Assembly: GCA_963725235.1 (NCBI GenBank) | Contig: CAVRXN010000003.1 | Coordinates: 75,204-139,203, forward strand | Length of the DNA stretch: 64,000 bases | Reading direction: 5' to 3' | Origin: an uncultured bacterium | Lineage (GTDB): Bacteria > Patescibacteriota > Minisyncoccia > UBA6257 > 2-01-FULL-56-20 | Shown here: positions 1 through 64,000 of the stretch, piece by piece | Layout: every line of letters begins with the position of its first letter | How positions within the stretch are numbered: the stretch's first letter is position 1 | Translations under genes and position numbers: made by a program | Notes under the pieces: model-generated | The model's database searches: none | Told to the model about the DNA's origin: nothing | What the model saw: the letters and a program-made list of their open reading frames with translations, nothing else

Positions 1-245
1 TGCGACCTATACGTTTTGCAACTGATTTTTGGTAATTTCGTACACAATCTCCCTATTTTATTTTCAAAGAACAAAAACCGCCCGAGAGGGCAGGTTTCGA
101 AGACTTTGAAAATTCAAAGCCTCCCCTCTCAGTTGCGGAGAATAGAGAGGGAAGCAAAAAAGCTTGACCAGGTGGCGATGTGATTGTTCAAAAGCATGAC
201 TGCATTATACAACTGCCCTTATGAAAGTCAAAGAGTTCGGCCTTT

Positions 246-1385
246 TTACAAAATCGCGGCAGCCGCGAGTGCGTGTTGGTTAAGAACGATGAGCAAACCG
301 ACGACGAGGATAACGAGCATGCCGCCAAAGATGACTTGCGCATGCTGGATACGAATTTTTACGAAAATATTGATGCCAAGCGCGAGCGCAAACAGCGTAA
401 TGGTCGCAAGATAAATATAGTCGACGAGTTGGCGTGGATCGGAAGCGGCCCGCTGGATGGGATTCGATTCCGCCGGAACGACGGTTCCAACACCCGGTCC
501 GCCGTCACTCGGTCCAACCGTGCCTGCACCGACGCCCGCGAGCGCTGTCGTCGAAACAGTAGAAGTCGCCGATGAGCTCGCTATCGCAACAGTTGATGTT
601 TCAATACCGGCCATAGAAACGAACGCCGGATTCGAACTTGCCACAATGAGATCGCTCGAGGCAGTGACTGTCGATGTCGACTGTTTCGCTGGCGCGGTTT
701 TCGCCTTCACCGGCGCGGGCGTCGCCGCTGGCGCTGGCGTAACCACAGCCTGATCCCCTTCAGCGGCCGCAGTATTGATCAAACCGAGTGGCGCTTCAGC
801 CGGCGGCGCTGGCGGCACCGGTGCTCCAAATTCCTCGACAACATAAACCGCCGGATGGCCTTCGTAGGTTCCGGTCGCCGTCGCCATACCGATCTGCGTG
901 AAATTCGGATTTAAAATATTCTCGCGATGCTCCGTCGAATTCATCCACGCGTTCGTAACGTCCTGCGAATCAGTAAAGTTAACCGCCAAATTTTCGCCGG
1001 CGTAGGTGAAGCCGTAACCAACCTGCTCGAACCAATACCACGGCGACAAACCCGACGGACTCGTGTGCGCAAAATAATTATTCGCCACCATATCATTGGC
1101 CTTGTCCTGCGCGACCTCGTCGAGCAGCGGACTCTCAGTCAGCGTCGGCACATTATTCGTCACGCGGCTCTGGTTCGTTTCGTCAACGAGTGCATTCGCC
1201 AAAATAATTCCGTAAAGCCGCGAGTTCGGCACGAGCTGCGTCGAGCCAAACCAGAACGCGCCCTCGATCGCAAGCGCGACAACCAAGACGAACACGACAC
1301 TCCGCGCCCGCAAAATCTGCGGCTTATGGTCGTTCTCTTCGTGCGGCACGAAGTATTTCCTGAGCGTCTTTCGCACCCGCTTCAT
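246..1385 (-). CDS. CAP/SCP/PR-1-like domain protein, membrane anchored
   Basis: 379-aa ORF with an N-terminal TM helix. CAP-domain motifs are present (NYFAHTSPSG, YAGENLAVNF, AWMNSTEHRENIL). A Pro/Ala/Thr/Ser-rich linker and C-terminal TM helices follow. Confidence 0.7.
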   Translation of the reverse strand: MKRVRKTLRKYFVPHEENDHKPQILRARSVVFVLVVALAIEGAFWFGSTQLVPNSRLYGIILANALVDETNQSRVTNNVPTLTESPLLDEVAQDKANDMVANNYFAHTSPSGLSPWYWFEQVGYGFTYAGENLAVNFTDSQDVTNAWMNSTEHRENILNPNFTQIGMATATGTYEGHPAVYVVEEFGAPVPPAPPAEAPLGLINTAAAEGDQAVVTPAPAATPAPVKAKTAPAKQSTSTVTASSDLIVASSNPAFVSMAGIETSTVAIASSSATSTVSTTALAGVGAGTVGPSDGGPGVGTVVPAESNPIQRAASDPRQLVDYIYLATITLFALALGINIFVKIRIQHAQVIFGGMLVILVVGLLIVLNQHALAAAAIL

Positions 1386-1438
1386 GCAATAGTTATATCA
1401 CATCTTGCGGGAAAATGCAAATAGCGCCTAAATCGATT

Positions 1439-1864
1439 TCATTTCCTTGATCGCAGTTCAATCTGCTCTTTCACCAGATCAAACTGAATAATAAACAAAT
1501 CGAAAAATCCAAGCTGGCCGAGAACAGCATAGTTGATCCGCTGCGGCGCGTAAGAGAAACTGACAATCGTATGGTAGTAGAATTCTCCGATCTTCAATGT
1601 GATTCGATGTAAAAACGTTTCCTCTAAAGCTCCTGTTTGAAGATTGGTCGAGAAGCCCTGTTCACCCGAACGCACATCAATACCCAGTTGCTCGCCGATA
1701 TCGGCAGGGAAAATACAGACATCTGCACCCGAATCGATAATGGCATCACACGGCACAAACTGCCCGTCACGACCCAAGAAAACTTCAATAACTGGCCGAG
1801 GCACAAGGAGACCCAACAATTCAGATTTCTTTTGAAAAGTGTACTTGCGATAGTGGAATTTCAT
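1439..1864 (-). CDS. retropepsin-like (clan AA) aspartic protease
   Basis: 141-aa ORF with the active-site-like motif IIDSGADVCIF. Size is typical of single-domain retropepsin-like proteases. Confidence 0.6.
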   Translation of the reverse strand: MKFHYRKYTFQKKSELLGLLVPRPVIEVFLGRDGQFVPCDAIIDSGADVCIFPADIGEQLGIDVRSGEQGFSTNLQTGALEETFLHRITLKIGEFYYHTIVSFSYAPQRINYAVLGQLGFFDLFIIQFDLVKEQIELRSRK

Positions 1865-2072
1865 ACCCGCCGCCTATGAACAGCGTGTCTTCCAACGGAA
1901 CGCAATACACTTGGGCATCGGGATAGCCATTTTTCTTGGCATTTTCCTCGGCTTCTGAAAACCTTTTAGCAACCGCAACCACCGTCACTCGATCTCCGGG
2001 CTTCTTTTCGAGTACAGCTACGCAAAATCCGCGATATTTTGTGCACATATCCGTCCAACTGATTGCTGTCAT
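1821..2072 (-). CDS. small hypothetical protein paired with the aspartic protease
   Basis: 83-aa ORF whose 3' end overlaps the protease start by 44 nt, suggesting translational coupling. No motif recognised with certainty. Confidence 0.4.
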   Translation of the reverse strand: MTAISWTDMCTKYRGFCVAVLEKKPGDRVTVVAVAKRFSEAEENAKKNGYPDAQVYCVPLEDTLFIGGGYEIPLSQVHFSKEI

Positions 2073-2165
2073 AGTTATATGATAACATTTTTTGACCTTT
2101 CCTCAACTTTACGCGTGAGGAAAATCAAAGACAAACTTTGTTTTATCTTTTTTTAATCTTTGAAA

Positions 2166-2192
2166 CAAAAAATCCCCTTTCGGGGATTTTTT
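2166..2192. terminator. bidirectional intrinsic terminator
   Basis: AAAAAATCCCC-TTTC-GGGGATTTTTT hairpin flanked by A- and T-runs, 30 nt downstream of the 1294-aa gene. Confidence 0.7.
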
Positions 2193-2221
2193 GTTGCGAT
2201 ATTCGCGCCCGCCGTAGAAAA

Positions 2222-5200
2222 CTACGGCAGCTGCGGAATCGGAAGATTGAGCGACGAGCACATGATCAAGTTGATCCAGCGCTGGGTCGTCTTATAGACA
2301 TACTCCGTCGGCGTATACTCCGTCGGTAAGCCATAATTCAACCATGGCCGAAGCACTTCAATGTGGTACTTCACCTGGAACTGATCCACTGCCGCGATAG
2401 TCTCTGGACCATAGTAGCCGGTAATCGGTAAGGTTGTTCCCAAATTCATGTTCAAGAACGTCTGCAATTTATCCACTTCCGCAGGACTGTTGAGGTCTTT
2501 GCGAATCGGATGGATATACTGGTCGAGATAGATGCCGCAGCTCGCCGATGCGCCGAGGACTTGGCCTCCGCCATTTCCTCCGCCACCGCCTGAGCCACCG
2601 CCTCCACCGACCGTCGTACTGCCTCCACCACCCCCTCCGCCTCCACCGCCACCTCCACCGTTCGAACCGCCAACCGTAATGGTCGCGCTCGCGGTATTGT
2701 TACCGGAAAGCGGATCATTTACCAATGCTGTATTCTCGCCAACCGTCGCGGTGTTCGTGATGACATCGCCGATCGGATCGGATGAGTTAACGGTCGCCGT
2801 AATGACGAGCGTCGGGTTTGCATTCGGAGCAACATTGCCGAGCGTCCACGTTCCCGTGGTGCTGGCATATGTTCCCGCCGAAGAGCTCGCCGAAACAAAG
2901 GTCACGCCAGCAGGTAAGGTATCGGTCGCCACTACGCCCAGTGAAGAGTTCGGGCCGATGGCCTGAATCGTCAATGTGTAATGGATCGTATCGCCAGGAT
3001 TCGGTGTCGCGTTATCTACTGACTTCGTAATGCCAAGTTCGGCAGTCGGGAATCCACCGCCCCCACCTCCACCGCCCCCACCACCGCCTCCGCCGCCACA
3101 ATTGCTCGTGCAAGGCGCCGGCTGGACATTGATGGAAACAGAAGAAGAAGTGACCGAGAGATTCGTCTTGACGAGCGAACTCAGCTGCGAAACCGTAGCC
3201 GTGTTCGTAATCGTCTGGCCGTCATACGCAGAACTTACCGTCGCCGCGAGAGTTAACGTCGCCGTTGCATTCGGTGAGAGTGTTCCGATTGTCCAGTTAC
3301 CTGATGACATATCGTACATGACTCCATCCGAAGTCGTGGCGGAAACTAAGCTCAAGCCCAAGGGTAATTGATCCTGCACGTTAACGAACGTCGAAGTCGC
3401 CGGACCAAGCGCGGTAACGGTAACCGTATAGTTTACCGTATCGCCGCCGGCCGGATTCGCGTTATCAACGGTCTTTGCGATCGTGATATCCGCGTCGGTT
3501 GACGGGGTCGTTGTCGTCGTCGATGACGCGAGAGTGAAAATCACTGAACACGTCATGTTCGCCGAAAGCGTTCCCGAACAACCGCTCGACGTCGCCACCG
3601 AATAATTCGGCGCGGTCGTCGTCGCCGTCAACGCATACCGATCATTCGTCGGAAGGACGAAGGTCGAGCTGCCATTGCCGATCGAGGTTGCCTGCGTCGT
3701 TGACGCAGTCGGACCAAGGTCCGCAACCGAAATCGCAGCCGTGTCGCTCGCGTTCAAGCCGCTAACGTTTACCATCAGCGTGCTCGTCGCAGGCGTTGGC
3801 GTACCACTACCACCGCCACAATTCGACGTACAACCCGTCGTCTGCACCGTAATCGGCACCGAAGAAGAGTTGTTGCCCAAATTGTTATCGGAGGAAGAAG
3901 CTGATTCGCCAACGATCGCCGTGTTCGTGATCACTTGTCCGACCGTGTCGGACGAGTTGACGAGCGCCGCGATATTCAACGTTGCCGTCGAACTGGCCGA
4001 CAGATCGCCGATCGTCCACGTTCCCGTGGTCGTTGCATAACTGCCAACCGATGCCGTTGCATTCTCGAACGTAAGTCCGGAAGGCAACGTATCGGTCGCA
4101 ACAACGCCGGTCGACGTCGCCGGGCCAAGAGCTGAAACTGTTAACGTATAGTTAACCGTATCGCCTACGACCGGCGTCGAATTGTCAACTGTCTTCGTGA
4201 TCGAAAGATCAGCCGAAGGAGTCGAGGTCGAAACGCCCGTACACAACGGAGCTGAACTAAATGCATACTTGAGTACAAACGGGACGTTCGGATACCCATA
4301 CGGATTGCTCTCCAACAGCGTCGCCGGAGCTTCGCCGTAATAGGCATCGACTTGCGCCATGCATGATGGCAAAGCGACCGTCAACGTCTGTGTCGAACTC
4401 GCCGCAACCGAAGATGATGCCACGCTGAAGAGTTGTTGGCTGGAAAGCCAATTGGCAGCTCCTCGCGGAACAAACATTTTGTAGGCAGCCAAGCTGATCG
4501 GCGCCGTACAGCTCGTGTGGTTCGTCAACGTGAATGATGCCGTGGTTGAAGCCAACGAAACATTCGCAAAGCTGATCGAACCGCTCGCAACCGCCGCCTC
4601 AAAAGCGCTCGCGGAAAGCGTGCACGGAGTCGAAGTCGGCGTGGTCGTCGCCGTCGTTCCCAAGAATTGGTTGAGGACGACGAGCGTGCGATCGGGGCGC
4701 GTCGTAAGAAGTTGGATGTCGCCATCCGCATTCAAGTTGCGCGCCGCATCGTTCGACGAAGTGCTATCGAACAGCTGTCCACTGTACGAATAAACATCCG
4801 AAGTCGTGCTCGCAGCGATCGTATCCTGGTCATTATACTGCGGCGTCGCCCATTCGCTCGAAGAGCTCGTGATCGATTCCTGCCCATAGTAATAATGCCC
4901 AATCGCGAGATTGCTGTATGTCATACACTGCGCGTTATTCGTCGAAGAGCCAAACAGTTTGGCATTAAACGCCAACGGTGTGGTGAACGTACTTGTCGGA
5001 AGCGTACCGATAGCGAGCGGTGTCGAAGATGGTACCGAAGAAATTCCCGGGACCATAAAGGTATTCCCCGGAAATGCCGATCCATCAACGATCGTGCCAC
5101 TCGCGTTTTCGATCACTTTGCAAATTGTGATCGAACCGTTATTCACGGGTGGTACGTTTGGCTGCACGGTAATCGAAACGCTCGATGAATTATTCGAAAG

Positions 5201-6106
5201 ATTCGAATCAGTCGTCGAAGCGCTTTCCGCCACCGTCGCGGTATTCGTGATCGTCGTACTCGCAGTTCCGGAGTTAACCGTTGCCGCGATATCGAGGATC
5301 GCTTTCGAACTGACGCCCAAATCGCCGATCGTCCACACGCCAGTCGAACTAACGTACGAACCATCAGTCGAAGTCGCCGAAACGAACGTAACGCCCGAGG
5401 GCAAAACATCCGTCGCAACAACGCCAGTCGAAGTCGCCGGGCCGAGAGCTGAAACTGTTAACGTGTAGTTAACCGTTTCACCAACAGACGGCGTAGAATC
5501 ATCGACCGTTTTCACGATCGAAATATCCGCAGACGAAATCGTCGATGTCGGCGTCGACGTAGACATCTGGCAAAGATGGCCCGACGTAAATGTCGAGTCA
5601 ATCAGATAAGGCACCGTCAATACATCCGACGGCGTAACCGCATCGCTCCCGAATGAGAGCGGCGCATTCCCGTACCAGACATCAACCTGCGCTTTGCACG
5701 AAGGCAGTGCGACGGAAAATTCCTGATGGCTATCCGGAGCAATCAAAGAAGATGTCGCGTCGACAATCTGCTGAGTTGAAAGCCAACCGGCAGACGGCTG
5801 ATCGATGAAAATCTTATACGATGACATGCTGACCGGAACGCTGCATTGTGTAGTATTATTCACCCGAAACTTGGCAATGCCAGGATTCGAAAGATTAATG
5901 CCAGTAATGCCAAACGTAATCGAACCGTTCTGGACCGCAGCAACGTAATCGGAAACCGACAGCGTGCACGGCGCGACCGTCGTCGAGGTCGTCGACGTCG
6001 CAGTCGATGTCGCATCAGCGTGCGCAAGCGGCACCATGCCACCCGCCGCAACCGCAATTGCGAGACCAACAAAAACTAAAACTAGCCCAAAGTAAAACTT
6101 TTTCAT
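2222..6106 (-). CDS. giant secreted surface protein with DUF11 repeats, poly-Gly linkers and a C-terminal peptidoglycan-binding domain
   Basis: 1294-aa ORF with a signal peptide (MKKFYFGLVLVFVGLAIAVAA). At least four DUF11-type repeats (VNYTLTV.ALGPATSTGVVATD.LPSG.TFVSA...G.WTIG.L...NNSSSV.ITVQ). A duplicated Cys-containing N-terminal module (CTLSVSDYVAAVQNGSITF / CTLSASAFEAAVASGSISF). C-terminal PG_binding_1-like motif (GYYGPETIAAVDQFQ). Confidence 0.85.
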   Translation of the reverse strand: MKKFYFGLVLVFVGLAIAVAAGGMVPLAHADATSTATSTTSTTVAPCTLSVSDYVAAVQNGSITFGITGINLSNPGIAKFRVNNTTQCSVPVSMSSYKIFIDQPSAGWLSTQQIVDATSSLIAPDSHQEFSVALPSCKAQVDVWYGNAPLSFGSDAVTPSDVLTVPYLIDSTFTSGHLCQMSTSTPTSTISSADISIVKTVDDSTPSVGETVNYTLTVSALGPATSTGVVATDVLPSGVTFVSATSTDGSYVSSTGVWTIGDLGVSSKAILDIAATVNSGTASTTITNTATVAESASTTDSNLSNNSSSVSITVQPNVPPVNNGSITICKVIENASGTIVDGSAFPGNTFMVPGISSVPSSTPLAIGTLPTSTFTTPLAFNAKLFGSSTNNAQCMTYSNLAIGHYYYGQESITSSSSEWATPQYNDQDTIAASTTSDVYSYSGQLFDSTSSNDAARNLNADGDIQLLTTRPDRTLVVLNQFLGTTATTTPTSTPCTLSASAFEAAVASGSISFANVSLASTTASFTLTNHTSCTAPISLAAYKMFVPRGAANWLSSQQLFSVASSSVAASSTQTLTVALPSCMAQVDAYYGEAPATLLESNPYGYPNVPFVLKYAFSSAPLCTGVSTSTPSADLSITKTVDNSTPVVGDTVNYTLTVSALGPATSTGVVATDTLPSGLTFENATASVGSYATTTGTWTIGDLSASSTATLNIAALVNSSDTVGQVITNTAIVGESASSSDNNLGNNSSSVPITVQTTGCTSNCGGGSGTPTPATSTLMVNVSGLNASDTAAISVADLGPTASTTQATSIGNGSSTFVLPTNDRYALTATTTAPNYSVATSSGCSGTLSANMTCSVIFTLASSTTTTTPSTDADITIAKTVDNANPAGGDTVNYTVTVTALGPATSTFVNVQDQLPLGLSLVSATTSDGVMYDMSSGNWTIGTLSPNATATLTLAATVSSAYDGQTITNTATVSQLSSLVKTNLSVTSSSVSINVQPAPCTSNCGGGGGGGGGGGGGGGFPTAELGITKSVDNATPNPGDTIHYTLTIQAIGPNSSLGVVATDTLPAGVTFVSASSSAGTYASTTGTWTLGNVAPNANPTLVITATVNSSDPIGDVITNTATVGENTALVNDPLSGNNTASATITVGGSNGGGGGGGGGGGGGSTTVGGGGGSGGGGGNGGGQVLGASASCGIYLDQYIHPIRKDLNSPAEVDKLQTFLNMNLGTTLPITGYYGPETIAAVDQFQVKYHIEVLRPWLNYGLPTEYTPTEYVYKTTQRWINLIMCSSLNLPIPQLP
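2563..2672 (-). repeat. low-complexity Gly-coding tract (GGN repeats)
   Basis: Encodes GGSNGGGGGGGGGGGGGSTTVGGGGGSGGGGGNGGG inside the giant ORF. Appears as a poly-Pro shadow ORF on the + strand. Confidence 0.85.
3054..3098 (-). repeat. low-complexity Gly15-coding tract
   Basis: Encodes CGGGGGGGGGGGGGGGF between two DUF11 repeats. Confidence 0.85.
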
Positions 6107-6309
6107 TATTTTCTTATATTTATTTTTCGGCCTTTTAAACTATTTAATTGTTAAAAGGACCCAAAAATATGGTTTTCAAGGAGCTAAAATACCCCCTTCT
6201 TTTACCACGAATGGCGGAAAATAGCAAGGGCTACGAATCGACAATACCTCACAATGCTAAATACCGTATTGCACAAAAAATTATTACGATTACAATGAAT
6301 CCATCGTTC

Positions 6310-6380
6310 GCGGGTATGGTTCAGTGGTAGAACGCGACCTTCCCAAGGTTGAGATAGGGGTCCGATTCCCCTTACCCGCT
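6310..6380 (+). tRNA. tRNA-Gly (anticodon CCC)
   Basis: 71-nt cloverleaf read by hand: acceptor GCGGGTA/TACCCGC, D arm GTTC-AGTGGTA-GAAC, anticodon loop TTCCCAA, T arm AGGGG-TCCGATT-CCCCT. No encoded CCA. Confidence 0.9.
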
Positions 6381-6383
6381 CAT

Positions 6384-6459
6384 CCAAAAGAAAAGCTGCA
6401 GGAAAAAGACGAAGAGGCATCAGAATGCATTCGCCTTTTTCCTGCAGCTTTTCTTTTGG
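6384..6459. repeat. perfect 25-bp inverted repeat with a 26-nt loop
   Basis: CCAAAAGAAAAGCTGCAGGAAAAAG (6384-6408) is exactly complementary to CTTTTTCCTGCAGCTTTTCTTTTGG (6435-6459). Starts 4 nt after the tRNA-Gly gene. Confidence 0.9.
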
Positions 6460-6498
6460 ACTCAGTTGGATGACGGGAATCGGACAAGGAAAGGGGTC

Positions 6499-6593
6499 GG
6501 GGAAACGATAGTTTCCCCGTGTAGGAGGGTCGCGCATTCCGCGCGACAGTGCGGAACCGAGGGTTCCGCAGGAGCGAAGCCGGTCTCACCGGC
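6499..6593. other. block of four consecutive perfect GC-rich hairpins (possible structured RNA or element remnant)
   Basis: GGGGAAAC-GATA-GTTTCCCC (6499-6518). GTCGCGC-ATTCC-GCGCGAC (6529-6547). GCGGAACC-GAG-GGTTCCGC (6551-6569). GCCGGT-CTC-ACCGGC (6579-6593). Confidence 0.5.
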
Positions 6594-6602
6594 GAAGCGA
6601 CG

Positions 6603-6624
6603 TCTGATTCCCCTTACCCGCTCA
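6603..6624 (+). repeat. direct repeat of the tRNA-Gly 3' end (att-like)
   Basis: TCTGATTCCCCTTACCCGCTCA matches TCCGATTCCCCTTACCCGCTCA at 6361-6382 in 21 of 22 positions. It lacks the 5' T-stem partner, so it is a fragment and not a second tRNA. Confidence 0.85.
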
Positions 6625-6726
6625 GATGATCAAGAAATATTGAGATAAAATATTTAATTTGATTTTTGTTTGACTAAGTCAATTTGAAGTGATAATCTAC
6701 CAAACGGCACAGAAAGGAATTAAGTT

Positions 6727-6969
6727 ATGAGTATCACAAAGCAAGATGAAGTGACATTCGGAGAAATCCAGAAGGGTTCCAAATTTGTGCTGCCAGATCC
6801 TCTGCCACCTGACTGCGGTAAATTCATGGCATATTGGGTCTATGAAAAGGCGCTGCCCACGCACGCCATTATCATCGGCGTCAAGCCTAACGCTCCCCGA
6901 TCAGCACAGCAATGCATTGGTGAACATCGCTTCTTCCAACTGGATACTGAAGTGATCCTTCAAGGATAA
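6727..6969 (+). CDS. hypothetical protein (80 aa)
   Basis: ORF with RBS-like AAAGGAA upstream, a TTGACT...TAATCT promoter-like pair, and a GC hairpin plus T-run downstream (about 7010-7045). No homology recognised. Confidence 0.5.
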   Translation: MSITKQDEVTFGEIQKGSKFVLPDPLPPDCGKFMAYWVYEKALPTHAIIIGVKPNAPRSAQQCIGEHRFFQLDTEVILQG

Positions 6970-7137
6970 TCGAAATCTGGAAAGAATGGAGAAATAATTA
7001 AGCCGATCACGGCGGCCTGCCCAACCAGCGGCCGCCTTTTTTATTTTCGATGTACCTAACGAAACGCCTGCAAGCAAAAAGAGCGCCCCGGTCGGAACTG
7101 GGCGGCTCTTCGCCTTTTTCTTATTATCGATATTGTT

Positions 7138-7217
7138 CCGGCAAGAGAGAAGGTAGCAAAAAAACCGAGTCGGTTCTGACCGCTTCTCGGTTTTTTTGCT
7201 ACCTTCTCTTTTGCCGG
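7138..7217. terminator. dispersed hairpin element, copy 1 (long-stem bidirectional terminator abutting the fusA stop)
   Basis: Core A7-CCGAGTCGGTTCTGACCGCTTCTCGG-T7 (7158-7197). It is flanked by 20-nt complementary arms CCGGCAAGAGAGAAGGTAGC / GCTACCTTCTCTTTTGCCGG. Confidence 0.8.
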
Positions 7218-9356
7218 TTACCGCTTCTTCCCTTCTATAATCAGCTGCGCCACGTTGTTCGGCGCCGGCTCATAGTGATCAAATTCCATCGTAAATGAAC
7301 CGCGGCCCTGCGACATCGAACGGAGCTCCGTTGCGTAACCGAACAGTTCGGACAGCGGGATCTTCGCGTTAACGACTTTGAGACCCGGACGGTCGTCCAT
7401 CGATTCGATGCGGCCGCGCTTCGAGTTCACGTTGCCCGTCACCTCGCCCATGAAGTTGTCCGGGACGATGACCTGAATTTTCATGATCGGTTCGAGAATC
7501 ACCGGCTTCGCGCGCTTCGCGGCTTCCTGGAACGCCATCGAACCCGCGATCTTGAACGCCGCTTCGGATGAGTCGACTTCGTGGAACGAACCATCGTAGA
7601 GCGTCACTTCGACATCGACGACCGGATAGCCGGCGAGAATACCTTTGTCGAGCGCTTCTTTCACGCCCTTCTCGGTGGGGTCGATAAATTCTTTCGGGAT
7701 CGCGCCGCCTTTGATTTCGTCGAGGAACACGAATCCCGCACCGCGCTCGAGCGGCTTCACGCGCAGCCAGACATGGCCATACTGACCGCGGCCGCCGGAC
7801 TGCTTGATATATTTGCCTTCGGCTTCGGCTTCGCCGCATGATCGTTTCTTTGTACGCAACCTGCGGCCGGCCGACATTCGCGTCGACGTTGAATTCGCGC
7901 TTCATGCGGTCAACGATAATTTCCAAGTGCAGTTCGCCCATGCCGGAGATGATCGTCTCGCCCGTTTCGTTATCGCCCGCCACGCGGAACGTCGGATCTT
8001 CTTCGGCAAGACGATGCAAGCGCCGTACCCATTTTTTCCTGGTCGGCTTTCGTTTTCGGTTCGATGCGCAAGCCGATGACCGGTTCAGGGAATGTGATCT
8101 TTTCGAGAATGATCGGCGTGATCCGGATCGCAGAGCGTATCGCCGGTCGTCGTCTCTTTCAAGCCGACGATCGCCGCGATTTCGCCCGCGTAGATCTCTT
8201 CCACTTCTTCGCGCTGGTTGGCGTGCATGCCGAACGATGCGGCCGACGCGCTCCTGCACGCCTTTCGTCGAATTATAAATATATGAACCGCGTTTCAAGA
8301 CGCCGGAGTAAGCGCGGAAGAACGCCAAGTTGCCGACGAACGGGTCGGTTGCGATCTTGAATGCGAGGCCGGCGAACGGTTCGTCGTCGCTCGCGTGGCG
8401 CAACACTTCGGCGCCCGTTTTCTCGATCGTGCGCCCTTGACCGGCGGCAAATCGAGCGGCGACGGCAAGTATTCAACGACGGCGTCGAGCATGAACTGCA
8501 CGCCTTTGTTTTTGAGCGCCGAACCGCACAAAACCGGAACGATCGTGTTCGCGATGACCGCTTTGCGAAGCGTCCTCTGCAGGTCGTCGAGTCGAGATCT
8601 CTTTGCCATCGAGATACTCCGACATCACCGTCGTCGTCGTTCTCGGCAATTTTTTCGATGAGATCATGGCGCGCCTTTTCAACTTCCGCTTTCATATCCT
8701 CCGGAATCGGAATCTCGATGATCTTTTCGCCATGCTCGCCCTCAAAACTGTATGCTTTGTTTTCGAGCAAGCGCGACGACGCCTTTGAAATCGGACTTCC
8801 GTGCCGATCGGCAGCTGGATCGGAATCGCGTTCGGCGTCAGGCGGTCAATGATCGACTGGAAGCTCTTCTCGAAGCTCGCGCCGCATGCGGTCAAGTTTA
8901 TTGATAAAACAAATGCGCGGCACTTTATAATCGTCCGCATAGCGCCAGTTCGTTTCCGACTGCGGTTCGACGCCGGCGACGCCGTCGAAGACGACGACCG
9001 CGCCGTCGAGAACGCGCAGCGAGCGCTTCACTTCGACCGTGAAGTCGATGTGGCCCGGCGTGTCGATCAAGTTGATCTGATGTTCGTGCTTCTTGTGCTC
9101 GGCCGGCTCGCGCCGGCATATTCGTCGGCGTCCAGAACGCCGTCGTCGCGGCGCTCGTGATCGTGATGCCGCGCTCGCGCTCCTGTTCCATCCAGTCCAT
9201 GACCGTGTCGCCCGTGTGCACTTCGCCGATCTTGTGCGAAACGCCGGTATAAAAAAGCACCCGCTCGCTGACGGTCGTCTTGCCGGCATCAATGTGCGCG
9301 ATGATGCCGATGTTCCGAATTTTTTCGATAGGATAAGCTCGACCCATAATTTTCAT
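7218..9356 (-). pseudogene. fusA: elongation factor G, reading frame broken by many frameshifts
   Basis: EF-G segments are spread over at least 7 ORFs in different frames. N-terminus: [25 protein letters not shown]...[19 protein letters not shown]. Middle: [48 protein letters not shown]-terminus: 219 aa, GGRGQYGHV...MEFDHYEP. Confidence 0.9.
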
Positions 9357-9384
9357 GATGCGCCGGCGCGGCGCAATGGAAGTA

Positions 9385-9413
9385 AGATTAGCATAGGTTG
9401 CGGGAGGGTGCAA
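9385..9413 (-). promoter_or_regulatory. sigma70-like promoter upstream of fusA
   Basis: On the minus strand, TTGCAC, 17 nt, TAATCT, about 30 nt upstream of the fusA start. Confidence 0.4.
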
Positions 9414-9502
9414 ATCATTGATGCCAGTGACTTGACGACTATCTTCGACATGATAAGATGGAGTTACAACGGCTTCGGCCTCGACGGTTGACAATGGACT
9501 CC

Positions 9503-9530
9503 CAAATCCCCTCTCGACAGAGGGGATTTG
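9503..9530 (-). terminator. hairpin terminator downstream of the 300-aa orphan gene
   Basis: AAATCCCCTCT-loop-AGAGGGGATTT palindrome just after the stop at 9542. Confidence 0.5.
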
Positions 9531-9541
9531 CTTTTCTGGCG

Positions 9542-10444
9542 TTATTCTGCGAAAGGAAGAGGAATTTGCCGACCCGCCTTCGTATGGCCTATTACTTTTT
9601 TAATAAAGTATTCCGCTCTGATACCTTCCGGAATAGAATATTGCCTCGTTAAAAGCGTCGTGGCCAAGATATCGTCTTTGGCAAAATATTCTTCATTTGT
9701 GGAAATTTTATTCAAAAACTCCTGATCCAATATAGTTGCGAAGAAAGTAGAATTGCCATCGTAAAAGCGCCATTTATTATCTTCCCGAAAAGAAACACTC
9801 ACGATTTGAAGCTTAGTTTCGTGCTCATTTTCTGAAATGAGCGTTTCGGTGACGTCGGGTACGGTAAAATATTCTGACTCTACCTTGGTAATTGTTTCTT
9901 TTTGCCCTCGGCCAGAAAACGTAACTTCATTAACGCCATCCTTTTCCAGCGGCTTTTTGATAATCAGTTCCAAGGATTTACGAACCTTAAAATTACCAAA
10001 CAGCTTGATAATATTTTCAGGGACTTCAAGAATTTCATCATCCCCTTCAAGCTCTATTCTCACCCTGCCAACCTCGAACTTAGTAATACTTTTTATTTTG
10101 CGATTTCGAAGATGCTTGATAAATTCAATAACTGAATCAGACGAGGTCTTTAAGAAGCCTACCAAGGTGATCAGATTTACGCCCGCATTAATACCAGATC
10201 CTGAAAGTGCAGCAAATAAGCCCGCAACGGTATTTTGGATAAAATTGAAATCTACGCCAAATGAACCTTCTGAAAAGGCTTTAATATTAACTGCGATTTT
10301 CGACTGGTTCCCGTAAAAGAGACTATTTGCCTCCTCCAAAAGCTCTCCTACTGCAAGCAAAGCTGGGGCAAGCTCTTTAACATCCATTTCGTGAGCATCC
10401 AAAGCTGGACCATCATATAAAATTTTAAAACTTGTTGCTTCCAT
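9542..10444 (-). CDS. hypothetical protein (300 aa), AT-rich, inserted between rpsG and fusA
   Basis: Long uninterrupted ORF, visibly AT-richer than its flanks, with no TM or signal peptide. No family recognised. Confidence 0.6.
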
Positions 10445-10646
10445 ATAATATAATTATACCAGAAGCATCATTAAAAAAATCTAAAGATCATCTTTAAGAT
10501 TTTTTAATCTCCGCGGTGCTCATCAACACCAACCAACGCGTAACCTTCCGCCACCTCGCCTCGTTCTAGGAAAGGCCCTAACCCAGTCGCCCTAGTTGTT
10601 TTCAGCGTTAAGGGGGAGGAGGAGTAATTCGTGCTAAAATTAATGT

Positions 10647-10892
10647 ATGGAAGCATTTTGGGGCTGGATGCGACTGGTAGCAATTATTATCATCTTTGGG
10701 GCTGTCCTCAGTTTATTTAATCTTCTCCGTCCCGGGATTTGGATCGACCGACAAATTGGCCAAGACGCCCAAGATCCTAAGGTTAAGAATTTCTTCAATT
10801 TTAATTGGCGCCTTGCCATTGCGATGCCAATACTAGTTTTGGTAGCTGCAGTATTGTTTTTCGTGATTGCTTATTGGCTCGGACCGCATTAG
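10647..10892 (+). CDS. small membrane protein (81 aa, 2 TM helices)
   Basis: Two hydrophobic helices (LVAIIIIFGAVLSLFNLL, AMPILVLVAAVLFFVIAYWL). RBS-like GGGGGAGGAGGAG upstream. Confidence 0.5.
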   Translation: MEAFWGWMRLVAIIIIFGAVLSLFNLLRPGIWIDRQIGQDAQDPKVKNFFNFNWRLAIAMPILVLVAAVLFFVIAYWLGPH

Positions 10893-10912
10893 AAAATTAA
10901 AAAGTAGGATAC

Positions 10913-10943
10913 AAAAATGCCGCAGAGATCTCTGCGGCATTTT
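10913..10943. terminator. bidirectional terminator between the 81-aa gene and rpsG
   Basis: AAAAATGCCGCAGAGATCTCTGCGGCATTTT palindrome flanked by A- and T-runs. Confidence 0.75.
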
Positions 10944-10953
10944 CGAATACTCC

Positions 10954-11421
10954 CTACCTCGCAAAATGCGCGAACGCACGGTTGGCTTCCGCCATTCTAT
11001 GCGTGTCCTGCTTCTTCTTGATCGCATTACCTTCGTTCTTCGAAGCGGCGATGAGTTCTTCGGCGAGCTTGTCGGCCATGCCTTTGCCTTTCTTGGCGCG
11101 AGCCGCACCGATGATCCAACGGACAGAAAGCGTGAACTTCCGCTCGGGGCGGACTTCCATAGGAACCTGATAGTTCGCACCGCCAACGCGTTTGGATTTC
11201 ACCTCGAGCATCGGTGAAACATTCTCCAACGCCTTCTCGAAAACCGTCATCGGATCCTCCTTCGTCTGCGCCTTGATCTTATCGAATGCACTATAAACCA
11301 ATCGCTCCGCCGTCGATTTCTTTCCGTCTTTCATGACGTAATTAATAAAGCGACCCAATTCAACGCGTCCATGGACAACGTCAGCGGTATAATATTTTTT
11401 ATAAACTCGTTTCTTGCGCAT
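10954..11421 (-). CDS. rpsG: 30S ribosomal protein S7
   Basis: 155 aa with typical S7 sequence (KSKRVGGANYQVPMEVRPER...RMAEANRAFAHF). Confidence 0.95.
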   Translation of the reverse strand: MRKKRVYKKYYTADVVHGRVELGRFINYVMKDGKKSTAERLVYSAFDKIKAQTKEDPMTVFEKALENVSPMLEVKSKRVGGANYQVPMEVRPERKFTLSVRWIIGAARAKKGKGMADKLAEELIAASKNEGNAIKKKQDTHRMAEANRAFAHFAR

Positions 11422-11432
11422 TTTAATGATTT

Positions 11433-11846
11433 TTATTTCTTCCCTGCCTTCGCGCCATATTTCGAGCGCTGTTGCTTGCGGCCTTCGACGCCCGTCGTAT
11501 CCAAAACGCCGCGGACGACGTGATAACGAACGCCCGGCAAGTCCTTTACGCGACCGCCGCGAATGACGACGATAGAGTGTTCCTGCAATGCGTGGCCTTC
11601 GCCCGGGATGTAAGCCGTAACTTCCATACCGTTCGTCAAACGGACACGCGCAACTTTACGCAAAGCCGAGTTCGGCTTTTTCGGAGTCGTCGTGAACACC
11701 TTAACGCACACCCCCCGCTTGAACGGCGACGCCGAGTCAACCGGCCGATTTTTGATCGTGTTGAAATAGTACGACAACGCCGGCGACTTCGTCTTCGCTT
11801 TATTCGGCTGGCGCCCTTTCTTGATCAATTGTCGGATAGTTGGCAT
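11433..11846 (-). CDS. rpsL: 30S ribosomal protein S12
   Basis: 137 aa: [12 protein letters not shown]...[36 protein letters not shown]. Confidence 0.97.
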
Positions 11847-11904
11847 GTCTATATAACCAAAGGATTCTAAAGCAATCTGACCCGAAAGTCAAACCGCACG
11901 CGAC

Positions 11905-12819
11905 TTATTTCTTTTTCTCCACCTGGCCGCCCTGCCCACTAACCGCAACGAGCAACGGACTCGCGATGAAGATGGACGAGTAGATACCCGTGATGACTCC
12001 GACGAGCAGCGTCAGGACGAAATACTGCAGGTCGGCTGGACCGGCGAAATACAGCGCGAGCAAAACGAGAATCAGAGTTAATGAAGTATTAATAGATCGC
12101 GCCATCGTCTGGTTGACGCTCGCGTTCACGATATCGGCGAACGACGCCTTGCCACGCTCGCGCAATAAATTCTCGCGGATGCGGTCGAACACGACGATCG
12201 TGTCGTGAACTGAAAAACCCATGACGACGAGAAGCGCGACGATAAAATCGCTATCGATTTGCACGTGCGCGAAGTGGCCGAGGATCGCGAGCAAGCCGGC
12301 CGGAATCGAGACGTCGTGGAACAACGTCAGTAACGTTATCCAGCCGTATTTCCAGGAACTGACTGGACGCGACGATTTGCGGAACGCGTACGCGATATAT
12401 AAAGAGATCGCGATAATGACGAGAACGAGCGCGATAAGCGAACTGTCGAGAACCGAAGCGCCAACCGACGGACTAATCGACTGGAAACTCAGCTCGTCGA
12501 AGGATGGCCATTGCGCTTTCAAGAGCGAAAGGTCGGCCTGATGCGTCGGTTCATCGATCGTTCCGAAGGTCGCTAGGAACGTCTGATGCTGCGCATCATA
12601 CGTAACCGTTGCGCCGTTCAGCTTTAAATTATCGGTGAAAAAATTCTGTACGCTGACAAGCGACGGACTGTCCGCAGCAGCGGAAAATTCCCACAGCGTG
12701 CCGCCGGTAAACTGCGCGCTTTCCTGGAAACGCCAGACACCAATTGAAATTAACGCGATGCCGACAAGGACGATTGAGATGGTGAACCAGATTTTTTTGT
12801 GGCCGACGATGTTAAGCAT
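11905..12819 (-). CDS. secF: protein translocase subunit SecF
   Basis: 304 aa, multi-TM, with SecF-type motifs (HDTIVVFDRIRENL). Overlaps the secD stop by 8 nt. Confidence 0.9.
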   Translation of the reverse strand: MLNIVGHKKIWFTISIVLVGIALISIGVWRFQESAQFTGGTLWEFSAAADSPSLVSVQNFFTDNLKLNGATVTYDAQHQTFLATFGTIDEPTHQADLSLLKAQWPSFDELSFQSISPSVGASVLDSSLIALVLVIIAISLYIAYAFRKSSRPVSSWKYGWITLLTLFHDVSIPAGLLAILGHFAHVQIDSDFIVALLVVMGFSVHDTIVVFDRIRENLLRERGKASFADIVNASVNQTMARSINTSLTLILVLLALYFAGPADLQYFVLTLLVGVITGIYSSIFIASPLLVAVSGQGGQVEKKK

Positions 12820-14089
12820 GTTGGGTTTGAATTTTATCTTTCAGGAAGATGCGCAGGAACAAACGTGTCGTCGTGATAGCGCTGAACAAGCTAACGAGTA
12901 CGCCAAGCAGGAGCGTTACAGCAAAACCTTGCACGAAACTCGACGTAAAGAAGTACAAAATCAACGCGGTTATGATCGTCGATGCGTTCGAATCGCGGAT
13001 CGACGGCCATGCGCGGCGGAAACCTTCCTCGACCGCGGACGCGCGCGGCAGCCCACGTTTTAATTCTTCTTTAATACGTTCGAAAATGAGAATATTGGCG
13101 TCGACAGCCATACCGATGGTCAGGATGAAACCGGCGAGGCCGGCGAGTGACAAGGTGATGCCGACCACCTTAAACAACCCAAGAGACAAAGCAATATAGA
13201 TGACCAACGACAGCGCCGCAAAAACACCGAGGCGGCCATAATAGAAAAGCATGAAGAGAATGACGAGCAGGGTGCCGATGATGCCGGCGACGACGACTGC
13301 CGCTAAAGAATTCGAACCGAGCGTCGGACTGACAGTCTGCTGGTTAATCAACGTTATCGGGGCAGGCAACGCGCCGGCATTAAACTGCTCGGCGATCTGG
13401 CTCGCGACACTGAACGTAATATCCGGACCGCTGATCTGCGCCTGGCCATTCGAGATCTCCTGGTCAACCGTCGGACAGCTTTCGGCCGGCGAACTCGGGA
13501 TGATAAAATTGTTGTCGACAAAGATACAAACCTGCTTGTTGACGTCCGCCTTCGTCATTTCATCAAAGATCTGCGCACCGTCGGTATTTAACGTAAAGTT
13601 AATGACATAACCGCCCGCACCGGACGGGTTCGCACCAACCGTCGCGCCGGTCAAATACTGGCCAGTCAGGTTCGTCGGAACATATTGCGGCGTCGTGCTC
13701 GAACCGCTCGTCTGCACTTCGACGAAATCGAGTGTCGGCGTCTGGCCGATCTGTGCAACCGCCTCCGCCGTGTCCTTCACGCCCGGCAAATCGACATCGA
13801 GCTCGGCCGTATTCCCCGACTGCGCAGTATACACCTGCGGTTCACCGACACCAAACAGGTTAACGCGCTTTTCGATAACATCACGGAGGCCATCGACCAC
13901 CGAACCCTGATTCGTTGCCGAAACCTGCGACAGGTCGATCGAATAAACAAGATGCGCACCACCTTCGAGATCGAGACCGAGAGCCCACGGCCGCGCACTC
14001 GCGCCCCACCCACGCGGATAGACAAAAATCGCGGCGATAATCGCCACAACGATGATGACCGTCAGCCATAGGCCCGGATGCTTTCTCAT
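12812..14089 (-). CDS. secD: protein translocase subunit SecD
   Basis: 425 aa. N-terminal TM, periplasmic domain, and C-terminal 6-TM domain (GLAGFILTIGMAVDANILIFERIKEE). Confidence 0.9.
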   Translation of the reverse strand: MRKHPGLWLTVIIVVAIIAAIFVYPRGWGASARPWALGLDLEGGAHLVYSIDLSQVSATNQGSVVDGLRDVIEKRVNLFGVGEPQVYTAQSGNTAELDVDLPGVKDTAEAVAQIGQTPTLDFVEVQTSGSSTTPQYVPTNLTGQYLTGATVGANPSGAGGYVINFTLNTDGAQIFDEMTKADVNKQVCIFVDNNFIIPSSPAESCPTVDQEISNGQAQISGPDITFSVASQIAEQFNAGALPAPITLINQQTVSPTLGSNSLAAVVVAGIIGTLLVILFMLFYYGRLGVFAALSLVIYIALSLGLFKVVGITLSLAGLAGFILTIGMAVDANILIFERIKEELKRGLPRASAVEEGFRRAWPSIRDSNASTIITALILYFFTSSFVQGFAVTLLLGVLVSLFSAITTTRLFLRIFLKDKIQTQHA

Positions 14090-14161
14090 TGGAAATTATT
14101 GTAGCTGGTCGGGGCGAAAAAATCAAATCGCTCGAGGCGCCTTGCGCGACGCCCCGTCGTC

Positions 14162-14569
14162 TCAAATGCCATACTGCGACAGCCCCGCCGTGCTCGTCTG
14201 CGCCTGGATAAATTGATTAATCCAAACGCCAAAAATCCAAAACGTGACGACACTCGAAATAATAAGGAGCGCGAGCGCAATCCAGCCGATCTGCTGCGCC
14301 TTCGAATCGGGCGATTTGATATATTTAATCCCCTGCCAATAGCTGACGGCGAGATAACAGATGATCGGCAGAACGATACTGAAACCGTAGAGCAAAATCT
14401 GCGCGACGATGTCGGTCGACAAGCCCGGCTCATTCAACTTCTTGCCGCAATTCGGACAAAAATGGTACGTCGGCAAAACCGGCTGATAGCATTGCGGACA
14501 GAGCATCGTCACCGGCGGTGTCGGCACAGCCGACGCCGGGATGGGCGCTTGGGCTGGATTTTCGTCCAT
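14162..14569 (-). CDS. zinc-ribbon membrane protein
   Basis: 135 aa. CPQC...CPNCG zinc-ribbon motif followed by 3 TM helices. Confidence 0.6.
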   Translation of the reverse strand: MDENPAQAPIPASAVPTPPVTMLCPQCYQPVLPTYHFCPNCGKKLNEPGLSTDIVAQILLYGFSIVLPIICYLAVSYWQGIKYIKSPDSKAQQIGWIALALLIISSVVTFWIFGVWINQFIQAQTSTAGLSQYGI

Positions 14570-14601
14570 GTTCTTATTCTACCATTTAGAAAAAACTAAT
14601 G

Positions 14602-14674
14602 TGCCCCCACCTGGGCTCGAACCAGGAACCGCTTCCTTAAAAGGGAATTGCTCTACCAGTTGAGCTATAGGGGC
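14602..14674 (-). tRNA. tRNA-Lys (anticodon UUU)
   Basis: Reverse complement is GCCCCTATAGCTCAACTGGTAGAGCAATTCCCTTTTAAGGAAGCGGTTCCTGGTTCGAGCCCAGGTGGGGGCA. Anticodon loop CTTTTAA. Confidence 0.9.
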
Positions 14675-14767
14675 ATCTATCTTCAACCCGAATTATCTGT
14701 CATTATAAAAGAATTTCAAAAAAAATTCAAGCAGAAAATTTCACCGATCCGCGCCGCGCCAACACAC

Positions 14768-15364
14768 TCACTCCCCCTCATACTTCCTCATCATGCGGCG
14801 ATAGATCCGGAACAGCACGAACATAATAACCGCGACGGCGATGATGGCGGCGATAAGCTCGAGCAAGTTCGAGAAGCTGTCCCAGTAATTGCCGACGGCA
14901 TAGCCAATCGCGAGCGCGGCGAAGGGTTCGATGAGATTTCCCAAAAAGTCATTTATTAAAAATATATTAAACGGAACGCCGACGAGGCCGGCGAGAAACG
15001 CAGCGATCGGCGAGAGCGAGCCGGCGAAGCGCGTCATGAAAACCGTGATCGCGGCATCGGTCCGCAATTCTTCTCGAAGCTGGTTATAAAATTTCAGTTT
15101 GTGCAAGCGTAACAATCGCACGATGCCATCACCCCAATAGCGCGTGATGCCGTAGTCCGTCAAATCGCCGGCGACATTCGCGACAACCGCCGTTGCGAGC
15201 ACACCCCAAAAATTAAAATAGCCCTGACTCGCGAATGCGCCGACGGCAAGCAACATCGCATTGCCCGGCAGCGGCAAAATGACCGCCGCGGAATAAACAA
15301 CAACGGCGATCGTCCAGTATCTATAGAGCAGGACGTATGAGAGCAGCTCGTTCAGGATGTTCAT
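14768..15364 (-). CDS. DedA/VTT-domain family membrane protein
   Basis: 198 aa, multi-TM, DedA-like (RFAGSLSPIAAFLAGLVGVPF). Confidence 0.7.
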   Translation of the reverse strand: MNILNELLSYVLLYRYWTIAVVVYSAAVILPLPGNAMLLAVGAFASQGYFNFWGVLATAVVANVAGDLTDYGITRYWGDGIVRLLRLHKLKFYNQLREELRTDAAITVFMTRFAGSLSPIAAFLAGLVGVPFNIFLINDFLGNLIEPFAALAIGYAVGNYWDSFSNLLELIAAIIAVAVIMFVLFRIYRRMMRKYEGE

Positions 15365-15792
15365 GTGCTCGCCGTCGTAGTCGCAACAAAATTTTCGATC
15401 GCAGCATCGACCCGACTTATAAACGTCGCCTCATTAAAATTTGCCGTCTTCACATAACTCGAAATCGTAAGCCGCGGGTATGACGCACTCGAAATTTGTA
15501 ATTGTGTTTTTAAATAATCCGTCGGCAGCGCAAAAATTTTGTTGAGGTATTGGAATGTCATCCAGGAACGAACAACAGTCCCGGCATCGCTCGTCGGCAA
15601 CGGTGCGTGGTGCGCAAGCAGCTGGGACATTTCAAAATGTCGCGCATTGATCAACTGCGCACGCCGGAGCGATTCATACTGCGCAACAAAAAAGACGACG
15701 AGCGCGAGCAAGACGACGGCAAAAATAATCAGCGCGTAACGGATATACCGCTCGAGCCGATGAGGATGCGGAACCTTACCATTGTCAGCCAT
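15361..15792 (-). CDS. hypothetical membrane-anchored protein (143 aa)
   Basis: Single N-terminal TM helix. Its stop overlaps the dedA-like start by 4 nt. Confidence 0.5.
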   Translation of the reverse strand: MADNGKVPHPHRLERYIRYALIIFAVVLLALVVFFVAQYESLRRAQLINARHFEMSQLLAHHAPLPTSDAGTVVRSWMTFQYLNKIFALPTDYLKTQLQISSASYPRLTISSYVKTANFNEATFISRVDAAIENFVATTTAST

Positions 15793-15808
15793 GATTCTAT
15801 TATACGAC

Positions 15809-16708
15809 TTAACGGATAAAACGCGTATAAATGCCGGATGGGATGACTCTGACTGCGCTAGATTCTTCTAATTGCAACTCGCCGAACTCGGTTTTCGCCG
15901 CCACCTCCGGAAACGCACTCTCTGTCGCCTGCAAAAACGATTGCGGCGAATAACCTGCGGCGTATCCATTCAACAAGAAAAATGATCCCGGTTTTTTGCT
16001 CGCAATCTTCGCCGTCGCTTCGAGCAGCCGCGGCAAGTCCTCCTCTATTTTCCACACCTCCCCTTTCGCACCGCGTCCGAACGCCGGTGGATCTAAAATA
16101 ATTCCGTCGTACTCTGCGCCGCGTCTTACCTCTCGTTCAACAAACTTCAACGCATCATCAAAGATGTAACGAATATTTTCCACCGGGACTTCAGAAAGTT
16201 TCGCATTCTCCTTCGCCCACTCGTTTGATTGGCGCGACGCATCGACATGCGTAACGTTCGCGCCCGCGAGGGCGGCAACAATACTCGCGATGCCCGTATA
16301 GCCAAACAGGTTCAACACTTTTATCGGCACCCGCCGCTCCTGTGCCTTCCGCGCCCGCGACCCATCCATCACCCGCTCCGCAATCCACTCCCAGTTCACC
16401 GCCTGCTCCGGAAACACGCCCATGTGCTTGAATGATGTCAGTTTAACGACAAATTTCGTCTCACCCCACCCCAGCTCCCACAATGCCGGAATATTCTTTT
16501 TGTTCACCCATGCACCCTTGCCGCCATCAAACCGAAACTCCGCGTTCGCTTTTTTCCACTCCGTTGCCGGGCGAGCCGGTCGCCAAAGCGCCTGCGTCTC
16601 CGGCCGGATGACAATATATTTTCCATAGCGCTCGAGTTTACGCCCGTCGCCGGAGTCGAGGAGTTCGTAGTCGCGCCAGGGGCGGGTGAGGAGGTTTTTG
16701 GATTGCAT
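15809..16708 (-). CDS. class I SAM-dependent methyltransferase (RlmI/RlmK-like)
   Basis: 299 aa. SAM-binding motifs: LNLFGYTGIASIVAALAGA.VTHVDAS and IILDPPAFGRG. Confidence 0.8.
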   Translation of the reverse strand: MQSKNLLTRPWRDYELLDSGDGRKLERYGKYIVIRPETQALWRPARPATEWKKANAEFRFDGGKGAWVNKKNIPALWELGWGETKFVVKLTSFKHMGVFPEQAVNWEWIAERVMDGSRARKAQERRVPIKVLNLFGYTGIASIVAALAGANVTHVDASRQSNEWAKENAKLSEVPVENIRYIFDDALKFVEREVRRGAEYDGIILDPPAFGRGAKGEVWKIEEDLPRLLEATAKIASKKPGSFFLLNGYAAGYSPQSFLQATESAFPEVAAKTEFGELQLEESSAVRVIPSGIYTRFIR

Positions 16709-16711
16709 AAA

Positions 16712-17917
16712 TTAATTTTGGCATTGCAGATTATTAACTTTATTCAGGAAATCAGCTCGCTGACCTTCAAAGCCGGATGTGAGTTCAAGATCTTGAAGAT
16801 AATCGTTCCATCCGTAGGTTGTTGAAGTTGGCTGATATCCCAACTCATTAAGTACGTTGACAAAAGAGTCATATCCTCCCAAATATGTCCCGTCATATTG
16901 CGTACTTGTTGCGGAATGGGGGCCGTAAGGATGGTTGGGGAGTCCGGCTACGGCGACATCGAGCTTGCAGCCGTTTACATTATTAAGGCTCACAGAAGAT
17001 GATTTGCCAGAAGATGGATTTGCGTATGTTGATGAAGTCAAATAGATTGTAAGTGAATTTCGCAGCGTGATGTCATTGCAAACAGCGGAGTTAAGAAAAT
17101 TAACGGCAACATCATGATAGCATTCATCTCGGAGTGAATTATCATATCCTGCAACCATGTCAGGATAGAAAATATAAACATTAGGCGATATTTTCCCACA
17201 GAGATCTGGTTTGTTCACGCTCGTGGCAACAAGGTCGTAAAGATATTCTTGGTCATTTGGAATAGCCGCAACAGTTGATGAAAACGGTTCACTATACGAA
17301 GGCAATTGTTCGACGGCATTAATAAAACTGGAAGTCGTCCTGATAGATTGGAATAAATGATAAAGTGTGGTATCGTAACCAACAGGATTAAAGCTACTGG
17401 AGGCAACAATAGGAGCGCCTCCCTCTGCCTGAAGGAGTGTCTGTTCATTATAGCCGAGCTGGTTCATTATTGTTCCTAATTGGTCATCGGATAGCGTTGC
17501 AAGAGAACCTCCGAATAATTGATTATCTGTTTGCACTTGTTGTATACAATTAGCTTGATTGATTTTACTCCCATCTAACGTAGGTGTGCTGATTGGTTTT
17601 ACGTTAGCGCATAGACTTTCGTCTTTAGCCTCCACTGCAGCGGCAAGATAACAGGTCGAACGCGCATAATCAATTTGATAACCCGGCGGTGAAAAGCCTC
17701 CGATATCTCCTACGGCATCAGACGAAATCTTCGCGCATAATTGAGGTTGTTTAAAATCTTGTGCCACGCCGCTCATGAAAAGTTCGCACGTTGACGCAGT
17801 TTTTGTCGCTGGATTTGAAATTAACCTTTGTAACATACCATTCTGTACAAGCGGATAAAATGCAAGAATGCCGATGAGGATAAGCACTGAGACGACAAGA
17901 ATATTTTCAGTTTTCAT
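16712..17917 (-). CDS. hypothetical secreted/anchored Cys-rich protein (401 aa)
   Basis: N-terminal TM or signal sequence. Recurring xLC.KIS/xxC motifs (QLCAKISSD, SLCANVKP, DLCGKISPN, AVCNDITL). AT-rich. Confidence 0.55.
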   Translation of the reverse strand: MKTENILVVSVLILIGILAFYPLVQNGMLQRLISNPATKTASTCELFMSGVAQDFKQPQLCAKISSDAVGDIGGFSPPGYQIDYARSTCYLAAAVEAKDESLCANVKPISTPTLDGSKINQANCIQQVQTDNQLFGGSLATLSDDQLGTIMNQLGYNEQTLLQAEGGAPIVASSSFNPVGYDTTLYHLFQSIRTTSSFINAVEQLPSYSEPFSSTVAAIPNDQEYLYDLVATSVNKPDLCGKISPNVYIFYPDMVAGYDNSLRDECYHDVAVNFLNSAVCNDITLRNSLTIYLTSSTYANPSSGKSSSVSLNNVNGCKLDVAVAGLPNHPYGPHSATSTQYDGTYLGGYDSFVNVLNELGYQPTSTTYGWNDYLQDLELTSGFEGQRADFLNKVNNLQCQN

Positions 17918-17918
17918 T

Positions 17919-18494
17919 TTATTTGGTCGTGATAATTACGTTGTCGCTAAAAGCATTGTCCGCCGCTCTCCCGAAAGCATAAGCCATTCCACCTTGCCAA
18001 ATAATGTAAAGCGTTAAAAGAGAAATCGTGGAGGGTGCTTCGGACGATGAAATGCTACCAGTAAAAACGTCGCTTACATGATAGCCGACGAAACCAAGGA
18101 ACCCTCCGAGAAGAAGGATGAGGATGAACTGTTTGATATTTAACTTGAAGAATAAAAAATGGAAGCCCAAGAGCAAAACCAATGCTCCGGTAAGCCCTCC
18201 CAAGAAAAAATTGCTGATGATTTGCGTCGAAGAAATTGTCACCTCGACTGCTGCGTGATAAGCAATAACGGATACGACAACGAACGAGGCTAACTTCAAA
18301 AATGAAGTTGCGGTATAATTTTTTTTCGCGTATAAAAACCAGCCGGCGATAACTATGCCAAAAAACAAACCGGGTGCATATGTACTGACGAGACTGCCGA
18401 ATAACCCTAAACCAGAAATCCAATATGCCTGAGACGAAAGCAACCCTGAGAGCAATCCCAGAAAAAATAGCACGAAGCGGCTGTTCTTTCCCAT
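17919..18494 (-). CDS. hypothetical polytopic membrane protein (191 aa)
   Basis: About 6 hydrophobic helices. Stop is adjacent to the downstream gene's start (1-nt gap). AT-rich. Confidence 0.55.
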   Translation of the reverse strand: MGKNSRFVLFFLGLLSGLLSSQAYWISGLGLFGSLVSTYAPGLFFGIVIAGWFLYAKKNYTATSFLKLASFVVVSVIAYHAAVEVTISSTQIISNFFLGGLTGALVLLLGFHFLFFKLNIKQFILILLLGGFLGFVGYHVSDVFTGSISSSEAPSTISLLTLYIIWQGGMAYAFGRAADNAFSDNVIITTK

Positions 18495-18544
18495 TACGTT
18501 AATTTTAGCACATCAGAATAAGGTCGGATTGGATTTGAGGATTC

Positions 18545-19486
18545 TTAAATGAAATGCCGCCCCACGCTCCACTGATACATGACGACCGCCGCCGATACGC
18601 TCGCGTTCAGTGACTCCGCTCGCGCATCCATCGGAATCCGCAACGTTACATCGCAGCGCTCCAAAGTTTTTTGCCGAATACCCTTGCCTTCGTTGCCTAC
18701 TATTATAAGCGCCGGCGCATCGTCGAATGCGCTCTTGGTCGCCCCACCGGCGCCATCAACGTCACCGCTCAGCAACCGCGTCCCTTCCATCTCAAGGCCG
18801 TACGAGCGAAAACCGAGCTTCGACAAGGCGTCGACCGCTTGGTTAACATTGCCGATCGAGACCAACGGTACGCGAAACGCCATGCCAGCCGAAGCTTTGA
18901 CGACAGCGCCCGTTATCGGCGCTTGGTTATGCGACGGAATCAAAACACCGGACGCACCGAACGCGACCGCGCTGCGAATGATCGCGCCAACGTTATGCGG
19001 ATCGGTGAGCTCGTCTAATAAAACCACCATCGTCCGCGCGGCTGCCGGCGACCGGAACCATTCGGCCGACGAAAACGGTTCGACGAACTTAGCGAAGTCC
19101 GTCATCATCGCGCCCGGGTCGATGATCGCGATGACGCCCTGATGCGCCGTCTCCTCGCCAACCATTCGCTCCGCCTCGCGCGGCGCGCGCAACATTTCGA
19201 TCGGAATGTTCGCCTGCTCCGCGTGCTTCAACAGCTCGCGCCCCTCCGGCTCCTCGCGCAACCCCGCGCGCGCCTCAGTCGACAAAAAAACTTTGCGCAC
19301 GACGCCCGGCATATTCGCGAGCGCCTCAGCGAGCGCGTGCTTACCATAAATATAAATCTTCTCGCGATTGTTGCCGTACTGGCGCGGCTCGCTGCGTTGC
19401 TCGTTTCGGCCGCGCCGAACGCCGCCTGCTTGTCGTCGCGCGCCGTGCTTTGCCTTTCCTCCAAAATTTCCTCGTCTAGATTTCAT
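18545..19486 (-). CDS. rlmB: TrmH/SpoU-family RNA 2'-O-methyltransferase (RlmB-like)
   Basis: SpoU motifs LLDELTDPHNVGAIIRSAVAFGA and IPM....ESLNASVSAAVVMY. Basic N-terminal tail. Start chosen at MKSRRGNFGG. Confidence 0.8.
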   Translation of the reverse strand: MKSRRGNFGGKAKHGARRQAGGVRRGRNEQRSEPRQYGNNREKIYIYGKHALAEALANMPGVVRKVFLSTEARAGLREEPEGRELLKHAEQANIPIEMLRAPREAERMVGEETAHQGVIAIIDPGAMMTDFAKFVEPFSSAEWFRSPAAARTMVVLLDELTDPHNVGAIIRSAVAFGASGVLIPSHNQAPITGAVVKASAGMAFRVPLVSIGNVNQAVDALSKLGFRSYGLEMEGTRLLSGDVDGAGGATKSAFDDAPALIIVGNEGKGIRQKTLERCDVTLRIPMDARAESLNASVSAAVVMYQWSVGRHFI

Positions 19487-19493
19487 ATTGTTA

Positions 19494-20621
19494 TTATAAG
19501 CTATTTTTAAGAAATTCTTCTGTAACCTTCCTGACCTCCTCCGCATTCTTTGTTTCCATCAGCTTGATACGCAACTCCTTCGCGTCATCGAAACCGGAGC
19601 AATACGCCTTGAAATGTTTTTTCATGATGTCAAAGTTTTTTAACTGGCGCGGGGCGGACACGCCAACAACAATCGGCGCAGATCGATATAATTTTTCAAA
19701 TAATTCAGTATGTTCAATCATTCGTTCGAGTTGCTCGCGCAAATTCGGCGCCTTGCCACCAAGGTCCGCGCGGAAGAACCAAGGATTGCCGAACATGCCG
19801 CGGCCGATCATGACGCCATCGACGCCGGTTTCGGCTGCACGCGCGTTCGCCTCATCGCGCGATGCGATGTCGCCGTTCACGAGGATGAGTGTAGAAAATT
19901 TTTCGGGTGTCGGACGGCCGACGATCCGATCGCGAAGCGCGACAATTTCGCGCGCGAGTTCCCAGCGTGCCGGAACGTCAGACATTTCGTTGCGCGTGCG
20001 CAAATGAACGGTCAACGCCGCGACGTCCTCTTTTAATATGGTTGTCAGCCAATCGGTCATCTCGCTCGTCGATCGATAGCCAAGCCGTGTTTTGACCGAA
20101 ACCGGAATCGCGGGTACCACGCTACCATCGCTCTTTATATATTCGCTCGTCGCTCCGCGTTTCGTCGCACGGATGATCTCGACCGCGCGCGCCGGGTCGC
20201 GAATCAGCGATGCGCCCGCGCCCGATTTCTCGACGCCGCTGTCCGGGCAACCCATGTTGATGTCGATCCCATCGAAGCCAAGCTCGCGCACGAGCCGCGC
20301 CACCTCCTCGAACTGCTCCGGCTTATCGCCAAACACCTGCGCCACGATCGGCCGCTCGGCCTCGCTGTACCAAAAATCAACAAGCAGCTGCTCACGTCCG
20401 CGTGAGAGCAATCCCTCGACCGACACAAACTCCGTCCAAAAGACGTCGGGCTGACCCCGCGCGCCGGCGGGCGCAGCCGCGCCGATCTCTGCGAACATGC
20501 GCCGAAACGCTGCGTCCGTAACATTCGCCATCGGTGCCATCGCGAGGATTGGCCCGCCGCGCTTCTTTAGTTTTGCCCAAAAACCAGAATCCATAATTCC
20601 CGCATCATACCATGCGCTCAT
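19494..20621 (-). CDS. dus: tRNA-dihydrouridine synthase
   Basis: 375 aa. Dus motifs: LAMAPMANVTDAAFR, GFDGIDINMGCP, VSVKTRLG. Confidence 0.85.
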   Translation of the reverse strand: MSAWYDAGIMDSGFWAKLKKRGGPILAMAPMANVTDAAFRRMFAEIGAAAPAGARGQPDVFWTEFVSVEGLLSRGREQLLVDFWYSEAERPIVAQVFGDKPEQFEEVARLVRELGFDGIDINMGCPDSGVEKSGAGASLIRDPARAVEIIRATKRGATSEYIKSDGSVVPAIPVSVKTRLGYRSTSEMTDWLTTILKEDVAALTVHLRTRNEMSDVPARWELAREIVALRDRIVGRPTPEKFSTLILVNGDIASRDEANARAAETGVDGVMIGRGMFGNPWFFRADLGGKAPNLREQLERMIEHTELFEKLYRSAPIVVGVSAPRQLKNFDIMKKHFKAYCSGFDDAKELRIKLMETKNAEEVRKVTEEFLKNSL

Positions 20622-20674
20622 TCAATTCGAAATATTTGAAAAAATATGAGAAATGGTGATATAATCACCGTGCA

Positions 20675-20761
20675 GGAGAGGTGCCAGAATGGTCAATGGA
20701 GCAGATTGCTAATCTGCGACCGTCTAAAAGCGGTCTGTGGGTTCGAGTCCCACCCTCTCCG
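20675..20761 (+). tRNA. tRNA-Ser (anticodon GCU)
   Basis: 87 nt: GGAGAGGTGCCAGAATGG...CAGATTGCTAATCTG...long variable arm (CGACCGTCTAAAAGCGGTCTG)...GGGTTCGAGTCCCACCCTCTCCG. Confidence 0.9.
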
Positions 20762-20831
20762 CCGAGAATTGACTGACCAAAGATTCTATAATAAAATGTT
20801 TTTCAGTATTGCCCTCGAATAAGGAGAAACA

Positions 20832-21206
20832 GTGACAAAAACACGGTACGTTCTAGATGGTAGGGTTGGTTGTTTATACACAAGGACTGCTGACCCGGAC
20901 ACCCTTTACGGAGAGGATGTCAATCTTGCTTTTAAGGCGGTTGACGATGCATTCGCAATCGAAATTGCAAACGGAATAATTGAGGAGGTTATGGAGCGGA
21001 ATTCTGAAAATGCTCCTGGTAGCAAGAAGTGGCAGGAATGGGCAGACGAGAAACGATGCTATTTCCTATTGAGGAAGGGAAATATCATTGTCTGGAGAAA
21101 AGAGTGGAAAGAAGCAATTCCAGCTCAGCCCGCAATGCCTGCAATGCCTGCAGTGCCAGCGGGCTTCGTGGAAGCTGGTACATCGAAACAAAAGCATCCA
21201 GATTGA
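20832..21206 (+). CDS. hypothetical protein (124 aa)
   Basis: GTG start 8 nt after AAGGAGAAA. TTGACT...TATAAT promoter-like pair upstream. C-terminal PAMPAMPAVPAG repeat. Confidence 0.5.
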   Translation: MTKTRYVLDGRVGCLYTRTADPDTLYGEDVNLAFKAVDDAFAIEIANGIIEEVMERNSENAPGSKKWQEWADEKRCYFLLRKGNIIVWRKEWKEAIPAQPAMPAMPAVPAGFVEAGTSKQKHPD

Positions 21207-21340
21207 GATATGAAGGCGTCACGGCTAGCTTATCCTAGACACGGCGCCTCTTTTTTATGCAAAGCAATTCAAACATCGTCCCATGCTGCCTGCATAAGAA
21301 GAGTTTACCCCCAAAAGCCATATGGTAAAATTAAAACCAT

Positions 21341-21661
21341 ATGACCAACCTTACGCAATCACCCGCATTGATTATCGTTGCCCTCGTAGTTGTCGGTGTA
21401 ATCTTGATTCTCTACACAATTTTTTCAGGCACATCCAAGGATATAAAATCAAATATCCCTGCGGAGATGAAAGAAGATAAAAAGAGAGAAGTTACATGGA
21501 GTTTGGGTGATGCGGTAAAGTTCGGTTTTGGATTTGGCATGGGAATGTTTCTGTGGATTCTTTTTAGTTTTATACTCCTCTGCTTTATTACATTATTCTT
21601 TTTTAGCCATACCATAGGAGTACCAACAACCACGACCTCTACAAGCCAGTTCGGGATTTAG
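21341..21661 (+). CDS. hypothetical membrane protein (106 aa)
   Basis: Two TM helices (ALIIVALVVVGVILILYTIF, GMFLWILFSFILLCFITLFFF). Confidence 0.5.
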   Translation: MTNLTQSPALIIVALVVVGVILILYTIFSGTSKDIKSNIPAEMKEDKKREVTWSLGDAVKFGFGFGMGMFLWILFSFILLCFITLFFFSHTIGVPTTTTSTSQFGI

Positions 21662-21678
21662 AAGACCAGTTTCGCCCC

Positions 21679-22512
21679 CTACCTCTTCACCACCCTCACC
21701 ACAAGATACACCGCAAACGTCGCGGTCGTAATGAAGAAGCTGACGGGATACGGAATGTAGAATGAGATGAACAGGCCGAACCAGGTGGCGGCCAGGGCGA
21801 TGGCGACGGAAATCAGGATGCCTTCGGCGGGGCGGCGCGCGAGGCGTTCGGCGACGGCGGCGGGCGTTACCATCAACGCGAAGATCAGCAAGACGCCGAC
21901 GACTTGGACGGCGATGGATGTTGCGACGGCGACGAGCAACATGAACACGACGCCGATCCAGAAAATCGAGATACCTTTGGCTTCGGCGACATCTTCATCG
22001 AGCGATGTAAAAAGCAACGGCCGGTAGACGACGGCGAGTGCAGCGAGCAAGACAACTGCCGCGATTAAAGTAACGACAACGTCGCCGCTCGAGATGCCGA
22101 GGATTTCGCCGAACAATAACGAGTACGCCTCCGTCGCGTAGCCGGCGTATAAGCTGATGAATAAAACGCCGATGCCGAGCATGAACGCGAGCACGGTGCC
22201 GATTTGCACATCACGCGTTGCGGCTTTGCGGCCGAGCGATGCGATCGCGACACCGCCGGCGCTCGTGAAGACGAGCAAGCCGAGGATTGGATTGATGCCG
22301 AACAAGACCGCACCGGCGGCGCCGGCGAAACCGATGTGCGAGAGCGCATGTGCGGCGAAGGATGACCGGCGCAAGACGATGAAGTAGCCGATGATACCGG
22401 CGACGATCGCGACGACCGTCCCCGCTTCGAACGCGTGGCGCATGAAATCGTACTGCAACATCGTTTGCAGGTCGGCGATAAGGTTATAACTGAATGCGAG
22501 GTTAGTGTTCAT
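21679..22512 (-). CDS. znuB: metal (Zn/Mn) ABC transporter permease
   Basis: ABC-3 family multi-TM protein. Start chosen at MNTNLAFSYN; the ORF extends upstream to 22563. Confidence 0.8.
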   Translation of the reverse strand: MNTNLAFSYNLIADLQTMLQYDFMRHAFEAGTVVAIVAGIIGYFIVLRRSSFAAHALSHIGFAGAAGAVLFGINPILGLLVFTSAGGVAIASLGRKAATRDVQIGTVLAFMLGIGVLFISLYAGYATEAYSLLFGEILGISSGDVVVTLIAAVVLLAALAVVYRPLLFTSLDEDVAEAKGISIFWIGVVFMLLVAVATSIAVQVVGVLLIFALMVTPAAVAERLARRPAEGILISVAIALAATWFGLFISFYIPYPVSFFITTATFAVYLVVRVVKR

Positions 22513-23287
22513 GTACGTGATGTTCCGGCGGCTCATCCATCCCAATAATCGCGATGCGGCCATGCGAATCTTTTAATACTTCGATCGGGATGCCGTACAG
22601 ATCGGTCAGCGACTTCGATGTCAAAACTTCGCTCGGCTTGCCATCCGTTATCCGGCCATTCGCAACATAAATAACGCGGTCGAGAACCGGCAACAACGGA
22701 TTGATGTTGTGTGCAATCAACAAGACGGTAACGTTCCGCTTGCGAACAACATCGTTAATCAGCTGAACGAAATTCGATTCGCGTCGCATGTCGAGATTCG
22801 CGAGCGGCTCGTCGAGCAACAGCAAGTCCGGCTTCCCGATTAACGCTTCGGCGAGAAAAATTCGTTGCAGCTCGCCGCCGGACAAAACGCCGAGCGGTCG
22901 GTGCGCCAATTCTTCCGCACCAACAATCCGGAGCGCTTCATGCGCTTCTTTAATCCCCTGCCCTGCAACATTCAAACCCCATCGATTGCCATACAATCCG
23001 AGTCGCACAAGTTCCAAAGCTTCGATCCCGGTTTCGCTATCGATCGGATGTTTTTGCGGGACATAGCCGATGCGCGGATTGCCGCGGCGCGGCGTCGCAC
23101 CAAAAATTTTCAACGACCCGCCGAGCGGCTGCGCCAACCCGAGCAACAACCGAAACAACGTCGTCTTGCCCGCACCGTTCGGCCCGAGCACGGCAACGAA
23201 CTCACCCTGCCCGATCGAAAAATTCGCATCGCGCCAAACGGCGTTCTGCGGATAACCCGCTGCAAGATTTTTCGCTTCGATGATCAT
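22502..23287 (-). CDS. znuC: metal ABC transporter ATP-binding protein
   Basis: Walker A GPNGAGKTT, signature LSGGELQR, Walker B LLLLDEP. Start chosen at MIIEAKNL. Confidence 0.9.
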   Translation of the reverse strand: MIIEAKNLAAGYPQNAVWRDANFSIGQGEFVAVLGPNGAGKTTLFRLLLGLAQPLGGSLKIFGATPRRGNPRIGYVPQKHPIDSETGIEALELVRLGLYGNRWGLNVAGQGIKEAHEALRIVGAEELAHRPLGVLSGGELQRIFLAEALIGKPDLLLLDEPLANLDMRRESNFVQLINDVVRKRNVTVLLIAHNINPLLPVLDRVIYVANGRITDGKPSEVLTSKSLTDLYGIPIEVLKDSHGRIAIIGMDEPPEHHVHEH

Positions 23288-23306
23288 GGTTATTGCCCCG
23301 CGCGAA

Positions 23307-24249
23307 TCATTGCCCCAGCGCCTGCGCATTCAGCGCATTCTGCAGTTCGATCAATTGCGCATTCATCCATTCCTCAAACGTCGCGTCCGGCGGCTGGATT
23401 GTTTCCGTAACGCCGATGACCGGAATACCTTCTTGCGCAGCAAGCGCTTTCATGCTCTCCGTAAGTGGCGTCACTGTCTGTTCATTATAAACCAAAACCC
23501 GAATCGAACCGCCCTTCAACTGATTTTCGAAAGTAACAATACTCGACGCCGGCGGATCATTGCCTTCTGCAACGGCCTCTATAAATGCCGCCGGCGAAAC
23601 GAGATCAAGCCCGGCAGCGGTAGCGAGGTACGCAAAAATATCTTCGGTTGCAGCAACCTGCACGCCGCCAAACTGCTGCTTGATCATCGCGATGCGCCCC
23701 TGATATTCCGCGAGCGACGCCTGCAATGCCGTGTACTGCGATTGATAATACGAAGCGTCCGCCGGATCGAGTGCGATCAAATCCTGTTCGATCTGCGCCG
23801 CCGCCGCATTCACGTACGCCGGATTGTACCACAAATGCGGATTGCCGCCTTCCTGAACGCCGACCAGATCGGCGACGTTTAAGCACTTTTTGCGCCACGT
23901 CCGGATTGTTCGATGTCGTGCCAGCGCTCAACAATTTATCCATCCAGCTGTCGTATCCCGCGCCGTTCTCGATAACGTAGTTCGCCGTCGCAACCGCGCG
24001 TGCATCCGCCGCGTTACTTTCATATTCATGTGGATCAGCGTTCGGATCGGACACGATGCTCAAAACCTGCACATGCGTGCCGCCGATCTGCGAAACCAAA
24101 CTCCCCCAAAAATTTTCCGCGGCGACCACCTGCAAAACGCCATTGGACGGCTGGGTGCCAACAGCTGGGCTACTATGAAAAATCCAAAAACCGAGCGCGA
24201 CGATTGCAATGACTACAATGATACCGATAGCCAAAAATTTCTTGCTCAT
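23307..24249 (-). pseudogene. znuA: metal ABC transporter substrate-binding protein, one frameshift near 23870
   Basis: The N-terminal 214-aa ORF carries a signal anchor and VVAAENFWGSLVSQIGG...DPHEYE. The C-terminal 175-aa ORF is in another frame (WYNPAYV...QTVTPLTESMKALA). Confidence 0.8.
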
Positions 24250-25546
24250 GTGCTAATCGTGATCTTCGTGATCCCAAAAATATCTCGCATGGAATAGTTC
24301 GCAGCGAAACTGATGTCGTCGCCATTCGCGATATACGGATCACGCATGATGTAATTGCCCTTGCTGCCGCTGACGAGGACGACGAAGTGCGTACCGCCGT
24401 ACGCGTTCAAGCCGATGATGACGGGATTACCGGTCGCGAGCGTCGCGTCGATCGCCGCAGTTTTACGCGTCGCGGTAACGCCGTCGACATTAATAGTGGT
24501 CAATAAATATGCCGGATAGTACGCAGCGAAGTTCGCTGGATTCGAATTGATCGTAACCGGCGTAACGTCGCGGTAACCATAATGCGTCATCACCATCGCC
24601 ATCGCCGTCACGAGACAACCATCGCTCGCGAGCGTATACTTCGTTCCATCGAGTGGATCATTTCCCCACGCCTGTCGCGCTGGCTGTAATAGCAACCCCA
24701 AGCGTCACACACCGTCTGATTGCCAAGCAATTTCGAACCGCCGGCGTTTTGCGTGAACGCAGAAAAACTTTGGAGCTGGGCTTCTGCCGCCGCGAGCAAT
24801 TTTTCATACGTCGCCTCCTGCGAATTCGTTTCGGCGAGCAGCTGCGTCTTCGACTGCGTTGTCGCGACCAGCGATTGTTGTTGCGAGGTAAGCGATTGCT
24901 GCTGCGACGTCAGCGTCACCTGCTTCTGCTGGGACGCAGTCTTCGAACTGCTCAAGTTGTTCTCTTCGGCCTGTAACGCTGCCATTTGATTTTGCACTGC
25001 ACCCTGCACTTCAAGCGTCGCATTCACGTCACTCCACACATCCGTAATATCGCCCGACGAAAGCATCTGCATTAAAAGCGGCTGGGTATCCGATTTTTGT
25101 AAAATCCGCAGATACTCGCCAAGCTCATTCTGGTCGGACAAAATCGTTTGCTGGGCACTCGTAATCTCGCCGCCAAGCTGCTGGATCTGCAACTGCGTCG
25201 TGCTGATCTGCGTTTTGGTGAGCGTTACCTGTGCCTGCACTTTACTCTTTTGAAGATTCAACGCATTGATCGCCGCCTGCAACGTCTTCTTATTCGCACC
25301 TGCCTGCAGGATCTCCTGCTGATACTGCGCGATCTGTTGATTGAGCGTCGCAATCTGCTGGTCGTTCGCATCGAGCTGCGATTGCAGGTCAGCCGTACTC
25401 GAACTGTTGTCGGTCGTCGCCGCAACGGTTGTCATAGCCGTCGTCGTGCTCGCCACCTGAGCATAAACCACAGCGAAACCAACCACAACCGCGAGAATGG
25501 CAGCTGTACCGGCAAAAACTATGAAAAGAAATGGTCTGCGCGACAT
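24246..25546 (-). pseudogene. PcsB-like secreted coiled-coil plus C-terminal papain-like (C39/CHAP-like) hydrolase, frameshift near 24690
   Basis: The 312-aa ORF has a signal anchor and Gln/Leu-rich coiled coil. It continues in a second frame as AWGNDPLDGTKYTLASDGCLVTAMAMVMTHYGY...GGTHFVVL, a Cys...His peptidase fold. Confidence 0.7.
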
Positions 25547-25669
25547 TTATAGATGATTATATACCAAAAACGACCTCTCTAAAATGGCGAATGAAACATT
25601 TAGGACTGCCAATTCGTACATATATATGCAAAGGTCGGAAAATAATAAAAATATATTCCGAAAAATCAT

Positions 25670-26593
25670 ATGAACAAAACAATGGCAAGAACAGCGTTTA
25701 TCGTAGGCACGGCAGTCGTCGGTGCATTTTTGATTGTCACGGGCATCGCGAGCGCAGCGACGCTTGGCGTTGACGTTTCAGCGCAGGCAAATGTCGGCGC
25801 CAACGCCCACTTCCCGGGCAGCAACGGCGGTGCGCGTCCCCCGATGATGGGCGGCGGCATCTTCGGCACGGTCTCGGCAATCAACGGCACGACGCTGACG
25901 ATAACATCGAAGGGCTTCGCTGGCTTCGGCCGCCCGTCCTCGACGACTGGCTCAGCACCAACAACAGCCCCAGCCCCAACCACATATACGGTTAATGCGT
26001 CGAACGCGACCGTTACAAAAGGTGGTGCATCGAGCACGCTCTCAAGCGTCGCCGTCGGCGACACGGTAGTCGTGCGCGGCACGGTCAACGGAACGAGCAT
26101 AACGGCAACAGCCATTATGGATGGCGTCGTACCGGACGGAGCAAATCCCGGCGGCCCGATGATGCGCGGCGGCTTCGGTCGCGGACCGAATGGTTCGTCG
26201 ACCGGCATGTGGTCCGCATCTTCGACGGCACTCTTCCAGGGCAACGGTGAACCCGTCGTCGGTGGAACCGTGACGGCGATCAACGGATCGACAGTGACCA
26301 TTACGAACAAGAGCAACGTCACGTACACGATCGACGGGTCGGCCGCGGTCGTCGTCAAAGGCAATGTCTCGTCTTCGCTCAGCGCGGTGGCCGTCAATGA
26401 CAATGTCTTAGTGCAGGGCAACGTCAGCGGCACGAGCGTGACCGCGTCGACGATCCTTGACCAGGGTGCCGCAACTTCGGCAGGCACGAGCAGCGCGGGT
26501 CCGGGCAATTCGACGACTGCACACTTAAACGTTGTCGCCAAAATGTTCGGCGGCATCGGCGCATTCTTCCAGCATCTCTTCGGCTTCTTCTAA
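25670..26593 (+). CDS. secreted repeat protein (DUF5666-like repeats)
   Basis: 307 aa with a signal peptide. Three repeats of G.V.AINGTT.TIT.K...YTV.AS.A.V.KG...S.LS.VAVGD.V.V.G.V.GTS.TA..I. Confidence 0.75.
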   Translation: MNKTMARTAFIVGTAVVGAFLIVTGIASAATLGVDVSAQANVGANAHFPGSNGGARPPMMGGGIFGTVSAINGTTLTITSKGFAGFGRPSSTTGSAPTTAPAPTTYTVNASNATVTKGGASSTLSSVAVGDTVVVRGTVNGTSITATAIMDGVVPDGANPGGPMMRGGFGRGPNGSSTGMWSASSTALFQGNGEPVVGGTVTAINGSTVTITNKSNVTYTIDGSAAVVVKGNVSSSLSAVAVNDNVLVQGNVSGTSVTASTILDQGAATSAGTSSAGPGNSTTAHLNVVAKMFGGIGAFFQHLFGFF

Positions 26594-26698
26594 GCCCGAC
26601 GAAGGCACGATGAGGTAACAAAAAAACCGAGTCGGTTCTTACCGCTTCTCGGTTTTTTTGTTACCTCATCGTGCCTCACGTTCGACTAGAAGAAGCCG
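26581..26698. terminator. dispersed hairpin element, copy 2, with roughly 48-nt arms overlapping both convergent gene ends
   Basis: Core A7-CCGAGTCGGTTCTTACCGCTTCTCGG-T7 (26620-26659). Arms CGGCTTCTTCTA...GGCACGATGAGGTAAC / GTTACCTCATCGTGCC...TAGAAGAAGCCG. Confidence 0.8.
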
Positions 26699-27913
26699 AT
26701 TATATTTCGCCGTCCGCTCACCGCGCGCCGGAGCGCCGAGCTTTAGCCCATCGGCACCAACGCCGTAGGCAAAGTCCGCGATGAAATCATCGTTCGTCTC
26801 GCCGGAGCGATGTGACGCAACAACACCCCATCCATACCGGCGCGCAGCGCGAACCGCATCGAGTGCTTCCGAAACACTGCCGATCTGATTCGGTTTAATG
26901 ATGACGGCATTCACGCTCCCCTCCGCATGCGCCCGCTCCATCCGATGGACGTTCGTCGTAGTAAGATCGTCGCCCGTGATCCAAAATGGCGCAGCCTTTT
27001 TGCCGGTACGCGTCGCCACGCGGCGCGGCGCGGCACCATACTTCGCCGTAAATTTCGCGAACGCGGCAAAATCATTTTCCGGAAATGGGTCTTCGAGATA
27101 GATGAAGTCGTCGGCCTGAACCAACTTCGCATAGAGCGCCGGCATCGCGCCAAATCGCTCCTTCGCGATATCCGTCGCCGCCGCATCCATACCGAAATCG
27201 ACAACCTTCGACAATTTTAATTTTTTCGTAACCGCACGCAGCATCGTCAACGGTTCGAGGTTGTCGCGGAAATTCGGCGCAAAGCCGCCCTCATCGCCAA
27301 GGTTCGTCGCCTGTTTGCCAAGCCGTCGCTCGATCGTCATTTTCAGTTCATTATAAATTTGCACGCCGATCTCAACCGACTCCGCAAACGTTCGCGTTCG
27401 CGGAATGATGACGTATTCCTGGATATCAAGATTGCTGCCGCCATGCAAACCACCGTTGATAAGATTCATAAACAAACGCGGACGCGTGACCAAACGGCTT
27501 GATACAACCGGCATTCCATATACCTCGCGGATATATTTCCATAATGGAACATCGCGCGCCATCGCCGACGCACGCGCGAACGCAATCGAACAGGCAAGAA
27601 TCGCATTCGCACCGAGTCGCCGCTTATCCGCCGTCCCATCAAGTTTTATTAAAAAATCATCAAAAGCTTGTTGACTTTTGAACTCGGCACGAGCGGCCCG
27701 GCCGCCACCCCGAACAGCCGCCGCAATCCGCGTATTGATATTCCGAACCGCGACCGAAGCCGGCAATGCATGTGCTTCTGCCGCGCCCGTGCTCTTTCCC
27801 TCCGGAACCGACGCCGTCGCGCGAACGCCATTCGCCAGCTCGATTGTCGCTTCAACCGTCCACTCGGCCCGCGAATCGAGAATCGATCGCGCAGTCAGAG
27901 ATTTTATTTTCAT
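26666..27913 (-). CDS. eno: enolase
   Basis: 415 aa: ARSILDSRAEWTVEA...VPEGKSTGAAEA...IKPNQIGSVSEA...SHRSGETND. Confidence 0.93.
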   Translation of the reverse strand: MKIKSLTARSILDSRAEWTVEATIELANGVRATASVPEGKSTGAAEAHALPASVAVRNINTRIAAAVRGGGRAARAEFKSQQAFDDFLIKLDGTADKRRLGANAILACSIAFARASAMARDVPLWKYIREVYGMPVVSSRLVTRPRLFMNLINGGLHGGSNLDIQEYVIIPRTRTFAESVEIGVQIYNELKMTIERRLGKQATNLGDEGGFAPNFRDNLEPLTMLRAVTKKLKLSKVVDFGMDAAATDIAKERFGAMPALYAKLVQADDFIYLEDPFPENDFAAFAKFTAKYGAAPRRVATRTGKKAAPFWITGDDLTTTNVHRMERAHAEGSVNAVIIKPNQIGSVSEALDAVRAARRYGWGVVASHRSGETNDDFIADFAYGVGADGLKLGAPARGERTAKYNRLLLVEREAR

Positions 27914-27928
27914 ACTTCCATTATACGA

Positions 27929-28615
27929 CTAATTTGCAACGCACGTTCCACCAACGTCGCCGAATGGCAGATGCGATCCGGGCGTAGGAGCGCAGTGATA
28001 ACCGGTCGCGCAGGTTGGCGCGTTCAATATATTACCGCCGCAATGCGCGCCGGCGCCACCGCCGATAGTACTCGTACTGATCGAAGGCGCCGTCGTTGTC
28101 GCGAGCGTCGTTCCGTTAATGATGAGATATTCACTCACTCCGACCGACGGCGGCGTCGTCATCGGTTGCCCAGCCGCGCGATCCGCATAATTGGCGACAA
28201 TTTGTCCGTTCGCAATTTCAAGCGTTTGCGGTGCAATGCGATCGCCCAGCAATATTGCGTTCGTCCCCACCGTCGCACTCGCGATATCAAGTGCAGCGGC
28301 AACATAATAGAACGTGCCACTCCCGCCGGGCTGCTGAACCAAAATGACGGCCGCATCAGGATTGCCATCGCCGTTCAAATCGCCCGAAGTGGGTTGCCCA
28401 AAAACCGCAGTCATCGATGTCGACGCACTTCCATTTACAAGCGTAATCGGTTGGCCTTCGATAATATAGGTTGCATTCAACGGATCAAACGTAGAAGCTG
28501 TCGGCGTCGATGGACCGGTCGGCGTATTCGTGGACGCCGGAAATAAAAACGTTATCGCGATAATCAATCCAAGCGCGACAATGATTATTAAAGGAATAAG
28601 AAATTTTTTGTTCAT
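27929..28615 (-). CDS. hypothetical secreted protein (228 aa)
   Basis: N-terminal signal anchor (MNKKFLIPLIIIVALGLIIAITF). FG-GAP/VCBS-like DLNGDGNPDAAV motif. Cys-containing C-terminal knot. Confidence 0.55.
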   Translation of the reverse strand: MNKKFLIPLIIIVALGLIIAITFLFPASTNTPTGPSTPTASTFDPLNATYIIEGQPITLVNGSASTSMTAVFGQPTSGDLNGDGNPDAAVILVQQPGGSGTFYYVAAALDIASATVGTNAILLGDRIAPQTLEIANGQIVANYADRAAGQPMTTPPSVGVSEYLIINGTTLATTTAPSISTSTIGGGAGAHCGGNILNAPTCATGYHCAPTPGSHLPFGDVGGTCVAN

Positions 28616-28626
28616 ATTTTTAATGA

Positions 28627-29637
28627 TTATTTAACGATATTTTTCGGCACCCCGCTCGCCCATCCGGCAACATTCTCGATCGTCGTATCGAGGATCCGGA
28701 TAAACGCTTCCCGAGTGTTATACGCCGTATGTGGCGTTACTATAACGTTCGGCATCGCGATAAGCTCCGCAACAGGCGTCATATCCCCCGTCTTCAACGC
28801 GTTCTCCTCTTCTAATACATCGAGTCCCGCGCCAGCCAAGCGTCCACTCTTCAGCGCGCTGACGATTGCCGCCGTTTCAACAATCGCGCCGCGTGCCGTG
28901 TTTATCAAATATGCGCCTTGTTTAATAAGCGAAATATTTTGCTGATTGATTAGATGATGTGTCGACGGCAAATACGGCGCGTGGATCGTAATAAGGTCGC
29001 TCTGCGCGAGCAGGTCTTCGAGCGAAACGTATGAAAAACCCATCTCGGCGGCGAACACATCATCATGATAGACGTCGTACGCGATAATTTTCATGTTGAA
29101 TCCACGCGCGATGCGAACCGCATGTTTGCCGATGCGGCCGGTACCGACAATGCCAATCGTTTTGCCGGCGAGATCGAATCCCTGCAAACCTTCCGGCGCA
29201 AATTGTTTTTCATCGCGGACGCGTGCGCGGGCTTCGAACAAACGTCGTGCGAGCGCGAGGATCAAGGCGAAAGCAAATTCGGCAACCGTATTCTCGCCAT
29301 ACGCCGGGACTGAGCAGACCGCGATGCCACGCGCTACGGCGGCGGCGAGATCAATATGATCGTAACCCGTCGTCAGCGTCGCGATCAGTTTTAAATTCGG
29401 GAACGCCGCGATAACGTCGGCATCGACTTTCGATTCGACGAAAACGCCGATAATCTCCGCGTCGCGGAGATTCGCTGCACCGGTCGCATCCGCTGGCGGC
29501 AAATTATCTTTATTCAAAATCCCATCAACGAAAACCGGCTCGACGCCAGCCGCTTTCAGCTTCTCGCTCGCCTGCAAATATTCATCGCCTCCCTGTCCGG
29601 CGTGTTCGATGTGAAAAAAAAGAGCTTTGTGGGACAT
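28627..29637 (-). CDS. D-isomer-specific 2-hydroxyacid dehydrogenase (D-lactate dehydrogenase-like)
   Basis: 336 aa. NAD motif GIVGTGRIGKHAVRIARGF, catalytic region NTARG....VTPHTAY. Confidence 0.85.
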   Translation of the reverse strand: MSHKALFFHIEHAGQGGDEYLQASEKLKAAGVEPVFVDGILNKDNLPPADATGAANLRDAEIIGVFVESKVDADVIAAFPNLKLIATLTTGYDHIDLAAAVARGIAVCSVPAYGENTVAEFAFALILALARRLFEARARVRDEKQFAPEGLQGFDLAGKTIGIVGTGRIGKHAVRIARGFNMKIIAYDVYHDDVFAAEMGFSYVSLEDLLAQSDLITIHAPYLPSTHHLINQQNISLIKQGAYLINTARGAIVETAAIVSALKSGRLAGAGLDVLEEENALKTGDMTPVAELIAMPNVIVTPHTAYNTREAFIRILDTTIENVAGWASGVPKNIVK

Positions 29638-29638
29638 T

Positions 29639-29836
29639 TTAACGCATCAGCATCGGTGCAAACGCCATGCCAAGATAATACGGCCAGATAATGATCGCGA
29701 TAACGCCCTGCCAAAACGAGAGCTGCAGGAAACCAATCGTGAACAGCCACGCCACAATCCACAGGCCACCGCTGAAGAAATGCTGCTCTATTTTTATCTT
29801 TTCCATAAGTTTAGTATAGCACAGCCATTGTTGCAT
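29639..29836 (-). CDS. small membrane protein (65 aa)
   Basis: Two TM helices. Stop abuts the dehydrogenase start. Confidence 0.45.
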   Translation of the reverse strand: MQQWLCYTKLMEKIKIEQHFFSGGLWIVAWLFTIGFLQLSFWQGVIAIIIWPYYLGMAFAPMLMR

Positions 29837-29858
29837 TTTGTAGCACTACGCGTATAAT
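29831..29858 (+). promoter_or_regulatory. sigma70-like promoter of candidate sRNA B
   Basis: TTGCAT (29831-36), 16 nt, TATAAT (29853-58). Confidence 0.5.
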
Positions 29859-29864
29859 ACATAT

Positions 29865-29950
29865 GTGCTTGCGGGGCGTCAGCCCTATCTGGCCAATTCT
29901 TGAGCCGGAGCCAGGCACACTAAAGAGCGTCGCTATCTGCGGCGTTTTTT
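29865..29950 (+). ncRNA. candidate small structured RNA B (three-way junction plus intrinsic terminator)
   Basis: P1 is GTGCTTG/CAGGCAC. Hairpin GGGC-GTCA-GCCC. Hairpin CTGGC-10 nt-GCCGG. Terminator CGTCGC-TATCT-GCGGCG followed by T6. Paralogous to 52059-52136. Confidence 0.5.
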
Positions 29951-29992
29951 ATTTTTCCTAAATAACAATCCCGGCGCTCCGGAAGTCAGTCA

Positions 29993-30949
29993 TTACAAAA
30001 TCTTCTTCAAAAGCGCCCTCATCTCACGGAACGCCTTCATATTTTTCTGATCAAAATAATAGTACGGAAGCAAGTTGGCAATTTGGATAAGAAAAAATGC
30101 CAGAGTTACTCGATCAAGTTCGAGCTTGGATAAGCCCATTTTACCATATCCTTTCAAAAAAGCCGCCCGAGCGTCACGGAGTTGTTTTTGTGGACGCCCG
30201 TGAAATTGAACTGCACACGTTTCCCAAAACATGAGATCGGCATAATCGCGCACCCATACCGACGAGCGCGCATTATCCCAATCGACCAAAATGAGCTTTT
30301 TATTGCTCGACCAAATACAGTTATCCTTGCCGGGATCTCCGTGAGTTAAAACAGGCTTTAATTTATCCGTTAACGGCCCGAGTAAATTACTAACTTTTTC
30401 AGTTATTTTTAATGAAATCTTTTTATTATAATATTTCGTCTTTTTAAGTTGATCCATCCGACGAGCCATCCGTGGCAGCACGAAAGACAAAATGTCCTTA
30501 TCAGTACCATACTCGCCATGCCAATCTCCGAATTTTTTAAGCTGTATTTCATGAACCTTCTTGAGTAATGCCCCAACTCGCGAATAGAAATCCTTCCGCG
30601 ATAGATTTCCATTACGCACGGCTTCATCAGCGGACTCGCCTTTAATATATTCCGAAATCATAAACCCGTTCGGGAAATACTTTTTACTGCGGGTATAAAA
30701 AAGTAATTTGGCATGCGGAATCCGATGCTTAACAAATTGCTTCTCTATCCATTCCAGCTTGCCATCTTCAGGCCAATCCTTATAACGAAAAACACGAACC
30801 AGAACCGTCTTATCACTTGTCTCAACTTTATAGACATGGTTAACCTCTCCGCCTTTTACTTTTGAGGTGCGTAAAACTTTTGCTCTTAAAGCTTTTTCTA
30901 CTGCCGGCACCACTTGAAGGTCTATAGATTTGCGGTAACGAAGAGTCAT
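29993..30949 (-). CDS. aminoglycoside/choline-kinase-like phosphotransferase (APH fold)
   Basis: 318 aa. Brenner motif LTHGDPGKDN and LVDWDNA. AT-rich. Confidence 0.75.
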   Translation of the reverse strand: MTLRYRKSIDLQVVPAVEKALRAKVLRTSKVKGGEVNHVYKVETSDKTVLVRVFRYKDWPEDGKLEWIEKQFVKHRIPHAKLLFYTRSKKYFPNGFMISEYIKGESADEAVRNGNLSRKDFYSRVGALLKKVHEIQLKKFGDWHGEYGTDKDILSFVLPRMARRMDQLKKTKYYNKKISLKITEKVSNLLGPLTDKLKPVLTHGDPGKDNCIWSSNKKLILVDWDNARSSVWVRDYADLMFWETCAVQFHGRPQKQLRDARAAFLKGYGKMGLSKLELDRVTLAFFLIQIANLLPYYYFDQKNMKAFREMRALLKKIL

Positions 30950-30957
30950 AATTTATT

Positions 30958-31611
30958 TTATACTATAGAAACGATCTTAAAATAATCATTCTCCAGAACA
31001 ACGGCTTGATCATCTTGAATAAAAATAAGTGGCGTAGGATCTTCCGCCATATGATCAATCATTTTTTTATGCTCTTCTTTAAACTCAGGATTGTTGCAAT
31101 GAGGCACAATCGCGAAATTAATTAATCCAAGCCCTTTCTTATTCGGAACTTTCGCAATATATTCCTTTTCCTCCTCGTCATATGAAAAAGCCGCGATTGA
31201 TTCAGAGACGACGATAGAGCCGGCGCTGGTTCCGGTATAAATAATGCGATCACTTTTAACAGCATCGATGATGACCTGCTCAATGTTTTGTTGACGGATA
31301 AGATCGATAAGATAATAAACGCTCCCGCCGCAAACGTGGAGTATATCAGCCTCCGCTAATGCTTTGGAAAATTCAGCCGCACCCATATTCCGCACATCAA
31401 CCTCATTCACCTTATAACCCAATTCCAAAAACTTATTCCGATCAAGATCAACCCACCACTTTTCTTTGTATGGATCGGCAGCATTCGGAACAAAAAGAAC
31501 TTCAATCTCACTCGCCTCTTGTCGCCCGATAAACGGTTTCAATAAAGGCAGTGTTTTATCCAAGGAGGATGCGAGGAAGAGTTTCATAACTGGGTCATTT
31601 TTCTTTCTCAA
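30958..31611 (-). CDS. peptidase S51 (dipeptidase E-like)
   Basis: 217 aa: ADILHVCGGSVYYL, IIYTGTSAGSIV, VPHCN. Confidence 0.7.
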   Translation of the reverse strand: MRKKNDPVMKLFLASSLDKTLPLLKPFIGRQEASEIEVLFVPNAADPYKEKWWVDLDRNKFLELGYKVNEVDVRNMGAAEFSKALAEADILHVCGGSVYYLIDLIRQQNIEQVIIDAVKSDRIIYTGTSAGSIVVSESIAAFSYDEEEKEYIAKVPNKKGLGLINFAIVPHCNNPEFKEEHKKMIDHMAEDPTPLIFIQDDQAVVLENDYFKIVSIV

Positions 31612-32644
31612 GAATGGCCGCCGCTTCGTTCAAAAGCATATCCAAATTTGCTTGGAAATTTACCTGTGTTTTTGTTACCACCAGAACCTTTTTATTAACT
31701 TGCGTATGTAAGTAGTCATCGCCAATCTTCTTGGCGGTTTCATTAAGGGGTCTCACGATATCTTTAAAGCTTCTACCACCATGCTGAGCGCAAACATCGT
31801 CAAAGCTTGTTTTGTTAAAAATCGGTGGAATATGATCAAGTATAGCTCGTAAAAGCATCGCGCATGAATGATAATTCCCCAAGCTATAGTTATCGTCCAG
31901 TTCGTTACAAAACGATACCAATCTGCTTAAATCAAAATTCTTATTTTCAATCTTTGTGAGTCGTAATAGCGTGCTTTTATCAATATAAGCAGTCCTCCCT
32001 GTATCTACGCTTCGTGCCTTCTGCCCGGAATTTTCACATTGTGCAATAAGCTTATCGATCAGATACAAGAACTCGTTCAATTGCTTAGCAACTCCCGTGA
32101 GGAATGAGGCGGTAGCCCAATAATACTTATGTACTGGGATTTTTCTGCCAGCAAGGAGTGCCCCGCTGTCTCTCGTCATTATCTGCCTTTTCCAATATTG
32201 ATTGAAAACATCTACCTTTGTTTGCAGGTTGAATTTTTCTATTTCTTCCGCAAGGTCCTTTGAGATGCTGGCAAAAACAACAATCGCTTGTTTTCTCAAC
32301 TCATCAAACTTATCAATAATAAAATCTGCATCCTTGTCCAGATCTTCTAGCGACACACCCGAGTCGTTTTCGATTTTTTGACGCACTTCGTCGCTGCTTT
32401 TCTCATACCATCCATCTGGAGCACCATTTATCAAGCCCCATTCAACGCTGAACCGTCTATTGTGAGGCGGCACCTGGAAATCTCCATAGAAAAAATCTGC
32501 ATGTCCAACCAAGTCTGAGCCACTCCAAGAGGCGTCAACGGCATCACATGCTGAAATAGTCTTCTTTGCTGACTCAGTAGCCAGAGCAGCCTTTTCCTGC
32601 AATTCTTTGATTTCGCTCTTAATCGTTTCAAATTGTTTTTTCAT
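31595..32644 (-). CDS. hypothetical protein with C-terminal HEPN-like Rx4H motif
   Basis: Start chosen at MKKQFETIKSEI (ORF extends to 32710). N-terminal coiled-coil-like region. C-terminal SCAMLLRAILDHIPPIF contains R-x4-H. Confidence 0.55.
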   Translation of the reverse strand: MKKQFETIKSEIKELQEKAALATESAKKTISACDAVDASWSGSDLVGHADFFYGDFQVPPHNRRFSVEWGLINGAPDGWYEKSSDEVRQKIENDSGVSLEDLDKDADFIIDKFDELRKQAIVVFASISKDLAEEIEKFNLQTKVDVFNQYWKRQIMTRDSGALLAGRKIPVHKYYWATASFLTGVAKQLNEFLYLIDKLIAQCENSGQKARSVDTGRTAYIDKSTLLRLTKIENKNFDLSRLVSFCNELDDNYSLGNYHSCAMLLRAILDHIPPIFNKTSFDDVCAQHGGRSFKDIVRPLNETAKKIGDDYLHTQVNKKVLVVTKTQVNFQANLDMLLNEAAAILEKEK

Positions 32645-32669
32645 GTCTTTGATGCTTCTCGGACGCAAG

Positions 32670-33062
32670 CTATTTATAAATTTCAATACAAATCTGAATG
32701 ATGCCAACAATAATAGCTATCACTAGCGATCCTGTTGCAATTAGCATTGCTTGCCTACTACTTTGCCTAGCTTCTTGTAATTCGTCGTAGTCGGTGATTT
32801 TAGAAACTAAATCTAGAGGAGGAATCCAAATTCCACCGGATGGGCCGGATAGCCAGGTTCTAGTATATTCTCTTCCGGACGGTTTATAAATTTCTTCATC
32901 CCAAAATTGTTCAATATGACGGTTATTAACCTTATAAGAAGATTCGATATGTTTTATGAGGCCCTCCTTTGTAAATCCTTCTTCAGAACGCGTGACACAG
33001 TATCTCGCCGCTGCGATTTGCCACGGTTCCTTTTCTTGTTTGTAAATGAAATAGTTTTTCAT
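32670..33062 (-). CDS. hypothetical protein with C-terminal TM anchor (130 aa)
   Basis: Soluble N-terminal domain plus a terminal helix MLIATGSLVIAIIVGIIQICI. Confidence 0.5.
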   Translation of the reverse strand: MKNYFIYKQEKEPWQIAAARYCVTRSEEGFTKEGLIKHIESSYKVNNRHIEQFWDEEIYKPSGREYTRTWLSGPSGGIWIPPLDLVSKITDYDELQEARQSSRQAMLIATGSLVIAIIVGIIQICIEIYK

Positions 33063-33073
33063 TCTGTTCTCAA

Positions 33074-33646
33074 TTATTCGTTTTTAATAAAAACCGATTC
33101 TGCATTGCTCTTTTTCCCGGGGTAACGGACGGCTCTCGTAAGACTCGTATTAACCATTTCTATAAGCAATTTTATATCCTTTTCTTTTATAGCCTTATTG
33201 CGAAGCCCTTCATATATGAAAGCTCCCAAAGGGTTGCCTGTGAACAAATTTGTATGATGTTTAAGAAACCAACCTTCACCGATAAAATTATAGATTTCAT
33301 TAACTGACCCAACTTCACCAAAAGGATTTGGCATGCGGAAGTCAGTAACTATCCCATTTTTTAATCCTTCCAAATATTCCCTATATTTGAGATTTATTGA
33401 TTCCGGGTTTTCGGAAAATAAAGAATTTATTATCCCGTAAGACTCCATCGTTTCCTGAAAGTTTTCTTCTGTCATTTCGGCGCGTCCGATCAACTCTTCT
33501 GCGAAAATAAAATGCGCATATTTAATTCTGGCGTAAGTGTATGGAAGCTTCTTACTAGATTGCACAATATTATCAGGGCGCGAATCTTTTATTGATTCAT
33601 GAAAGTCGTTGATGACTTTTTGTGCTTCAATTGGCCTCATTTTCAT
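33074..33646 (-). CDS. hypothetical protein (190 aa)
   Basis: Uninterrupted AT-rich ORF, first gene of the three-gene cassette. No family recognised. Confidence 0.5.
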   Translation of the reverse strand: MKMRPIEAQKVINDFHESIKDSRPDNIVQSSKKLPYTYARIKYAHFIFAEELIGRAEMTEENFQETMESYGIINSLFSENPESINLKYREYLEGLKNGIVTDFRMPNPFGEVGSVNEIYNFIGEGWFLKHHTNLFTGNPLGAFIYEGLRNKAIKEKDIKLLIEMVNTSLTRAVRYPGKKSNAESVFIKNE

Positions 33647-33701
33647 ATATTAACTATCATTATCTTGATACTTTTCGGACTCCAAAGTTATCCCAAGTTA
33701 G

Positions 33702-33801
33702 CTGCGAGGATGGGATTCGAACCCATACTTTTTTCTTTCAGAATATTCTGCAGAGAAAAATACTCTGAAAGGAAAATGTGCTGCCATTACACTACTCCGC
33801 G
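33702..33801 (-). tRNA. aberrant tRNA-like gene with an extended (roughly 19-bp) anticodon arm
   Basis: Good T arm (ATGGG-TTCGAAT-CCCAT) and D arm (GTGT-AATGGCA-GCAC). The anticodon position holds TTTTC-CTTTCAGAGTATT-TTTCTCTGCAG-AATATTCTGAAAG-AAAA. Acceptor CGCGGAG/CCTCGCA pairs at only 5 of 7 positions. Confidence 0.45.
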
Positions 33802-33838
33802 ATGCCTATATTTTACCACTGATTGCGAATAATGCAAA

Positions 33839-36343
33839 TTATTTCTTCCTCCCCTCCTCCTTCGCCACCGCCACGGTGGTCCGAACGACTGTGTCCGGAT
33901 TCAACGACATGCTCTCGATGCCGCACGTAACCAAAAACTTTGCGAAGTCGGGATAGTCGGAAGGCGCCTGGCCGCAGATGCCGATGTACTTTTTGCGCGT
34001 ACGGCACTTCTCGATAATCTCAGCGATCAGTTTTTTGACAGCCATATTGTTCTCGTTCGCGATCTTGGTCACGATGCCGGAATCGCGGTCGAGACCAAGC
34101 GTCAGCTGGGTGAGATCGTTCGAGCCGATGGACATGCCGTCGAAAATATCGAGGAAATCGTCGGCGAGCAAAACGTTCGACGGAATTTCACACATGACAT
34201 AGATCGGCGTAATAACCTTATGCAACGCGTGCCGGATCGAACGAGATTTTCTTCATGTGATTCGTCACAAGCCCGCCCTCCGCCATCGCTTCCTGCACCT
34301 TGATCCCCTCCTCAACCGTCCGACAGAACGGCACCATCGGAATAACATTCGAGAGTCCCATCTCCTCGCGCACCTTCTTAATCGCCGCAACCTCCATCAT
34401 GAACGCCGGCTTGAACTTCGGGTCGTAGTATCGCGATGCGCCGCGCCAGCCGATCATCGGATTCTCTTCGTGCGGTTCATACATCTCGCCGCCAAGCAGC
34501 GTCCGATATTCATTCGTCTTGAAATCCGAGAAGCGCACGATGACGTGGTTCGGCCAAAATGCCGCGCCGATCTTTGCGATGCCGAACGCGAGGTTATCTA
34601 TATAATATTCGCTTCGGGTCGCTGCCAACCGCGCATCTTCTCTTCGATCGCGCGGCGAACCGCCGGCTTTTGTTCACTGCAGATTCAAAAGCGCCATCGG
34701 ATGCAAACCCATCTTCGACGCGATGATAAATTCCTCGCGCGCGAGGCCGACGCCCGAGTTCGGCAGGAATGAAATCTCGAATGCGCTGTCCGGAATCGCG
34801 ACATTCACCATAATCTTCGTTTTCGGTTTCGGAATCTTCTTCAGGTCATGACTTCACGATTTTGAACTTCAGCGCACCGCGATAGATATTGCCGGCGCTG
34901 CCCGTCGTATCAACCGTTATTTCGTCGCCCGTCTTGATCGTCTTCGTTGCCTTCTCGGTTCCAACGATCGCCGGAATGCCAAGTTCGCGCGAGACGATCG
35001 CGGCGTGCGACGTCCGTCCGCCTTTATCCGTCACGATCGCCGCCGCCATTTTCATGATCGGCTCCCAGTCAGGATCCGTCATCGTCGTCACCAGAATTTC
35101 TCCTTTTTTAAATTCGCCGATATGTTTCGTATCTAAAATGACGTGCGCCTTGCCGGTTGCGATCTTCGAACCAACCGAAGCGCCTGCGACGATCGCCTGA
35201 TGTCCGCCCGCGCCGCGCATTTCATATTCTTTCACTTTTGAAAAATCCCGGCCCGCCTGAATCGTCTCCGGCCGCGCCTGCACGATAAAGAGTTCGCCCG
35301 TCTCGCCATCTTTCGCCCACTCCATATCCATCGGCGTCCACTTTTTATAGTGATCCGTATAATGCTTCTCTATAATAGTGCCCCATCGCGCGAGCCTCGC
35401 AACTTCCGCATCCGTCAGAACAAATGTATCACGCTCGCGTTCGTCAGTCGGAATAATTTTCGTCTGCTGAATCGCGTCGCCATGATGATAAATCATCTTC
35501 CGCAATTTAACGCCGAGCTTCTTCTCTATGATCGGATGCTTCACGTTGTTCGCGAGTCCCTTTTTCCAAACGATAAACTCATCCGGCGTCACCTCGCCTT
35601 TGACGATCATCTCGCCCAAACCCCACGAGCCGTTGATCAAGACGATATCGCGGAAACCGGATTCCGTATCGAGCGAGAACATGACGCCGGAGCACGCCTT
35701 GTCCGAACGCACCATTTTCTGCACGCCCGCCGAAAGCGCGATTTTCAAATGGTCGAAGCCACGGTCGGCGCGGTACGAAATCGCGCGATCGGTAAAAAGC
35801 GACGCCATCGTCGCGCGCACCGCTTTCAAAACTTCCTGCTCGCCACGAATGCCGAGATAACTTTCCTGCTCGCCCGCGAAGCTCGCACCCGGCAAATCCT
35901 CCGCCGTCGCGCTCGAGCGAACCGCCACATCCGCATTGCTTGCCGTAGCGTTTTTCAAGCGCGCGATATCCTTTAACAATTTCTTCCGCAAGATCTTTTG
36001 GAAACTCAGTTCTCGAAATCGCGTCGCGGATCGTTTTCCCCCGCCGCGCCAACTCGCTTAAATTTTTCGTATCGATCCCTTTTAATGTTTTTTTAATAAG
36101 ATCATCGAGCCCCGTTTTTTCCAAAAAGTAATAGTACGCGCTCGCGGTAACCACAAAGCCCGACGGCACCGGCACGCCTTTCTTCGCAAGCGCCTGGATC
36201 ATCTCGCCAAGCGATGCGTTCTTGCCGCCAACTTCGCCAACATCCTTGATACCGACTTGTTCAAAAAGAACTGTGTGCTTGGCACGAGCGGCAACGGTCT
36301 GTTTCGCGTTGCCCTGTCCGTCGCCGGACTTCTTGTTTCCCAT
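33839..36343 (-). pseudogene. ppsA: phosphoenolpyruvate synthase, at least 4 frameshifts
   Basis: N-terminus VGGKNASLGEMI...GVPVPSGFVVTASAY (254-aa ORF). Middle 381-aa ORF with the phosphohistidine region GGRTSHAAIVSRELGIPA. C-terminal pieces of 136 aa and 128 aa ([11 protein letters not shown]...[13 protein letters not shown]). Confidence 0.88.
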
Positions 36344-36440
36344 GAGTTAAGTATAGCAGGTTTAGGAAAAGAGTACTTGATTCATTCTCATATCTTTGAT
36401 AGCTTTACAGCAGCTAACTTAGCACCGTGAGGTACTACCT

Positions 36441-37070
36441 ATGACAAAGCAAGAACTGAATGGAACGATTGCTCAGGATGTCCGGGCTATCGAGATGTAT
36501 ATAGCAATGGTTTGGGATGTCTTAGTTGCCCATTTCGGCAACGAACCCTACCAATTACCGACCATAGCACTGTCGGATACAGTGTTCTGGGTCGCACAAG
36601 TGAAATATAACGGTCACGGAGTGGTGGCGCGAGGAAATAAATTAGTGACACCATTTTTCGAACTGGAAGTTTTCAATCGATACCGGATGCATGCCCTGGT
36701 TGCTGCCGACTTCCATCGGAAGTCACGGGAGCAGATGAAAAAAGTCTGGGCGGAGCGTAATGCGACAATGATCGCTACGAAAGAAACGAGGCAGGTTGTT
36801 CTCGTGCCAACCACGCAAAGAATCTTCGATCTACTTCGTCAGAATGGTCATGCTAAACCTTTCGAAATTCAAGATGACGAACGAAAGAGGATGGGCGGCG
36901 AACAAATCGAGAAAATCCATCTTCGAACCAGCGCTAAAGCCGTCATCTGGAAACCCAATCTGGTCAATGGCAGACTGCCTTTTTATCAGAATAAAATGGT
37001 CACCCCGCAATATGATGAGATTTACGACGAGATGATGAATACATTGCGAACGAACCAAGCAGCGATATAA
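36441..37070 (+). CDS. hypothetical protein (209 aa)
   Basis: ORF with its own promoter-like region and RBS-like GAGG (in GTGAGGTAC) upstream of the start. No family recognised. Confidence 0.5.
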   Translation: MTKQELNGTIAQDVRAIEMYIAMVWDVLVAHFGNEPYQLPTIALSDTVFWVAQVKYNGHGVVARGNKLVTPFFELEVFNRYRMHALVAADFHRKSREQMKKVWAERNATMIATKETRQVVLVPTTQRIFDLLRQNGHAKPFEIQDDERKRMGGEQIEKIHLRTSAKAVIWKPNLVNGRLPFYQNKMVTPQYDEIYDEMMNTLRTNQAAI

Positions 37071-37101
37071 TTCATCGATGTGAAACAATCCGCGAATTAT
37101 A

Positions 37102-37132
37102 ACGGGCTCGATCAACGTCGTGCCCGTTTTTT
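37102..37132. terminator. terminator between convergent genes
   Basis: ACGGGC-14 nt-GCCCGT followed by T6. Confidence 0.6.
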
Positions 37133-38420
37133 ATCCCTTCACCCCCACCACCAAATCCGAAACATTCGAACCAGTCTCGCCAGTCATTAAATAATTATTA
37201 ATTTTTTCAAATAGCGGATAGGTGTTCGCTGCGGCAACGTATTCTGCAAGATCGACACCGGCATCAGCCGCCGCTTTCTTCGTGACAACATCACAAATCG
37301 CTCCAGCATATGGTCCATGGTCATGCCCGTCGGATGCGAGTGACAAAATTTCCTCGTCCTCTTTTATATATTCCAGACCGGCAGCAGCGACGGTTAGATT
37401 TCTGCCGCCGTTCCCGACTGGCACGGCATCACCACGCGCCGCCGCACCAATCGCAACTGTCGTCTCCCCTCCCCAAAGCAAAACGGTTCGAGTCGGCGCC
37501 GCATGCAGCGACTCGGCAACCATATGCGCAACATCAGCCGCTTCGCCGGCTAATGTCGTACTGCGAATTTCGACGCGATACCCGAGCGACTCGGCGGCGG
37601 CGCGCATCGCATTCAGCGCGAACGCGTTCGATACCGCAAGAACATTTGTTGCCCGTGCAAAATATTTATCATCCTTCGGTGTCTCGATCAAGCCGCAATT
37701 CTCGATACCATCGATGCCGCAAACGCGCAGGACATCATACTTCGCGAGTACGGTGGCCGCATCGTCGACAGTCGTCGGATCTTTGACGGTCGGTCCGGAT
37801 GCAATCGACGAGAGATCGTCGCCGATGACGTCGGAGAAAATGAATGAGATGAGGCGCGCGGGGAATGCGTACTGCGCGAGATAGCCGCCGCGCGCGAGTG
37901 ACATATGCTTGCGGACGACGTTCATCTCGTGGATGTCTGCACCCGCAGCGGTCAGCGCGTTAAAAACTTTAATCTCATTCCGATCGCGCCGGTCTTCCGG
38001 TAAAAACAACAAAGTCGAGCCGCCGCCGGACACGACAAAAATAACAAGATCGTCCGCCGTCAGCCCGCGCAAGGCCTCGACAATCGCCTCCGCCGCCTTC
38101 ATATTCTCATCCGACGGCAGCGGATGCGTCCCGCAAAACGTTTTGATCTGCGGCAGGCCGACAACACATTCCGCAACATCGACAACAACGCCGCGCGTGA
38201 TCCGATTGCCAAGCATCGCTTCCGCAACGCCGGCTGCAGCGGCCGCGCACTTCCCGACCGCGATGAAAATAATTTTGCCGGTCGTATTCAGATCGGTTGT
38301 AGTTAATAATTTTTTCATGATCGCCGCCGTATCAATCGACTGCAAACCGGCCTCGGCGATCGTCAGTAAATCGCGCCGCGCGGGAGTCGTTGCCAACTGA
38401 TCGAAATTTTTAATCTTCAT
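37131..38420 (-). CDS. glycerate 2-kinase (DUF4147/MOFRL family)
   Basis: Start chosen at MKIKNFDQL. Motifs GKCAAAAAGV, VVSGGGSTLL and C-terminal MOFRL (GGETTV......GGRN). Confidence 0.8.
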   Translation of the reverse strand: MKIKNFDQLATTPARRDLLTIAEAGLQSIDTAAIMKKLLTTTDLNTTGKIIFIAVGKCAAAAAGVAEAMLGNRITRGVVVDVAECVVGLPQIKTFCGTHPLPSDENMKAAEAIVEALRGLTADDLVIFVVSGGGSTLLFLPEDRRDRNEIKVFNALTAAGADIHEMNVVRKHMSLARGGYLAQYAFPARLISFIFSDVIGDDLSSIASGPTVKDPTTVDDAATVLAKYDVLRVCGIDGIENCGLIETPKDDKYFARATNVLAVSNAFALNAMRAAAESLGYRVEIRSTTLAGEAADVAHMVAESLHAAPTRTVLLWGGETTVAIGAAARGDAVPVGNGGRNLTVAAAGLEYIKEDEEILSLASDGHDHGPYAGAICDVVTKKAAADAGVDLAEYVAAANTYPLFEKINNYLMTGETGSNVSDLVVGVKG

Positions 38421-38479
38421 CTTACAACCATTGTACCACCAGACAGCGCAACGCTCGCCCGTTGTGCTATTATTAATAC

Positions 38480-39049
38480 ATGTCCACCTCCCGCGAAACC
38501 ATCGCCTCCATCCCCGAACCAAAACTCTCGCGGGTGCTCTTCGCTGATGCGAACGCAATCACCTGGCTCTGGCTCGTCGCCCGCTTGTACGTCGGCTATG
38601 AATGGCTCGACGCCGGATGGGAAAAGTTGACCGGCACAGGCTGGGTCGGCGCACAGGCCGGCACTGCGATCGGCGGCTTCTTCCAGGGCGTACTCGCGCA
38701 GACGTCCGGCGCGCATCCAGCCGTCTCATCCTGGTACGGCTTCTTCATCCAGAACGTCGCCGCCGCACACCCCGTCTTTCTCTCATACCTCGTAACCTAC
38801 GGTGAACTCGCCGTCGGCATCGCGCTCATCCTCGGCGTCTTCACCGGCATCGCCGCCTTCGCTGGTGCGTTCATGAACTTCAATTATCTTTTCGCCGGCG
38901 CAGTCAGTATCAACCCGATATTGTTGCTTATAGAATTATTTCTCATCCTCGCCTGGCGCAACGCCGGCTGGCTCGGCATCGATCGCTGGCTCCTGCCCGC
39001 GCTCGGCGTCCCATGGCAGCCGGGAAAACTTATCACTCGCGACCGTTAA
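38480..39049 (+). CDS. DoxX-family membrane protein
   Basis: 189 aa with 4 TM helices and DoxX-like layout (LVARLYVGYEWLDAGWEK). Confidence 0.65.
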   Translation: MSTSRETIASIPEPKLSRVLFADANAITWLWLVARLYVGYEWLDAGWEKLTGTGWVGAQAGTAIGGFFQGVLAQTSGAHPAVSSWYGFFIQNVAAAHPVFLSYLVTYGELAVGIALILGVFTGIAAFAGAFMNFNYLFAGAVSINPILLLIELFLILAWRNAGWLGIDRWLLPALGVPWQPGKLITRDR

Positions 39050-39237
39050 CGCGAGCCGTGTTTCTTAGTCGGCACCCTCGCCCCCTCGCGCCGCGCCTCG
39101 GACAATCCGATCGCAATCGCCTGTTTACGACTCGTCACTTTCTTCCCGCTCCGCCCGCTCTTCAGTTTCCCCCGCTTCATCTCATGCATCGCACGCTGAA
39201 CCTTCCGCCCCGCTCGAGGGCTATATTTTGTTGGCAT
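39046..39237 (-). CDS. small basic protein (63 aa)
   Basis: MPTKYSPRAGRKVQRAMHEMKRGKLKSGRSGKKVTSRKQAIAIGLSEARREGARVP. The ORF extension upstream to 39411 is unlikely to be translated. Confidence 0.55.
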   Translation of the reverse strand: MPTKYSPRAGRKVQRAMHEMKRGKLKSGRSGKKVTSRKQAIAIGLSEARREGARVPTKKHGSR

Positions 39238-39407
39238 ACTATTTAATATGGTTAAAAATGTATTAAATGTCATTCGACTTTGTTGCATGTAGTTACTACA
39301 GCGCAATGACAGAAAATGTTGCAGAGGCGATAGATGATAATGATATACCGCTAACAAAAAAAGGCCGCTGCGCGCTCGAAAGCAACGCAACGGCCCCAAA
39401 CAGCAAC

Positions 39408-40442
39408 TCATCCACCCATAGTCAAGGACGAATCCTTAATAAATTCTGTAGCGTATGAGGCACCGGCATCAACAGCCACCGTGAATAGATTGATCACTCC
39501 CGCCGGATTGCAGAATGGACCAAGCGCCTTCATTCCACCTCTCTCGTACTGCTGGTTAAAAAATCGGAACGAAGCCGCAATCGTCATGCCCGTAGTAAGA
39601 CCTGCTGAGAAGTCCTGACCGTAAAGTTCTCGTGTCATATCCATCGCATCCGACTGAGTACATAGAATTAACGGATATGGATCGATCACCTTACCATAGA
39701 TGCTCTCGGGAACTTGGAGCTTTGATGTGGGTCTCGCTCCGGATATCTTCTGGCCTTCCTCGCAAGCAACACCTAGGATTGGAATCTCCGGCCATCGGTT
39801 ACGTAAGATCTCAGAGCTCAGAAGTAACGCCATAGTCCCCACTGGCAACACGACAACCGATGGTTCAAAATTATACGACGCTTCCCGGAGAACATGCGCC
39901 CATGTCCATCGCCGATGGCCGCGGATGGCAGCCGGAAGATGAAGATGATATTGATCGAGTACGCCACATCCTGGCTTGCTGCCCAGAAATTCGGCGTGTT
40001 CGATTGCCGTCTTATGAGATGGTGCATATACGACGCGCTGGGCCCCCGCAAGATATTGTTGGCCGACCTTCCCCGCCAAGGCGGAAGCTTCAAAAACCGG
40101 GACGTACTCGAAATCAAAGAGTTCGTCATAGCTACTCCAACAGACTGCAGCGTTTCCGGAGCTGGCGCCATACTTCGTCATCCCTCGCAGATTTCCGACC
40201 ACGTCTTCTTCAAGCAAAACCTGAAGGCATGGCGGCCCCTTCCCATTCGTCGACTTGAGAGCGAACATCGGAAGAATTCGAACGGATAAATGCGATGCGA
40301 TTTCTTCGTAGAGGAACAAACCGAAATACCTCCGAAGAAGATGCACCTTCGGCAAACCCGACTCCATCCCAACGAGAATGTCATTCAAACGTTCGGCCTT
40401 CGAACGGCTTTCTTCAACCGGATCCCGTCTCCTGTAGAGCAT
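39408..40442 (-). CDS. divergent fold-type-II PLP-dependent enzyme-like protein (PALP family)
   Basis: 344 aa. Motifs: ASSGNAAV, VVLPVGTMALLLSSEIL, GLTTGMTIAASF. The canonical Lys-containing N-terminal motif is not evident. Confidence 0.5.
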   Translation of the reverse strand: MLYRRRDPVEESRSKAERLNDILVGMESGLPKVHLLRRYFGLFLYEEIASHLSVRILPMFALKSTNGKGPPCLQVLLEEDVVGNLRGMTKYGASSGNAAVCWSSYDELFDFEYVPVFEASALAGKVGQQYLAGAQRVVYAPSHKTAIEHAEFLGSKPGCGVLDQYHLHLPAAIRGHRRWTWAHVLREASYNFEPSVVVLPVGTMALLLSSEILRNRWPEIPILGVACEEGQKISGARPTSKLQVPESIYGKVIDPYPLILCTQSDAMDMTRELYGQDFSAGLTTGMTIAASFRFFNQQYERGGMKALGPFCNPAGVINLFTVAVDAGASYATEFIKDSSLTMGG

Positions 40443-40509
40443 ACTATCACCTACCTTTCCGCGTATTCAGAATATGAAATTTTTTATTCCGAGCGCTGCC
40501 GACATTCTA

Positions 40510-41931
40510 CTACACCCTCCTCACGATCGCAAACGGCGTCATTTCGTCGGACTGGCCGAGCGGGTTGTCGCGGAACAGCTCGTTGATGAACGATTCGCTC
40601 GGCGCACCGCTTGTTTTGCCGAGCGAGAAAGCGCCGCGATAATTGGCATCGAGAATGATGACTTCATTAGTACCGCCGAGCGCTTCTTTTATTCGCCGGG
40701 CAGCACCGGATGGATCGTTCGGGGCGAGCTTGGCAGAATGCGCATATTCCAAAATCAAGAACGACATCGGGCAATCAATCGACTTTGCACGTTTTCCGCA
40801 GATACGATAAAACATACCCTTGATACCAAGAGGGCGAGTAAGAGCTGAGATCGCAGCAGCAAGGAGAACGCGCGGATAGCCGGCTTCCTCTATAAATAAC
40901 TGCATGGCGATAGGAGTGCCGTGACCAAAACCGTGGAATTGTTTCGAGCCGTAATAGGTGCCGACATTCCTCGCCAACAGTCGGGCAAGTCGTTGAGGGT
41001 GGATATCTTTCATATCCACTACTCTGCCCTGCGTGATCGTAAGAGCTTTCTCGCTTACAAAAACCATATCACCCGGCTTAACATAGGGCTTCACGTACGA
41101 CTCAACAAACGGCAAAATATCCGTATCTTCCATAGTTATCAACCGAGTTTTCACCGGCAAACGCTGATATGTAGCGCCATCGACATCGATGTCGATCTTT
41201 TTTCCGGGATTCGGCACGAAATCACCCGATGGCGGTCGCTGCTTTACCGGAGTGCGGGTGAAATCAACATGCTCCCCTCGAAACATTGCGAAGAGTGTTG
41301 AAAGAATTTTATAAATTGCCGCACTGTCATCCCCTGCCTTGGTCCGCGAACTCAGCGTCTCACTCGCCTCACTATATAAAATATGTGCTTCGTCTATTCC
41401 ATACTTACCGAATCGAGCTTCAATCGGCGCCATTCCTTCGCTGGTCGCCTGGACGACAACGCCCCCATCATCGAGCGGCGCATAATTGATAATGATTCCC
41501 GTTTTCTTTTTTTGTTCGTCGTAAATTTGATTCGTTTCTTTAAACCATTTAACCGTTACCGGTATCGCTTTATGCTTCTTAACCTCCGTTATCTGATTAT
41601 TCCCATCGACGAACACGACCACCGGATCCAAATCTTTCAGTTCACGTTCTTCAAGCCATGTTTCCGCAAGTATGATCACGAGATCACCGCGCTGAAAATG
41701 ATGGGCCGGCGGGCCATTCAGACAAATGTCTCCATTCCCTCGCGGCCCCGGTATGATATAGGTTTGCCAAAAAACGCCGTTCCTCAAGTTGGTTATATTT
41801 ACGTATTGAAACGGCTTCATGCCACACGCCTCAATCAGCGCCTCATCGATCGTTATCGAACCGACGTAATTCAAATCGGCTTCGGTAACAGTCGCCCGAT
41901 GTATTTTTGCCATGCAGGCCCGGATAAGCAT
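40510..41931 (-). CDS. panD: aspartate 1-decarboxylase (PanD) fused to a CofE-like (F420-0:gamma-glutamyl ligase family) domain
   Basis: The N-terminal 120 aa align with PanD (KIHRATVTEADLNYVGSITIDEAL...NGPPAHHFQRGDLVII). The C-terminal roughly 350 aa carry SEKALTITQGR, ILDANY and FRDNPLGQSDEMTP. Start chosen at MLIRACMAKIH. Confidence 0.7.
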   Translation of the reverse strand: MLIRACMAKIHRATVTEADLNYVGSITIDEALIEACGMKPFQYVNITNLRNGVFWQTYIIPGPRGNGDICLNGPPAHHFQRGDLVIILAETWLEERELKDLDPVVVFVDGNNQITEVKKHKAIPVTVKWFKETNQIYDEQKKKTGIIINYAPLDDGGVVVQATSEGMAPIEARFGKYGIDEAHILYSEASETLSSRTKAGDDSAAIYKILSTLFAMFRGEHVDFTRTPVKQRPPSGDFVPNPGKKIDIDVDGATYQRLPVKTRLITMEDTDILPFVESYVKPYVKPGDMVFVSEKALTITQGRVVDMKDIHPQRLARLLARNVGTYYGSKQFHGFGHGTPIAMQLFIEEAGYPRVLLAAAISALTRPLGIKGMFYRICGKRAKSIDCPMSFLILEYAHSAKLAPNDPSGAARRIKEALGGTNEVIILDANYRGAFSLGKTSGAPSESFINELFRDNPLGQSDEMTPFAIVRRV

Positions 41932-41970
41932 GGAAACATAATAGCGCAAAAACTTGCGTTTGTCATGTCT

Positions 41971-42094
41971 GGCGCGACGGTGGAGTTGCAACAAGGAGCA
42001 CAGAAGCTAACAAAAAACCGAGTCGGTTCTGACCGCTTCTCGGTTTTTTTAGTTCTAGCTTTGCTGCCTACTGAAGTTCCACCGTCGCTCCTGC
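41971..42094. terminator. dispersed hairpin element, copy 3, downstream of rplL with an inverted rplL-3'-end fragment
   Basis: Core A6-CCGAGTCGGTTCTGACCGCTTCTCGG-T7 (42012-42050). Left flank GGCGCGACGGTGGAGTTGCAA (41971-91) mirrors the rplL end GGAGCGACGGTGGAACTTCAG (42071-91, minus strand). Confidence 0.75.
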
Positions 42095-42436
42095 GTCCTC
42101 GAGCTTCTTCTTAATCTCCGCTGCTTCATCCTTCTTTGCACCTTCCTTCACCGTCTTCGGTGCACCGTCAACGAGATCCTTCGCTTCCTTGAGGCCAAGT
42201 GCCGGCGAAACCTCGCGCACTGCCTTGATGACAGCGAGCTTGTTCGCGCCTGCAGCTTTCAAAACAACGTTGAACGTATCCTTCTCTTCAGCGGCTGCAG
42301 CTCCTCCACCGGCTACCGGGGCGGCCATCGCTGCCGCTGAGATGCCAAACTTTTCCTCAAGCTTCTTTACGAGCTCCGCGAGCTCAACGACCGTGAGGGA
42401 CTCGACTTTCGTTATGATATCGTCGTAATTTGCCAT
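42068..42436 (-). CDS. rplL: 50S ribosomal protein L7/L12
   Basis: 122 aa: [24 protein letters not shown]...LKEAKDLVD...[19 protein letters not shown]. Confidence 0.95.
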
Positions 42437-42457
42437 GGGTTAATAATTTTTTAATAA

Positions 42458-42997
42458 CTATGCTTGTGCTTGCGTTAGCTCGACCTTTTTTGCCTTCTGA
42501 TCCAACACATACATGAACGAACGGATCGGCGCGGTAAGCATACCAAGCAACTGCGCGAGCAACACTTCGCGCGGCGGCAACTTGCCGATATAAATGATCT
42601 GCTGCGCATCAATAGACGCACCCGCTTTCCCGTCGTACCCACCAAGCAAATGCTTTATCCAAACATCCTTTGCGCCGCCTTCCGGAACATCAAGCTTCGA
42701 GAAAAACTGATATGCCGGTCCAGCTGCATTCTCGATGTCGCCTTCCGCGAAAATCGTTCCGACCGACATCTTAAACTTTGTCAGGTCCGTATCAATACCT
42801 TTTTCTTTCAAAAGCAAGCCAAGCAAGCGCTTCTTGATAACCAGAAAACTCGCACCGGACTTTTTGAGTTCCGTGCGCAATTTACGCGTATCTTCTGCCG
42901 TGATCTTCGAGAAGTCGGCAAAAATCAAAGCCCGGCTCTTCTCAAGCAGCGCTTTCGCCCGCGTTAACTCTTCAGTTTTTTGAACTTTGGTTTTCAT
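42458..42997 (-). CDS. rplJ: 50S ribosomal protein L10
   Basis: 179 aa, immediately upstream of rplL, with L10-like sequence (FADFSKITAEDTRKLRTELKKSGASFLVIKKRL). Confidence 0.9.
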   Translation of the reverse strand: MKTKVQKTEELTRAKALLEKSRALIFADFSKITAEDTRKLRTELKKSGASFLVIKKRLLGLLLKEKGIDTDLTKFKMSVGTIFAEGDIENAAGPAYQFFSKLDVPEGGAKDVWIKHLLGGYDGKAGASIDAQQIIYIGKLPPREVLLAQLLGMLTAPIRSFMYVLDQKAKKVELTQAQA

Positions 42998-43188
42998 GTT
43001 ATTTGCACCGCCCGGGCGTACCCACCCCTCTATAAAACAGAAAAGCGGCCTTCCAAGCCGCGAAAATAACCAAAATATCGGTTATCCTCGGCAGGGCTTA
43101 TTCTCGAGCTTTCGCCCGGGTTCCGCGTTCGCGGCGCCTGCGGTCTTTGGAATTGGTTACAGTATAGCCGAGTTGAATTTTTTGTCAA
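42998..43188 (-). promoter_or_regulatory. rplJ promoter and roughly 160-nt structured leader
   Basis: On the minus strand, TTGACA (43188-83), 16 nt, TATACT (43166-61). This is followed by GC-rich hairpins (GCGCCGCGAACGCGGAAC, GGCCGCTTTTC...). Confidence 0.45.
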
Positions 43189-43203
43189 CTGGGCCGCTAC
43201 CTT

Positions 43204-43710
43204 TTAACATACAGCATAATATTCCGCTCCTGCGCAGCCGGCGTCCAAGCCGGGAAACGTAAACGCATTCGATATAATTTTCGTCCCCGGCTGCAATTCG
43301 CGCTCAAGCTTCTTCTGCAGATCTTTCATAATATACGGAATTCCATAAACAATAACGACATCAAATTGCGAAAGGTCGGCCCGCCAAAAGCTTTCCCAGT
43401 AAACGGTCGCGCTAATCCCAGCCCGCGCGATCGCACGCCGCGATCGCCGAACCAAAATCGGATTAATCTCGTAGCCAACTGCCTCGGCTCCAGCCTTTGC
43501 CGCAGCAATTAAAATCCGCCCGTCGCCCGAGCCGAGATCGACAACTTTATCACCCGACCGAATCTCAGCGAACCGCAACATAGTCTCAACACTCCGCGTC
43601 GACGTCGGAAAGTAGATCGCACCGCGGATGATCGGCCGGCCGAGAAAATAAATGACGAGCAGTAAAATAATGACCGCGATGAGTTCGCAGATGAGCGTGA
43701 AAATAATCAC
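43204..43710 (-). CDS. class I SAM-dependent methyltransferase with N-terminal TM helix
   Basis: 168 aa. SAM motif VVDLGSGDGRILIAAAKAG. Confidence 0.7.
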   Translation of the reverse strand: MIIFTLICELIAVIILLLVIYFLGRPIIRGAIYFPTSTRSVETMLRFAEIRSGDKVVDLGSGDGRILIAAAKAGAEAVGYEINPILVRRSRRAIARAGISATVYWESFWRADLSQFDVVIVYGIPYIMKDLQKKLERELQPGTKIISNAFTFPGLDAGCAGAEYYAVC

Positions 43711-43730
43711 CTATTCAGGATACCACTGCT

Positions 43731-44771
43731 CTATCGCCAAATTCTAGTGTCACGGAAATTTTGCGTCTGTGTCTGCAGCTGAAGCCGCGCCTGCGCCTGC
43801 AACGCCTGCAGTTGCTGGAGGATCTGATAGAACGATTGCCATGCGGCACCGTTGCCCAGCGCGCTGCCGGTCGCAACCGTCGGCGTCCCCGTCGTTGGCG
43901 TCGAAGCCGGGGCGCTGCCGTGCGGCCGATAGCCCTCGATACCAACGCCCGTCCGGCGCCAGCCACGGCCCAAGCCGCCACGCCCACCGATCGTCGCATA
44001 CCCCCCATTACCAGCAACACTCGTTGCCACCGCGCTCGAGCGCGCGACCATAAAACTCTCTCCGTCGCTGCCAATCGCCGATGGCGTCACGAGCGCTTGC
44101 TGCGCACCATTGACCATCGTCAGCTCGGTCGCCCCAGCACCCGTCATCGAAACCGTATTGCCATTCTCAACAGTCGTAGCGCCCGTGAACGAAACCGTGC
44201 CAAAGTTATCAATCGGCACGAAGCTCGATCCGTCACTCGGCATTTCCTCGATCCATTCAGCCGACGACTGCGACGAATTATACGAAAGCGTTGTCGAGTA
44301 GCTCTGGCCCGTCGTGTTATCGCGAATCGAAACGTTCCATTCGCCAGAACCCGTCGCCGCTTCCGCAATCGAAGCCGTCATCGAATCGCCAGGCGAAACC
44401 GAGAGCGGCACCTGCTGTGTCGTATTCGGCAAAATCTCATACCATGCCTGATACGCCGGCGCACCCGAGCCGTTGATCAAAGCCTGTGTTCCAGCTTGGA
44501 TTAGGTCGTGCGACTCGACACCGCCAATGCCCACCCACGTCGCATCAGCTTCCGTCGAATTTGCCGAAGGAACAGCCGGTACCGTCCACGTCCCACTGAC
44601 CGCCGTAAACGTCCCGCCGGTCGCTTGATAACCCGCCCAGTTATACGACAAGTTCGAACTCGCGCCGGAATTAACCGCCGGCTGCGATGTCGTCACGGTC
44701 CAACCGCCAAACGGCAGCGTGATCGTTATAATGCCCGCCATCACTAATTTTTTTGAGAAGATTGATAGCAT
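43731..44771 (-). CDS. secreted peptidase G1 (eqolisin)-like protein with C-terminal Gly/Arg-rich tail
   Basis: 346 aa. Motifs: NWAGYQA, GTWTVPA, TWVGIGG, LIQAGT, YQAWYEILP, SSAEWIEE. Confidence 0.7.
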   Translation of the reverse strand: MLSIFSKKLVMAGIITITLPFGGWTVTTSQPAVNSGASSNLSYNWAGYQATGGTFTAVSGTWTVPAVPSANSTEADATWVGIGGVESHDLIQAGTQALINGSGAPAYQAWYEILPNTTQQVPLSVSPGDSMTASIAEAATGSGEWNVSIRDNTTGQSYSTTLSYNSSQSSAEWIEEMPSDGSSFVPIDNFGTVSFTGATTVENGNTVSMTGAGATELTMVNGAQQALVTPSAIGSDGESFMVARSSAVATSVAGNGGYATIGGRGGLGRGWRRTGVGIEGYRPHGSAPASTPTTGTPTVATGSALGNGAAWQSFYQILQQLQALQAQARLQLQTQTQNFRDTRIWR

Positions 44772-44819
44772 ATACTGTATATACGCGCCGGACGCAAAAA
44801 AAGTTTCGCCACGCCCGCC

Positions 44820-45185
44820 TCACCGCAATTTATCCAGCACCGTTACATCCCCCTCGTCATACGGCCCCATCTCGAAGCCGTCATAAACAAAATGGTCGCC
44901 TTCTTGCGAAAAATAAAGCGAGAGCAACCCATCGAGGATGATCTGGAAACCGCGCATGGTCGACCGCGACGGAACGAAATCAACCCGCTCGACCTTTTGA
45001 AACAGCGCATGCGCCTTCTTCGACGCCTCGATGCACGGCGAATTCAGCTCGCGCGCCAACCGCGCCATCCCCCACGACAGCGAAATCCCCAACAATATTT
45101 TCGTCAGCCAGCTCACTTTCGTCTGCTCCAAAAACCCCCGATCAATTTCTTTGAGATCATCAAACCCGCGTGGATCATTTTCCAT
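44820..45185 (-). CDS. hypothetical protein (121 aa)
   Basis: ORF with one central hydrophobic helix. No family recognised. Confidence 0.45.
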   Translation of the reverse strand: MENDPRGFDDLKEIDRGFLEQTKVSWLTKILLGISLSWGMARLARELNSPCIEASKKAHALFQKVERVDFVPSRSTMRGFQIILDGLLSLYFSQEGDHFVYDGFEMGPYDEGDVTVLDKLR

Positions 45186-45384
45186 GAATAAAGTGGACCA
45201 TTATAGTTATTTTTGCGGAACCGACCGATTCCGCACCAAATTTCTCTCTGCCTACAGCTGCCGACCCAGCCATCATACCAAAAAGGTCATTAAAAAATTA
45301 TAAAGATGGACTTTAGAAAAATTTAATGTCTGCGAGTAAAAAAGCCGGCGTTTTTGGCGCCGGCACGGAAGAAAAGTCTAAAAG

Positions 45385-45840
45385 CTAAACGAGTGTCTGG
45401 ATGATCTCCGAAGATAACTCCGCATAGAGCTCCTTGATGCGAGGCAATGTGCCATAGGTGAAATCCTCGGGCATTTCACTACCGACATTCAGCTTTTGGA
45501 ATCTCGCAATGGTTCCCGCGGCATCACCTTTCAAGGTAACTTTGTAGGTACCTTCGACGACCCTCCAATCATCCGAAAAGCTACCCGCGCACCCAACGCG
45601 GACAAGGGCGGAGAGCTTGGGATAGGCACTCGGCGTTTGCTCATCTCGCTCAGTAAAGACAATCTGATAAATCGTCGTTACATCTTTGCGAGAAATGAAC
45701 GGCAAATGCTCAAGGATGAATCTCTCGAGCATTTCAAAATCAGCTCCGCTGCGAACATTCCTTCGATACCTTGCGGTATCCTGCAGCATCGGCTCCGGAG
45801 GCGCCTCCGGAAAAATAACCTCAATTCTTTTCATTGACAT
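45385..45840 (-). CDS. hypothetical protein (about 151 aa)
   Basis: Start chosen at MSMKRIEVIF. No family recognised. Confidence 0.45.
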   Translation of the reverse strand: MSMKRIEVIFPEAPPEPMLQDTARYRRNVRSGADFEMLERFILEHLPFISRKDVTTIYQIVFTERDEQTPSAYPKLSALVRVGCAGSFSDDWRVVEGTYKVTLKGDAAGTIARFQKLNVGSEMPEDFTYGTLPRIKELYAELSSEIIQTLV

Positions 45841-45936
45841 AAAACACCTCATCGCCTTCAGAATTTTCAAAATGACCAGCACAATCAACTACTGCCCACA
45901 CTATAAATTAAAAAGGCATTAACTGCAACAAGCTTG

Positions 45937-46007
45937 CGGGGGCTGAAGGAGTCGGACCTTCGACAAATCTTTTGGAGAGATTTATTATACCGTTTAACTA
46001 AGCCCCC
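45937..46007 (-). tRNA. tRNA-Trp (anticodon CCA)
   Basis: Reverse complement is GGGGGCTTAGTTAAACGGTATAATAAATCTCTCCAAAAGATTTGTCGAAGGTCCGACTCCTTCAGCCCCCG. Anticodon loop CTCCAAA. Confidence 0.88.
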
Positions 46008-46077
46008 TGTCAAATATGCTTTGCCAAAATTAAAACCGAAGCTACAAAATTATTATACAATCGTCGCGACCAGCACG

Positions 46078-46257
46078 CTACTTCCCTGAAATCCTCGCCT
46101 CTTTGTGCACGGTAATTTTCCGGCACCATTTACAGAACTTCTTCAATTCCACCTTTCGCTCAACGGTTTTCTTGTTCTTATGCGTATAATAATTACGCCG
46201 TTTGCAGACGGAGCAGCGCAGCGTGATCAGATTGTCCGCATATTTAACCTTTGCCAT
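46078..46257 (-). CDS. rpmG: 50S ribosomal protein L33
   Basis: MAKVKYADNLITLRCSVCKRRNYYTHKNKKTVERKVELKKFCKWCRKITVHKEARISGK, with zinc-ribbon CxxC...CxxC. Confidence 0.9.
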   Translation of the reverse strand: MAKVKYADNLITLRCSVCKRRNYYTHKNKKTVERKVELKKFCKWCRKITVHKEARISGK

Positions 46258-46386
46258 ATTGAGCCATGATACGCGAATCCAGAGGAAATTGCAACCCCGC
46301 CAGTGCCCCCGGGCGGCACGACGCGAACAAATATAGTACAATTAATAGAGTTCAAAGGTCGAGCTTTTCATATTATTTTCATAAAC

Positions 46387-46674
46387 ATGGCAGAAGAAAA
46401 AAAGAATGGGAACGGAAAAATGATGGGCGGCGGTATGACGTGCGGCTGCGGATGCAGCGGCTTCGGACACCACTGGACGTTCTTCCTCCTCCGCACGCTG
46501 ATCACGATCATCATTTTAATGATGGTATTTTGGTTCGGCGTCGTCGCAGGAAGATTGGGCAGCGTGCGCGGCGGCTACATGGTTCGCTACGGCTACGCGA
46601 CTCCGGCAGGCGCAGGCGGCATGGGGATGCCGATGATTCCCGCATCGTCGACATCAGGCACAGCCGGTTACTAA
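46387..46674 (+). CDS. small Gly/Met/Cys-rich membrane protein (95 aa)
   Basis: Start chosen at MAEEKKNG. Contains a CGCGCSGFGHH motif and one TM helix. Confidence 0.45.
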   Translation: MAEEKKNGNGKMMGGGMTCGCGCSGFGHHWTFFLLRTLITIIILMMVFWFGVVAGRLGSVRGGYMVRYGYATPAGAGGMGMPMIPASSTSGTAGY

Positions 46675-46697
46675 TCGGCGCGGCAATTTTGCAAAAC

Positions 46698-46728
46698 AAA
46701 AATCCACTCAACGCGAGTGGATTTTTGT
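46698..46728. terminator. bidirectional terminator
   Basis: AAAAATCCACTC-AACGC-GAGTGGATTTTT. Confidence 0.75.
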
Positions 46729-46752
46729 TTGTTCACAAACTTCACGGCGCAG

Positions 46753-47086
46753 AGCCGATGGCCGGAATTGAACCGGCGACCTACTCCTTCATTTGCACCT
46801 CAATTTCGATCGGCACGCGCCGCACGCAGCGCCGCCAAAACTTATATGAGGATTAGACTGTATCTTACGCATGCCGCGAAATCGCTTTCGCGTTTCGCAG
46901 GTTAGCGCCCCTTGTCAGTCGTTCGGGCAAACGCAAGCTCAGAACGAGCTCCGCCGCCACGGTCTTAACCTCGCCAAACCACCAACAAGGTCTTTAACCG
47001 TAATTCAGGTTTCATCACACCGTTTCCGGCGCAACAGGCAATTATGAATCACCATGGAGTTGCTCTACCAGCTGAGCTACATCGGC
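46753..47086 (-). tRNA. tRNA-Thr (anticodon GGU) interrupted by a group I intron
   Basis: Exon 1 is 47086-47051 (GCCGATGTAGCTCAGCTGGTAGAGCAACTCCATGGT). Exon 2 is 46789-46753 (AAGGAGTAGGTCGCCGGTTCAATTCCGGCCATCGGCT). Joined, they give a 73-nt cloverleaf with loop ATGGTAA. Confidence 0.8.
46790..47050 (-). ncRNA. group I intron (261 nt, no ORF)
   Basis: P1 is GGT|GA-TTCATAA-TTGCC with U-G at the splice site. P7 pairing GACTG...CAGTC, with the conserved GTAAGATACAGTC element. The 3'-terminal base is G (...GCAAATG). Confidence 0.75.
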
Positions 47087-47128
47087 AACCCTAGAAGAAT
47101 ATGCCAATTGGAAGAATTATTCAACTTG

Positions 47129-47200
47129 AGCCGGAGAGAGGAATCGGACCTCCACTCTTTCGCTTACAAAGCGATTGCTTTACCATTAAGCTACTCCGGC
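47129..47200 (-). tRNA. tRNA-Thr (anticodon UGU)
   Basis: Reverse complement is GCCGGAGTAGCTTAATGGTAAAGCAATCGCTTTGTAAGCGAAAGAGTGGAGGTCCGATTCCTCTCTCCGGCT. Anticodon loop TTTGTAA. Confidence 0.88.
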
Positions 47201-47233
47201 AAATACTCGCCTCTTATTAATACTCGAAATCGG

Positions 47234-48025
47234 CTACACAGTCAAAACCCGCGACCCCTCCGCCGTAATCGCAACCGTATGCTCGAAATGCGCGGCGACC
47301 GAGCCGTCGCGCGACGCATAGCTGTCATCGCGCCGGACGACCGTCGCACCGCCGTTCTTCGCAGAAGACGCGATGACCATTGGCTCGATCGCAATCGTCA
47401 TCCCCTCCTCGAGCGGCTCGCCCGTGCCGCGTTTACCGAAATTAAAAACCGCCGGGTCTTCGTGGAGCTCTCGACCAACGCCATGTCCGATCAATCCTTC
47501 AGCGACAGAAAATTTTGCGCGGCGGACGACCGCTTCAATCGCGGCACCGATATCGCCAATCGTATTGCCAACCTGCGCTTCTGCGATGCCGGCAGCGAGA
47601 GCTTCCTGCGTTGCTGCGATAAGTTTTTTCGCTTCGCGGCTCTCCTTCGAATCGCCGCCGCGACCACTGCCGACCAAAACCGTAACCGCCGAATCCAAAT
47701 ACAATCCTTTATAGATGAGTCCGAGATCAAGTTTTATTAAATCGCCATTAACCAGCGCGTAATCCGACGGCTGGCCGTGGACAACAACCTCGTTCAACGA
47801 GGTACATAATGTATACGGATATTCGCGCTTCGCACCGGCCGGGAAATAATGCAAAAACGCCGGCTTCGCGCCAAGCTTATGGATCATCTGATACGCAATA
47901 CGATCGAGATGTTTCGTCGTCACGCCGACCGCAACCTCACGCTCAAGCGCACGCAAAACTTCAGCCAAGCGCTTGCCGCCCTCCGCCATAACTTCTATCT
48001 CAGCCGGTGTTTTTATTGTAACCAT
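47234..48025 (-). CDS. map: type I methionine aminopeptidase
   Basis: 263 aa: VVHGQPS, DLGLIYKGLYLDSA, GHGVGRELHEDP, IAIEPM, HFEHTV. Confidence 0.93.
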   Translation of the reverse strand: MVTIKTPAEIEVMAEGGKRLAEVLRALEREVAVGVTTKHLDRIAYQMIHKLGAKPAFLHYFPAGAKREYPYTLCTSLNEVVVHGQPSDYALVNGDLIKLDLGLIYKGLYLDSAVTVLVGSGRGGDSKESREAKKLIAATQEALAAGIAEAQVGNTIGDIGAAIEAVVRRAKFSVAEGLIGHGVGRELHEDPAVFNFGKRGTGEPLEEGMTIAIEPMVIASSAKNGGATVVRRDDSYASRDGSVAAHFEHTVAITAEGSRVLTV

Positions 48026-48573
48026 GCCTGATATCTATTAATCACCATCTCGATAACCTGTTGCAAATTATGCACCCCGGTATCGATAACGAGATCATAA
48101 TTTTTTACATCCGTGAAATCAATATGATATAAATCGCTGAACCGTTTTTTCTCACTTTCAATCCTCTGGAGAGTATTCTCGAGTAATTGGCCGGGCGATG
48201 AAGCAACCTGGCTCACGCGTTTGCCCTCTTGAATTTGCGCGAACATCCGCTGCGCGGCAATAGATGGGTCAAGCGAAAGAAAAACCTTAAACGAGTCCAG
48301 CATCCAATGGAAAGCAGTCCGCGAATCAACGACGAAATTATCGTTGTCTTTGCCGAGATGAATCAGAAAATCATCAACACCGCGATCAATCTCTTGCTGC
48401 CCCTCGGCCACCGCATTCATTTTCTCGATCGAAATACCCCGTTCTGCAGCCATCTTCCGAAACAGGTCGCCGGAAGAAAAATGTTCGTATCCAAGCTCGC
48501 GAGCGATGCCTGTCGCAGCACTCGATTTTCCACTTCCCGGAACACCTGCAATGGTAATGATGTGTTTTTTCAT
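48013..48573 (-). CDS. P-loop nucleoside-monophosphate kinase-like protein (cytidylate-kinase-like)
   Basis: 186 aa. Walker A IAGVPGSGKSS. Overlaps the adk stop and the map start. Confidence 0.65.
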   Translation of the reverse strand: MKKHIITIAGVPGSGKSSAATGIARELGYEHFSSGDLFRKMAAERGISIEKMNAVAEGQQEIDRGVDDFLIHLGKDNDNFVVDSRTAFHWMLDSFKVFLSLDPSIAAQRMFAQIQEGKRVSQVASSPGQLLENTLQRIESEKKRFSDLYHIDFTDVKNYDLVIDTGVHNLQQVIEMVINRYQAWLQ

Positions 48574-49139
48574 GCCCCGAGCGCTGCATCAACTGCTTTC
48601 TCAACCTCATCCGGCGTAGACCGCCCATCGATCTCGATAAATTTCGTCTGCTCTTTCAAATATTCAATCACCGCCGGCATCGTCTCGTCGTAATATTCAA
48701 ACCGCCGCTGGATCGCAACGGTTGTATCATCGAGGCGCTGCTCGTTCTGCGCACGCAAAGCCAACCGCTTAACAGAATCCTCGCGCGGCAAGTTAATAAA
48801 TACGGTCGCCATCGCACCATACCCGCGACCAAGCAAAAACGGAACGAGAAACTCTGCCTGCCCAATCCGGCGCGGCACGCCATCAAACACAATACCCTTA
48901 CTCGTCGGCACGCTCGCCAGCCGCGCTTTTAATATTTCTATAATAACTTCGTCGGGCAACAACGTCCCATCATTTAGCAACTTGATCTTCTGGGCAAACT
49001 GGACATCCGACGCCTGAATCTGCCGCAAAATGGCGCCCATCCCGAAAAACAAAAAACCCAGCTTGTCCGCCAGTTTCTTGCCCTGCGTGCCCTTGCCCGA
49101 TCCCTGCGGCCCGGCAATGAAGATAATTTGGAAGTCCAT
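48570..49139 (-). CDS. adk: adenylate kinase
   Basis: 189 aa: IAGPQGSGKGTQ...GAILR...FDGVPRRIGQAE. Confidence 0.9.
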   Translation of the reverse strand: MDFQIIFIAGPQGSGKGTQGKKLADKLGFLFFGMGAILRQIQASDVQFAQKIKLLNDGTLLPDEVIIEILKARLASVPTSKGIVFDGVPRRIGQAEFLVPFLLGRGYGAMATVFINLPREDSVKRLALRAQNEQRLDDTTVAIQRRFEYYDETMPAVIEYLKEQTKFIEIDGRSTPDEVEKAVDAALGA

Positions 49140-49186
49140 CGTGATGGTCGCGATGCTTAGAGTTTAGCAGATTTGGCAGTCAGTGA

Positions 49187-50458
49187 CTACTCTATCCCCT
49201 CATACTCGCGAACCGTCAGCTGCGAATCAATCTGGCGCATTGTTTCCAAAGCCACTGCGACAACAATCAAAACCGCCGTGCCGGAAATCGTAACGACCGC
49301 GATGCCGGTCAGGCGCTGGACGATGATCGGCAAGATGGCGATGAAGCCAAGGAAGGCAGCGCCCCAGAATGTAATGCGGGTCACGATCGAACCAAAATAT
49401 TTTTCGGTGTTTTCACCCGGACGAATACCCGGCACGAATCCACCGCTCCGCTGGAGATTCTTCGCGATTTCCTCGGGGTTGAATGTAATCGCCGTATAGA
49501 AATACGTAAACATAAACACGAGCAGGAAGTAGACAACGCCGTACAACAACTGGTTATTAATGAAATCATTTGCCCAGTTGCTAACCGTAACGCCCCAATG
49601 CGCCGAGAAGATCGCGATGATTTGCGCGGCGAACTGCGGGAAAAGCAAAACTGAAATCGCAAAAATCAACGGGATCATGCCCGCCTGGTTAACCTTCAAC
49701 GGCAAGTAGCTCGACGAGCCGCCGTACATTTTATTCCCGCGAACGCGGCGCGCGTACGCCACCGGAATTTTCCGTTCGCCTTCATTGAGATACACGATAC
49801 CGGCGATGAGCGCGATGCCGATTGCCGTGAAACCGATATAGGCACCGGCGAGTTGCGGTGTGAATGATGCGACGGCGACGCCGAACGCCGACGGCAAGCG
49901 CGTGATGATACCAGCCAAAATAATCAAAGAAATACCGTTGCCGATTTTTTGTTCGGTAATAAGTTCACCAAGCCACATCGCGATCATCGAACCGCACGCA
50001 ATGACAATAACGTTCCGCGCGAAGTCGAATGGGTCGGGCCGCGCGAGAACGCCCTGGGAAATCAACAGTGTCAAAAAGCCGTACGCCTGCACGAGCGCGA
50101 ACGGAACCGTCAGCATGCGCGCGTACTGGTTGAACTTCGCCTGGCCGCGTGCGCCCTCTTCGTAATACATCTCCTTCATGCTCGGGAAGATGATTGTCAA
50201 AAGCTGCATGACGATCGTCGAGGTAATGTACGGACCGACGCCAAGCATGACGATCGAAAGCGTCGACAAGCCGCCGCCGGAGAAAAAGTTCAAAAAGCCC
50301 AGCAGCTGGTTCGAGTTAAAATAGTTCGCGAGCGTCGCCGCATTCACGTTCGGGATCGGGATCGCCGCAAGCACGCGATACGCCACGAGCAAGCCCGCAA
50401 CGATGAGCACCTTGTTGCGGAGTTCGGGAACCTTGAAGATTTGGGTGAAGCGGTTCAT
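49187..50458 (-). CDS. secY: preprotein translocase subunit SecY
   Basis: 423 aa, 10 TM helices, typical SecY sequence (GVGPYITSTIVMQLL, GGFVPGIRPGENT). Confidence 0.95.
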   Translation of the reverse strand: MNRFTQIFKVPELRNKVLIVAGLLVAYRVLAAIPIPNVNAATLANYFNSNQLLGFLNFFSGGGLSTLSIVMLGVGPYITSTIVMQLLTIIFPSMKEMYYEEGARGQAKFNQYARMLTVPFALVQAYGFLTLLISQGVLARPDPFDFARNVIVIACGSMIAMWLGELITEQKIGNGISLIILAGIITRLPSAFGVAVASFTPQLAGAYIGFTAIGIALIAGIVYLNEGERKIPVAYARRVRGNKMYGGSSSYLPLKVNQAGMIPLIFAISVLLFPQFAAQIIAIFSAHWGVTVSNWANDFINNQLLYGVVYFLLVFMFTYFYTAITFNPEEIAKNLQRSGGFVPGIRPGENTEKYFGSIVTRITFWGAAFLGFIAILPIIVQRLTGIAVVTISGTAVLIVVAVALETMRQIDSQLTVREYEGIE

Positions 50459-50605
50459 TTCAGCTATACCGTGAATATTGACTTATTGTACAGGAAAAGC
50501 GGGAAAATGCAATGAAAATAAATGTTATTGACAATATATATTTATATTGCTATAATTTCCTCAGTTAATAACTGTAGTCATTTCCAACCAAAAAAGGAGT
50601 AGCTC

Positions 50606-51007
50606 ATGAATCAAGAGCATGTTCATAATTTAGGATCAGCAATCGCCGAGGACTATTGCATCAGCTTCCTAGGTTCATCTGACGGCAGCTTGACGCTTGA
50701 AGCGGATATACCATATCCGTGGCTAAGTCTCTACCCTAACGACCTCGAGAAATATCCAGAAAGGTTTTTGGTCCTTCTCGCACATATTGGTGAGTGGAAC
50801 AACAAGAATCTTGGGGCGCAATGGATTATTCGACCGATGGCCGCACCGAACACGTCAGAATTCTCTACCTACTATATCCTTGAACCCCGGATGAGGAATC
50901 TGGATCGGAACGAGGCGACATTGGCACTGTTGCTTTCTCACGTAGACGCGCTGGCTGAACACCTAAGGAAAGCGAGTTCAAGGCGAATCGCGGTCCGAAA
51001 TTTGTAA
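50606..51007 (+). CDS. hypothetical protein (133 aa) inserted between secY and rplO
   Basis: TTGACA, 17 nt, TATAAT promoter and AAAGGAG RBS upstream, with a terminator downstream. No family recognised. Confidence 0.55.
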   Translation: MNQEHVHNLGSAIAEDYCISFLGSSDGSLTLEADIPYPWLSLYPNDLEKYPERFLVLLAHIGEWNNKNLGAQWIIRPMAAPNTSEFSTYYILEPRMRNLDRNEATLALLLSHVDALAEHLRKASSRRIAVRNL

Positions 51008-51014
51008 AGCACTT

Positions 51015-51054
51015 CAAAAAACAGACAGCCGGCCAGCAATGGTCGGCTTTTTAT
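51015..51054. terminator. bidirectional terminator (orphan gene / rplO)
   Basis: AGCCGGCC-AGCAAT-GGTCGGCT flanked by A- and T-runs. Confidence 0.65.
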
Positions 51055-51468
51055 TTATTTCCCCTCCACTGCCTTCGAGGACTTCACCCCTTTCATCGTC
51101 ACAGGATATGCAAACTTTCCACCGCCCGCCAAAATCTTCACCTCGCCCTTAAAATTCTTGCTCAGCAAACCAGCCGTTTTCAACAACGCGACATCAATCT
51201 CCAATGGCGCACCGGCTTTAACATACGACTTCAATTTTTCCGATAAAATGCCGGCGTTAAACACCTTGACCGTATCGGTCTTCGGCTTGTTGCGATAACC
51301 ACGCAGCTTCGGAATGCGCATGATGAGATCGCGCTCAGCCGGACGGATGCGGTGACCGGAGCGCGAGCGCTGTCCTTTCGTACCGCGACCGGCCGTCGTA
51401 CCGCGCTTGCCGCCGCGGCCGATCTGCTGCTTTCGCTTATGACTCTTTGTTAGCGTATGTAATTTCAT
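51055..51468 (-). CDS. rplO: 50S ribosomal protein L15
   Basis: 137 aa: GRGGKRGTTAGRGTKGQRSRSG. Confidence 0.93.
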   Translation of the reverse strand: MKLHTLTKSHKRKQQIGRGGKRGTTAGRGTKGQRSRSGHRIRPAERDLIMRIPKLRGYRNKPKTDTVKVFNAGILSEKLKSYVKAGAPLEIDVALLKTAGLLSKNFKGEVKILAGGGKFAYPVTMKGVKSSKAVEGK

Positions 51469-51980
51469 GATGTTTTAAGTTTCTTCAGCGCCTCGATTGT
51501 CGCCATCGCGTTCGTCAGCTTGTTCGGCGTACGGCCAAGCACTTTCGACGTCGCATCCTTAATTCCAGCAAATGACAGAACAAACCGAACAGCGCCACCG
51601 GCGCGCAAGCCGTGACCAGCACTCGCCGGCTTCAGCAACACTTTCGCAGCGCTATACTTTGCCGTCACCTCGTGCGGGATCGTGCGCTGATCCTTCAACT
51701 GCACCATGATAATATTCTTCTTCGCATCGGCCTTCGCCTTCGCAATAGCCTGCTGGACGTCGACGCCTTTCGCGACGCCAATACCAACGCGCCCCTTCTC
51801 ATCGCCGAGCACGATCGTGCAGCGGAAACGGAAGCGCTTACCGCCTGCGACGACGCGCGTAACACGGCGCATATCAAGCACCTTCTCTTTGAACTCTTCG
51901 CGGACAACCGGCCGATTGCTCGGTCCGCGGCGCGGTCCTCGATTATTTCCTCCACCTCCTCCTCGTTGCGGCATTGGCAT
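51465..51980 (-). CDS. rpsE: 30S ribosomal protein S5
   Basis: VTRVVAGGKRFRFRCTIVLGDEKGRVGIGVAKGVDVQQAI. Start is ambiguous (51974-52001). Its stop overlaps the rplO start, so there is no L30 gene between them. Confidence 0.92.
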   Translation of the reverse strand: MPMPQRGGGGGNNRGPRRGPSNRPVVREEFKEKVLDMRRVTRVVAGGKRFRFRCTIVLGDEKGRVGIGVAKGVDVQQAIAKAKADAKKNIIMVQLKDQRTIPHEVTAKYSAAKVLLKPASAGHGLRAGGAVRFVLSFAGIKDATSKVLGRTPNKLTNAMATIEALKKLKTS

Positions 51981-52025
51981 AACTACAGGATTGTAGAGCA
52001 AACGGGGGTGGAAGTCAAACGAAAT

Positions 52026-52056
52026 TTGACAAGAAAAAATAGGAGGACTAGTATAA
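52026..52056 (+). promoter_or_regulatory. sigma70-like promoter of candidate sRNA A
   Basis: TTGACA (52026-31), 17 nt, TAGTAT (overlapping TATAAA). Confidence 0.5.
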
Positions 52057-52058
52057 AG

Positions 52059-52136
52059 CTATGCCTGTGGGGCGAAAGCCCTCAACCGGACCACTGGTAG
52101 CAGGCATAATAAAGAATCGCCGAATGGCGGTTTTTT
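52059..52136 (+). ncRNA. candidate small structured RNA A (three-way junction plus terminator), antisense within the spc operon
   Basis: P1 is ATGCCTG/CAGGCAT (52061-67 / 52101-07). Hairpin GGGC-GAAA-GCCC. Hairpin ACCGG-ACCA-CTGGT. Terminator AATCGCC-GAAT-GGCGGTT followed by T6. Confidence 0.5.
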
Positions 52137-52280
52137 AATTGAAAACAATATAGTCCTTAATGTCTGGAGACCAAATTCGACCGATACTTTGATAATATTT
52201 TTTAGCTTCGACAATGGGATTTTGCATCCAACCATCGTACCAAAAACACCATTAAAAAATTCTAAAGATTGAGGAATTAC

Positions 52281-52655
52281 CTATATTTTCAGTCCTCCTT
52301 TTTTGGCGCCCTCAGCAAATTGCTTGACGCGACCATGAAACTGGTATGAACGGCGATCGAACACAACTTGCACGATGCCCTTCTCGATGGCTTTCTTCGC
52401 AATCGCTTCGCCAAGCGCAAACGCCTGGTCGCTCTTTTTGCCGATAACTTTTACGGCAGCGCCCTTCTTCGCGCCTCCGGCATTCGTCACCGAAAACAAG
52501 GTCTGCGCTTTCACATCATCAATCAACTGCGCGGAAATGTAGCGGTTCGAGCGATTGACAACGAGGCGCGGACGAACGGCGGTGCCTTTAATAAGCGCCT
52601 GAACGCGACCGATCCGCTGCTTCTTGCTGCGATTTAATTTTTTGCGCTGGTTCAT
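52281..52655 (-). CDS. rplR: 50S ribosomal protein L18
   Basis: 124 aa: RPRLVVNRSNRYISAQLIDD...FDRRSYQFHGRVKQFAEGA. Confidence 0.93.
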   Translation of the reverse strand: MNQRKKLNRSKKQRIGRVQALIKGTAVRPRLVVNRSNRYISAQLIDDVKAQTLFSVTNAGGAKKGAAVKVIGKKSDQAFALGEAIAKKAIEKGIVQVVFDRRSYQFHGRVKQFAEGAKKGGLKI

Positions 52656-52660
52656 AATGA

Positions 52661-53212
52661 TTATGCCGTCGTTCCCGCTTTCTTACCGACCTTGCGGCGA
52701 ATGACTTCACCCTGATAATGGATGCCCTTGCCCTTATACGGCTCCGGCTTCTTCAACGCACGGATCTCCGCAGCGGCCTGTCCGACAAGCTCCTTGTTGA
52801 TCCCCGTAACTTTTATCGTGTTTTTCTCGACAGTAACCGCAACGCCTTCGAGAATTGGCATACGAACCGGTAAAGCATAGCCTAGGTGCAAAACAATGTC
52901 CTTGCCTTCGATCGCCGCGCGATAACCAACGCCTTCGATCTCGAGAATTTTCGTGTAACCGTTACTGACACCTTCAACCGAATTTCGGATCAACGCCCAG
53001 GTCGTACCGAGCAGTGCCGCAACGTTCGGCGTGTTCTCGCCGCCTTCAACCATCTTCACCCAAATCTCTTTGCCCTCGACGACAACCGCAACGCCGTTCG
53101 GAATGCGAACGCTCAATTCACCTTTCACGCCTTTCGCCGTCGCAAAATCACCGGCCACGGCGACCGTGACATTCTCTGGGATTGCGATAGATTTTTTGAT
53201 TAAGCGCGACAT
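52661..53212 (-). CDS. rplF: 50S ribosomal protein L6
   Basis: 183 aa: MSRLIKKSIAIPENVTV...EPYKGKGIHYQGE. Confidence 0.95.
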   Translation of the reverse strand: MSRLIKKSIAIPENVTVAVAGDFATAKGVKGELSVRIPNGVAVVVEGKEIWVKMVEGGENTPNVAALLGTTWALIRNSVEGVSNGYTKILEIEGVGYRAAIEGKDIVLHLGYALPVRMPILEGVAVTVEKNTIKVTGINKELVGQAAAEIRALKKPEPYKGKGIHYQGEVIRRKVGKKAGTTA

Positions 53213-53248
53213 TTGTTTTAATAATTTTTTAATGGAAAATTTTCGTGG

Positions 53249-53620
53249 CTACCAAATTTCAAATAAATATTCTCCGCCCAATTTCTGTTTGCGGGCTTCG
53301 CGATCGGTCATGACGCCCTTTGAAGTCGAAAGGACGCCAACACCATGCCCCTGCATAACTCGCTTCAAGCTGCGATAATCAGCGTAGAAATGGCGGCTCG
53401 GCTTGCTGATCAATTTAAAATCATTGAACGTGCCGCCCTTCGCGAGCCGCACGACCAAAAAATTCTTCTTGCCAACCGTCTCCTTCTCGACGCCCTTGAT
53501 GTAGCCGGCCGTCGCAAGCGACACCAAAACCGCCTGGTCCATTTTCGAAAATGGAACCGTCATCTTGTCTTTCCGCGCGCGCGTCGCATTTTTAATTTGT
53601 GGAAGCAATTGATAATACAT
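53249..53620 (-). CDS. rpsH: 30S ribosomal protein S8
   Basis: Start chosen at MYYQLLPQIKNA. C-terminus GVGVLSTSKGVMTDREARKQKLGGEYLFEIW. Confidence 0.9.
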   Translation of the reverse strand: MYYQLLPQIKNATRARKDKMTVPFSKMDQAVLVSLATAGYIKGVEKETVGKKNFLVVRLAKGGTFNDFKLISKPSRHFYADYRSLKRVMQGHGVGVLSTSKGVMTDREARKQKLGGEYLFEIW

Positions 53621-53627
53621 AAAATTT

Positions 53628-53813
53628 TTACCAGCTCGCTTTTTTAATTCCGGGAATTTGCTGGTTCGTCGCCATCTCGCGGAAGCAAATACGACACAAT
53701 CCGAACTCGCGCATATAGCCGTGCTTACGGCCACAGCGGAAACAGCGCCGGACGATCCGGGTCGAAAATTTCGGCTTCTTTTTGCTTCGTGCGATGACGG
53801 ATTCTTTTGCCAT
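53628..53813 (-). CDS. rpsN: 30S ribosomal protein S14 (type Z, zinc-binding)
   Basis: 61 aa: [23 protein letters not shown]. Confidence 0.93.
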
Positions 53814-53818
53814 GTTGT

Positions 53819-54389
53819 TTATTTCGTGCGCGATCCCGAACGCTTACCTTTTTTCACCAGACCCTTCACGCCGGTTGCCCCTTCTTTCTTCAGCGGCACG
53901 CCGAGCTTGCGAAATTCCTCGAGCGACTTTTCGTGATTCTTTTTGCGAGGAACGACGCTCACACCGATCGAAAATGTGATGGGCGATGCCTCCGGCGAAA
54001 TCTCCGGAAATACGATCTGCTCGCGGACGCCCAAATTCAGGGTTCCGCCATGATCGACGTTCGAAAGTTCGAGACCGTTAAAGTCGCGTACGCGAGGCAA
54101 CACTATTGTAACCAATCTCTCGAAAAAATCAACCATTTTCTCTTTGCGGAGCGTAACGCGCAAACCGACGATCTGTCCTTCGCGAATCTTAAATCCGGCG
54201 ATCGATTTCTTCGCGCGGCGAATCTGCGGCGCCTGACCAGTCATATCCGCAATATCACGCTTCACCTGCACCAACGTTTTGTCCTCGAAATTCGCGGTTT
54301 GCGAAAGCCGCCCGACGCCGGCGTCGATGACGATTTTTTCGAGGAACGCGCGAAGTCTCCTTTCGCTTGTTTTTTTCAGTGGTAGCCAT
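53819..54389 (-). pseudogene. rplE: 50S ribosomal protein L5, frameshift in an A7 run near the start
   Basis: ATG at 54389 (MATTEK). With 6 A instead of 7 A at about 54368-74, the frame reads through to TSERRLRAFLEKIVIDAGVG...VQVKRDIADMTGQ (151-aa ORF). Confidence 0.88.
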
Positions 54390-54391
54390 TA

Positions 54392-54697
54392 TTAGATAGT
54401 TGCTTCACACTTTTTGCAATACCGAACATTCTTCGAACCTTCGACTCGACTACCAACGCGTGTCGGTTGTTTGCAGTTCGGGCAAATCAACATAACTTTC
54501 CCAGCCGGCATCGCGCGCGGAACCAAAACCGTCTGGCCTTTTTCACCCTGCTTCCGCGGCTTCGAGCGCTTCTTGAAAATATTCAATCCCTCGATAACGA
54601 TCTTATCGTCCTCCGGCAACGCACGTAAAATCGTCCCGGTCTTGCCGCGGTCTTTTCCCGATAATATTTTTACGTTGTCGCCTTTGTGGAGTTTCAT
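54392..54697 (-). CDS. rplX: 50S ribosomal protein L24
   Basis: 101 aa: MKLHKGDNVKILSGKDRGKTG. Confidence 0.93.
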   Translation of the reverse strand: MKLHKGDNVKILSGKDRGKTGTILRALPEDDKIVIEGLNIFKKRSKPRKQGEKGQTVLVPRAMPAGKVMLICPNCKQPTRVGSRVEGSKNVRYCKKCEATI

Positions 54698-54729
54698 ATT
54701 TTTTTAATAATTTTCGTCGGACAAAATTT

Positions 54730-55098
54730 CTAAACGATTTCTTCGGCCATCGTCATTAATTTTTCAAAACCTTTCTCTTTTAATTCACGCGGCAACGGAC
54801 CAAAAACGCGAGTCGCCACTGGCTCTTTCTTTGCATCAACGAGAACGACCGCATTCTCATCAAAACGGACATATGAACCATCTTTCCGGCGCATCGCGTT
54901 CTTAGTGCGAACAACCAACACTTTAACAACATCCTTCTTTTTGACGGTCTTGCGCGGCTCAACCGACTGCACCGAAGCAACAACGATATCGCCAACGCCC
55001 GCATAGCGATGGCGCGTTCCGCCGAGGATGCGAAAACAGCGGACGAACTTCGCGCCTGAATTATCTGCAACTTTTAATATGGAGCGTTCTTGTATCAT
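54730..55098 (-). CDS. rplN: 50S ribosomal protein L14
   Basis: 122 aa: MIQERSILKVADNSGAK...GPLPRELKEKGF. Confidence 0.96.
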   Translation of the reverse strand: MIQERSILKVADNSGAKFVRCFRILGGTRHRYAGVGDIVVASVQSVEPRKTVKKKDVVKVLVVRTKNAMRRKDGSYVRFDENAVVLVDAKKEPVATRVFGPLPRELKEKGFEKLMTMAEEIV

Positions 55099-55105
55099 GG
55101 TCGTA

Positions 55106-55357
55106 TTATTTCGTCACTTTGCCAATAATTCTCCACCGTTTCTCGCGCGACATCGGCCGCGTTTCCTCGATGGTCACTTTATCCCCCGTCTTGTATTCGT
55201 TGTTTTCGTCGTGCGCCTTAAACTTCGTCGTCACTTTATAGTACTTCAAATACTTCGGATGCTTTTTCAAACGCGAAACCGCAACCACGCGCGTCTTCAT
55301 CATTTTGTCAGACACGACCACCCCGATTATTTTCCGCTTTTTGAGTTCGTTTTCCAT
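55106..55357 (-). CDS. rpsQ: 30S ribosomal protein S17
   Basis: [27 protein letters not shown]...[22 protein letters not shown]. In this sequence it is fused in frame to the rpmC tail by a 1-nt insertion. Confidence 0.9.
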
Positions 55358-55359
55358 GA

Positions 55360-55565
55360 CTATTTTGCTTGCTGATTTTGTTTCATGAACGTCTTCGCCC
55401 GCGCAATCTTCTTCCGCAGCGTCGCGGATCTTCGATATATCTTTCACTTTTCCGGCCGCTAAGTCAAATCGCAACACGCGAAGCTCCTCATTGCCGTCAT
55501 GAATCAGGCGCGCGAGTTCCGCGTCCGGCCTGATTCTTTAATTCTTCAATATCTTTCTTTTTCAT
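55360..55565 (-). pseudogene. rpmC: 50S ribosomal protein L29, at least 2 frameshifts
   Basis: [12 protein letters not shown]... / ...[20 protein letters not shown] / [17 protein letters not shown] can only be read by switching frames. Confidence 0.8.
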
Positions 55566-55581
55566 GTCTTTTTAATGAAAA

Positions 55582-55993
55582 TTATTTGCTGACCACCTTA
55601 CACTTGATCGGCAATTTATAAGCCGCGCGACGCAGAGCTTCCTTTGCCGTCGCGGCATCAACGCCGTCGATCTCGAATAAGATGCGTCCCGGGCGAACCG
55701 GAAAGACATAGTGGTCAACACTACCCTTTCCGCCGCCGAGGGTTTTTTCCGGCGCCTGCAAGCGTGATCGGCTTGTCCGGGAAAATGCGGATCCAGAGCC
55801 GACCGCTGCGCTTCAAAAAATTCGTGATCGTTTTGCGCGACGGCCTCGATCTGGCGCGACGTAACCCATGCCGAACCCGCGCCTTCAAGCCATATGTTCC
55901 GTAGCTCAAATCCAAGCCGCGCGTTTCAACGCCGCGCTTCTTCGAGCGCCCTTTCTGCCACTTACGATGTTTAACTTTCTTTGGAATCAACAT
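55582..55993 (-). pseudogene. rplP: 50S ribosomal protein L16, multiple frameshifts
   Basis: N-terminus MLIPKKVKHRKWQKGR...YGTYGLKA. Middle [26 protein letters not shown]-terminus [13 protein letters not shown] in other frames. Confidence 0.88.
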
Positions 55994-56026
55994 ATTTTTG
56001 ATAAATTTGAAAACAACGAAAAACAA

Positions 56027-56738
56027 CTAGCGGGCGTCAAGACCCCTATGCCCGATAGTTGTTTTTTCTTTGTTTTCGACCTTGTTAAAAATTTCTCCCT
56101 TATAAATCCAAACGCGAATACCAATCGTCCCATACGCCGTCTTCGCGGTCGCGCGGCCATAATCAATATCAGCACGCAAGGTCTGCAACGGCAACGCGCC
56201 ACGTGACAAAGATTCTCGGCGCGCGATCTCGTTACCATCAAGCCGACCACCCATCGCAATCTTCGCACCCTTCACGTCGCGATTCTGCATCACCTGCTCC
56301 AAATATTTTTTCATCGTCCGGCGGAACGGCAAACGACTTCTCGAGATCCCATGCCGATCTGCTGGGCAGTATAGACCGCAGAAATTTCCGAGCGCTTCAA
56401 CTCCTCAATATTAACCGTCAACGGAATCGGGGTTTTCGTCTTGCGAACTTTCCGCACAGCATTCGCAATCGCCATATTCAATTCATCCAGCACCTTTTCC
56501 GCCGCGGCCAATGATAAACCCGGGACGCGCCGCTTTGATGAAAACGCGAAGGTGGCCCTGCGTGCGCTCGATCTGGATTTCCGCAATGCCGGACAAGCTG
56601 ATTTTCTCGTTGATAACCTTGCGGATCGCTTCATCCTCCTCCAGGAATTTCGGATAGCCGCCTTTAATGAACCAGCGCACCGGCCAGTTCTTCGACAACT
56701 CCTAAGCGATATGAATTTGGATTGATTTTTTGTCCCAT
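56027..56738 (-). pseudogene. rpsC: 30S ribosomal protein S3, at least 3 frameshifts
   Basis: MGQKINPNSYRLGVV / WPVRWFIKGGYPKFLEEDEAIRK...ARPGFIIGRGG / EKVLDELNMAIAN...AVYTAQQI / [14 protein letters not shown]...[13 protein letters not shown] lie in four frame segments. Confidence 0.9.
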
Positions 56739-56833
56739 AACTATAGTTATACGTTATTGCCCATACCTGATTTCCGGCCGAATACCCGCTTGAAGAAATT
56801 CTGATTGCCTTTCTTCTTTGGCTCAGCATTCCA

Positions 56834-57283
56834 TCACGCTCCGCCTGCGGCTTGGTCGGCGCCTTGCGCGGCTTCGCGCTTCGGACCCTGGTCCGGCGGC
56901 AGCTTCGCCTTCTTCGGTACCACGATCGTATATTTCGATTTCAGTTTCGGATTCACGCCAAGCGTGATCGTCACATGGCTCATCTTTTTCTGAATCGGCG
57001 ATCGCCGACCCCGCGCGCGCGGCAAGTAGCGCTTCAGCATCGGACCGCCATCAACGCGAATCTCTTTCACGAAAAGATGGCTCTGCGTTCAGCTTGTTAT
57101 TTTTAGCATTCGCAACCGCCGAGCGCAAGAGTTTCAGCAAGCGCTTTCGCCGGCCGGCGGCGCTGAACCATCAGCTGAGCTTCCGCCTCGTTGACGCGAC
57201 AAGCCGCGAATAAGATCGGCAACGCTGCGCGTCTTGCGCGGCGCGATGCGGAGATAATTCAGTTTTGCGGTTTGGGTTTCCAT
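56834..57283 (-). pseudogene. rplV: 50S ribosomal protein L22, at least 3 frameshifts
   Basis: [29 protein letters not shown] / [19 protein letters not shown] / LKLLRSAVANAKNN / IRVDGGPMLKRYLPRARGRRSPIQKKMSHVTITLG. Confidence 0.88.
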
Positions 57284-57289
57284 AGATCG

Positions 57290-57627
57290 TTATTTTTTGC
57301 GCCGGAGCAGCTTTCGCGGCCTGCGCTGCGGTCTTCTGGGTTTCAGCGGCCTTCAACTCAAGCTCTTTCTGAATCTTTCCGCCATGGCGCGTAAACTTGC
57401 GGGTCGGCGAAAATTCGCCAAGCCGGTGTCCCACCATTTCTTCGCTCACGCGAACTTCGACATGAATCTTGCCGTTATGCACGCCAAACGTATATCCCAC
57501 CATTTCCGGCGAGATTTCCGATGCGCGCGACCAGGTTTTGATCGTACCGCCATCCGGACTTCTGCTTCGCAACTTTTGCGAGCAATTTCGGATCGACGAA
57601 CGGGCCTTTTTTGAGTGAGCGTGACAT
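57290..57627 (-). pseudogene. rpsS: 30S ribosomal protein S19, frameshift near 57555 and likely an A-run error at the stop
   Basis: [25 protein letters not shown] then, in another frame, [33 protein letters not shown]...GEFSPTRKF. The expected stop AAAAAATAA is out of frame, so the ORF runs on to 57171. Confidence 0.85.
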
Positions 57628-57641
57628 AAGTTAATAATTTT

Positions 57642-58503
57642 TTAATGATTATTTCGATTGCGCAGGCTGACGCGGCGCTTAACGATAAATTGGTTCGACT
57701 TCTTTTTCTTGTTGCGCGTCTTGTGGCCACCGGTAATATTGCCCCAGATATCTTTCGGCTTGCGGGTACCGCGCGGCTGGCTGCCTTCGCCGCCGCCATA
57801 CGGATGGTCAACTGGGTTCATAGCTTTACCGCGAACCGTCGGCCGGATGCCGAGCCAACGCGAGCGGCCGGCTTTGCCGAACGTAACCAAATTCCATTCG
57901 GAATTCGAAACCTGGCCAAGCGATGCGAAGCAAGTCCCACTGCGACGCGGCGAACTTCGCCCGATGCCAACTTTAAGTCGGTATAGCCATCGGCATTCGC
58001 GAGCACTTCGACGCTCGAACCCGCCGAACGCGCAATCTGGCCACCGCGGCCCGGCGTCATCTCTATATTATAGACATGGGAACCCAACCGGAATATTCTT
58101 CAAGCTGCATGCGATTGCCAATCGCAGTCGGCGCCGTATCCGCCGTCACGATCTCCGCACCAACTTTCAAATCCATCGGCGCGAGAATGTACGAATGGCG
58201 GCCATCATCATATTTCACGAGTGCGATAAACGCCGTGCGGTACGGATCATATTCGAGTGTCTCAACAACAGCCTTCGCCATCGTCTTGCCTGCTGGCAAA
58301 TTCTGCTTGAAATCAACCATGCGATATAGCTTTTTATTGCCGCCGCCCTGGTGACGCATCGTGATCCGGCCCTGCGAGTTGCGACCGCCGCGCGATTTCA
58401 AACGAACCGTAAGGCCACGCTTCGGCCGCACGTTCGAAAGCGTGCTATAATCTGCAGTTGTCATGCTGCGGCGCGATGGCGATGTTGGTTTATAGGATTT
58501 CAT
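57642..58503 (-). pseudogene. rplB: 50S ribosomal protein L2, 2 frameshifts
   Basis: 146-aa N-terminal ORF (MKSYKPTSPSRR...GRNSQGRIT.RHQGGG). 89-aa middle ORF ([23 protein letters not shown]). 82-aa C-terminal ORF ([17 protein letters not shown]). Confidence 0.9.
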
Positions 58504-58520
58504 GATAAAAATTTTGTGCT

Positions 58521-58799
58521 CTATTGAATATCAATTTTTTGGCCATCTTTTAACGTAACGATCGCCTTCCGGTATCCTTCCTGCGCACCCTTCAAACCAG
58601 CACCAAAACGCTTCCGTCTTCGCCGGACGGTTAACAACATTAACATCGGTCGCATCCACTTTATAAATCGCCTTGATCGCCTTCTTGATTTCCGGCTTCG
58701 TCGCGTCCTTTGCACCATAAAGACATACTTGCCCTGCGCGTTCAAGTCAGTCGCTTTTTCGGTAACCCACGGTTTTTTGATTAAAAATGGTTCGGCCAT
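58521..58799 (-). pseudogene. rplW: 50S ribosomal protein L23 with a compensating -1/+1 frameshift pair
   Basis: The ORF stays open, but residues about 30-63 read as an Arg-rich string. The alternative frame gives KDATKPEIKKAIKAIYKVDATDVNVVNRPAKT, flanked by genuine L23 N- and C-termini. Confidence 0.85.
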
Positions 58800-58817
58800 G
58801 TTAGTAATAATCGCAGT

Positions 58818-59472
58818 TTAGTTCGAATAGTGTTTCGCAATCGTTTCGACTGCTTCTTTATCCAAGAATAAATTCTTGTGGTTCACGATATCATAGACAT
58901 TTAATGACGCCGCATCGAGCGCTTTCGCTTTCTGCAGATTCGATGACGCGCGGAACAAATTTTTGTTCGCCGCACCGGCATTCGCCGCAACAAGCAACAC
59001 ATCATAGCGCTTCGCGCCCTTGTTCATGTTCAAAATCGTCTGGAGTGACGTCGCAAACGGTTTCGTCTTCGCCGCTTCAAGCGTCAAGTGTATCAAATAC
59101 TTTAACTTCGCCATCTTTCGCCTTGCGCGAAATCGCCGCAAAAAGCGCCGCCTGCTTCATCTTCTTATTCACTTTCTGCGAATAATCGCGATCGTTGCGC
59201 GGACCATGTGCTACGCCGCCGCCCACCCAGATCGGCGAACGCGTCGAACCGTGCCGCGCGCGGCCGGTTCCCTTCTGGCGCCACGGTTTCTTGCCGCCAC
59301 CGCTTACTTCGCCACGCGTCTTCGTATGCGCCCACGGGCTTCGGCGATTCGCGAGCTGTGCATCGATAACTTGCTTAACGAGCGCCGCGTTGTAGCGGAC
59401 GCCAAAAACCGTGTCCGGCAAATCTACCGAACCCACGACTTCATTATTCAAATTATAGACGTCAGCTTTCAT
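58818..59472 (-). pseudogene. rplD: 50S ribosomal protein L4, one 1-nt insertion near 59090
   Basis: The 131-aa ORF (GGGKKPWRQKGTGRARHGSTRSPIWVGGGVAHGP) ends ...VFDTLDA*. The 107-aa ORF continues TLEAAKTKPF... in the +1 frame. Confidence 0.9.
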
Positions 59473-59474
59473 AT

Positions 59475-60068
59475 TTATTTGCGAATTTCCAGCATTCCGC
59501 CCCGCGCGCCCGGCACCGCGCCGCGCAACATGATCAAATTTTTCTTCGCATCAATTTCGGCAACAACCAAATTCTTTACCGTCACGCGAGTCGTACCCAT
59601 ATGCCCCGCCATCCGGCGACCAGGAACAACGCGCTGGAAAGCAGTCGAACCAATCGAACCCGGAGCGCGATGACGATTCTTCTGACCGTGCGTCTTCGGA
59701 CCACCACCGAAATTGTGGCGCTTGACGACGCCCGCGAAACCGCGGCCCTTCATGTAGCCCGAAACGCGAACCTTGTCGCCCTCTTTAAAGTTCGCGACCG
59801 TAACGCTCGCGCCCTTCGTGAACTCATCCATTTCGATCGGATTCGCAGGTCGATTGCGGAATTCTTTGACCGTACCCTTCGAGCCGCGCTTGCCCTTAGC
59901 ACCTTTCCGCGCGCCAACCGAAACCTGGACGGCCTCGTAGCCATCCCGTTCTTTCGTTCGAAGCATCGCAACTTTGTTCGGTGCGGCATGAACAACCGTA
60001 ACCGGGACGATCTTGCCGTCCTTCCAAATCTGCGTCATTTTCAGTTTTTTGCCTAAAATAAAGGACAT
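59475..60068 (-). CDS. rplC: 50S ribosomal protein L3
   Basis: Start chosen at MSFILGKKLKMTQIW. Contains FAGVVKRHNFGGGPKTHGQKNRHRAPGSIG. Confidence 0.93.
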   Translation of the reverse strand: MSFILGKKLKMTQIWKDGKIVPVTVVHAAPNKVAMLRTKERDGYEAVQVSVGARKGAKGKRGSKGTVKEFRNRPANPIEMDEFTKGASVTVANFKEGDKVRVSGYMKGRGFAGVVKRHNFGGGPKTHGQKNRHRAPGSIGSTAFQRVVPGRRMAGHMGTTRVTVKNLVVAEIDAKKNLIMLRGAVPGARGGMLEIRK

Positions 60069-60315
60069 TTTTGTTTCCGCGCCGGGCTTTGAATTCGACG
60101 CACTGGCGGGCTCGCGACTTTCGTCGCGCGGCCCCATTAAAGAAAAAATCCGGTCTATATACCGGAAGTTTTGCCACAATCCACCAGCCACCGCTTTAGG
60201 CGGGGCTTTTACTCAAAGAAAACGGCTTTCGTCTTCCCAAGCAAGTAAAGTGTATAGGCATAAACTTCCGAGGACCTTGATGGAGAGTATAGCAGAGGGT
60301 AGGGCGGGGTGTCAA
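60069..60315 (-). promoter_or_regulatory. rplC promoter plus roughly 220-nt leader with an attenuator-like hairpin
   Basis: On the minus strand, TTGACA (60315-10), 18 nt, TATACT (60291-86). Hairpin CCGG-TATATAGA-CCGG followed by ATTTTTT (60143-60167). GC-rich hairpin GCGCGACGAAAGTCGCG before the start. Confidence 0.5.
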
Positions 60316-60322
60316 ATTGAGC

Positions 60323-61417
60323 CTAAGGCGATTCAAACGCCTGAGCGATATCCCGTTCCGTCTCCTTTCTGCGCCGCGCTTCAATAGCACTGCGCTGTCG
60401 AGGCTGGGTATAGTTTTCAAAAAATCCAGAGAGCATAATATGCGATCGCAAAATGCTTAGCTGTATAATCGCCTTACCAAGTAATTCTTTCCCCTCTCCC
60501 CGATAAGCCTCCAAAAGATAATAGTCCAACAACTTTCTTAGTTTTGCATTATTCCATGAACGAGCCCTCAGGTTTCCGAAATCTAAAATCATCGCGAGTG
60601 CAGAATTTGTAAAAGTGCCGGCCCATTCAAGATCTAAAAACTCTACATCACCAGAATCAAAAACATAAAAATTGTTCGGTGCAAGATCTCCATGCACCAT
60701 GGTAATTTTTTGATTCCCTTTTGTATCGATAATCGAGCGAGAACGATCCAATAATGTTTGGGCCTTTTCTTTTATTCCCACAATACCCGTCCTTCGTTCA
60801 AGTATCTGAGACAATGGCTCTGTCTTTCCCTTGTGGTCTAATGGCTTCACCCTCCCGTTAACATATCTGAGAACTTCTTTCCTGAATTTTATATAACTGC
60901 CCGGATGTGGCACGAGAATTTTTTTAAGCTGCGGAGGCAGTGTTGAAACTGAGATACCGTGGAATTTTACAAGTTGATCTATGATTTTCTTCGCTTCACG
61001 AGATCCTAACAATTCGACGCCCTTATTCTTCTCAATGAATCCGATCTTAGCCCGACCCGCCGGAAACGTTTCATAAATTGCAAATGGAATACCTTTTTGA
61101 GGATCATAATTGGCAGCAATAACGCCTCGAGTGGCAATGACGTTTTTCGCTTTCAGATATAGAGCAATCTCGATTGAACGCCGAAACGGCAAAAGGAGCT
61201 TCCTAGCATTATTCTCTGGAATCTTTAAAAAACGCTCGACAACTTTCCTACCCTCGTGTCGTTTCCCAACCATAAAGAAATAACGACGTCCCTTACTCAA
61301 TCGTTGTCGAATGAGCGCATGCTCTTTTTTACCAAGAATAAAATTTTGTTCCCTAAGAACCTTGTAAACTCTTTTCTCATATTTTGGGAGGTGAAGTTTA
61401 TTAAATCGTGCTGGCAT
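60323..61417 (-). CDS. APH/choline-kinase-like phosphotransferase inserted between rpsJ and rplC
   Basis: Start chosen at MPARFNKLHL. Brenner motif MVHGDLAPNN and FLDLEWAG. AT-rich. Confidence 0.7.
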   Translation of the reverse strand: MPARFNKLHLPKYEKRVYKVLREQNFILGKKEHALIRQRLSKGRRYFFMVGKRHEGRKVVERFLKIPENNARKLLLPFRRSIEIALYLKAKNVIATRGVIAANYDPQKGIPFAIYETFPAGRAKIGFIEKNKGVELLGSREAKKIIDQLVKFHGISVSTLPPQLKKILVPHPGSYIKFRKEVLRYVNGRVKPLDHKGKTEPLSQILERRTGIVGIKEKAQTLLDRSRSIIDTKGNQKITMVHGDLAPNNFYVFDSGDVEFLDLEWAGTFTNSALAMILDFGNLRARSWNNAKLRKLLDYYLLEAYRGEGKELLGKAIIQLSILRSHIMLSGFFENYTQPRQRSAIEARRRKETERDIAQAFESP

Positions 61418-61430
61418 GTTTAAATCATAA

Positions 61431-61456
61431 CAAAAATCCCCACTTTCGCGGGGATC
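61431..61456 (-). terminator. intrinsic terminator after rpsJ
   Basis: On the minus strand, GATCCCCGCGAAAGTGGGGATTTTTG. Confidence 0.7.
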
Positions 61457-61487
61457 TTTGTGCCTAGCTGTCATCTTAATACTAATT

Positions 61488-61811
61488 CTACACCATCTTG
61501 ATCTCGATATCGACACCAGCCGGAAGATTCAGATTCGTCAGTGACTCGATAATTTTCTGCGACGGATTCGTTATCTCGACGAGGCGCTTGTGGACGCGAA
61601 GCTCGAACTGTTCGCGTGAATCCTTATGAACAAACGTCGAACGGTTGACCGTATAATGCTTGACCTCAGTCGGCAGCGGGATCGGCCCGTTCACCTTCGC
61701 GTCATTCCGCTCAGCCGCCTCGATAATCTGGCGCGCCGAATTATCGATCAGTTTATGATCGTAGGACTTGATACGTAAGCGGAGCTTTTGTGCGACTTCG
61801 GTTTTAGCCAT
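61488..61811 (-). CDS. rpsJ: 30S ribosomal protein S10
   Basis: [29 protein letters not shown]...[36 protein letters not shown]. Confidence 0.95.
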
Positions 61812-61868
61812 TTTCAGTACCAAAGCAGTATAGCAAATCGGGTTGAAGTGTCAAATTTGATGGCAACA

Positions 61869-62567
61869 TCAATTAGAAGTCATGCTCGAGGAGGTAAATT
61901 GGAATGTCGAAAGCATCTTCTCATACATAGGATTATAGGGTGACTCTTGGCCATCGGAACCTGCGATTTCATACTCTACCGTTGCCATATCTGCACCATG
62001 GAGGATATATGTATGTAGTTCAGCGATGATATCGTCAGTTACAAAGTTGTAAGCGGGATAGCCATTGATCGTTAGCGTGCTCGTCGCATCGAGGTCGTCA
62101 ATATTGCCCACCGCAGCATCCTCATCTACCTGACTCAATAGTTGATTTGTAGATAAAAGATTTGGATTGCCATCCTTCACAAAAGAGACGGTAAAATAAC
62201 TTGTGTAATCCCGAGCCTCTGCATCGCTGAAGTTAATACTCCCATCCTGATTATTGATAACGTACCAGTTGCTCGGATACTGCATTTGAAACCCGTAGTG
62301 CTGATTTGTATATGTTTGCCAATGCGAAGTATCAACCGTAGTTGTTTCACCAACAGGAGATTGAGCAACAGCAGTAGTCGTATTGATCGCCGTTAGATTT
62401 TGCGATGTCGTCGAAGTCGTTATAGCGGTAGTCTTGCAACACGGCGGATTTTGAGATTGCGAAACGCTTGCATTACTATTCCAAACAAAATATCCCACCG
62501 CGCCAACAACCACAATCACGGCGATCATGCCAATTACAATCAGAGGCGAAAAACCCTTTCGATTCAT
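61869..62567 (-). CDS. hypothetical secreted/anchored protein (232 aa) between tuf and rpsJ
   Basis: N-terminal TM anchor (PLIVIGMIAVIVVVGAVGYFVW), Thr/Ser-rich linker and a globular C-terminal domain. Confidence 0.55.
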   Translation of the reverse strand: MNRKGFSPLIVIGMIAVIVVVGAVGYFVWNSNASVSQSQNPPCCKTTAITTSTTSQNLTAINTTTAVAQSPVGETTTVDTSHWQTYTNQHYGFQMQYPSNWYVINNQDGSINFSDAEARDYTSYFTVSFVKDGNPNLLSTNQLLSQVDEDAAVGNIDDLDATSTLTINGYPAYNFVTDDIIAELHTYILHGADMATVEYEIAGSDGQESPYNPMYEKMLSTFQFTSSSMTSN

Positions 62568-62661
62568 GCTTTAAGTATAACAAACCACGAGCCAGCAAAA
62601 ATAAAAATCGCCCTCTTCGGGGATCGCGCAGGCGGCGAAGGCCGCCGCTCTCCAACCAATA

Positions 62662-62737
62662 CAAAAAACAAAAAAGGGGCTCTTCTGGAAGGACTAAATC
62701 CCTAAGTCCTGACAGAAGAGCCCCTTTTTTGTTTTTT
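62662..62737. terminator. long-stem terminator after tuf
   Basis: GGGGCTCTTCTG (62676-87) pairs with CAGAAGAGCCCC (62713-24). Flanked by A- and T-runs. Confidence 0.75.
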
Positions 62738-62740
62738 GCC

Positions 62741-63947
62741 TTATTTATTGATCTTCGTCACGACTCCGGCGCCGACGGTATTGCCGCCTTCGCGGATAGC
62801 GAAGCGCATCTTCTCTTCGAGGGCAACCGGGGTGATGAGCTTAACGCCAATCTTCACGGTATCGCCCGGCATGACCATTTCCATTCCTTCCGGCAAGAGT
62901 AACTTCGCCGGTCACGTCCGTGGTGCGGATGTAGAACTGCGGCTTGTAACCCTTGAAGAACGGAGAGTGGCGGCCACCTTCCTCTTTCGAAAGCACGTAG
63001 ATCTCGGCTTCGAATTCCGAGTGCGGCGTAACCGTTCCCGGCTTCGCGAGCACCTGACCGCGCTCGACATCTTCTTTCTTCAAACCGCGGAGCAAGCAAG
63101 CCGACGTTATCGCCTGCCTGACCGCTGATCCAAAAGCTTGTTGAACATTTCGATGCCGGTGACGACGGTCTTCGCCGTCGGGCGCAAGACCGACGATCTC
63201 GATTTCTTCGTTCACTTTCACCTTACCGCGCTCGATGCGGCCAGTAACGACCGTACCGCGGCCTTCGATCGAGAAGATGTCTTCGATCGGCATAAGGAAC
63301 GGCTTGTCGAGATCGCGAACCGGATCCGGGAAGAAGTCATCCATCGCCTTCACGAGGTCGAGGATCGGCTTCGCATCGGCATCATCAGCCGACTTCGCGT
63401 TCAAGCGCTTTCAAGCGCCGAACCGCGGATAACCGGGGTCGTGTCGCCCGGGAAGTCCCACTTCTTCAAGAAGCTCGCGGACTTCGGACTCAACGAGGTC
63501 AATCAATTCCGGATCATCAACCATGTCCACTTTGTTCAAGAAGACAATGATCGACGGCACGCCAACCTGGCGGGCGAGCAAGATGTGTTCGCGGGTCTGC
63601 GGCATCGGACCATCCGTCGCGGCAACGACGAGAACCGCACCGTCCATCTGGGCGGCACCCGTGATCATGTTCTTAATATAGTCAGCGTGACCCGGAGCAT
63701 CAACGTGCGCATAGTGGCGCTTCTCCGATTCATACTCCGAGTGATGCAAAGCGATCGTGATACCACGCGCTTTTTCTTCCGGAGCATTGTCGATCTGGTC
63801 AACTTTCTCTTCTTTTTTGCCCAACCCTTCATAAACAAAACGTGCGTGATCGCCGCGGTCAAGGTCGTCTTGCCGTGGTCGACGTGTCCGATCGTACCGA
63901 CGTTCAAGTGCGGCTTCGAGCGGTCAGAATTTTTCTTTTTCTGCCAT
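62741..63947 (-). pseudogene. tuf: elongation factor Tu, at least 5 frameshifts
   Basis: MAEKEKF then a 1-nt insertion. [20 protein letters not shown] (80-aa ORF). [31 protein letters not shown] (137-aa ORF). [25 protein letters not shown]...[24 protein letters not shown] (187-aa ORF). C-terminus ...GVVTKINK*. Confidence 0.92.
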
Positions 63948-64000
63948 GGTTTTAATGTAAATTTAATTTTTTATATTTGGTACTTTTGCGGCGGCTGCAC

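Follow-up and report, generated by a model that had tools for sequence, protein, structure and literature searches.

A family of long-armed terminator-like hairpins in one Paceibacteria lineage, with arms best explained by template switching

The 64-kb window (the whole stretch of DNA analyzed, 64,000 nt) carries four members of a small family of related hairpins which belongs to one Paceibacteria (CPR) lineage. We put at roughly 0.65 the probability that the whole explanation offered here is right, namely that the repeated unit is a bidirectional terminator, that its family is restricted to one lineage and has recently been copied between loci, and that its long arms were made by template switching and are not the ends of a transposon. 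The window belongs to a contig of 221 kb. The nearest GTDB representative is 68% identical in enolase, and the closest named enolase homologues come from Paceibacterota/Minisyncoccia MAGs.

The core pattern CCGAGTCGGTTCTKACCGCTTCTCGG matched the plus strand of the window exactly three times, at 7165-7190 (site 1), 26627-26652 (site 2), and 42018-42043 (site 3). No copy has a mismatch outside the K position, so that the sole substitution between the three cores is a G/T difference at core position 14, and the pattern had no match in 100 dinucleotide shuffles of the window (chance expectation 0). Runs of A7 and T7 border the first two cores, while the third lies between A6 and T7. An earlier note on this DNA had described a near-identical core which occurs three times between A6-7 and T7 runs, after fusA, eno, and rplL, with at most one substitution between copies. 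The pattern search and the Pfam-based gene context confirm this description, and the near-identity of the cores bears out the argument that independently evolved terminators cannot give three such sequences. The upstream genes had also been called highly expressed minus-strand genes, which is correct as to strand and position, while their high expression follows from gene identity only.

When the copies are aligned, the 26-nt core forms the center of a ~52-nt unit, GNTARC-A7-CCGAG-AAG-CGGT-NAGA-ACCG-A-CTCGG-T7-GYTANC. As RNA in the sense of the upstream gene, the core copies read A7 CCGAG AAG CGGT CAGA ACCG A CTCGG U7, and the anatomy is thus A7, a 5-bp stem, an AAG bulge, a 4-bp stem, an NAGA tetraloop, an A bulge, and U7. 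The hexamers which adjoin the A and T runs (GGTAGC, GGTAAC, GCTAAC) are akin between copies, and a purine-rich segment stands in the same register in non-orthologous arms (CAAAAGAGAAG at fusA, CAAAAGAAAAG at tRNA-Gly, and GAAAGAGAAG at rplL of the related contig L089). As the innermost 6 nt are akin from copy to copy and some of the ~15 nt beyond them recurs at other loci, these bases belong to the repeated unit, and the recurrence of the purine-rich segment at non-orthologous loci indicates that part of each arm is old, diverged family sequence which has been kept self-complementary. Unlike these family-derived inner parts, the outermost parts of the arms are local. The flanks had been claimed to be locus-specific and self-complementary within each locus. 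Self-complementarity was found throughout, with arms longer than first stated (up to 32-33 nt); locus specificity stands for the outer arms, which are local inverted duplications, but not for the related innermost 6 nt.

The hairpins at the three core sites fold at -60 to -88 kcal/mol (z -5 to -16). Axis-by-axis local alignment gave five hairpins in the window with scores of at least 16, four of them at 28-29, whereas none reached 16 in 12 dinucleotide shuffles of the window (best shuffle score 15). No Rfam family was found at the hairpin sites, and an Rfam search of the window returned tRNAs only.

Member 1 is an 80-nt palindrome (7138-7217, minus strand) which starts at the first base past the stop codon (7218-7220) of fusA, encoding EF-G. 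Its 32-nt arms (7138-7169 and 7186-7217) are 97% complementary, its unit occupies 7152-7203, and it folds at -60.7 kcal/mol (z -11). The fusA gene (7218-9494, minus strand) is present as at least three ORFs in the assembly, most likely due to indel errors, and its EF-G domains IV and C end at 7218 according to Pfam. A genuinely split EF-G in the clade, where many homologues have 220-380 aa, was considered and rejected, as the short homologues come either from the ends of contigs or from a long-read contig rich in indels. The family hairpin is absent after the fusA stop codon in L090, L091, and L092, which are 92%, 87%, and 86% identical in an EF-G C-terminal fragment.

Member 2 is a 120-nt palindrome (26580-26699, minus strand) which fills the gap between eno (26666-27913, minus strand) and a convergent DUF5666 gene (25670-26593, plus strand) and enters both coding ends. 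It consists of 29-nt perfect inner arms (26603-26631 and 26648-26676) and a co-axial 13-nt perfect outer pair (26580-26592 and 26687-26699), and its fold has an energy of -87.8 kcal/mol (z -16). The eno stop codon (26666-26668) and the terminal eno codons lie inside the palindrome, and the Pfam enolase domain ends at 26666. The inner arm holds the native eno codons ...E-A-R-stop, where relatives end in EARN-stop or EARS-stop. The idea that the element itself had built the eno C-terminus was dropped, as the alignment shows that ...KYNRLL...E-A-R is native.

The outer arms of site 2 are the two native coding ends, mirrored on one symmetry axis. The left one is the conserved C-terminus of the DUF5666 protein (...LFGFF-stop, of which ...FGFF-stop lies in the arm), read from TTC GGC TTC TTC TAA, with a GGC codon which is GGA in relatives. 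The right one is the conserved ...NRLL region of eno (...NRLLL in the window), for which 11 of 11 relatives read KYNRLL[E/Q/A]I. The window and a sister strain have CGG CTT CTT CTA GTC, compared with CGG CTT TTG GAG ATC in the closest relatives. Relative to L005 and L065, the closest sequenced orthologues, TTG GAG has thus become CTT CTA, a change of five of six nucleotides which replaces Glu by Leu, and the CTA codon stands where all relatives have Glu, Gln, or Ala. The changed codons pair without a mismatch with the mirror-image stretch of the convergent DUF5666 end. On either side, the ten bases that separate the inner arm from the outer one lack complementarity, which a single clean extension event does not account for. 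A relative with 73% identity has no hairpin at its eno end, where eno runs directly into the next gene, while the eno-core junction of the window recurs in a strain whose enolase is 96% identical.

Member 3 (41971-42091, minus strand) follows rplL (42068-42436, minus strand, stop codon 42068-42070), which encodes ribosomal protein L7/L12 according to Pfam. It has imperfect inner arms (41995-42011 and 42051-42067) and 33-nt outer arms (41971-42003 and 42059-42091) with 73% complementarity. The right outer arm is the last eight rplL codons with the stop codon, and a decayed inverted copy of this stretch makes up the left one (24/33, p about 1e-8). Where the present rplL of the window has GAACTTCA, the left outer arm has GAGTTGCA, which is the rplL allele of three related contigs (L001, L087, and L088). 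This fit to the allele of other genomes indicates that the inverted copy is old.

The hairpin after rplL is ancestral, being orthologous in five genomes. L001 is a peat-metagenome contig with rplJ-rplL, in which rplL has 91-93% nucleotide identity and the core directly follows rplL. The core lies on the same strand as the gene and is therefore flipped relative to the window, and the arms differ in sequence from those in the window but are perfect over 28 nt. The contigs L087, L088, and L089 were obtained via close L12 homologues, and all three carry a hairpin of the same architecture after rplL. In L088 (64 bits with the family covariance model R1 described below), it reads GTGAG AAG CCGT CAGA ACGG A CTCAC, and its 35-nt arms take in the stop codon and the codon before it. 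In L089 (54.5 bits), it reads GTGAA GAG CCGT CAGA ACGG A TTCAC, with 34-nt perfect arms, and L087 has a degenerate version. R1 recovered the L087 hairpin too, as well as that of L001, the latter on the opposite strand. The search of relatives that had been suggested as a check has thus located the rplL hairpin in four further genomes, one of them with the flipped copy. A recombinant origin of site 3, in which the proximal arm would be of rplL type and the distal one of eno/fusA type, was rejected, as the distal arm aligns to that of L088 with three indels and is therefore orthologous; these indels may be assembly errors. The copies at eno and fusA, in contrast to the ancestral rplL copy, are recent lineage-specific gains, since related genomes are without them.

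Covariance model R1, built from the ~52-nt unit, recovered the three minus-strand copies in the window at 84 (site 1), 84 (84.4; site 2), and 66 bits (site 3), and found a diverged fourth member after tRNA-Gly, at 38.8 bits (E about 9e-8) and solely in the sense of that gene. Member 4 (6360-6485, plus strand) follows the tRNA-Gly gene at 6310-6381. Its unit (6396-6447) reads AAAAAG-ACGAA-GAG-GCAT-CAGA-ATGC-A-TTCGC-CTTTTT, which as RNA corresponds to A5G ACGAA GAG GCAU CAGA AUGC A UUCGC CU5. The inner arms span 6383-6413 and 6430-6460. The outer arms are the 3' part of the tRNA gene (6360-6377) and its inverted copy 90 nt downstream (6468-6485), which match at 15 of 18 positions (p about 3e-7). 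The hairpin folds at -77 kcal/mol (z -9.9) and scores 66 bits with R2, a broader model built from eight sequences. R2 found no members beyond those of R1, and R1 had no match in 1.2 Mb of more distant Paceibacteria. The exact core had no match in 185,579 representative genomes and a single one in JGI metagenomes, in L001, which is the only exact match outside the window. A looser core gave no match in viral contigs, nor did the 80-nt element in phage and plasmid records.

The anatomy of the unit suggests that it acts as a bidirectional Rho-independent (intrinsic) terminator. A stable G+C-rich stem-loop is directly followed by T6-7 and lies just 3' of the gene end, with the hairpin of every copy starting no more than 33 nt ahead of the stop codon or tRNA end and no more than 1 nt past it. 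The folding energy is -10.4 kcal/mol for the bare core and -17.5 kcal/mol once A7 and U7 are included. Its A7...T7 mirror puts a U-tract 3' of the hairpin on both strands, it folds equally both ways (about -11 kcal/mol), and site 2 lies between convergent genes. The unit resembles known bidirectional intrinsic terminators in its hairpin of about -10 kcal/mol, its A6-7 before and U6-7 after the stem, and its location within ~20 nt of the stop codon. Unlike ordinary intrinsic terminators, it has the same hairpin sequence at unlinked genes and a conserved 3x1 internal loop in the stem, and the palindrome runs 20-45 nt past the A and U tracts into coding sequence. A simple consensus terminator scan of the window, which cannot model the bulged stem, gave 25 sites versus 27 expected.

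Other terminators of the window share the AACAAAAAA...TTTTTTGTT frame with the unit. A short bidirectional terminator (AAACAAAAATCCACTC-loop-GAGTGGATTTTTGTTT) at 46694-46730, which has no assigned strand, has orthologues in L087 and L089, and its 5-nt loop is inverted in the L089 orthologue. A giant hairpin with 34-nt arms and an unrelated core lies 3 nt past the EF-Tu stop codon (62662-62738, minus strand; -53.7 kcal/mol, z -9.8). It is not a family member, scoring merely 27 bits with R2, equally on both strands. As this tuf terminator is also long-armed with a different core, giant arms are not specific to the family core. Some other Paceibacteria are rich in giant hairpins of other kinds: one contig, L017, has five in 8 kb, and a 17-nt core is common to two of its loci and to an orthologous locus in L010, with compensating arms. 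Every giant hairpin of the window is located at a synteny break relative to related genomes (rplL|panD, eno|DUF5666, fusA|?, and tuf|orf232). This would fit palindromes that provoke rearrangements as well as palindromes that are themselves created by fold-back repair at the joints.

The long arms, which make palindromes of 80-125 nt, are best explained by template switching during replication, that is by quasi-palindrome correction and extension. In an alignment of eight family hairpins, pairing holds in 93.6% of the cells, and in 15 of the 22 pairs both sides have changed. Double changes occupy 36 cells, in contrast to 3 of 173 cells with G·U. None of 500 shuffles reached these pairing and double-change values, and shifting the 3' partners by 1-3 columns abolished the signal. 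Substitutions in the stems come in pairs, whereas the RAG bulge, the CAGA loop, and the A bulge are constant. At rplL, the arms (0-1 mismatch) are 28 nt long in L001, 35 nt in L088, and 34 nt in L089, each with a different sequence, and inverted copies of native gene ends are found among the arms at rplL, tRNA-Gly, and eno. Spacer inversions are seen in the core of L001 and in the loop of the 46694-46730 orthologue in L089; loop orientation in short-read assemblies rests on arm-spanning reads, and arms longer than the k-mer could be mis-resolved. Traces characteristic of template-switch products are thus present, namely arms that diverge yet stay complementary, clustered changes that create complementarity, and inversion of the spacer. 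The earlier proposal of template switching or fold-back synthesis for the flanks is borne out by the gene-end copies, the multinucleotide change in eno, the spacer inversion, and the strict Watson-Crick covariation.

These signatures are observed directly; that the mechanism behind them was template switching is suggested by analogy with published quasi-palindrome work. Quasi-palindrome template-switch mutation was reportedly described by Ripley in 1982 and pursued by the Lovett and Hazkani-Covo laboratories. Following the mechanism, the nascent strand would fold back or cross the fork and take one arm as template for the other, which would perfect the arms, lengthen them outward into adjoining sequence, and at times invert the asymmetric center. 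Template switching is known to homogenize arms, to expand them (from 5 to 16 bp in one event), and to invert spacers (PMC8604942, PMC5941160, PMC13100816). It is enriched in highly transcribed DNA (PMC3820800; Kim et al. 2013, as cited in PMC5941160). The hairpins described here resemble these cases in the perfection and expansion of arms, in spacer inversion, in clustered amino-acid-changing multinucleotide changes that create complementarity, and in the presumed link with highly transcribed DNA. They differ in scale, as the arms of non-coding inverted repeats in E. coli are under 20 bp (PMC5941160), whereas the present ones are perfect over 28-35 nt within palindromes of 80-125 nt. Moreover, the process here affects a repeat family with dispersed copies and reaches across the ends of two convergent coding sequences, which distinguishes it from known quasi-palindromes.

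The rplL core of the window differs from that of L088 at 6 of 26 positions, though rplL nucleotide identity is ~90%, whereas the three cores inside the window differ at no more than one position. Cores that are alike within a genome yet diverged between genomes point to recent copying or conversion between loci of the family, which we infer from these sequences. The AAGA loop variant of the eno copy in the window is the variant found in the rplL copy of L001. Orientation relative to the upstream gene is alike in seven of eight copies, the flipped one being that of L001. Together with the conserved unpaired bases, this makes some constraint on the center likely, and it hints at a functional or mechanistic constraint on orientation, which neutral template switching does not predict. 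Likewise, the bulges and the loop have never been "corrected" into a perfect palindrome, so that some selection or constraint on the center of the hairpin is likely.

With regard to how the family spreads, we favor ectopic template switching or gene conversion between its members. A non-autonomous transposon of REP/REPIN or MITE type, moved in trans by a RAYT, an IS200/IS605 TnpA, or another transposase with a gene outside the window, with the arms as TIRs and terminator activity as incidental, is unlikely in our view. Such an origin would fit the dispersed, near-identical extragenic palindromes at gene 3' ends, whose density (4 in 64 kb) is REP-like, and the lineage-specific gain of the fusA and eno copies. 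It would also fit the recurrence of CAAAAGAGAAG, CAAAAGAAAAG, and GAAAGAGAAG in the same register, which suggests that the copied unit is longer than the core, as well as the compensatory changes, which also occur in REPINs (PMC3116915). However, there are no direct target-site duplications at sites 1-3, where the outside flanks, where related, are inverted; the claim of the earlier note that target duplications of MITE type are lacking holds in this respect. No transposase, RAYT, or integrase was found among the ~70 ORFs of the window, and an autonomous insertion sequence with the same ends was found neither there nor in 1.2 Mb of relatives or public scans. The lack of matches in viral contigs, phage and plasmid records, and the 185,579 representative genomes also argues against a transposon. 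Even if one had been involved, template switching would still be required, since the outer arms are local gene sequence.

REPINs consist of two REP modules inverted around a less conserved spacer (PMC3116915), and they are associated with a GTAG/CGTC tag and a linked RAYT gene (PMC3116915, PMC3733652). The present family shares with REP, BIME, and REPIN sequences short extragenic hairpin-forming palindromes at gene 3' ends, compensatory changes, and homogeneity within the genome. Unlike a REPIN, with its conserved outer modules, it has a conserved center and variable arms, the reverse topology, and GTAG is found at site 1 only (GGTAGC), while other copies have GTAA, CTAA, or ATAA. As the tag is not conserved, the topology is reversed, and the window is without a RAYT, the REP/BIME-like assignment made earlier is not supported.

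Some further systems show similar geometry. Integron attC sites are imperfect palindromes directly after the stop codon, with extrahelical bases, in which the outer RYYYAAC/GTTRRRY boxes are conserved and the center varies. The family is like attC in being an imperfect palindrome with extrahelical bases right after a gene stop, but its center is conserved and the window is without a cassette array. An attC origin was discarded, as the outer boxes do not fit (AGGTAAC/GTTACCT) and no integrase is present among the window ORFs. In Neisseria and Pasteurellaceae, inverted pairs of DNA uptake sequences serve as terminators, and the family resembles these in having inverted pairs of a repeated sequence 3' of genes that form terminators. 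A DNA uptake sequence was likewise rejected: six of seven occurrences of the half-site AAAAACCGAG are arms of the three hairpins, and only one in 64 kb is solo.

Speculatively, the preferred template-switch explanation of the arms could be extended to the seeding of new loci, which would take place by the same event started ectopically from another family member. At a gene end, the nascent strand would jump ectopically to a resident hairpin and copy its center, then fold back, copy the local gene end in inverted form, and return to its own template. The unit would then be a self-copying terminator that is independent of any transposase, with the local palindrome and the bidirectional terminator installed in one event, a tentative proposal that we consider less likely than not. 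CPR genomes with reduced hairpin-processing and exonuclease functions would let such palindromes grow, rewrite C-termini, and mark rearrangement joints.

Selection at the RNA level could instead have kept the arms, if read-through 3' ends formed double-stranded hairpins that serve as RNase III sites or exonuclease barriers for abundant mRNAs and tRNA, and if the bulges and loop bound a protein. The hairpins follow rplL, eno, fusA, tuf, and a tRNA, their folded structures are very stable, and the shared orientation of seven of the eight copies and the conservation of the unpaired RAG, CAGA, and A while the stems vary would be expected under this explanation. Nevertheless, we regard it as quite improbable. 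The U7 directly after the inner hairpin would presumably put the distal arm past the expected 3' end, and G·U in 3 of 173 cells would be unusually little for RNA helices under selection. Site 1 has a single mismatch, A·C on the sense strand and G·U on the antisense strand, and this sense-strand A·C and the scarcity of G·U favor DNA-level copying over selection on RNA. In addition, the arms cost eno protein sequence, and the L001 copy exists in flipped form.

The window carries indel errors, as fusA, tuf, and PPDK each fall into several ORFs here, and the Illumina-based Logan contig L002, from a strain 99.4% identical to the window, has PPDK in one piece. The imperfections of site 3 and the homopolymer lengths may therefore in part be assembly errors in this indel-prone window. 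Three Logan contigs from two runs end inside or just past the core, right after eno and rplL, which is where a repeated palindrome makes a de Bruijn assembler stop, and the junctions are thereby independently confirmed. That assembly or amplification created the palindromes as artefacts, for instance through fold-back chimeras or nanopore errors, is hardly credible despite these indel errors, as short-read contigs from both runs reach the same junctions, JGI contigs from three other samples span perfect 28-35-nt arms at the orthologous rplL locus, and one core at three loci cannot come from chimeric reads.

The hairpins thus constitute a lineage-specific, concertedly evolving family of putative terminator hairpins, the arms of which probably come from a known mutational process at an unusual scale. 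They provide a natural case, by comparative genomics, in which template switching would have built 80-125-nt palindromes around a terminator and into two coding sequences, at the cost of a Glu to Leu change in the enolase at site 2. So far, most documented examples of the process have had arms below 20 bp. They also present a terminator hairpin as a dispersed, concertedly evolving repeat family in CPR, a group with scarcely described non-coding DNA. Such palindromes cause breaks in short-read assemblies, where they may also be resolved wrongly, and this bears on the quality of CPR MAGs. If spread indeed needs no transposase, regulatory hairpins would have a new way to colonize gene ends, and the process would be a plausible source of the rearrangement joints beside each such hairpin.

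Synteny with relatives was broken at every giant hairpin of the window (6486-7137, 26594-26665, 41995-42067 and 62568-62740). The downstream neighbour of rplL is panD-cofE in the window and in L088, an N_methyl gene in L089 and PQQ_2 in L087, these three being metagenome contigs that carry orthologues of the rplL hairpin; in the peat-metagenome contig L001, the neighbours are a small ORF and an inverted panD. The gene facing DUF5666 is eno in the window, whereas it is PemK in both L088 and L089. In L091, a relative lacking the family hairpin after fusA, rpsJ directly follows tuf; in the window, tuf is followed by a hairpin and a 232-aa ORF which had no family match.

Giant hairpins of other kinds occur in some other Paceibacteria. 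An 8-kb stretch of L017 (13363-19880), a contig of another Minisyncoccia MAG, contains five perfect hairpins whose arms measure 27-41 nt. None of the five has A/T tracts, and three overlap, or lie at most ~20 nt from, the stop codon that ends a long ORF upstream. The 17-nt centre TAGTGTTAAGAAACAAC is present at two of these loci in opposite DNA orientation and again at the orthologous locus of L010 (14338-14420), where the arms compensate. In L046, a contig of an unrelated MAG, palindromic repeats of one family (AGGATTTCAAGGAACTCGGTTCCTTGA..., GGCTGTTGAAGCTCGGTTTT...) are present in five copies over ~10 kb (5662-15266).

Further palindromes were seen in the window and in L092. In the window, one with 23-nt arms and zero spacer (10906-10951) lies 3 nt past the rpsG stop. 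rpsG and fusA are usual neighbours; in the window they are separated by a 300-aa ORF (9542-10444), for which no family match was found. Directly past the fusA stop of L092, another relative lacking the family hairpin there, lies a 26-nt inverted repeat (CCTCGAACCCTTTCTGTTTTTGAACC ... GGTTCAAAAACAGAAAGGGTTCGAG; 10709-10880) with a spacer of ~130 nt.

In the window, fusA (7218-9494), tuf (62741-63930) and PPDK (33839-36340) are each broken into several ORFs. L002, an Illumina-based contig from a strain that shares 99.4% identity with the window, has an unbroken PPDK (832 aa), and between L002 and the window there are 8 gap openings per 11 kb. It follows that the window is an assembly prone to indels, probably of long-read type, and that its homopolymer lengths are unreliable.

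PanD (aspartate decarboxylase) and an F420-0:gamma-glutamyl-ligase-like domain share a single minus-strand ORF (40510-41994), and this fusion of ~475-494 aa is kept in close relatives (L088 2256-3677; L089 7259-8680). Two adjacent adenylate-kinase-like genes in tandem downstream of secY (48013-49139) are likewise kept in L087 (1761-2915). A 1294-aa minus-strand ORF with four DUF11 repeats (2222-6106), followed by a short bidirectional terminator (2164-2195), probably encodes a surface protein. Finally, a minus-strand tRNA at 33702-33801 (Rfam, 44.6 bits), not called by ARAGORN, reads as tRNA-Glu(UUC) with ~31 nt inserted just 3' of the anticodon loop, and may be an example of a Paceibacteria tRNA that contains an intron.

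Follow-up and report, generated by a model that had tools for sequence, protein, structure and literature searches.

Organisation of the locus

The window, by which we mean the whole stretch of 64,000 nucleotides that was analysed, carries on its reverse strand an ATG-initiated open reading frame (40510..41931) encoding 473 residues and a stop codon. Based on the ORF list and HMM searches, the encoded protein consists of three parts: a PanD-like domain (residues 1-124), a region of about 110 residues, and a core with the CofE fold (residues 236-473). A TTG at 41994, which would extend the protein to 494 residues, was considered as the start and rejected; we take the ATG to be the true start because the TTG sits inside the rplL terminator/promoter-like region and because the relatives begin with MLIRAC. 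A promoter-like element, ATGACA-17-TATTAT (41938..41966, reverse strand), recognised by consensus match only, ends 6 nt upstream of the ATG. A hairpin followed by a T-run 3' of rplL (42011..42050, reverse strand), read from the sequence and flagged by the scan as the complementary site, stands between the ribosomal-protein genes and the fusion gene.

The motifs named in the original prediction were all found in the translation, with YVGSITID starting at residue 22, SEKALTITQGR at 293, ILDANY at 426, and FRDNPLGQSDEMTP at 453. Between the two recognisable domains (41227..41559, reverse strand) lie a short linker at approximately residues 125-131, a junction placed from the alignment, and the N-terminal extension of the long-form ligase, which runs to residue 235. 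The AlphaFold2 model folds this extension into strands and two long helices, for which neither a family match in Pfam nor a significant fold match with Foldseek was found.

The proposed fusion of a decarboxylase with a ligase proved to be real: both reside in a single ORF, and the architecture is conserved in about ten diverged relatives (P0001-P0009, P0011) with 56-90% identity, which represent about ten independent clusters from JGI, ENA, NCBI, and Logan and share the linker HKAIPV.VKWF. The protein in the window is itself 100% identical to P0243, encoded on a 221-kb NCBI/ENA contig.

The PanD-like domain

The N-terminal domain (41560..41931, reverse strand) was matched by the Pfam Asp_decarbox model PF02261 over residues 1-114 (E 6e-39; 132.9 bits against a cut-off of 25), and it passed the panD equivalog model TIGR00223 (122.5 bits against 106). 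Its best match in the PDB is the PanD from M. tuberculosis (2c45, E 1e-22). The codons for Gly24-Ser25 (41857..41862, reverse strand), which translate as GS, mark the predicted self-cleavage site that would generate the pyruvoyl group, and this pair is invariant among 29 CPR PanD-like proteins. The domain also keeps K9, H11, Y22, T57, Y58, N72, G73, I86, and N112 in addition to G24-S25, and of the 13 residues that aspartate decarboxylases are reported to conserve strictly (PMC3314653), it retains 10.

The exceptions are positions 54, 74, and 75. In the ungapped alignment with the PanDs of E. coli and M. tuberculosis, codon 54 (41770..41772, reverse strand) encodes Phe in place of the canonical substrate-binding Arg54, and residues 72-76 (41704..41718, reverse strand) translate as NGPPA instead of NGAAA, so that Ala74 and Ala75 are both replaced by Pro. 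Arg54 binds the β-carboxylate of aspartate and sets the specificity (PMC3975893, PMC3314653), and Ala74 and Ala75 are strictly conserved across aspartate decarboxylases (PMC3314653). Judged by these residues, the window protein did not qualify as a member of the canonical family. The domain that had been described as a complete PanD module is thus complete in its profile matches and self-cleavage context but not in its substrate-binding residues.

These replacements are shared by the relatives. The whole CPR subfamily is without Arg54; Trp55 is invariant, position 56 is Gln, Arg, or Lys, Pro75 is invariant among the 29 relatives, and Pro74 is conserved in at least 90% of them. Arg or Lys occupies position 56 in about half of the CPR PanD-like proteins; the window protein has Gln56, hence no basic residue on the strand of position 54. 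Among 69 canonical control PanDs, 68 have Arg54 and one was unreadable at this position, and the second motif reads NGAAA in 61, NGPAA in six, NGPTA in one, and NGATA in one. The combination of a missing Arg54 with Trp55 and Pro74-Pro75 is a marker that cleanly splits a new PanD subfamily from true PanD. Judging from the sequence, the first domain is a predicted self-processing pyruvoyl-type amino-acid α-decarboxylase with the PanD fold, in which the distal part of the substrate pocket appears remodelled by Phe54, the invariant Trp55, Gln/Arg/Lys56, and Pro74-Pro75.

The CofE-fold ligase domain

The C-terminal core (residues 236-473; 40513..41226, reverse strand) was delimited by Foldseek, profile, and Pfam searches. 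Pfam F420_ligase PF01996 scored 35.7 bits against a cut-off of 25, in a partial match of residues 262-324 to positions 4-68 of the 218-position profile. The AlphaFold2 model of residues 121-473 (pLDDT 86, pTM 0.84) gave significant Foldseek hits in the PDB only to A. fulgidus CofE (2phn, 7uld, 2g9i), with E-values of 5e-8 to 2e-6 and 20% identity over approximately 250 aligned columns, nearly the whole CofE chain, and a profile of the wider family matches CofE by sequence (E 7e-6). The predicted CofE-family relationship is borne out by all three approaches.

The core carries the motifs NPGK, SEK, D386, D428-A-N430, and D455-N-P..Q460..T465-P466, among which D386, D428, N430, and D455, together with D288, vary little or not at all within the wider ligase family. 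D428-A-N aligns with ITDTN of CofE, and the domain retains acidic and Asn residues at the positions of the metal/nucleotide site of CofE. CofE uses GTP and two Mn2+ ions to form an acyl phosphate that is attacked by an amine (PMC10861534, PMC8498797), and the ligase probably shares this NTP/acyl-phosphate chemistry. Of the residues by which CofE binds F420 (F92, R234 of the partner subunit, and G153-C155), the segment G153-R-C155 aligns with Y431-R-G433 of the window protein. The CofE equivalogs TIGR01916 and NF009809 were failed by wide margins, with 19.2 bits where 180.65 are required and 13.3 where 274 are, respectively. The second domain is a CofE-fold ligase of a large non-F420 subfamily. 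The wider CofE-fold family comprises about 980 representative clusters at 50% identity, and some members are fused to asparagine synthase (AsnB) or to an M20 peptidase. Short-form ligases of approximately 240 residues begin at the NPGK motif and are without the N-terminal extension. The gene contexts of wider-family members, namely the fusions with AsnB and M20 and one short form, were uninformative, and an apparent 827-residue ligase fusion in L063 was discarded because its upstream ORF, which lies in GC-rich DNA, is spurious.

The neighbouring PLP enzyme

A gene for a diverged fold-type-II PLP enzyme of 344 residues (39408..40442, reverse strand; PALP 47 bits against a cut-off of 35) lies 67 nt downstream of the fusion gene on the same strand, as had been noted. 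The enzyme had also been described as being without an obvious catalytic-lysine motif, and this part did not hold: Lys68, encoded at 40239..40241 (reverse strand; the codon translates as K), aligns with the invariant lysine column of 42 relatives, falls in an invariant column in each of three alignments, and is the candidate for the PLP Schiff base. All ten invariant columns of the 42-sequence alignment are retained, although the identity is only 19-23% to four typical PLP enzymes of the clusters and 16-24% to the 40 others aligned, and the phosphate loop is degenerate, reading GTMAL and not GTxGT.

The AlphaFold2 model (pLDDT 90) has DcsD, aspergillomarasmine A (AMA) synthase (8h4h, 8h4q), and CysM as top Foldseek matches, the best with an E-value of 1e-17; the three are not separated (E 1e-17 to 2e-16, 17-21% identity). 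The entry 8h4h was identified as AMA synthase by its PDB title in Foldseek. A typical cluster enzyme (L044) matched AMA synthase with E 7e-58 and CysM with E 7e-33, and the cluster PLP enzyme failed the SbnA equivalog model (103 bits against 350). AMA synthase forms a C-N bond between L-O-phosphoserine and aspartate, the latter reacting through its α-amine (bioRxiv 10.1101/2025.10.30.685158). By sequence comparison, the partner gene is a predicted PLP β-replacement enzyme, the typical form of which is nearest to AMA synthase. The window copy appears to be a diverged relative of this AMA-synthase-like enzyme and, as we see it, belongs to the system rather than being a bystander.

Distribution and gene linkage

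The ligase occurs as a separate gene in more than 100 species of Patescibacteria, and its identity is 63-70% across named candidate phyla. For the linkage counts, 80 GTDB ligase loci were kept and their 6-kb neighbourhoods inspected. A PanD-like gene was found within 6 kb of the ligase in 49 loci, in three different arrangements, and none within that distance in the other 31; a PALP gene was found in 44, and both partners in 41. All pairwise adjacencies and several gene orders were seen among the three genes: in L035, L045, L048, and L059, panD and the ligase share a strand, with panD immediately upstream, and the short-form ligase clade has a tight PALP-PanD gene pair. Two of the genomes with the fusion (L003/L020 and L011) showed no PALP gene within 6-10 kb. 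A reciprocal control started from 80 metagenome PanD loci, 11 with the variant signature and 69 canonical; ligase and/or PALP genes were found in the flanks of 6 of the 11 variant loci and of none of the canonical ones (Fisher p = 1.5e-6). The suggested functional coupling of decarboxylase and ligase is thus upheld both by the conserved fusion in about ten clusters and by the neighbouring genes in 49 of the 80 GTDB loci. So far, the three-enzyme module has been found in Patescibacteria only.

The absence of pantothenate and CoA genes nearby was confirmed, inasmuch as there were none among the 46 window ORFs scanned with Pfam, and the remaining window ORFs, judged by translation, resemble ribosomal-protein and translation genes. 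Neither the scanned ORFs of the window nor the annotated flanks of the relatives contained panB, panC, panE, or coa genes, in agreement with the earlier view that the fusion does not serve classical CoA biosynthesis. Likewise, cofC, cofD, cofG, and cofH were found in none of the flanks examined, which, together with the failed CofE equivalogs, supports the conclusion that the system is not F420 biosynthesis. Scanned against Rfam, the window and five loci yielded tRNAs only and no riboswitch that might hint at the ligand.

In 22 of the 80 loci, metal transporters (Nramp, P-type ATPase, VIT1) are encoded no more than 6 kb away, and FUR and an EntS-like exporter occur in one locus each. Other neighbours recur in up to 18 of the 80 loci: c2 and c3, for which no family was matched, a SET-domain protein, GH130, PAP2, and a DsbA-like protein; they look like clade synteny and were rejected as parts of the system.

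A possible three-enzyme pathway

We propose that the fusion protein is the bifunctional enzyme of a three-enzyme module that makes an amide-linked small molecule belonging to neither pantothenate/CoA nor F420 metabolism, a reading to which we give about an even chance. From the domain assignments, we infer both what is made and in which order, as follows. The PLP enzyme would form an aminoacrylate from O-phospho- or O-acetyl-serine, to which an amine nucleophile might add, giving an N-(2-amino-2-carboxyethyl) adduct. The PanD-like domain could then strip the α-carboxyl group from the β-substituted alanine, or from another non-aspartate substrate, thereby freeing a primary amine. Finally, the tethered ligase would spend GTP or ATP to convert a carboxylate to its acyl phosphate and couple it to the primary amine. 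Self-cleavage would yield a β-chain of 24 residues and leave the ligase on the pyruvoyl-bearing α-chain. The proposal draws on the domain and fold assignments, the fusion kept through divergence, the gene linkage with its reciprocal control, the altered pocket residues, the closeness of the typical PLP enzyme to AMA synthase, and the chemistry of CofE with the conserved active-site residues of the ligase. Against it count the 31 loci in which no PanD-like gene was found within 6 kb, the two fusion-bearing genomes with no PALP gene within 6-10 kb, and the strong divergence and degenerate phosphate loop of the PLP enzyme in the window.

The original prediction saw β-alanine being channelled into an amide-linked product. 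The decarboxylase-ligase coupling and the separation from CoA biosynthesis stand, but β-alanine is not established; it may not be the intermediate because the CPR subfamily is without Arg54 and has Pro-Pro at positions 74-75. Aspartate could still be the substrate, because TIGR00223 was passed and because Arg or Lys56, in about half of the subfamily, could bind the carboxylate. At its most specific, the proposal would be the first pathway specific to Patescibacteria, in which the PanD-like domain would leave free aspartate aside and decarboxylate what the AMA-synthase-like enzyme makes, and the ligase would finish an aminopolycarboxylate containing ethylenediamine or β-alanine, possibly a secreted metal chelator or a new cofactor; in this detail, we consider it unlikely. 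Such a chelator might be likened to aspergillomarasmine A or EDDS. The metal-related neighbours are compatible with the chelator idea, but they are not independent evidence because much of this neighbourhood is shared synteny.

Several other explanations deserve consideration. The PanD-like domain might convert free L-aspartate to β-alanine, which the ligase would join through its amine or its carboxylate to an acceptor, and the PLP enzyme would supply or modify the partner, for example by adding the amine of β-alanine to a serine-derived aminoacrylate. The passed equivalog model and the ten retained conserved residues fit this explanation, as do the presence of Lys9, which pairs with the α-carboxylate, the Arg or Lys56 in many subfamily members that could stand in for Arg54, and the fusion of the wider ligase family to asparagine synthase, which acts on aspartate, and also to the M20 peptidase. 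However, a subfamily-wide loss of Arg54 and Ala74-Ala75 is hard to square with an unchanged substrate when Arg54 is present in every canonical control that could be read at this position, and the Gln56 of the window protein leaves its strand without a basic residue; we regard this explanation as possible but rather unlikely. Alternatively, the ligase might act first, joining an amine to aspartate through its side-chain carboxylate, whereupon the β-aspartyl amide would be decarboxylated to a β-alanyl amide, an order like that of CoaBC, whose layout of N-terminal decarboxylase and C-terminal NTP-dependent ligase is mirrored here. If a neutral amide took the place of the β-carboxylate, both the lost Arg54 and the hydrogen-bond donor provided by Gln or Arg at position 56 would be accounted for, and CofE activates a side-chain (γ) carboxylate (PMC10861534). 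This order is improbable in our judgement, as it leaves the tight PALP-PanD pair of the short-form clade without an obvious role and as the canonical PanD active site takes small ligands only (PMC3314653).

More ordinary explanations fare worse. Databases name the relatives 'L-aspartate-alpha-decarboxylase', and the PanD HMMs were passed, as would be expected for a PanD of pantothenate/CoA biosynthesis fused by chance to an unrelated protein, but the pan and coa genes are missing from the window ORFs and flanks, and ligase or PALP neighbours accompany only the variant signature, which makes such a coincidence very improbable. Some sources name the relatives 'coenzyme F420-0:L-glutamate ligase', yet a true CofE, attaching the glutamate tail of F420, is at odds with the widely failed equivalogs, the identity of about 20% to CofE, and the flanks devoid of F420 genes. 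The assembly does carry indel errors (8 indels in 12 kb against a 99.4%-identical contig), but an artefact that merged two genes, set out in the original prediction as grounds for refutation, is not upheld, given the in-frame fusion with the shared linker in about ten independent clusters from four sources. We find it scarcely credible that either a true CofE or such an artefact explains the gene.

Patescibacteria are tiny, host-dependent bacteria thought to make almost nothing themselves, and a strongly conserved three-enzyme module implies the synthesis of a specific small molecule that has hitherto not been sought. The association of the decarboxylase and ligase with a predicted serine-modifying PLP enzyme in many Patescibacteria points to a previously undescribed three-enzyme pathway, and we found no earlier description of the combination of PanD and F420 ligase in CPR in the literature. 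We flag as two systematic errors the annotations 'aspartate 1-decarboxylase' and 'F420-0:glutamate ligase' in organisms that show no trace of either pathway close to the genes. The analysis also brings to light a large CofE-fold ligase family without known function, which is joined to asparagine synthase and other enzymes.

Comparison with known systems

AMA synthase (8h4h, 8h4q) is the closest PDB relative by sequence of the typical cluster PLP enzyme, with which it shares an N-terminal segment and the VPGxR motif, and SbnA, CmnB, and DcsD are related to the same group. The window enzyme resembles AMA synthase at the level of the fold (TM-score of about 0.75, normalised to the query), but it is 17% identical and has the degenerate phosphate loop, and there is no rhodanese domain. 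CofE and FbiB's N-terminal domain (2phn, 7uld) have the fold, PF01996, and the D-x-N segment (D-T-N in CofE) in common with the window ligase. Unlike CofE, the window ligase, at about 20% identity, fails the equivalogs, has no F420 genes in its flanks, and adds an N-terminal extension of about 110 residues and the insertion GSKQFHGFGHGT, which is specific to CPR; its family is a separate one, marked by the motifs NPGK, DAN[DY], and DNPxGQ..TP. CofE is dimeric, whereas PanD forms tetramers.

CoaBC, in which an N-terminal decarboxylase and a C-terminal NTP-dependent amide ligase catalyse consecutive steps, serves as a working analogy only; neither of its domains is homologous to those of the fusion, and CoaC uses flavin whereas the window decarboxylase is of the pyruvoyl type. 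In the biosynthesis of EDDS (aes) and staphyloferrin B (SbnA/SbnB), an SbnA-like PLP enzyme is paired with a decarboxylase to make aminopolycarboxylate metal chelators, which offers a precedent for the pairing seen here. In EDDS biosynthesis, however, the decarboxylase depends on PLP and is not of the PanD type, and no SbnB-like gene was found in the CPR loci. The β-methylaspartate decarboxylase CrpG, a PanD homologue, offers a precedent for a non-aspartate substrate. None of the EDDS, staphyloferrin B, and CrpG clusters is known to contain a CofE-fold ligase. With PanD itself (E. coli; M. tuberculosis 2c45), the window domain has the fold, the HMM family, and Gly24-Ser25 in common at 37-40% identity, but it carries Phe54 and Pro74-Pro75 and is fused to a ligase without pantothenate genes nearby, and the CPR subfamily as a whole is set apart from PanD by its invariant Trp55 and by being fused to or adjoining the ligase.

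Results

Fusion of a variant PanD with a CofE-fold ligase

The minus-strand ORF at 40510..41931 encodes a protein of 473 residues from its ATG. Pfam Asp_decarbox spans residues 1–114 (E 6e-39), and the protein scores 122.5 bits against the NCBIfam PanD equivalog (cut-off 106). Translation from a TTG at 41994 would give a longer product but is improbable: that stretch contains the hairpin and T-run of rplL (42050..42011) as well as a promoter-like element, ATGACA-17-TATTAT, with its 3' end 6 nt ahead of the ATG, and MLIxAC is the N-terminus in relatives too, separate PanD genes included. The predicted fusion of PanD with a CofE-like ligase was borne out: an identical 473-residue protein (P0243) is encoded on a 221-kb NCBI/ENA contig, and ten more clusters (P0001–P0009 and P0011, from JGI, ENA, NCBI and Logan; 56–90% identity) share its architecture, with HKAIPV.VKWF as the common junction. 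We checked the opposing case of an indel merging two genes. Most relatives have separate genes for the two parts and the window assembly does contain indels, yet these cannot account for the fusion because many independent records carry it. In four loci (L035, L045, L048, L059), the ligase gene has panD immediately upstream on its own strand, next to it or overlapping it, which is the gene order that a fusion would come from. Elsewhere in the window, a PEP-synthase/PPDK-like gene (33839-36343, minus strand) is split into at least four ORFs; L010, a contig that aligns over 12.1 kb at 99.44% identity and with 8 gap openings, has it as a single intact gene (832 aa), and the break reflects either indel errors in the window assembly or a real pseudogene.

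The motifs that the original prediction quoted are all present at their places in the protein. Pfam F420_ligase matches only residues 262–324 (35.7 bits; cut-off 25), and two CofE equivalog models are badly failed (19.2 vs 180.65 and 13.3 vs 274). An AlphaFold2 model of residues 121–473, with 110 homologues as input (pLDDT 86, pTM 0.84), had as its sole significant Foldseek matches in the PDB the A. fulgidus CofE structures 2phn, 7uld and 2g9i (E 5e-8 to 2e-6, probability 1.0, ~250 aligned columns, ~20% identity, TM-score 0.56–0.60 on the CofE side); the next match had E 0.3. A wider-family profile also finds CofE by sequence (E 7e-6), with LD428-A-N430 aligned to CofE ITDTN in a second segment. 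The C-terminal part is thus CofE-like at the fold and superfamily level. The stretch of ~110 residues that separates the PanD domain from the CofE core, modelled as strands and two long helices, gave no Pfam or Foldseek match. R257, D288, D386, D428, D455-N-P, Q460 and T465-P are invariant across the wider family, and K295 and N430 nearly so, consistent with an intact metal/nucleotide site.

A three-gene module in Patescibacteria

More than 100 Patescibacteria proteins of ~345 aa are stand-alone relatives, 63–70% identical to the ligase part of the fusion. A GTDB scan with one genome per species gave 110 relatives, and 80 loci were kept for study, from Kaiser-, Lipton-, Taylor-, Colwell-, Jorgensen- and Adlerbacteria, Paceibacterota and Minisyncoccia; the sole locus outside Patescibacteria is on a 2.6-kb contig binned with Acidimicrobiales, probably in error. 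Searched with custom HMMs up to 6 kb from the ligase gene, 49 of the 80 loci have a PanD-like gene (two of them fused), 44 a PLP enzyme of the same PALP subfamily, and 41 both. Any other gene family recurs in 18 loci at most. The ligase is long in 45 loci and short in 35 (~240 aa, beginning at the NPGK motif). Gene order varies from clade to clade (for example panD< ligase> PALP>; ligase> panD> PALP<; PALP> ligase> panD<; and PALP< panD< a few kb from the ligase), and the linkage is therefore not one inherited arrangement.

Several loci have further features. In L047 there are two paralogues of the CofE-like gene, one a diverged short form and the other long (4458-5204 and 5992-7035), with a 260-aa gene between them and no PanD-like or PALP gene near. 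In L001 (12989-14652, minus strand), from a genome that also has the fusion, the typical PALP gene lies 1.5 kb off on the opposite strand. A PAPS_reduct-family gene comes directly after it, perhaps a sign of a connection to sulfur or adenylation chemistry. Of the 80 GTDB loci, 22 have a metal-transport gene no more than 6 kb from the ligase gene (Nramp 7, P-type ATPase 10, VIT1 5); L005 has FUR near the ligase gene, and in L007 the PLP gene is followed by an EntS-like MFS exporter (metal, FUR or exporter loci: L005, L007, L014, L016, L019, L022, L023, L027, L029, L040, L041, L064, L068, L070, L073-L075, L078-L080, L082, L083, L085, L087). These neighbours may reflect clade synteny or hint at a metal-related product. 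A ZnuA/ABC-3/ABC_tran zinc- or manganese-uptake operon (21679-24249, minus strand) lies ~16 kb from the fusion in the window.

As originally noted, pantothenate genes are absent nearby: none of the 46 window ORFs scanned with Pfam is a pan or coa gene, and Rfam gave tRNAs only. The neighbours are rplJ/rplL, a DUF6496 protein, DoxX, a glycerate-kinase-like gene, the PEP-synthase-like gene, enolase and a 2-hydroxyacid dehydrogenase. The module stands beside 2-hydroxyacid dehydrogenase and glycerate-kinase-like (DUF4147/MOFRL) genes both in the window (28627-29637, 37131-38558) and in L008/L026 (L008:1965-6867), L008 also having phosphoglycerate-mutase-like and pyruvate kinase genes; such neighbours could feed 3-phosphoglycerate towards O-phosphoserine.

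Active sites of the PanD domain and the PLP enzyme

The PanD module is a variant and not the complete standard module of the original reading. Aligned without gaps to PanD of M. tuberculosis and E. coli, it retains K9, H11, Y22, the cleavage site G24-S25, T57, Y58, N72, G73, I86 and N112, but Arg54 is replaced by Phe and Ala74-Ala75 by Pro-Pro. These three are among 13 strictly conserved aspartate decarboxylase residues, and Arg54 binds the substrate beta-carboxylate and contributes to substrate specificity (PMC3314653, PMC3975893). Across 29 PanD-like proteins from candidate-phyla (CPR) bacteria, neither W55 nor P75 varies, P74 reaches at least 90% conservation, and the residue is F/L/S/T at position 54 and Q/R/K at position 56. 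As a control, a metagenome scan with the variant profile gave 80 loci, 11 variant and 69 canonical (68 with xR[FLIM]xTY; 61 NGAAA, 6 NGPAA, 2 other). Ligase and/or PALP genes flanked six of the 11 variants and none of the 69 canonical PanDs (Fisher's exact p = 1.5e-6); the variant signature therefore marks a distinct PanD subfamily linked to the module. Tandem double-PanD ORFs occur in L021:7096-7971 (292 aa) and L023:5041-5856 (272 aa), both on the minus strand. Their first copy keeps Gly-Ser and WRTY, and the second is probably an inactive partner domain because it lacks the cleavage site and Thr57-Tyr58.

The PALP-family ORF (39408..40442, minus strand) lies 67 nt downstream of the fusion. 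Contrary to the original reading of a missing catalytic lysine, K68 aligns with a lysine that all members of a 42-sequence alignment have, and S95-G96, Q164-Y165, G202, R237, D325 and Y330 are invariant there as well; N97 and T203 are invariant in a second alignment (A6). The window enzyme is very diverged, being 16–24% identical to 40 typical cluster enzymes, with a sole closer relative on record at 47% and a GTMAL phosphate loop in place of the usual GTxGT. Its model (pLDDT 90) matches O-ureido-serine synthase, aspergillomarasmine A (AMA) synthase, CysM and O-phosphoserine sulfhydrylase to a similar degree. A typical cluster enzyme (L044) matches AMA synthase (8h4h, 8h4q) with E 7e-58 and CysM with 7e-33. 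A DUF6496 ORF (39046-39411, minus strand) overlaps the PLP gene stop (ATGA), is followed by a terminator-like hairpin (39056-39035) and may be co-transcribed, and DUF6496 is absent from the gene families recurring near the module in other loci.

Discussion

Three enzyme types with conserved catalytic residues are genomically linked in Patescibacteria. AMA synthase joins L-O-phosphoserine to the alpha-amine of aspartate, and SbnA and CmnB perform the same reaction with glutamate (bioRxiv 10.1101/2025.10.30.685158). In the scheme that we propose, the PLP enzyme would add an amine to a serine-derived aminoacrylate, the PanD-like domain would remove the resulting beta-substituted alanine's alpha-carboxyl group, and the CofE-fold domain would make an acyl phosphate at the expense of GTP or ATP and then an amide with the new amine, as in the mechanism of CofE (PMC10861534, PMC8498797). 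A substrate with a cationic secondary amine beside F54/W55, and a more distant carboxylate held by Q/R/K56, would make sense of the pocket changes. We regard this scheme as about equally likely to be right or wrong.

Decarboxylation of aspartate to beta-alanine followed by ligation, as originally predicted, appears distinctly less probable. The variant signature is no proof of a new substrate because Arg/Lys56 might bind a carboxylate in some members; the window protein has Gln56. A CoaBC-like order with ligation first seems improbable. Classical pantothenate synthesis, F420 synthesis, against which the failed CofE equivalog models argue, and an artefact, at odds with the independent records of the fusion, are very improbable even when taken together.

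The ligase family extends beyond CPR bacteria. An exhaustive HMMER search gave 982 representative clusters (50% identity) at E ≤1e-3 and 107 at E ≤1e-30, many of them ~235-aa proteins; three wider-family gene contexts examined were uninformative. Asparagine synthase fusions (GATase_7 + Asn_synthase, 660–950 aa) in non-CPR bacteria, with the CofE-like domain at the AsnB C-terminus in the five examples checked (P0270, P0271, P0286, P0303, P0336; L171:6001-8688), again couple the ligase with an aspartate-handling enzyme. Other fusions involve an M20 peptidase (P0262), GNAT (P0254), PlsY (P0258) and an HD domain (P0264). Public records name the PanD–ligase fusion and its relatives L-aspartate-alpha-decarboxylase, coenzyme F420-0:L-glutamate ligase or hypothetical, and full-text literature searches returned no account of PanD in CPR bacteria, this fusion or this module. 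The folds are already known, whereas the subfamilies and their coupling are new. The ligase family has its own shared motifs and is distinct from true CofE. The typical PLP enzyme (L044) has an N-terminal segment in common with AMA synthase, to which it is far nearer in sequence than to CysM.

Follow-up and report, generated by a model that had tools for sequence, protein, structure and literature searches.

An inverted copy of the rplL 3' end beyond a palindromic terminator in a Ca. Paceibacterota genome and its probable origin by palindrome extension

In this work we describe a 24-nt relic of the 3' end of rplL, the gene for ribosomal protein L7/L12, that lies inverted on the opposite side of a palindromic intrinsic terminator in a stretch of 64,000 nt of DNA (the window, by which we mean the whole stretch analysed). 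The relic corresponds to the last seven codons plus the stop of the gene, in register, and in its core it is spelled like the rplL ends of two relatives and not like the rplL beside which it stands. We consider it reasonably probable that the copy was written locally, by palindrome extension through replication template switching in an ancestor, and that gene and copy diverged afterwards. At least 3 of the 5 nucleotide differences that separate them in the sense codons fall on the side of the gene, and comparable in-register copies occur at other palindromic terminators of the same window.

The fragment, the terminator and the panD junction

The features of the junction between rplL and the next gene are as follows, given in the order in which the rplL sense runs through them.

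42068..42436, minus strand: rplL (ribosomal protein L7/L12), intact, 122 aa, with Pfam PF16320 (Ribosomal_L12_N) and PF00542 (Ribosomal_L12)
42068..42091, minus strand: last seven codons and stop of rplL, the outer right palindrome arm and source-side copy, GGA GCG ACG GTG GAA CTT CAG TAG
42051..42067, no strand: non-coding rplL-proximal arm, GCAGCAAAGCTAGAACT in the rplL sense; nearest to the L006 arm (21/24) and confirmed by the independent contig L001
42012..42050, no strand: predicted core hairpin of a bidirectional intrinsic terminator, A6-CCGAG, 16-nt tip TCGGTTCTGACCGCTT, CTCGG-T7
41995..42011, no strand: non-coding distal arm, GGAGCACAGAAGCTAAC, an imperfect complement of the proximal arm (1 mismatch and 3 indels)
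41971-41994, plus strand: the relic, an inverted copy of the rplL 3' end, GGC GCG ACG GTG GAG TTG CAA CAA
41938..41966, minus strand: promoter-like site, ATGACA-17-TATTAT (10/12 matches), directly downstream of the relic in the rplL sense
40510..41931, minus strand: panD (aspartate 1-decarboxylase) fused to an F420-ligase-like domain, 473 aa, with Pfam PF02261 (6e-39) and PF01996 (8e-9)

The relic agrees with the end of rplL at 17/24 positions, with an exact run of 11 nt and a register offset of 0 from the palindrome arms (41995-42067), and a match like this at random axes of the window has a P of ~1e-4 to 2e-4. The original prediction of an inverted fragment of the rplL C-terminus across the hairpin therefore holds, and the left arm is a copy of the rplL 3' end and not a stem assembled by point mutations. 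A repeat search of the window also found an inverted repeat at 41971-42003 / 42059-42091, 33 nt long and 73% complementary, which encloses a perfect inner stem (42012-42022 / 42039-42049). The relic and the rplL end are the outermost arms of an imperfect palindrome of ~120 nt.

In the seven sense codons, the relic and rplL differ at five nucleotides that occupy codon positions 3, 3, 1, 3 and 3, and 5/5 of these differences are synonymous. This had been noticed from the start, together with the suggestion of a permutation check; under random substitution or column shuffling nulls the pattern is beyond chance (P = 3.5e-4 to 9e-4). The eighth codon was not counted there: the stop TAG of rplL is CAA in the relic, which adds two differences, one of them 'non-synonymous', and brings the total to 7/24. 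As read from the sequence, the five differences produce four mismatches (A.G, A.C, C.A and U.C) and one G.U, and so they weaken RNA pairing, in agreement with the earlier description. There are 0 indels within the 24 nt of the relic, against 3 between the adjoining non-coding arms.

The functional unit at this site is predicted to be the core bidirectional terminator. In the rplL sense it runs CCGAG, tip, CUCGG and then U6, 24 nt past the stop, that is, a stem-loop with a U-tract as in intrinsic terminators, and the tip forms in this sense a 4-bp stem with a CAGA loop. The fold of 42005-42075 on the minus strand has -20.9 kcal/mol (z = -2.8). A terminator scan flagged the plus-strand version and left the minus strand unflagged, as it accepts loops of at most 8 nt, and the Rfam search gave no family for these hairpins, only a sub-threshold snoRNA chance match. 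The orthologous rplL terminators of relatives have variant stems with compensatory changes and, judging by their sequences, look like the outcome of vertical descent plus conversion rather than of insertion.

An RNA polymerase that stops at the U-tract (about 42005-42017) would not reach the relic, and the relic would thus take no part in the terminator stem of the finished rplL mRNA. This matters for the idea that selection maintains the rplL tail together with its complement for the structure they form in RNA or DNA, be it an RNase III site in read-through transcripts or a contribution to terminator stability, so that the likeness to coding sequence would be no more than complementarity. The MFE fold of the 181-nt region does hold an 11-bp outer helix (-66 kcal/mol, z = -4.2), and long stems are recurrent in the hairpin family. 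However, we give hardly any credence to a selected outer stem: the far arm lies past the U-tract and would be missing from terminated transcripts, four of the five changes break pairs while none is compensated, L006 has a 13-nt gap at this place, and the region is absent in L007, L003 and L002. For these same reasons, and because the ORF that reads through it is unconserved, the relic is probably without function of its own, a non-functional fossil or neutral scar. This ORF, of 243 aa on the plus strand, was considered and rejected as a gene, as it has no Pfam match, is antisense to panD and has no counterpart in L006.

Past the hairpin, in the rplL sense, the order is distal arm, relic, promoter-like site and panD fusion gene. 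The relic is found 5 nt upstream of the -35 of the promoter-like site of the fusion gene, which bears out its original placement in the upstream region of that gene. The start codon at 41931 is the one suggested by the N-terminus MLIRACMAKIHR, common to the L006 and L002 proteins. Among relatives, L003-5, L189 and L192-4 have a standalone panD in convergent orientation, and L006 and L002 share with the window the fused, co-directional form. Two other homologues of the fusion gene (L198 and L199, 70-79% identity) do not have rplL adjacent, so they are uninformative on the relic.

Spelling of the rplL end in relatives and direction of the changes

Homologues of rplL were found at 100-74% identity, and the names that they carry suggest that the window comes from a Candidatus Paceibacterota (CPR) bacterium. 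We compared nine distinct rplL loci of Ca. Paceibacterota, with 90-98% protein identity; in a metagenome scan with the rplL protein, all the matches among those listed had at most 69% identity. The ends of the gene in relatives read as follows.

L006: GGG GCG ACG GTG GAG TTG CAG TAA
L007: GGG GCG ACG GTG GAG TTG CAG TAG
L003: GGG GCG ACG GTT GAG TTG CAG TAA
L189: GGA GCG ACA GTG GAG TTG CAG TAA
L190: GGA GCG CAG GTG GAG TTG CAA TAA
L197: GGA GCG ACG GTG GAA TTG CAG TAG
L192: GGA GCA CAG GTG GAG CTT CAA TAA
L002: GGA GCG CAG GTT GAA CTT CAG TAA

The relic differs from the L006 and L007 ends at 2/21 positions versus 5/21 from the rplL of the window. Its 17-nt core, GCGACGGTGGAGTTGCA, is identical to the L006 and L007 rplL ends, while the rplL of the window matches 11 nt only. 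In agreement, the blastn check that had been proposed, run with the relic against 1.2 Mb of fetched DNA, gave these same two ends as top matches (17/17, E=0.002). The pair GAG TTG occurs in L003, L006, L007, L189 and L190, and GAA CTT only in the window and L002. Also, the CAA of the relic is a genuine rplL spelling in the clade.

On the evidence of these sequences, the GAA CTT of the window is the derived, minority state. When the differences are polarised by outgroups, GAG to GAA and TTG to CTT, which account for 3/5 of them, prove to be changes of the gene and belong to a cluster of 8 within 28 nt; GGG to GGA is probably on the gene side too. The cluster stands out in codon alignment: the rplL of the window is closest to L007 and L003, with 5-6% differences over the remainder of the gene, and its last 28 nt carry 8 differences to them (29%) versus 18-20/338 elsewhere. 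A maximum chi-square test puts the breakpoint after nt 338 (permutation P=0.004). A possible explanation is that recombination brought in a short piece from a more diverged relative. Changes at the rplL end are denser (29%) than those to any sampled relative, and none of these stands out as the donor. The lack of indels in the 24 nt, with 3 in the adjacent arms, fits divergence that arrived at once on the gene side by recombination better than a gradual drift of both sides.

By the same polarity, the changes on the relic side are CAG to CAA and stop to CAA, the change of GGN to GGC being ambiguous. The relic lineage has then only 2-3 changes, 2/3 of them silent and one destroying the stop, a composition that has a chance P of ~0.16 and is compatible with neutral drift. 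The all-synonymous pattern hence requires no coding constraint on the relic, because 3/5 of the changes took place on the gene side, where only silent ones survive. The original prediction had read this pattern as a relic of a second, diverged rplL 3' end, as opposed to a stem grown by template switching. The first part stands insofar as the fragment is a differently spelled 'allele', with its 17-nt core as in L006 and L007, and falls insofar as no second rplL gene appears in the relatives (0/9). The opposition itself fails, since a local copy taken at the GAG TTG stage, followed by silent changes in the gene, gives the same pattern.

Under a larger inverted duplication, an ancestor would have had rplL twice in convergent orientation, or a long inverted segment, around the terminator, and all but the last 24 nt of the second copy would have been deleted later. 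An all-silent pattern is what one would expect if the second copy had been functional for some time, and the junction does have a history of inversion, as the orientation of panD differs among relatives. Nevertheless, the polarity of the changes already accounts for the silent pattern, and there is no imprint of purifying selection on the relic lineage (P ~0.16). Furthermore, the likeness to rplL ends exactly at 41971, at the GG of codon 116, with nothing past that point and no similarity beyond the palindrome, and besides the gene only one rplL-like 21-mer exists in the window. The suggested check for convergent copies also came out negative: no second or convergent rplL, nor a longer inverted rplL piece, was found in the loci of the nine distinct relatives. 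We regard such a duplication as very improbable. The option of an ancient inverted duplication, which the original prediction also offered, survives here as the preferred reading in the form of a local copy.

The relic is absent in L007, L003 and L002, whose gene order downstream of rplL differs. In L006, where the order is as in the window, only CAG CAA is shared; MAFFT places a 13-nt gap there, and what remains is at most 6-12 nt, in an ambiguous alignment. An 11-13-nt-deleted version of the relic in L006 (TTGCTG/TCGGGC) was considered and rejected, as too few matches flank this gap.

Palindromic terminators of the window and the proposed origin of the copy

The rplL terminator has sister hairpins in the window. 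Its 36-nt core (42013-48, the third copy) recurs without change at 7160-7195 and with 1 mismatch at 26622-26657, 0 such copies being expected by chance, and the arms of the three copies are loosely alignable over about 29 nt. The sister hairpins are the following.

7138..7217, no strand: hairpin copy 1, directly after the fusA stop, with 32-nt arms (1 mismatch) and the same core, and with no outer inverted copy
26580..26699, no strand: hairpin copy 2, between a convergent DUF5666-like gene and eno, with perfect 29-nt arms (26603-26676)
6360..6485, no strand: sister hairpin after tRNA-Gly(CCC), inner arms 6383-6413 / 6430-6460

The fusA gene, which precedes copy 1, has about 10 frameshifts in the window. 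The perfect arms of copy 2 take in the last 3 codons and the stop of eno. Farther out, after a mismatched stretch of 10 nt, each of the two convergent genes contributes from its coding end one half of an exact 13-nt inverted repeat (26580-26592 / 26687-26699). In the window the tail of enolase is LLLVEREAR, against LLEIEKE.. in relatives, and the deviant codon extends the palindrome. The hairpin after tRNA-Gly has a different sequence from copies 1-3 and the same apex architecture (GCAT-CAGA-ATGC; RAG, 4-bp stem, CAGA loop, A), flanked by A and T tracts. Its outer arm at 6468-6485 is an inverted copy (15/18, with an 11-nt run) of the tRNA 3' end at 6360-6377. Altogether, 3/9 palindromic terminators in the window (tRNA-Gly, eno/DUF5666 and rplL) have an in-register exact outer inverted run of at least 11 nt, for which the null is 2e-4 each.

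The relatives show related behavior. Perfect arms of 28-34 nt that go past the T-tract are present in copies 1 and 2 (copy 1 with 1 mismatch in its 32-nt arms), L002, L003 and L006. In L006 the perfect 31-nt arms reach the rplL stop and, after 1 mismatch, include the last codon, with CAG CAA on the far side, where the T of the stop has become C just as in the window. The arms of L002, 34 nt long, reach into a convergent LamG/pilin-like gene and cover its stop and last codons, which are mirrored beside the rplL stop. The core in L003 is near-identical to that of the window and its tip is flipped, TCGGTTCTTACCGCTT in L003 versus AAGCGGTCAGAACCGA in the window, both in the rplL sense. The gene order beside rplL is highly fluid within the clade.

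Taken together, the outer copies, the perfect arms and the flipped tip argue for a local origin. The ancestor would have had an rplL ending in GGN GCG ACG GTG GAG TTG CAR TAR beside a terminator palindrome. During replication, the hairpin may have let a nascent strand fold back on itself and serve as its own template (intramolecular template switching, or quasipalindrome 'correction'), and in this way an inverted copy of the last seven codons and stop of rplL would have been written on the far side as a 24-nt extension that replaced the intergenic DNA there. Later on, the resident gene would have been altered silently (GAG to GAA, TTG to CTT and probably GGG to GGA), by accumulated mutations or by a short recombination import, while the far copy would have drifted neutrally (GGN to GGC, CAG to CAA and stop to CAA) and retained the older GAG TTG. 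We infer the copying mechanism from the pattern: the new sequence is the reverse complement of its neighbour, contiguous, and in register with the existing inverted repeat, as template-switch extension would leave it. Creation and extension of hairpins by template switching have been documented (PMC8794818, PMC13100816, PMC7202029), and the signatures described for template switching between inverted repeats include homogenised arms and an inverted spacer (PMC8604942). Both signatures are seen here, the homogenisation in the perfect arms of 29-34 nt of copy 2, L006 and L002, and the inversion in the tip of L003. In this sense, the perfect far arms point to a homogenising process at the DNA level, as terminated RNA would lack the far arm and give selection for termination no hold. 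The in-register inverted copies at other palindromic terminators of the window point likewise to a local and recurrent process rather than to a one-off transfer. Against this reading stands the fact that no sampled relative has the full relic.

The near-identical 36-nt cores at three unrelated loci imply more than simple vertical descent, either gene conversion or mobility, and leave room for an import on the far side. In such an event, the rplL end, proximal arm and core of a diverged relative would have recombined in flipped orientation via the shared core. The identity of the relic core with the L006 and L007 rplL ends agrees with this, as do the fluid gene order beside rplL and the seven codons with silent changes only and without indels, and cores that are identical at three loci and near-identical in L003 mean that cores were exchanged or homogenised. 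However, an import requires an illegitimate second junction at 41970/41971 and inverted pairing across an asymmetric 16-nt tip. The stop spelled as CAA belongs to no functional allele, and the orthologous far side of L006 has the same T to C. Moreover, the distal arm is not clearly nearest to the proximal arm of any sampled relative, with about 19/26 for each candidate, and the copies in register at the tRNA and eno hairpins favour a local process. We thus consider far-side import unlikely. The distal arm was also considered as specifically L007-like, and this was rejected as not robust, given the similar value with every candidate. For the earlier suggestion that the fragment arrived with the terminator by recombination or transfer, the shared cores leave some room, and the recurrence at other terminators speaks for the local process.

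Palindromes are also a source of assembly errors, and a palindrome crossed wrongly could have stitched in a reversed piece of the rplL end of another strain. Short-read contigs of the same population (L001 and L200, the latter holding a 93%-identical enolase) end inside these palindromes, the relic spelling is that of another strain, and the frameshifts of fusA cast doubt on the quality of the local assembly. Yet a chimera would be expected to run on into the body of rplL, and here the likeness stops at 24 nt and is followed by the panD promoter, syntenic with L006. In addition, the CAA stop is in no real rplL, the independent L006 assembly shows the same far-side start (CAG CAA), and strain chimerism cannot account for the outer repeats of the tRNA and eno hairpins. 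An artefact is in our view most improbable.

The hairpin family, with its recurrent outward growth into gene ends, is a more interesting lead than the relic itself. The 36-nt core at 3 sites represents a dispersal of near-identical copies as in MITE- or REP-like mobile palindromic elements. No direct target-site duplications were found flanking copies 1 and 2; the repeats that flank copies 2 and 3 are inverted, not direct. A scan with a degenerate tip pattern found the hairpin unit absent from 185,579 species-representative genomes and gave 101 single matches across unrelated phyla; the two Patescibacteria matches (L092 and L115) were rejected, as they are not hairpins. A scan of viral contigs for the hairpin core found nothing. 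One may speculate, although we hold it as rather doubtful, that palindromic terminators of ~80 nt with the tip NNNN-CAGA-N'N'N'N' form a self-homogenising, possibly mobile family specific to this Paceibacterota lineage. Fold-back copying would lengthen their arms time and again into the neighbouring sequence, at the expense of intergenic DNA and at times of gene 3' ends, and 'fossil' spellings would be archived in the process. If this were true, palindromic terminators would be more than passive signals and would actively generate C-terminal and 3'-UTR change in streamlined CPR genomes.

The relic constitutes a clean natural example of a long terminator palindrome that extends into the coding end of an adjacent essential gene. 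The mirror copy may outlive the original spelling, and it then dates and polarises silent changes of the gene. It also illustrates that a nearby fragment that differs from a gene by synonymous changes only need not have been a gene itself. If the recurrence seen at tRNA-Gly, eno/DUF5666, rplL and the LamG gene of L002 holds genome-wide, template switching at terminators would measurably shape gene ends in small CPR genomes. Additionally, it would be a practical cause of assembly breaks, with short-read contigs ending inside palindromes.

Comparison with known systems

To our knowledge, no such case has been reported for a CPR bacterium (Ca. Paceibacterota). Bidirectional intrinsic (Rho-independent) terminators were reportedly described by Ju, Li and Liu in 2019. 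The hairpins of the window share with them a GC-containing stem, the A-tract upstream and T-tract downstream, and the location directly after the stops of co-directional or convergent genes. They differ in that their (near-)perfect arms go 20-30 nt past the A/T tracts into coding sequence, which is needless for termination, and in the conserved tip, consisting of RAG, a 4-bp stem with a CAGA or AAGA loop, and A.

Dispersed palindromic intergenic repeats are known as REP/BIME and as MITE-like elements such as Correia, RUP and ERIC. In common with these, the family described here has a palindromic unit of roughly 75-80 nt at gene ends, 3 copies per 64 kb and a near-identical 36-nt core; unlike them, copies 1 and 2 have no target-site duplications, and the hairpin is absent from the 185,579 genomes and the viral contigs scanned. 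Gene-fragment relics offer another comparison, as they are also non-functional pieces of a gene beside their parent that reveal an earlier state of it. The present one differs in its size of 24 nt only, its inverted orientation, its precise placement by the axis of the palindrome and the lack of a recognisable longer duplication.

Template-switch mutations have been described as quasipalindromes in E. coli (PMC7202029), in RNA hairpins (PMC8794818), as homogenisation and spacer inversion (PMC8604942) and as expansion of inverted repeats (PMC13100816). Our case shares with them the in-register and, as proposed here, one-step extension of an existing inverted repeat, the perfect arms where homogenisation was recent (copies 1 and 2, L006 and L002, with 1 mismatch in the arms of copy 1), the flipped tip (L003 vs the window) and the one-sided cluster of changes. 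It differs in its template: an essential gene for a ribosomal protein supplied the coding 3' end copied here, and a tRNA the 3' end copied elsewhere in the window. It also differs in that the event is deduced and not reconstructed on a tree, and in the age of the copy, which is old enough to have fossilised an earlier synonymous spelling of the gene.

The rplL 3' end and its terminator in relatives

Compared with its closest relatives, the rplL gene of the window carries eight substitutions clustered in its last 28 nt (42068-42095, minus strand; P=0.004), and one of them is non-synonymous, at D115, where the relatives have E or A. A possible explanation is a short recombination tract with the terminator as its end. 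Among the contigs of relatives, L003-L005 have the tip, which is the 16-nt apex of the core hairpin, flipped with respect to rplL when compared with the window, L006 and L002 (L003:898-913 versus 42023-42038 in the window). This reversed tip is a spacer inversion. The core of L003 is also the variant found in hairpin copy 2 of the window (T, not G). In L002, we found the following palindrome after rplL:

L002:5896-5979, rplL terminator palindrome with perfect arms of 34 nt

These arms reach into a convergent N_methyl/Laminin_G_3 (pilin-like) gene and cover its last codons with the stop; a mirror copy of this gene end adjoins the rplL stop.

Gene order after rplL and the panD-fusion promoter

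Downstream of rplL, gene order is highly fluid (L002-L007, L189-L197) in a set of genomes whose L7/L12 proteins are 90-98% identical. In the window, L006 and L002, panD runs co-directionally and forms a fusion with an F420-ligase-like domain; in L003-L005, L189 and L192-L194 it is a standalone, convergent gene. L002 and L003 have an insertion of one or two LamG/pilin-like genes after rplL, a position occupied by PQQ_2 or TylF genes in L007, L190 and L197. PanD/F420-ligase-like fusions at 70-79% identity were found in other contexts too. In the window, the stretch 41929-41943 (minus strand) holds both the ATG of the panD fusion, at 41931, and the predicted promoter's -10 box, whose end is only ~7 nt away from that start codon, and this short gap suggests that the mRNA would be leaderless or near-leaderless.

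Hairpin copy 2 and assembly breakpoints

Copy 2 lies between the convergent eno and DUF5666-like genes and contains an outer inverted repeat:

within 26580-26699, perfect inverted repeat of 13 nt, TCGGCTTCTTCTA, each arm at 47.5 nt from the axis

This repeat sits within the coding ends of both genes. The FGFF* C-terminus of the DUF5666-like protein is kept in the relatives L006 and L002, and the gene end has GGC in the window versus GGA in those two. The window enolase ends in YNRLLLVEREAR while relatives have YNRLL(E/Q/A)IE.., and its deviant Leu codon CTA lengthens the palindrome. Copy 2 looks like selection-filtered palindrome growth occurring simultaneously in two genes. Two independent short-read contigs from the same population terminate inside these hairpins, one in copy 3 (L001:1251-1298) and the other in copy 2 (L200:1966-2016); the palindromes of both copies are assembly breakpoints.

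Broken fusA and other hairpins of the window

Three further features were recorded:

7218-9350, minus strand, fusA (EF-G) with about ten frameshifts, its stop followed by hairpin copy 1
62654-62746, long palindromic terminator with 42-nt arms, 6 mismatches and a 9-nt loop
6468-6485, outer arm of the hairpin 3' of tRNA-Gly(CCC), an inverted copy of 6360-6377

The EF-G-like segments of fusA are spread over all three frames and switch repeatedly, and the adjoining genes are intact. Either the local assembly is poor or an essential gene is decaying into a pseudogene. The terminator at 62654-62746 is unrelated in sequence to the others and overlaps the end of a plus-strand ORF (62400-62705). The source of the tRNA-Gly outer arm is the T-arm and acceptor 3' end of the tRNA, which it matches at 15 of 18 positions with an exact run of 11 nt. 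The tip of this hairpin, GCAT-CAGA-ATGC, has the same architecture as that of the three-copy core, with a different sequence.

Follow-up and report, generated by a model that had tools for sequence, protein, structure and literature searches.

The window, i.e., the whole 64-kb stretch of DNA analyzed in this study, carries an interrupted tRNA gene on its minus strand, where the order of features was read as secY, adk, a gene for a second kinase, map, tRNA-Thr(UGU), tRNA-Thr(GGU) with its intron, a hairpin followed by a U-tract, rpmG and tRNA-Trp. The best named homologues of the deduced Map protein were found in Candidatus Paceibacterota, and the host is therefore considered to be a Patescibacteria/CPR bacterium. 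The intact tRNA-Thr(UGU) gene (47128..47200, minus strand) is located 41 nt upstream of the split tRNA-Thr(GGU) gene, which corrects the distance of 43 nt given in a preliminary description of this DNA. The hairpin and U-tract (AAAAAUCCACUC-GCGUU-GAGUGGAUUUUUGUUUUG; 46692..46727, minus strand), read directly off the sequence, likely represent the intrinsic terminator of the tRNA transcription unit. A promoter/terminator scan of positions 46600-47300 returned no promoter-like site and did not list this hairpin and U-tract. At 33.7 kb of the window, a separate tRNA-like gene was observed; homologues of this gene were absent from 125 loci and from viral contigs, and a metagenome scan yielded nine tRNAs, all of them unrelated.

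The split gene consists of two exons separated by 261 nt. Exon 1 (GCCGATGTAGCTCAGCTGGTAGAGCAACTCCATGGT; 47051..47086, minus strand) comprises tRNA positions 1-36, reads ...ACTCC-AT-GGT at its 3' end and thus terminates with the anticodon GGU; it is identical to the 5' half of the uninterrupted tRNA of the relative L001. Exon 2 (46753..46789, minus strand) comprises positions 37-73 and starts with AA-GGAGT, as deduced from ARAGORN and from intron-less relatives. The insert (GATTCATAATTGCC...GCAAATG; 46790..47050, minus strand) lies between tRNA positions 36 and 37. Joining of the exons results in a 73-nt cloverleaf with the acceptor stem GCCGATG/CATCGGC, the anticodon stem ACTCC/GGAGT and the loop AUGGUAA, which was called tRNA-Thr(ggt) by ARAGORN; excision of the insert hence restores the host gene precisely as a canonical tRNA-Thr(GGU). 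The genomic sequence itself was called tRNA-Thr(ggt) i(37,261) by ARAGORN in intron mode, a check that had been suggested in the preliminary description, and the two minus-strand halves proposed there were found to be placed correctly to the base. Default ARAGORN and the Rfam tRNA model did not detect the split gene. The splice junction is unambiguous because a shift of either boundary by one nucleotide alters the mature sequence.

Within the 261-nt insert, no sense-strand ORF of at least 40 amino acids was present, in agreement with the earlier view that the intron is devoid of coding sequence. The codons ACC and ACU account for approximately 29% of the threonine codons in long ORFs, and a tRNA-Thr(GGU) is therefore needed by the organism. 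The split gene in the 64-kb window appears to be the gene providing it.

In order to compare the locus with those of close relatives, the DNA around the nearest Map homologues (L001-L005) was inspected. In L002 and L003, whose Map proteins are 86% and 84% identical to that of the window, the introns that split tRNA-Thr(GGU) are homologous, occupy exactly the same position and measure 241 nt and 254 nt, respectively. Uninterrupted tRNA-Thr(GGU) genes were observed in L001 (Map 88% identical) and in L004 and L005 (77%), and the junction CCATGGT|AAGGAGT of these three genes exactly corresponds to the predicted ligation product. The survey for intron-less alleles that had been recommended previously thus recovered them, and the joined exons of the window match the intron-less orthologues across the junction and the anticodon arm. 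A three-way alignment of the introns of the window, L002 and L003 showed identical core strands and peripheral hairpins varying by substitutions and indels. The window intron is 81.5% identical to that of L003 and 74% identical to that of L002, and the flanking genes map, adk and secY are 80-88% identical in the same comparison. These values fit co-divergence of intron and flanks within the clade. Furthermore, L001, although just as close, lacks the intron exactly, which implies that it was cleanly lost or gained in recent times.

The search for further members of the intron family relied on a motif of 23 nt derived from the window. A collection of species-representative genomes was scanned with a gapped pattern of the J6/7-P7-P3' and J8/7-P7' strands of the intron core. 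This pattern matched at least 120 loci, and nearly all of the matches listed originate from Patescibacteria, among them Saccharibacteria, Paceibacterota/Parcubacteria, Yanofsky-, Komeili-, Uhr-, Wolfe-, Lipton- and Peregrinibacteria as well as Doudna-, Azam-, Harrison-, Jorgensen-, Nomura- and Taylorbacteria. A few contigs carry the labels Gammaproteobacteria, Pedobacter or Bdellovibrionales. On viral contigs, the core pattern had no match. According to intron-aware ARAGORN, 111 of the listed 120 loci reside inside split tRNAs, and the other nine are cut by contig ends. Host calls such as Arg(GCG), His(GUG), Pro(GGG) and Leu(GAG), whose anticodons are all of the GNN type, were rejected as ARAGORN boundary slips of 1-3 nt. 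Once boundaries had been re-derived by means of the anticodon stem and on the condition that the intron ends in G, all complete loci among the matches listed (111/111) represent tRNA-Thr(GGU) with the intron at 36/37, and each of them features U(-1) and the terminal G (111/111 for both). Intron lengths in these 111 complete loci range from 175 to 266 nt with a median of 196 nt, which places the window intron (261 nt) near the long end of the family. The Thr(GGU) 36/37 family, present in at least 111 species-level genomes, is therefore far commoner than the three cases published so far.

For structural interpretation, a P1-P9 model was drawn on the window intron and mapped onto an alignment of 112 introns produced with plain MAFFT and fitted to no structure. 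Across 45 pairs in nine helices and 112 sequences, 93.8% of the cells form a standard pair, compared to 30.9-43.6% in a control in which the 3' partners were slid by 1-3 columns. Changes on both sides were found in 25 of the 45 pairs, and the observed values were not attained in any of 500 shuffles, the shuffle statistic being one that ignores phylogeny. Compensatory changes are abundant in P2, P5, P8, P9 and the intron part of P1 and are also present in P3 and P6; P4 and P7 show no variation and are therefore uninformative in this respect. The core from P3 to P9 follows the canonical order with the P3/P7 pseudoknot and the P4-P6 stack, so that P3-P9 can be folded around the P7 proposed in the preliminary description. 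Moreover, the window intron has a minimum free energy fold of higher stability than shuffled sequences (z = -3.5).

At the 5' splice site, the P1 hairpin (47037..47053, minus strand) is composed of the exon bases G34 G35 U36 and the intron bases G1 A2 paired with the internal guide UUGCC; a U36.G wobble marks the splice site itself. The exon pairs of P1 are G-C in 112/112, G-C in 112/112 and U.G in 111/112 introns, and its two intron pairs co-vary. The adjoining P2 (47014..47035, minus strand) has 9 bp, all of which (9/9) show compensatory changes, and is capped by the GAAA tetraloop L2 at 47026-47023. The 5' strand of P3 (CCUG; 47006..47009, minus strand) pairs with 46914-46909; all cells (100%) are paired, and C-G is replaced by U-A in L074 and L100. 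In the alignment, the stretch 46959..47001 (minus strand) harbors P4 (ACGGU/ACCGU), which encloses J4/5 (UAAA), P5 (GACCU/AGGUU with L5) and J5/4 (AAG). All five pairs of P4 are invariant in the 112 sequences, though this helix lies outside the search pattern, and four of the five P5 pairs carry compensatory changes. The P6 hairpin (46926..46958, minus strand), with the base GGC...GCC, is stacked directly on P4, and its basal GG/CC is exchanged for CC/GG or U-A in other members. A sixth P4 pair, U49.G93, was dropped from the model, being paired in only 43 of the 112 introns; G93 instead pairs with C125 in P6, where the two positions co-vary, and a P4 of 5 bp therefore stacks directly on P6.

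The classical R element (46909..46925, minus strand) is formed by J6/7 (CGAAC), the 5' strand of P7 (GACUG), J7/3 (A) and the 3' strand of P3 (CAAGGG), and is similar to the RF00028 consensus UUCAaAGACUAAAcGg. It is followed by P8 (46867..46908, minus strand), consisting of a GCGC/GCGU base with compensatory changes in three of four pairs, an internal loop CUAAC.../...GCAUG and a GAAA-capped extension. J8/7 (AAGAUA) and the 3' strand of P7 (CAGUC) represent the classical S element (46856..46866, minus strand), in which 10 of 11 positions match the RF00028 consensus AAGAUAUAGUC. That P7 and the P3 3' strand do not vary is uninformative and in part an artefact of the search, whose pattern demanded these strands. 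P9 (CCUCA/UGAGG) with its peripheral extension (46798..46851, minus strand) shows compensatory changes in all five pairs, and the terminal guanosine, omega G (46790..46790, minus strand), directly precedes the 3' splice site in the window as well as in all 111 listed members. All hallmarks named in the preliminary description, namely P1 (GGU|GA...UUGCC with its U.G pair), P7 (GACUG/CAGUC), the conserved element GUAAGAUACAGUC and the terminal G, are accordingly present in the window.

L2 is a GNRA loop in about 108 of the 112 introns. A P8 internal loop resembling a GAAA receptor (CUAAN...YANG) was found in 35 of 64 introns featuring a GAAA L2 and in 2 of 48 with other loops, an association with a Fisher p of ~3e-9 when phylogeny is ignored. 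Based on this association, L2 (GAAA) is predicted to dock into the receptor-like P8 loop, which would supply the kind of brace anticipated for a compact bacterial group I ribozyme.

These data also bear on the question of whether the split copy might be a tRNA pseudogene containing an inactive intron relic, with another gene supplying tRNA-Thr(GGU). Such a scenario could be considered insofar as the view is limited to 64 kb of the genome and splicing itself is predicted; however, the exons match functional intron-less orthologues at the same syntenic locus, and U(-1) and omega G are retained in every one of the complete loci listed. In addition, the core strands are invariant and the helices have been maintained by compensatory changes in over 100 species, which implies selection on the fold, and copies with and without intron for one and the same anticodon rarely coexist in published genomes. 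The relic scenario is therefore regarded as very unlikely.

An insertion of another kind, be it an archaeal-type bulge-helix-bulge (BHB) intron, a group II intron, a small mobile element or an assembly chimera, would be compatible with the fact that no Rfam family claims the insert. It is at odds with several observations: the 261 nt contain neither a domain V-like element nor an ORF, terminal repeats and target duplication are lacking while the joined tRNA is exact, the same architecture recurs in independent assemblies from many studies, and covariation supports the P1-P9 fold. Furthermore, the insertion site is 36/37, whereas 37/38 is the canonical position of protein-spliced archaeal and eukaryotic tRNA introns as reported in PMC4090602. 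An insertion of this type is accordingly hardly conceivable and can be considered effectively refuted.

Screening with the Rfam group I intron model RF00028 (Intron_gpI) gave no match for the window intron, neither at the gathering threshold nor at E<=10, in stretches of 601 nt and 281 nt, and none of 16 family members (0/16) reached the threshold. In the same run, a different intron in L027, located ~110 nt from the Thr(GGU) intron of that locus, scored 61.9 bits; as read from its flanks, it appears to interrupt tRNA-Tyr(GUA) at 35/36. The best family member, the Thr intron of L027, achieved 23.1 bits (E 0.0012 in this small search) compared to a gathering score of 50, and the confident columns of its alignment to RF00028 correspond to J8/7-P7'-J7/9-P9. 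The P, Q, R and S elements of the window intron read AAUUACGGUUAAAG, GACCGUGGC, CGAACGACUGACA and AAGAUACAGUC, respectively, and in a by-eye comparison resemble those of the RF00028 consensus, i.e., AAUUGCGGgAAAc, AuCCGCAGCC, UUCAaAGACUAAA and the S element consensus given above.

Introns at 36/37 of tRNA-Thr(GGU) were listed previously for three complete Patescibacteria genomes (Nakagawa et al. 2026, mSystems, PMC13011429, Table 1). These introns were missed by RF00028 and found by the gpI_bact_tRNA model of tFind (Williams 2020), and two of the three hosts were mis-called Arg(GCG) 34/35 by ARAGORN. In that study, they are termed "divergent group I introns", a name going back to Castelle et al. 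2018 (Nat Rev Microbiol). Bacterial sequences are absent from the 12 seeds of RF00028 (Williams 2020, bioRxiv 10.1101/2020.01.27.920355). In the preliminary description, lack of an Intron_gpI match had been named as evidence against a group I intron. RF00028 indeed yields no match, but it is documented to miss exactly the Thr(GGU) 36/37 class; because the miss is described in the literature and was reproduced here with L027 as positive control, it represents a blind spot of the model and not a refutation.

A covariance model specific for the family, R1, was built from the core (P3 to P7') of 50 members excluding the window, L002 and L003; these members had themselves been recovered by means of the window-derived 23-nt motif. 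Applied to the 64-kb window, R1 produced a single match at 46852-47013 on the minus strand with 87.9 bits and an E-value of 1.3e-19, and no match was obtained in the intron-less L001 and L004. Judged by this score, the window intron can be regarded as a secure member of the Thr family. The RF00028-positive Tyr intron of L027 reached just 15.1 bits in R1 (E 0.15, not significant), and a statistically significant sequence relationship to a canonical group I intron is therefore lacking. The Thr family is clearly divergent from introns of the RF00028 type.

Taken together, the 261-nt insert is very probably a group I intron of a Patescibacteria-specific, RF00028-negative family residing at 36/37 of tRNA-Thr(GGU), and is predicted to be self-splicing. 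The group I assignment made in the preliminary description is thereby borne out by alleles with and without intron, covariation in P1-P9, the U(-1).G pair, the terminal G and the existence of a published class. The accompanying suggestion that host and insertion site are unusual does not hold, since 36/37 is the classical site in tRNA-Arg(CCU) and tRNA-Ile2(CAU) and Thr(GGU) introns at 36/37 have already been published for Patescibacteria. The Arg and Ile2 introns share the loop position "5Ug", corresponding to 36/37, in a survey that extended the interrupted tRNA types from 4 to 21 (Williams 2020, 10.1101/2020.01.27.920355), and 36/37 was confirmed as a common site by Nakagawa et al. 2026 (PMC13011429). 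Accordingly, both the site and the host tRNA were known before.

Regarding the mechanism, the pre-tRNA would be co-transcribed with the upstream tRNA-Thr(UGU). The anticodon bases G34 G35 U36 are predicted to pair with the internal guide 5'-UUGCC-3', resulting in P1 with its U36.G wobble, and the ribozyme core would fold into the coaxial P4-P6 stack and the P3-P8/P7 pseudoknot, braced by the contact between L2 (GAAA) and the P8 loop. An exogenous guanosine bound in P7 would then attack after U36, whereupon the terminal G (46790) would take over the G site. Finally, the free 3'-OH of U36 would attack before A37, joining the exons to a mature tRNA expected to read ACC and ACU. A37 and A38 of exon 2 can pair with two guide bases at most, and the exons are probably held in register by the anticodon stem, by analogy to other introns of pre-tRNAs. 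Moreover, the match of three guide bases to GGU may explain why tRNA-Thr(GGU) is the exclusive host.

It was also considered that the intron, although derived from a group I intron, is a poor self-splicer and needs a host protein cofactor in vivo in order to fold or to catalyze the reaction. A dependence of this kind could be suspected for a divergent, RF00028-negative family that forms long branches in the published tree, the more so as P1 includes just three exon base pairs and P10, as deduced from sequence, would not exceed 2 bp. Published in vitro splicing tests, moreover, cover only the Asn and Asp introns at 35/36 (Nakagawa et al. 2026, PMC13011429). These very introns, which are related and likewise reside in Patescibacteria tRNAs, nevertheless self-splice in vitro, and the complete core together with tetraloop-receptor braces of the type characteristic of small autonomous bacterial ribozymes is conserved and co-varying in the Thr family. 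Patescibacteria proteomes are furthermore reduced, and the intron encodes neither a maturase nor a homing endonuclease. Cofactor dependence therefore seems improbable, and autonomous splicing of the Thr(GGU) intron remains the favored interpretation.

More tentatively, the Thr(GGU) intron family might constitute a distinct, deeply diverged group I lineage outside the established subgroups that occupies a single target, the GGU anticodon of tRNA-Thr, across Patescibacteria classes without a homing endonuclease. This proposal is speculative and considered rather doubtful at present. In the published tree, the three Thr introns included are placed in an IA clade on long branches, and subgroup IC received none of the Patescibacteria tRNA introns (Nakagawa et al. 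2026, PMC13011429). If the proposal were correct, the family would be comparable to the ancient cyanobacterial tRNA-Leu intron, with vertical inheritance and repeated precise losses, and its prevalence would be far above the three published cases. Maturation of tRNA-Thr might then possibly be coupled to the availability of guanosine nucleotides in minimal cells.

The findings are also of relevance for genome annotation. ARAGORN in intron mode often mis-names split tRNA-Thr(GGU) genes as Arg, His, Pro or Leu tRNAs, and Patescibacteria tRNA genes were reported to be missed by tRNAscan-SE, ARAGORN and tFind (Nakagawa et al. 2026, PMC13011429). Due to such missed or mis-named split tRNAs, genomes seem to lack tRNA-Thr(GGU) or to possess odd tRNAs, and these apparent gaps and oddities distort estimates of completeness as well as inferences on codon usage in CPR bacteria. 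The class was known from three complete genomes, and the present analysis adds to it a base-resolved, covariation-supported fold, evidence for the L2-P8 contact and a census of at least 111 species-level genomes. Known kinds of introns and their mechanisms are left unchanged by the window intron.

Among the known systems, the BHB introns of archaea and eukaryotes are the most distant. They likewise interrupt the anticodon loop of tRNAs, only one position away (37/38), but are usually short, possess no ribozyme core and depend for their removal on a splicing endonuclease and a ligase; in bacteria, BHB introns have not been reported (Nakagawa et al. 2026, PMC13011429). The Patescibacteria introns at 35/36 of tRNA-Asn(GUU), tRNA-Asp(GUC) and tRNA-Tyr(GUA), which belong to subgroup IA, share the phylum and the anticodon loop with the Thr family and are mostly ORF-less as well. 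In contrast to the Thr family, they are inserted one position earlier and are detected by RF00028, and the Tyr representative of L027 received only its low, non-significant score in R1. As for subgroup IA, P7.1/P7.2 insertions are a feature of IA1 and IA2; in the model of the window intron, P8 follows straight after P3', leaving no room for P7.1/P7.2.

The classical IC3 introns are found in tRNA-Leu(UAA) at 34/35 in cyanobacteria and plastids, in tRNA-Ile2(CAU) at 36/37 in Azoarcus, in tRNA-Arg(CCU) at 36/37 in Agrobacterium and in tRNA-fMet at 33/34. They resemble the window intron in their anticodon-loop site, which is exactly 36/37 for Ile2 and Arg, and in the use of anticodon bases as the exon side of a short P1. 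Furthermore, they are small ORF-less ribozymes with P2, without P5abc and with GNRA-loop braces, in which the anticodon stem holds the exons. They differ in host tRNA and phylum, and they were found in an Intron_gpI-based pass (Williams 2020, 10.1101/2020.01.27.920355), whereas the Thr family is RF00028-negative. The architecture of the window intron, with P2, no P5abc and the predicted L2-P8 brace, thus resembles that of IC3-like compact introns, a likeness that is not diagnostic.

The closest counterparts are the published Patescibacteria Thr(GGU) introns at 36/37. Phylum, tRNA, anticodon, insertion site, U(-1) and omega G are the same, as are the size of ~180-260 nt, the absence of an ORF and the failure of RF00028 to recover them. 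Even the mis-call of the host as Arg(GCG) 34/35 by ARAGORN was reproduced in the family survey. As judged from the published description of this class, the window intron shows no difference in kind, and it is best interpreted as a real intron with predicted splicing activity and as a further member of the Thr(GGU) class already described for Patescibacteria.

Intron-bearing tRNA-Thr(GGU) genes were frequently named incorrectly by automated gene calling. Among the matches listed for L006-L125, the loci recovered by the core-motif scan of species-representative genomes, approximately 45% of the Thr(GGU) genes were misnamed by ARAGORN in intron mode because the gene boundary had slipped by 1-3 nt, and were reported as Arg(GCG), His(GUG), Pro(GGG), Leu(GAG), Phe(AAA) or similar. 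When CPR genomes are annotated automatically, spurious rare tRNAs would be listed and tRNA-Thr(GGU) would be recorded as missing.

Within the same collection, L027 (Candidatus Yanofskybacteria MGKE01000010.1) was found to carry a further, canonical group I intron at positions 4707-4931 (+), matching the Rfam model RF00028 with 61.9 bits and located about 110 nt upstream of the Thr(GGU) intron of this genome. As read from the flanks (...GCAGACUGU | AAAUCUGC...) and the long variable arm, the host would be a tRNA-Tyr(GUA) interrupted at site 35/36; no call was obtained for this split tRNA from ARAGORN in intron mode. Two distinct intron lineages thus occupy neighbouring tRNA genes. Furthermore, five intron-bearing loci (L010, L034, L049, L051 and L066) originate from MAGs labelled as Pedobacter, Gammaproteobacteria or Bdellovibrionales, one of the contigs being 637 kb in length. 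These may represent mis-labelled or mis-binned CPR contigs and not a sign that the family extends beyond Patescibacteria.

In the window, a stand-alone tRNA-like gene was detected at 33702-33801 (-) by the Rfam tRNA model (44.6 bits). It was not called by ARAGORN in default mode and was designated "tRNA-Stop(tta)" in intron mode; the anticodon could also be UUC or UGA if the boundaries were shifted. Its acceptor stem contains mismatches, and its anticodon loop holds an insert of 29 nt, less than a group I intron requires. In the MFE fold, the anticodon arm is predicted to be extended into a 15-bp hairpin. A promoter-like pair (TTGCAT-17-TAAAAT) lies immediately upstream of the gene, and homologues were found neither in the 125 CPR loci nor in viral contigs or the metagenome scan.

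Downstream of exon 2, the 3' half of tRNA-Thr(GGU), a clear hairpin followed by a U-tract is located at 46692-46727 (-). It was not reported by the terminator scan, probably since the T-run sought is taken up in the A/U-extended stem.

The order secY, two tandem kinase genes and map was kept in every relative fetched. In the window, these adenylate-kinase-family genes occupy 48013-49139 (-); in the relatives, both matched ADK/AAA_17 in Pfam, and one of them additionally showed weak cytidylate-kinase-family matches in L003-L005. The closest relative by Map identity (L001, 88%) possesses a tRNA-Thr(GGU) without intron and, unlike the window, shows a rearrangement (3101-5287) in which map is separated from the two tRNA-Thr genes by the insertion of genes for Cas1 and for a protein of 458 aa. 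Moreover, L002 (4855-5427), L003 (4834-5376) and L004 (4834-5385) encode a protein of approximately 180-190 aa without Pfam match between map and tRNA-Thr(UGU), whereas the window lacks this gene and 33 nt separate the end of map from tRNA-Thr(UGU).
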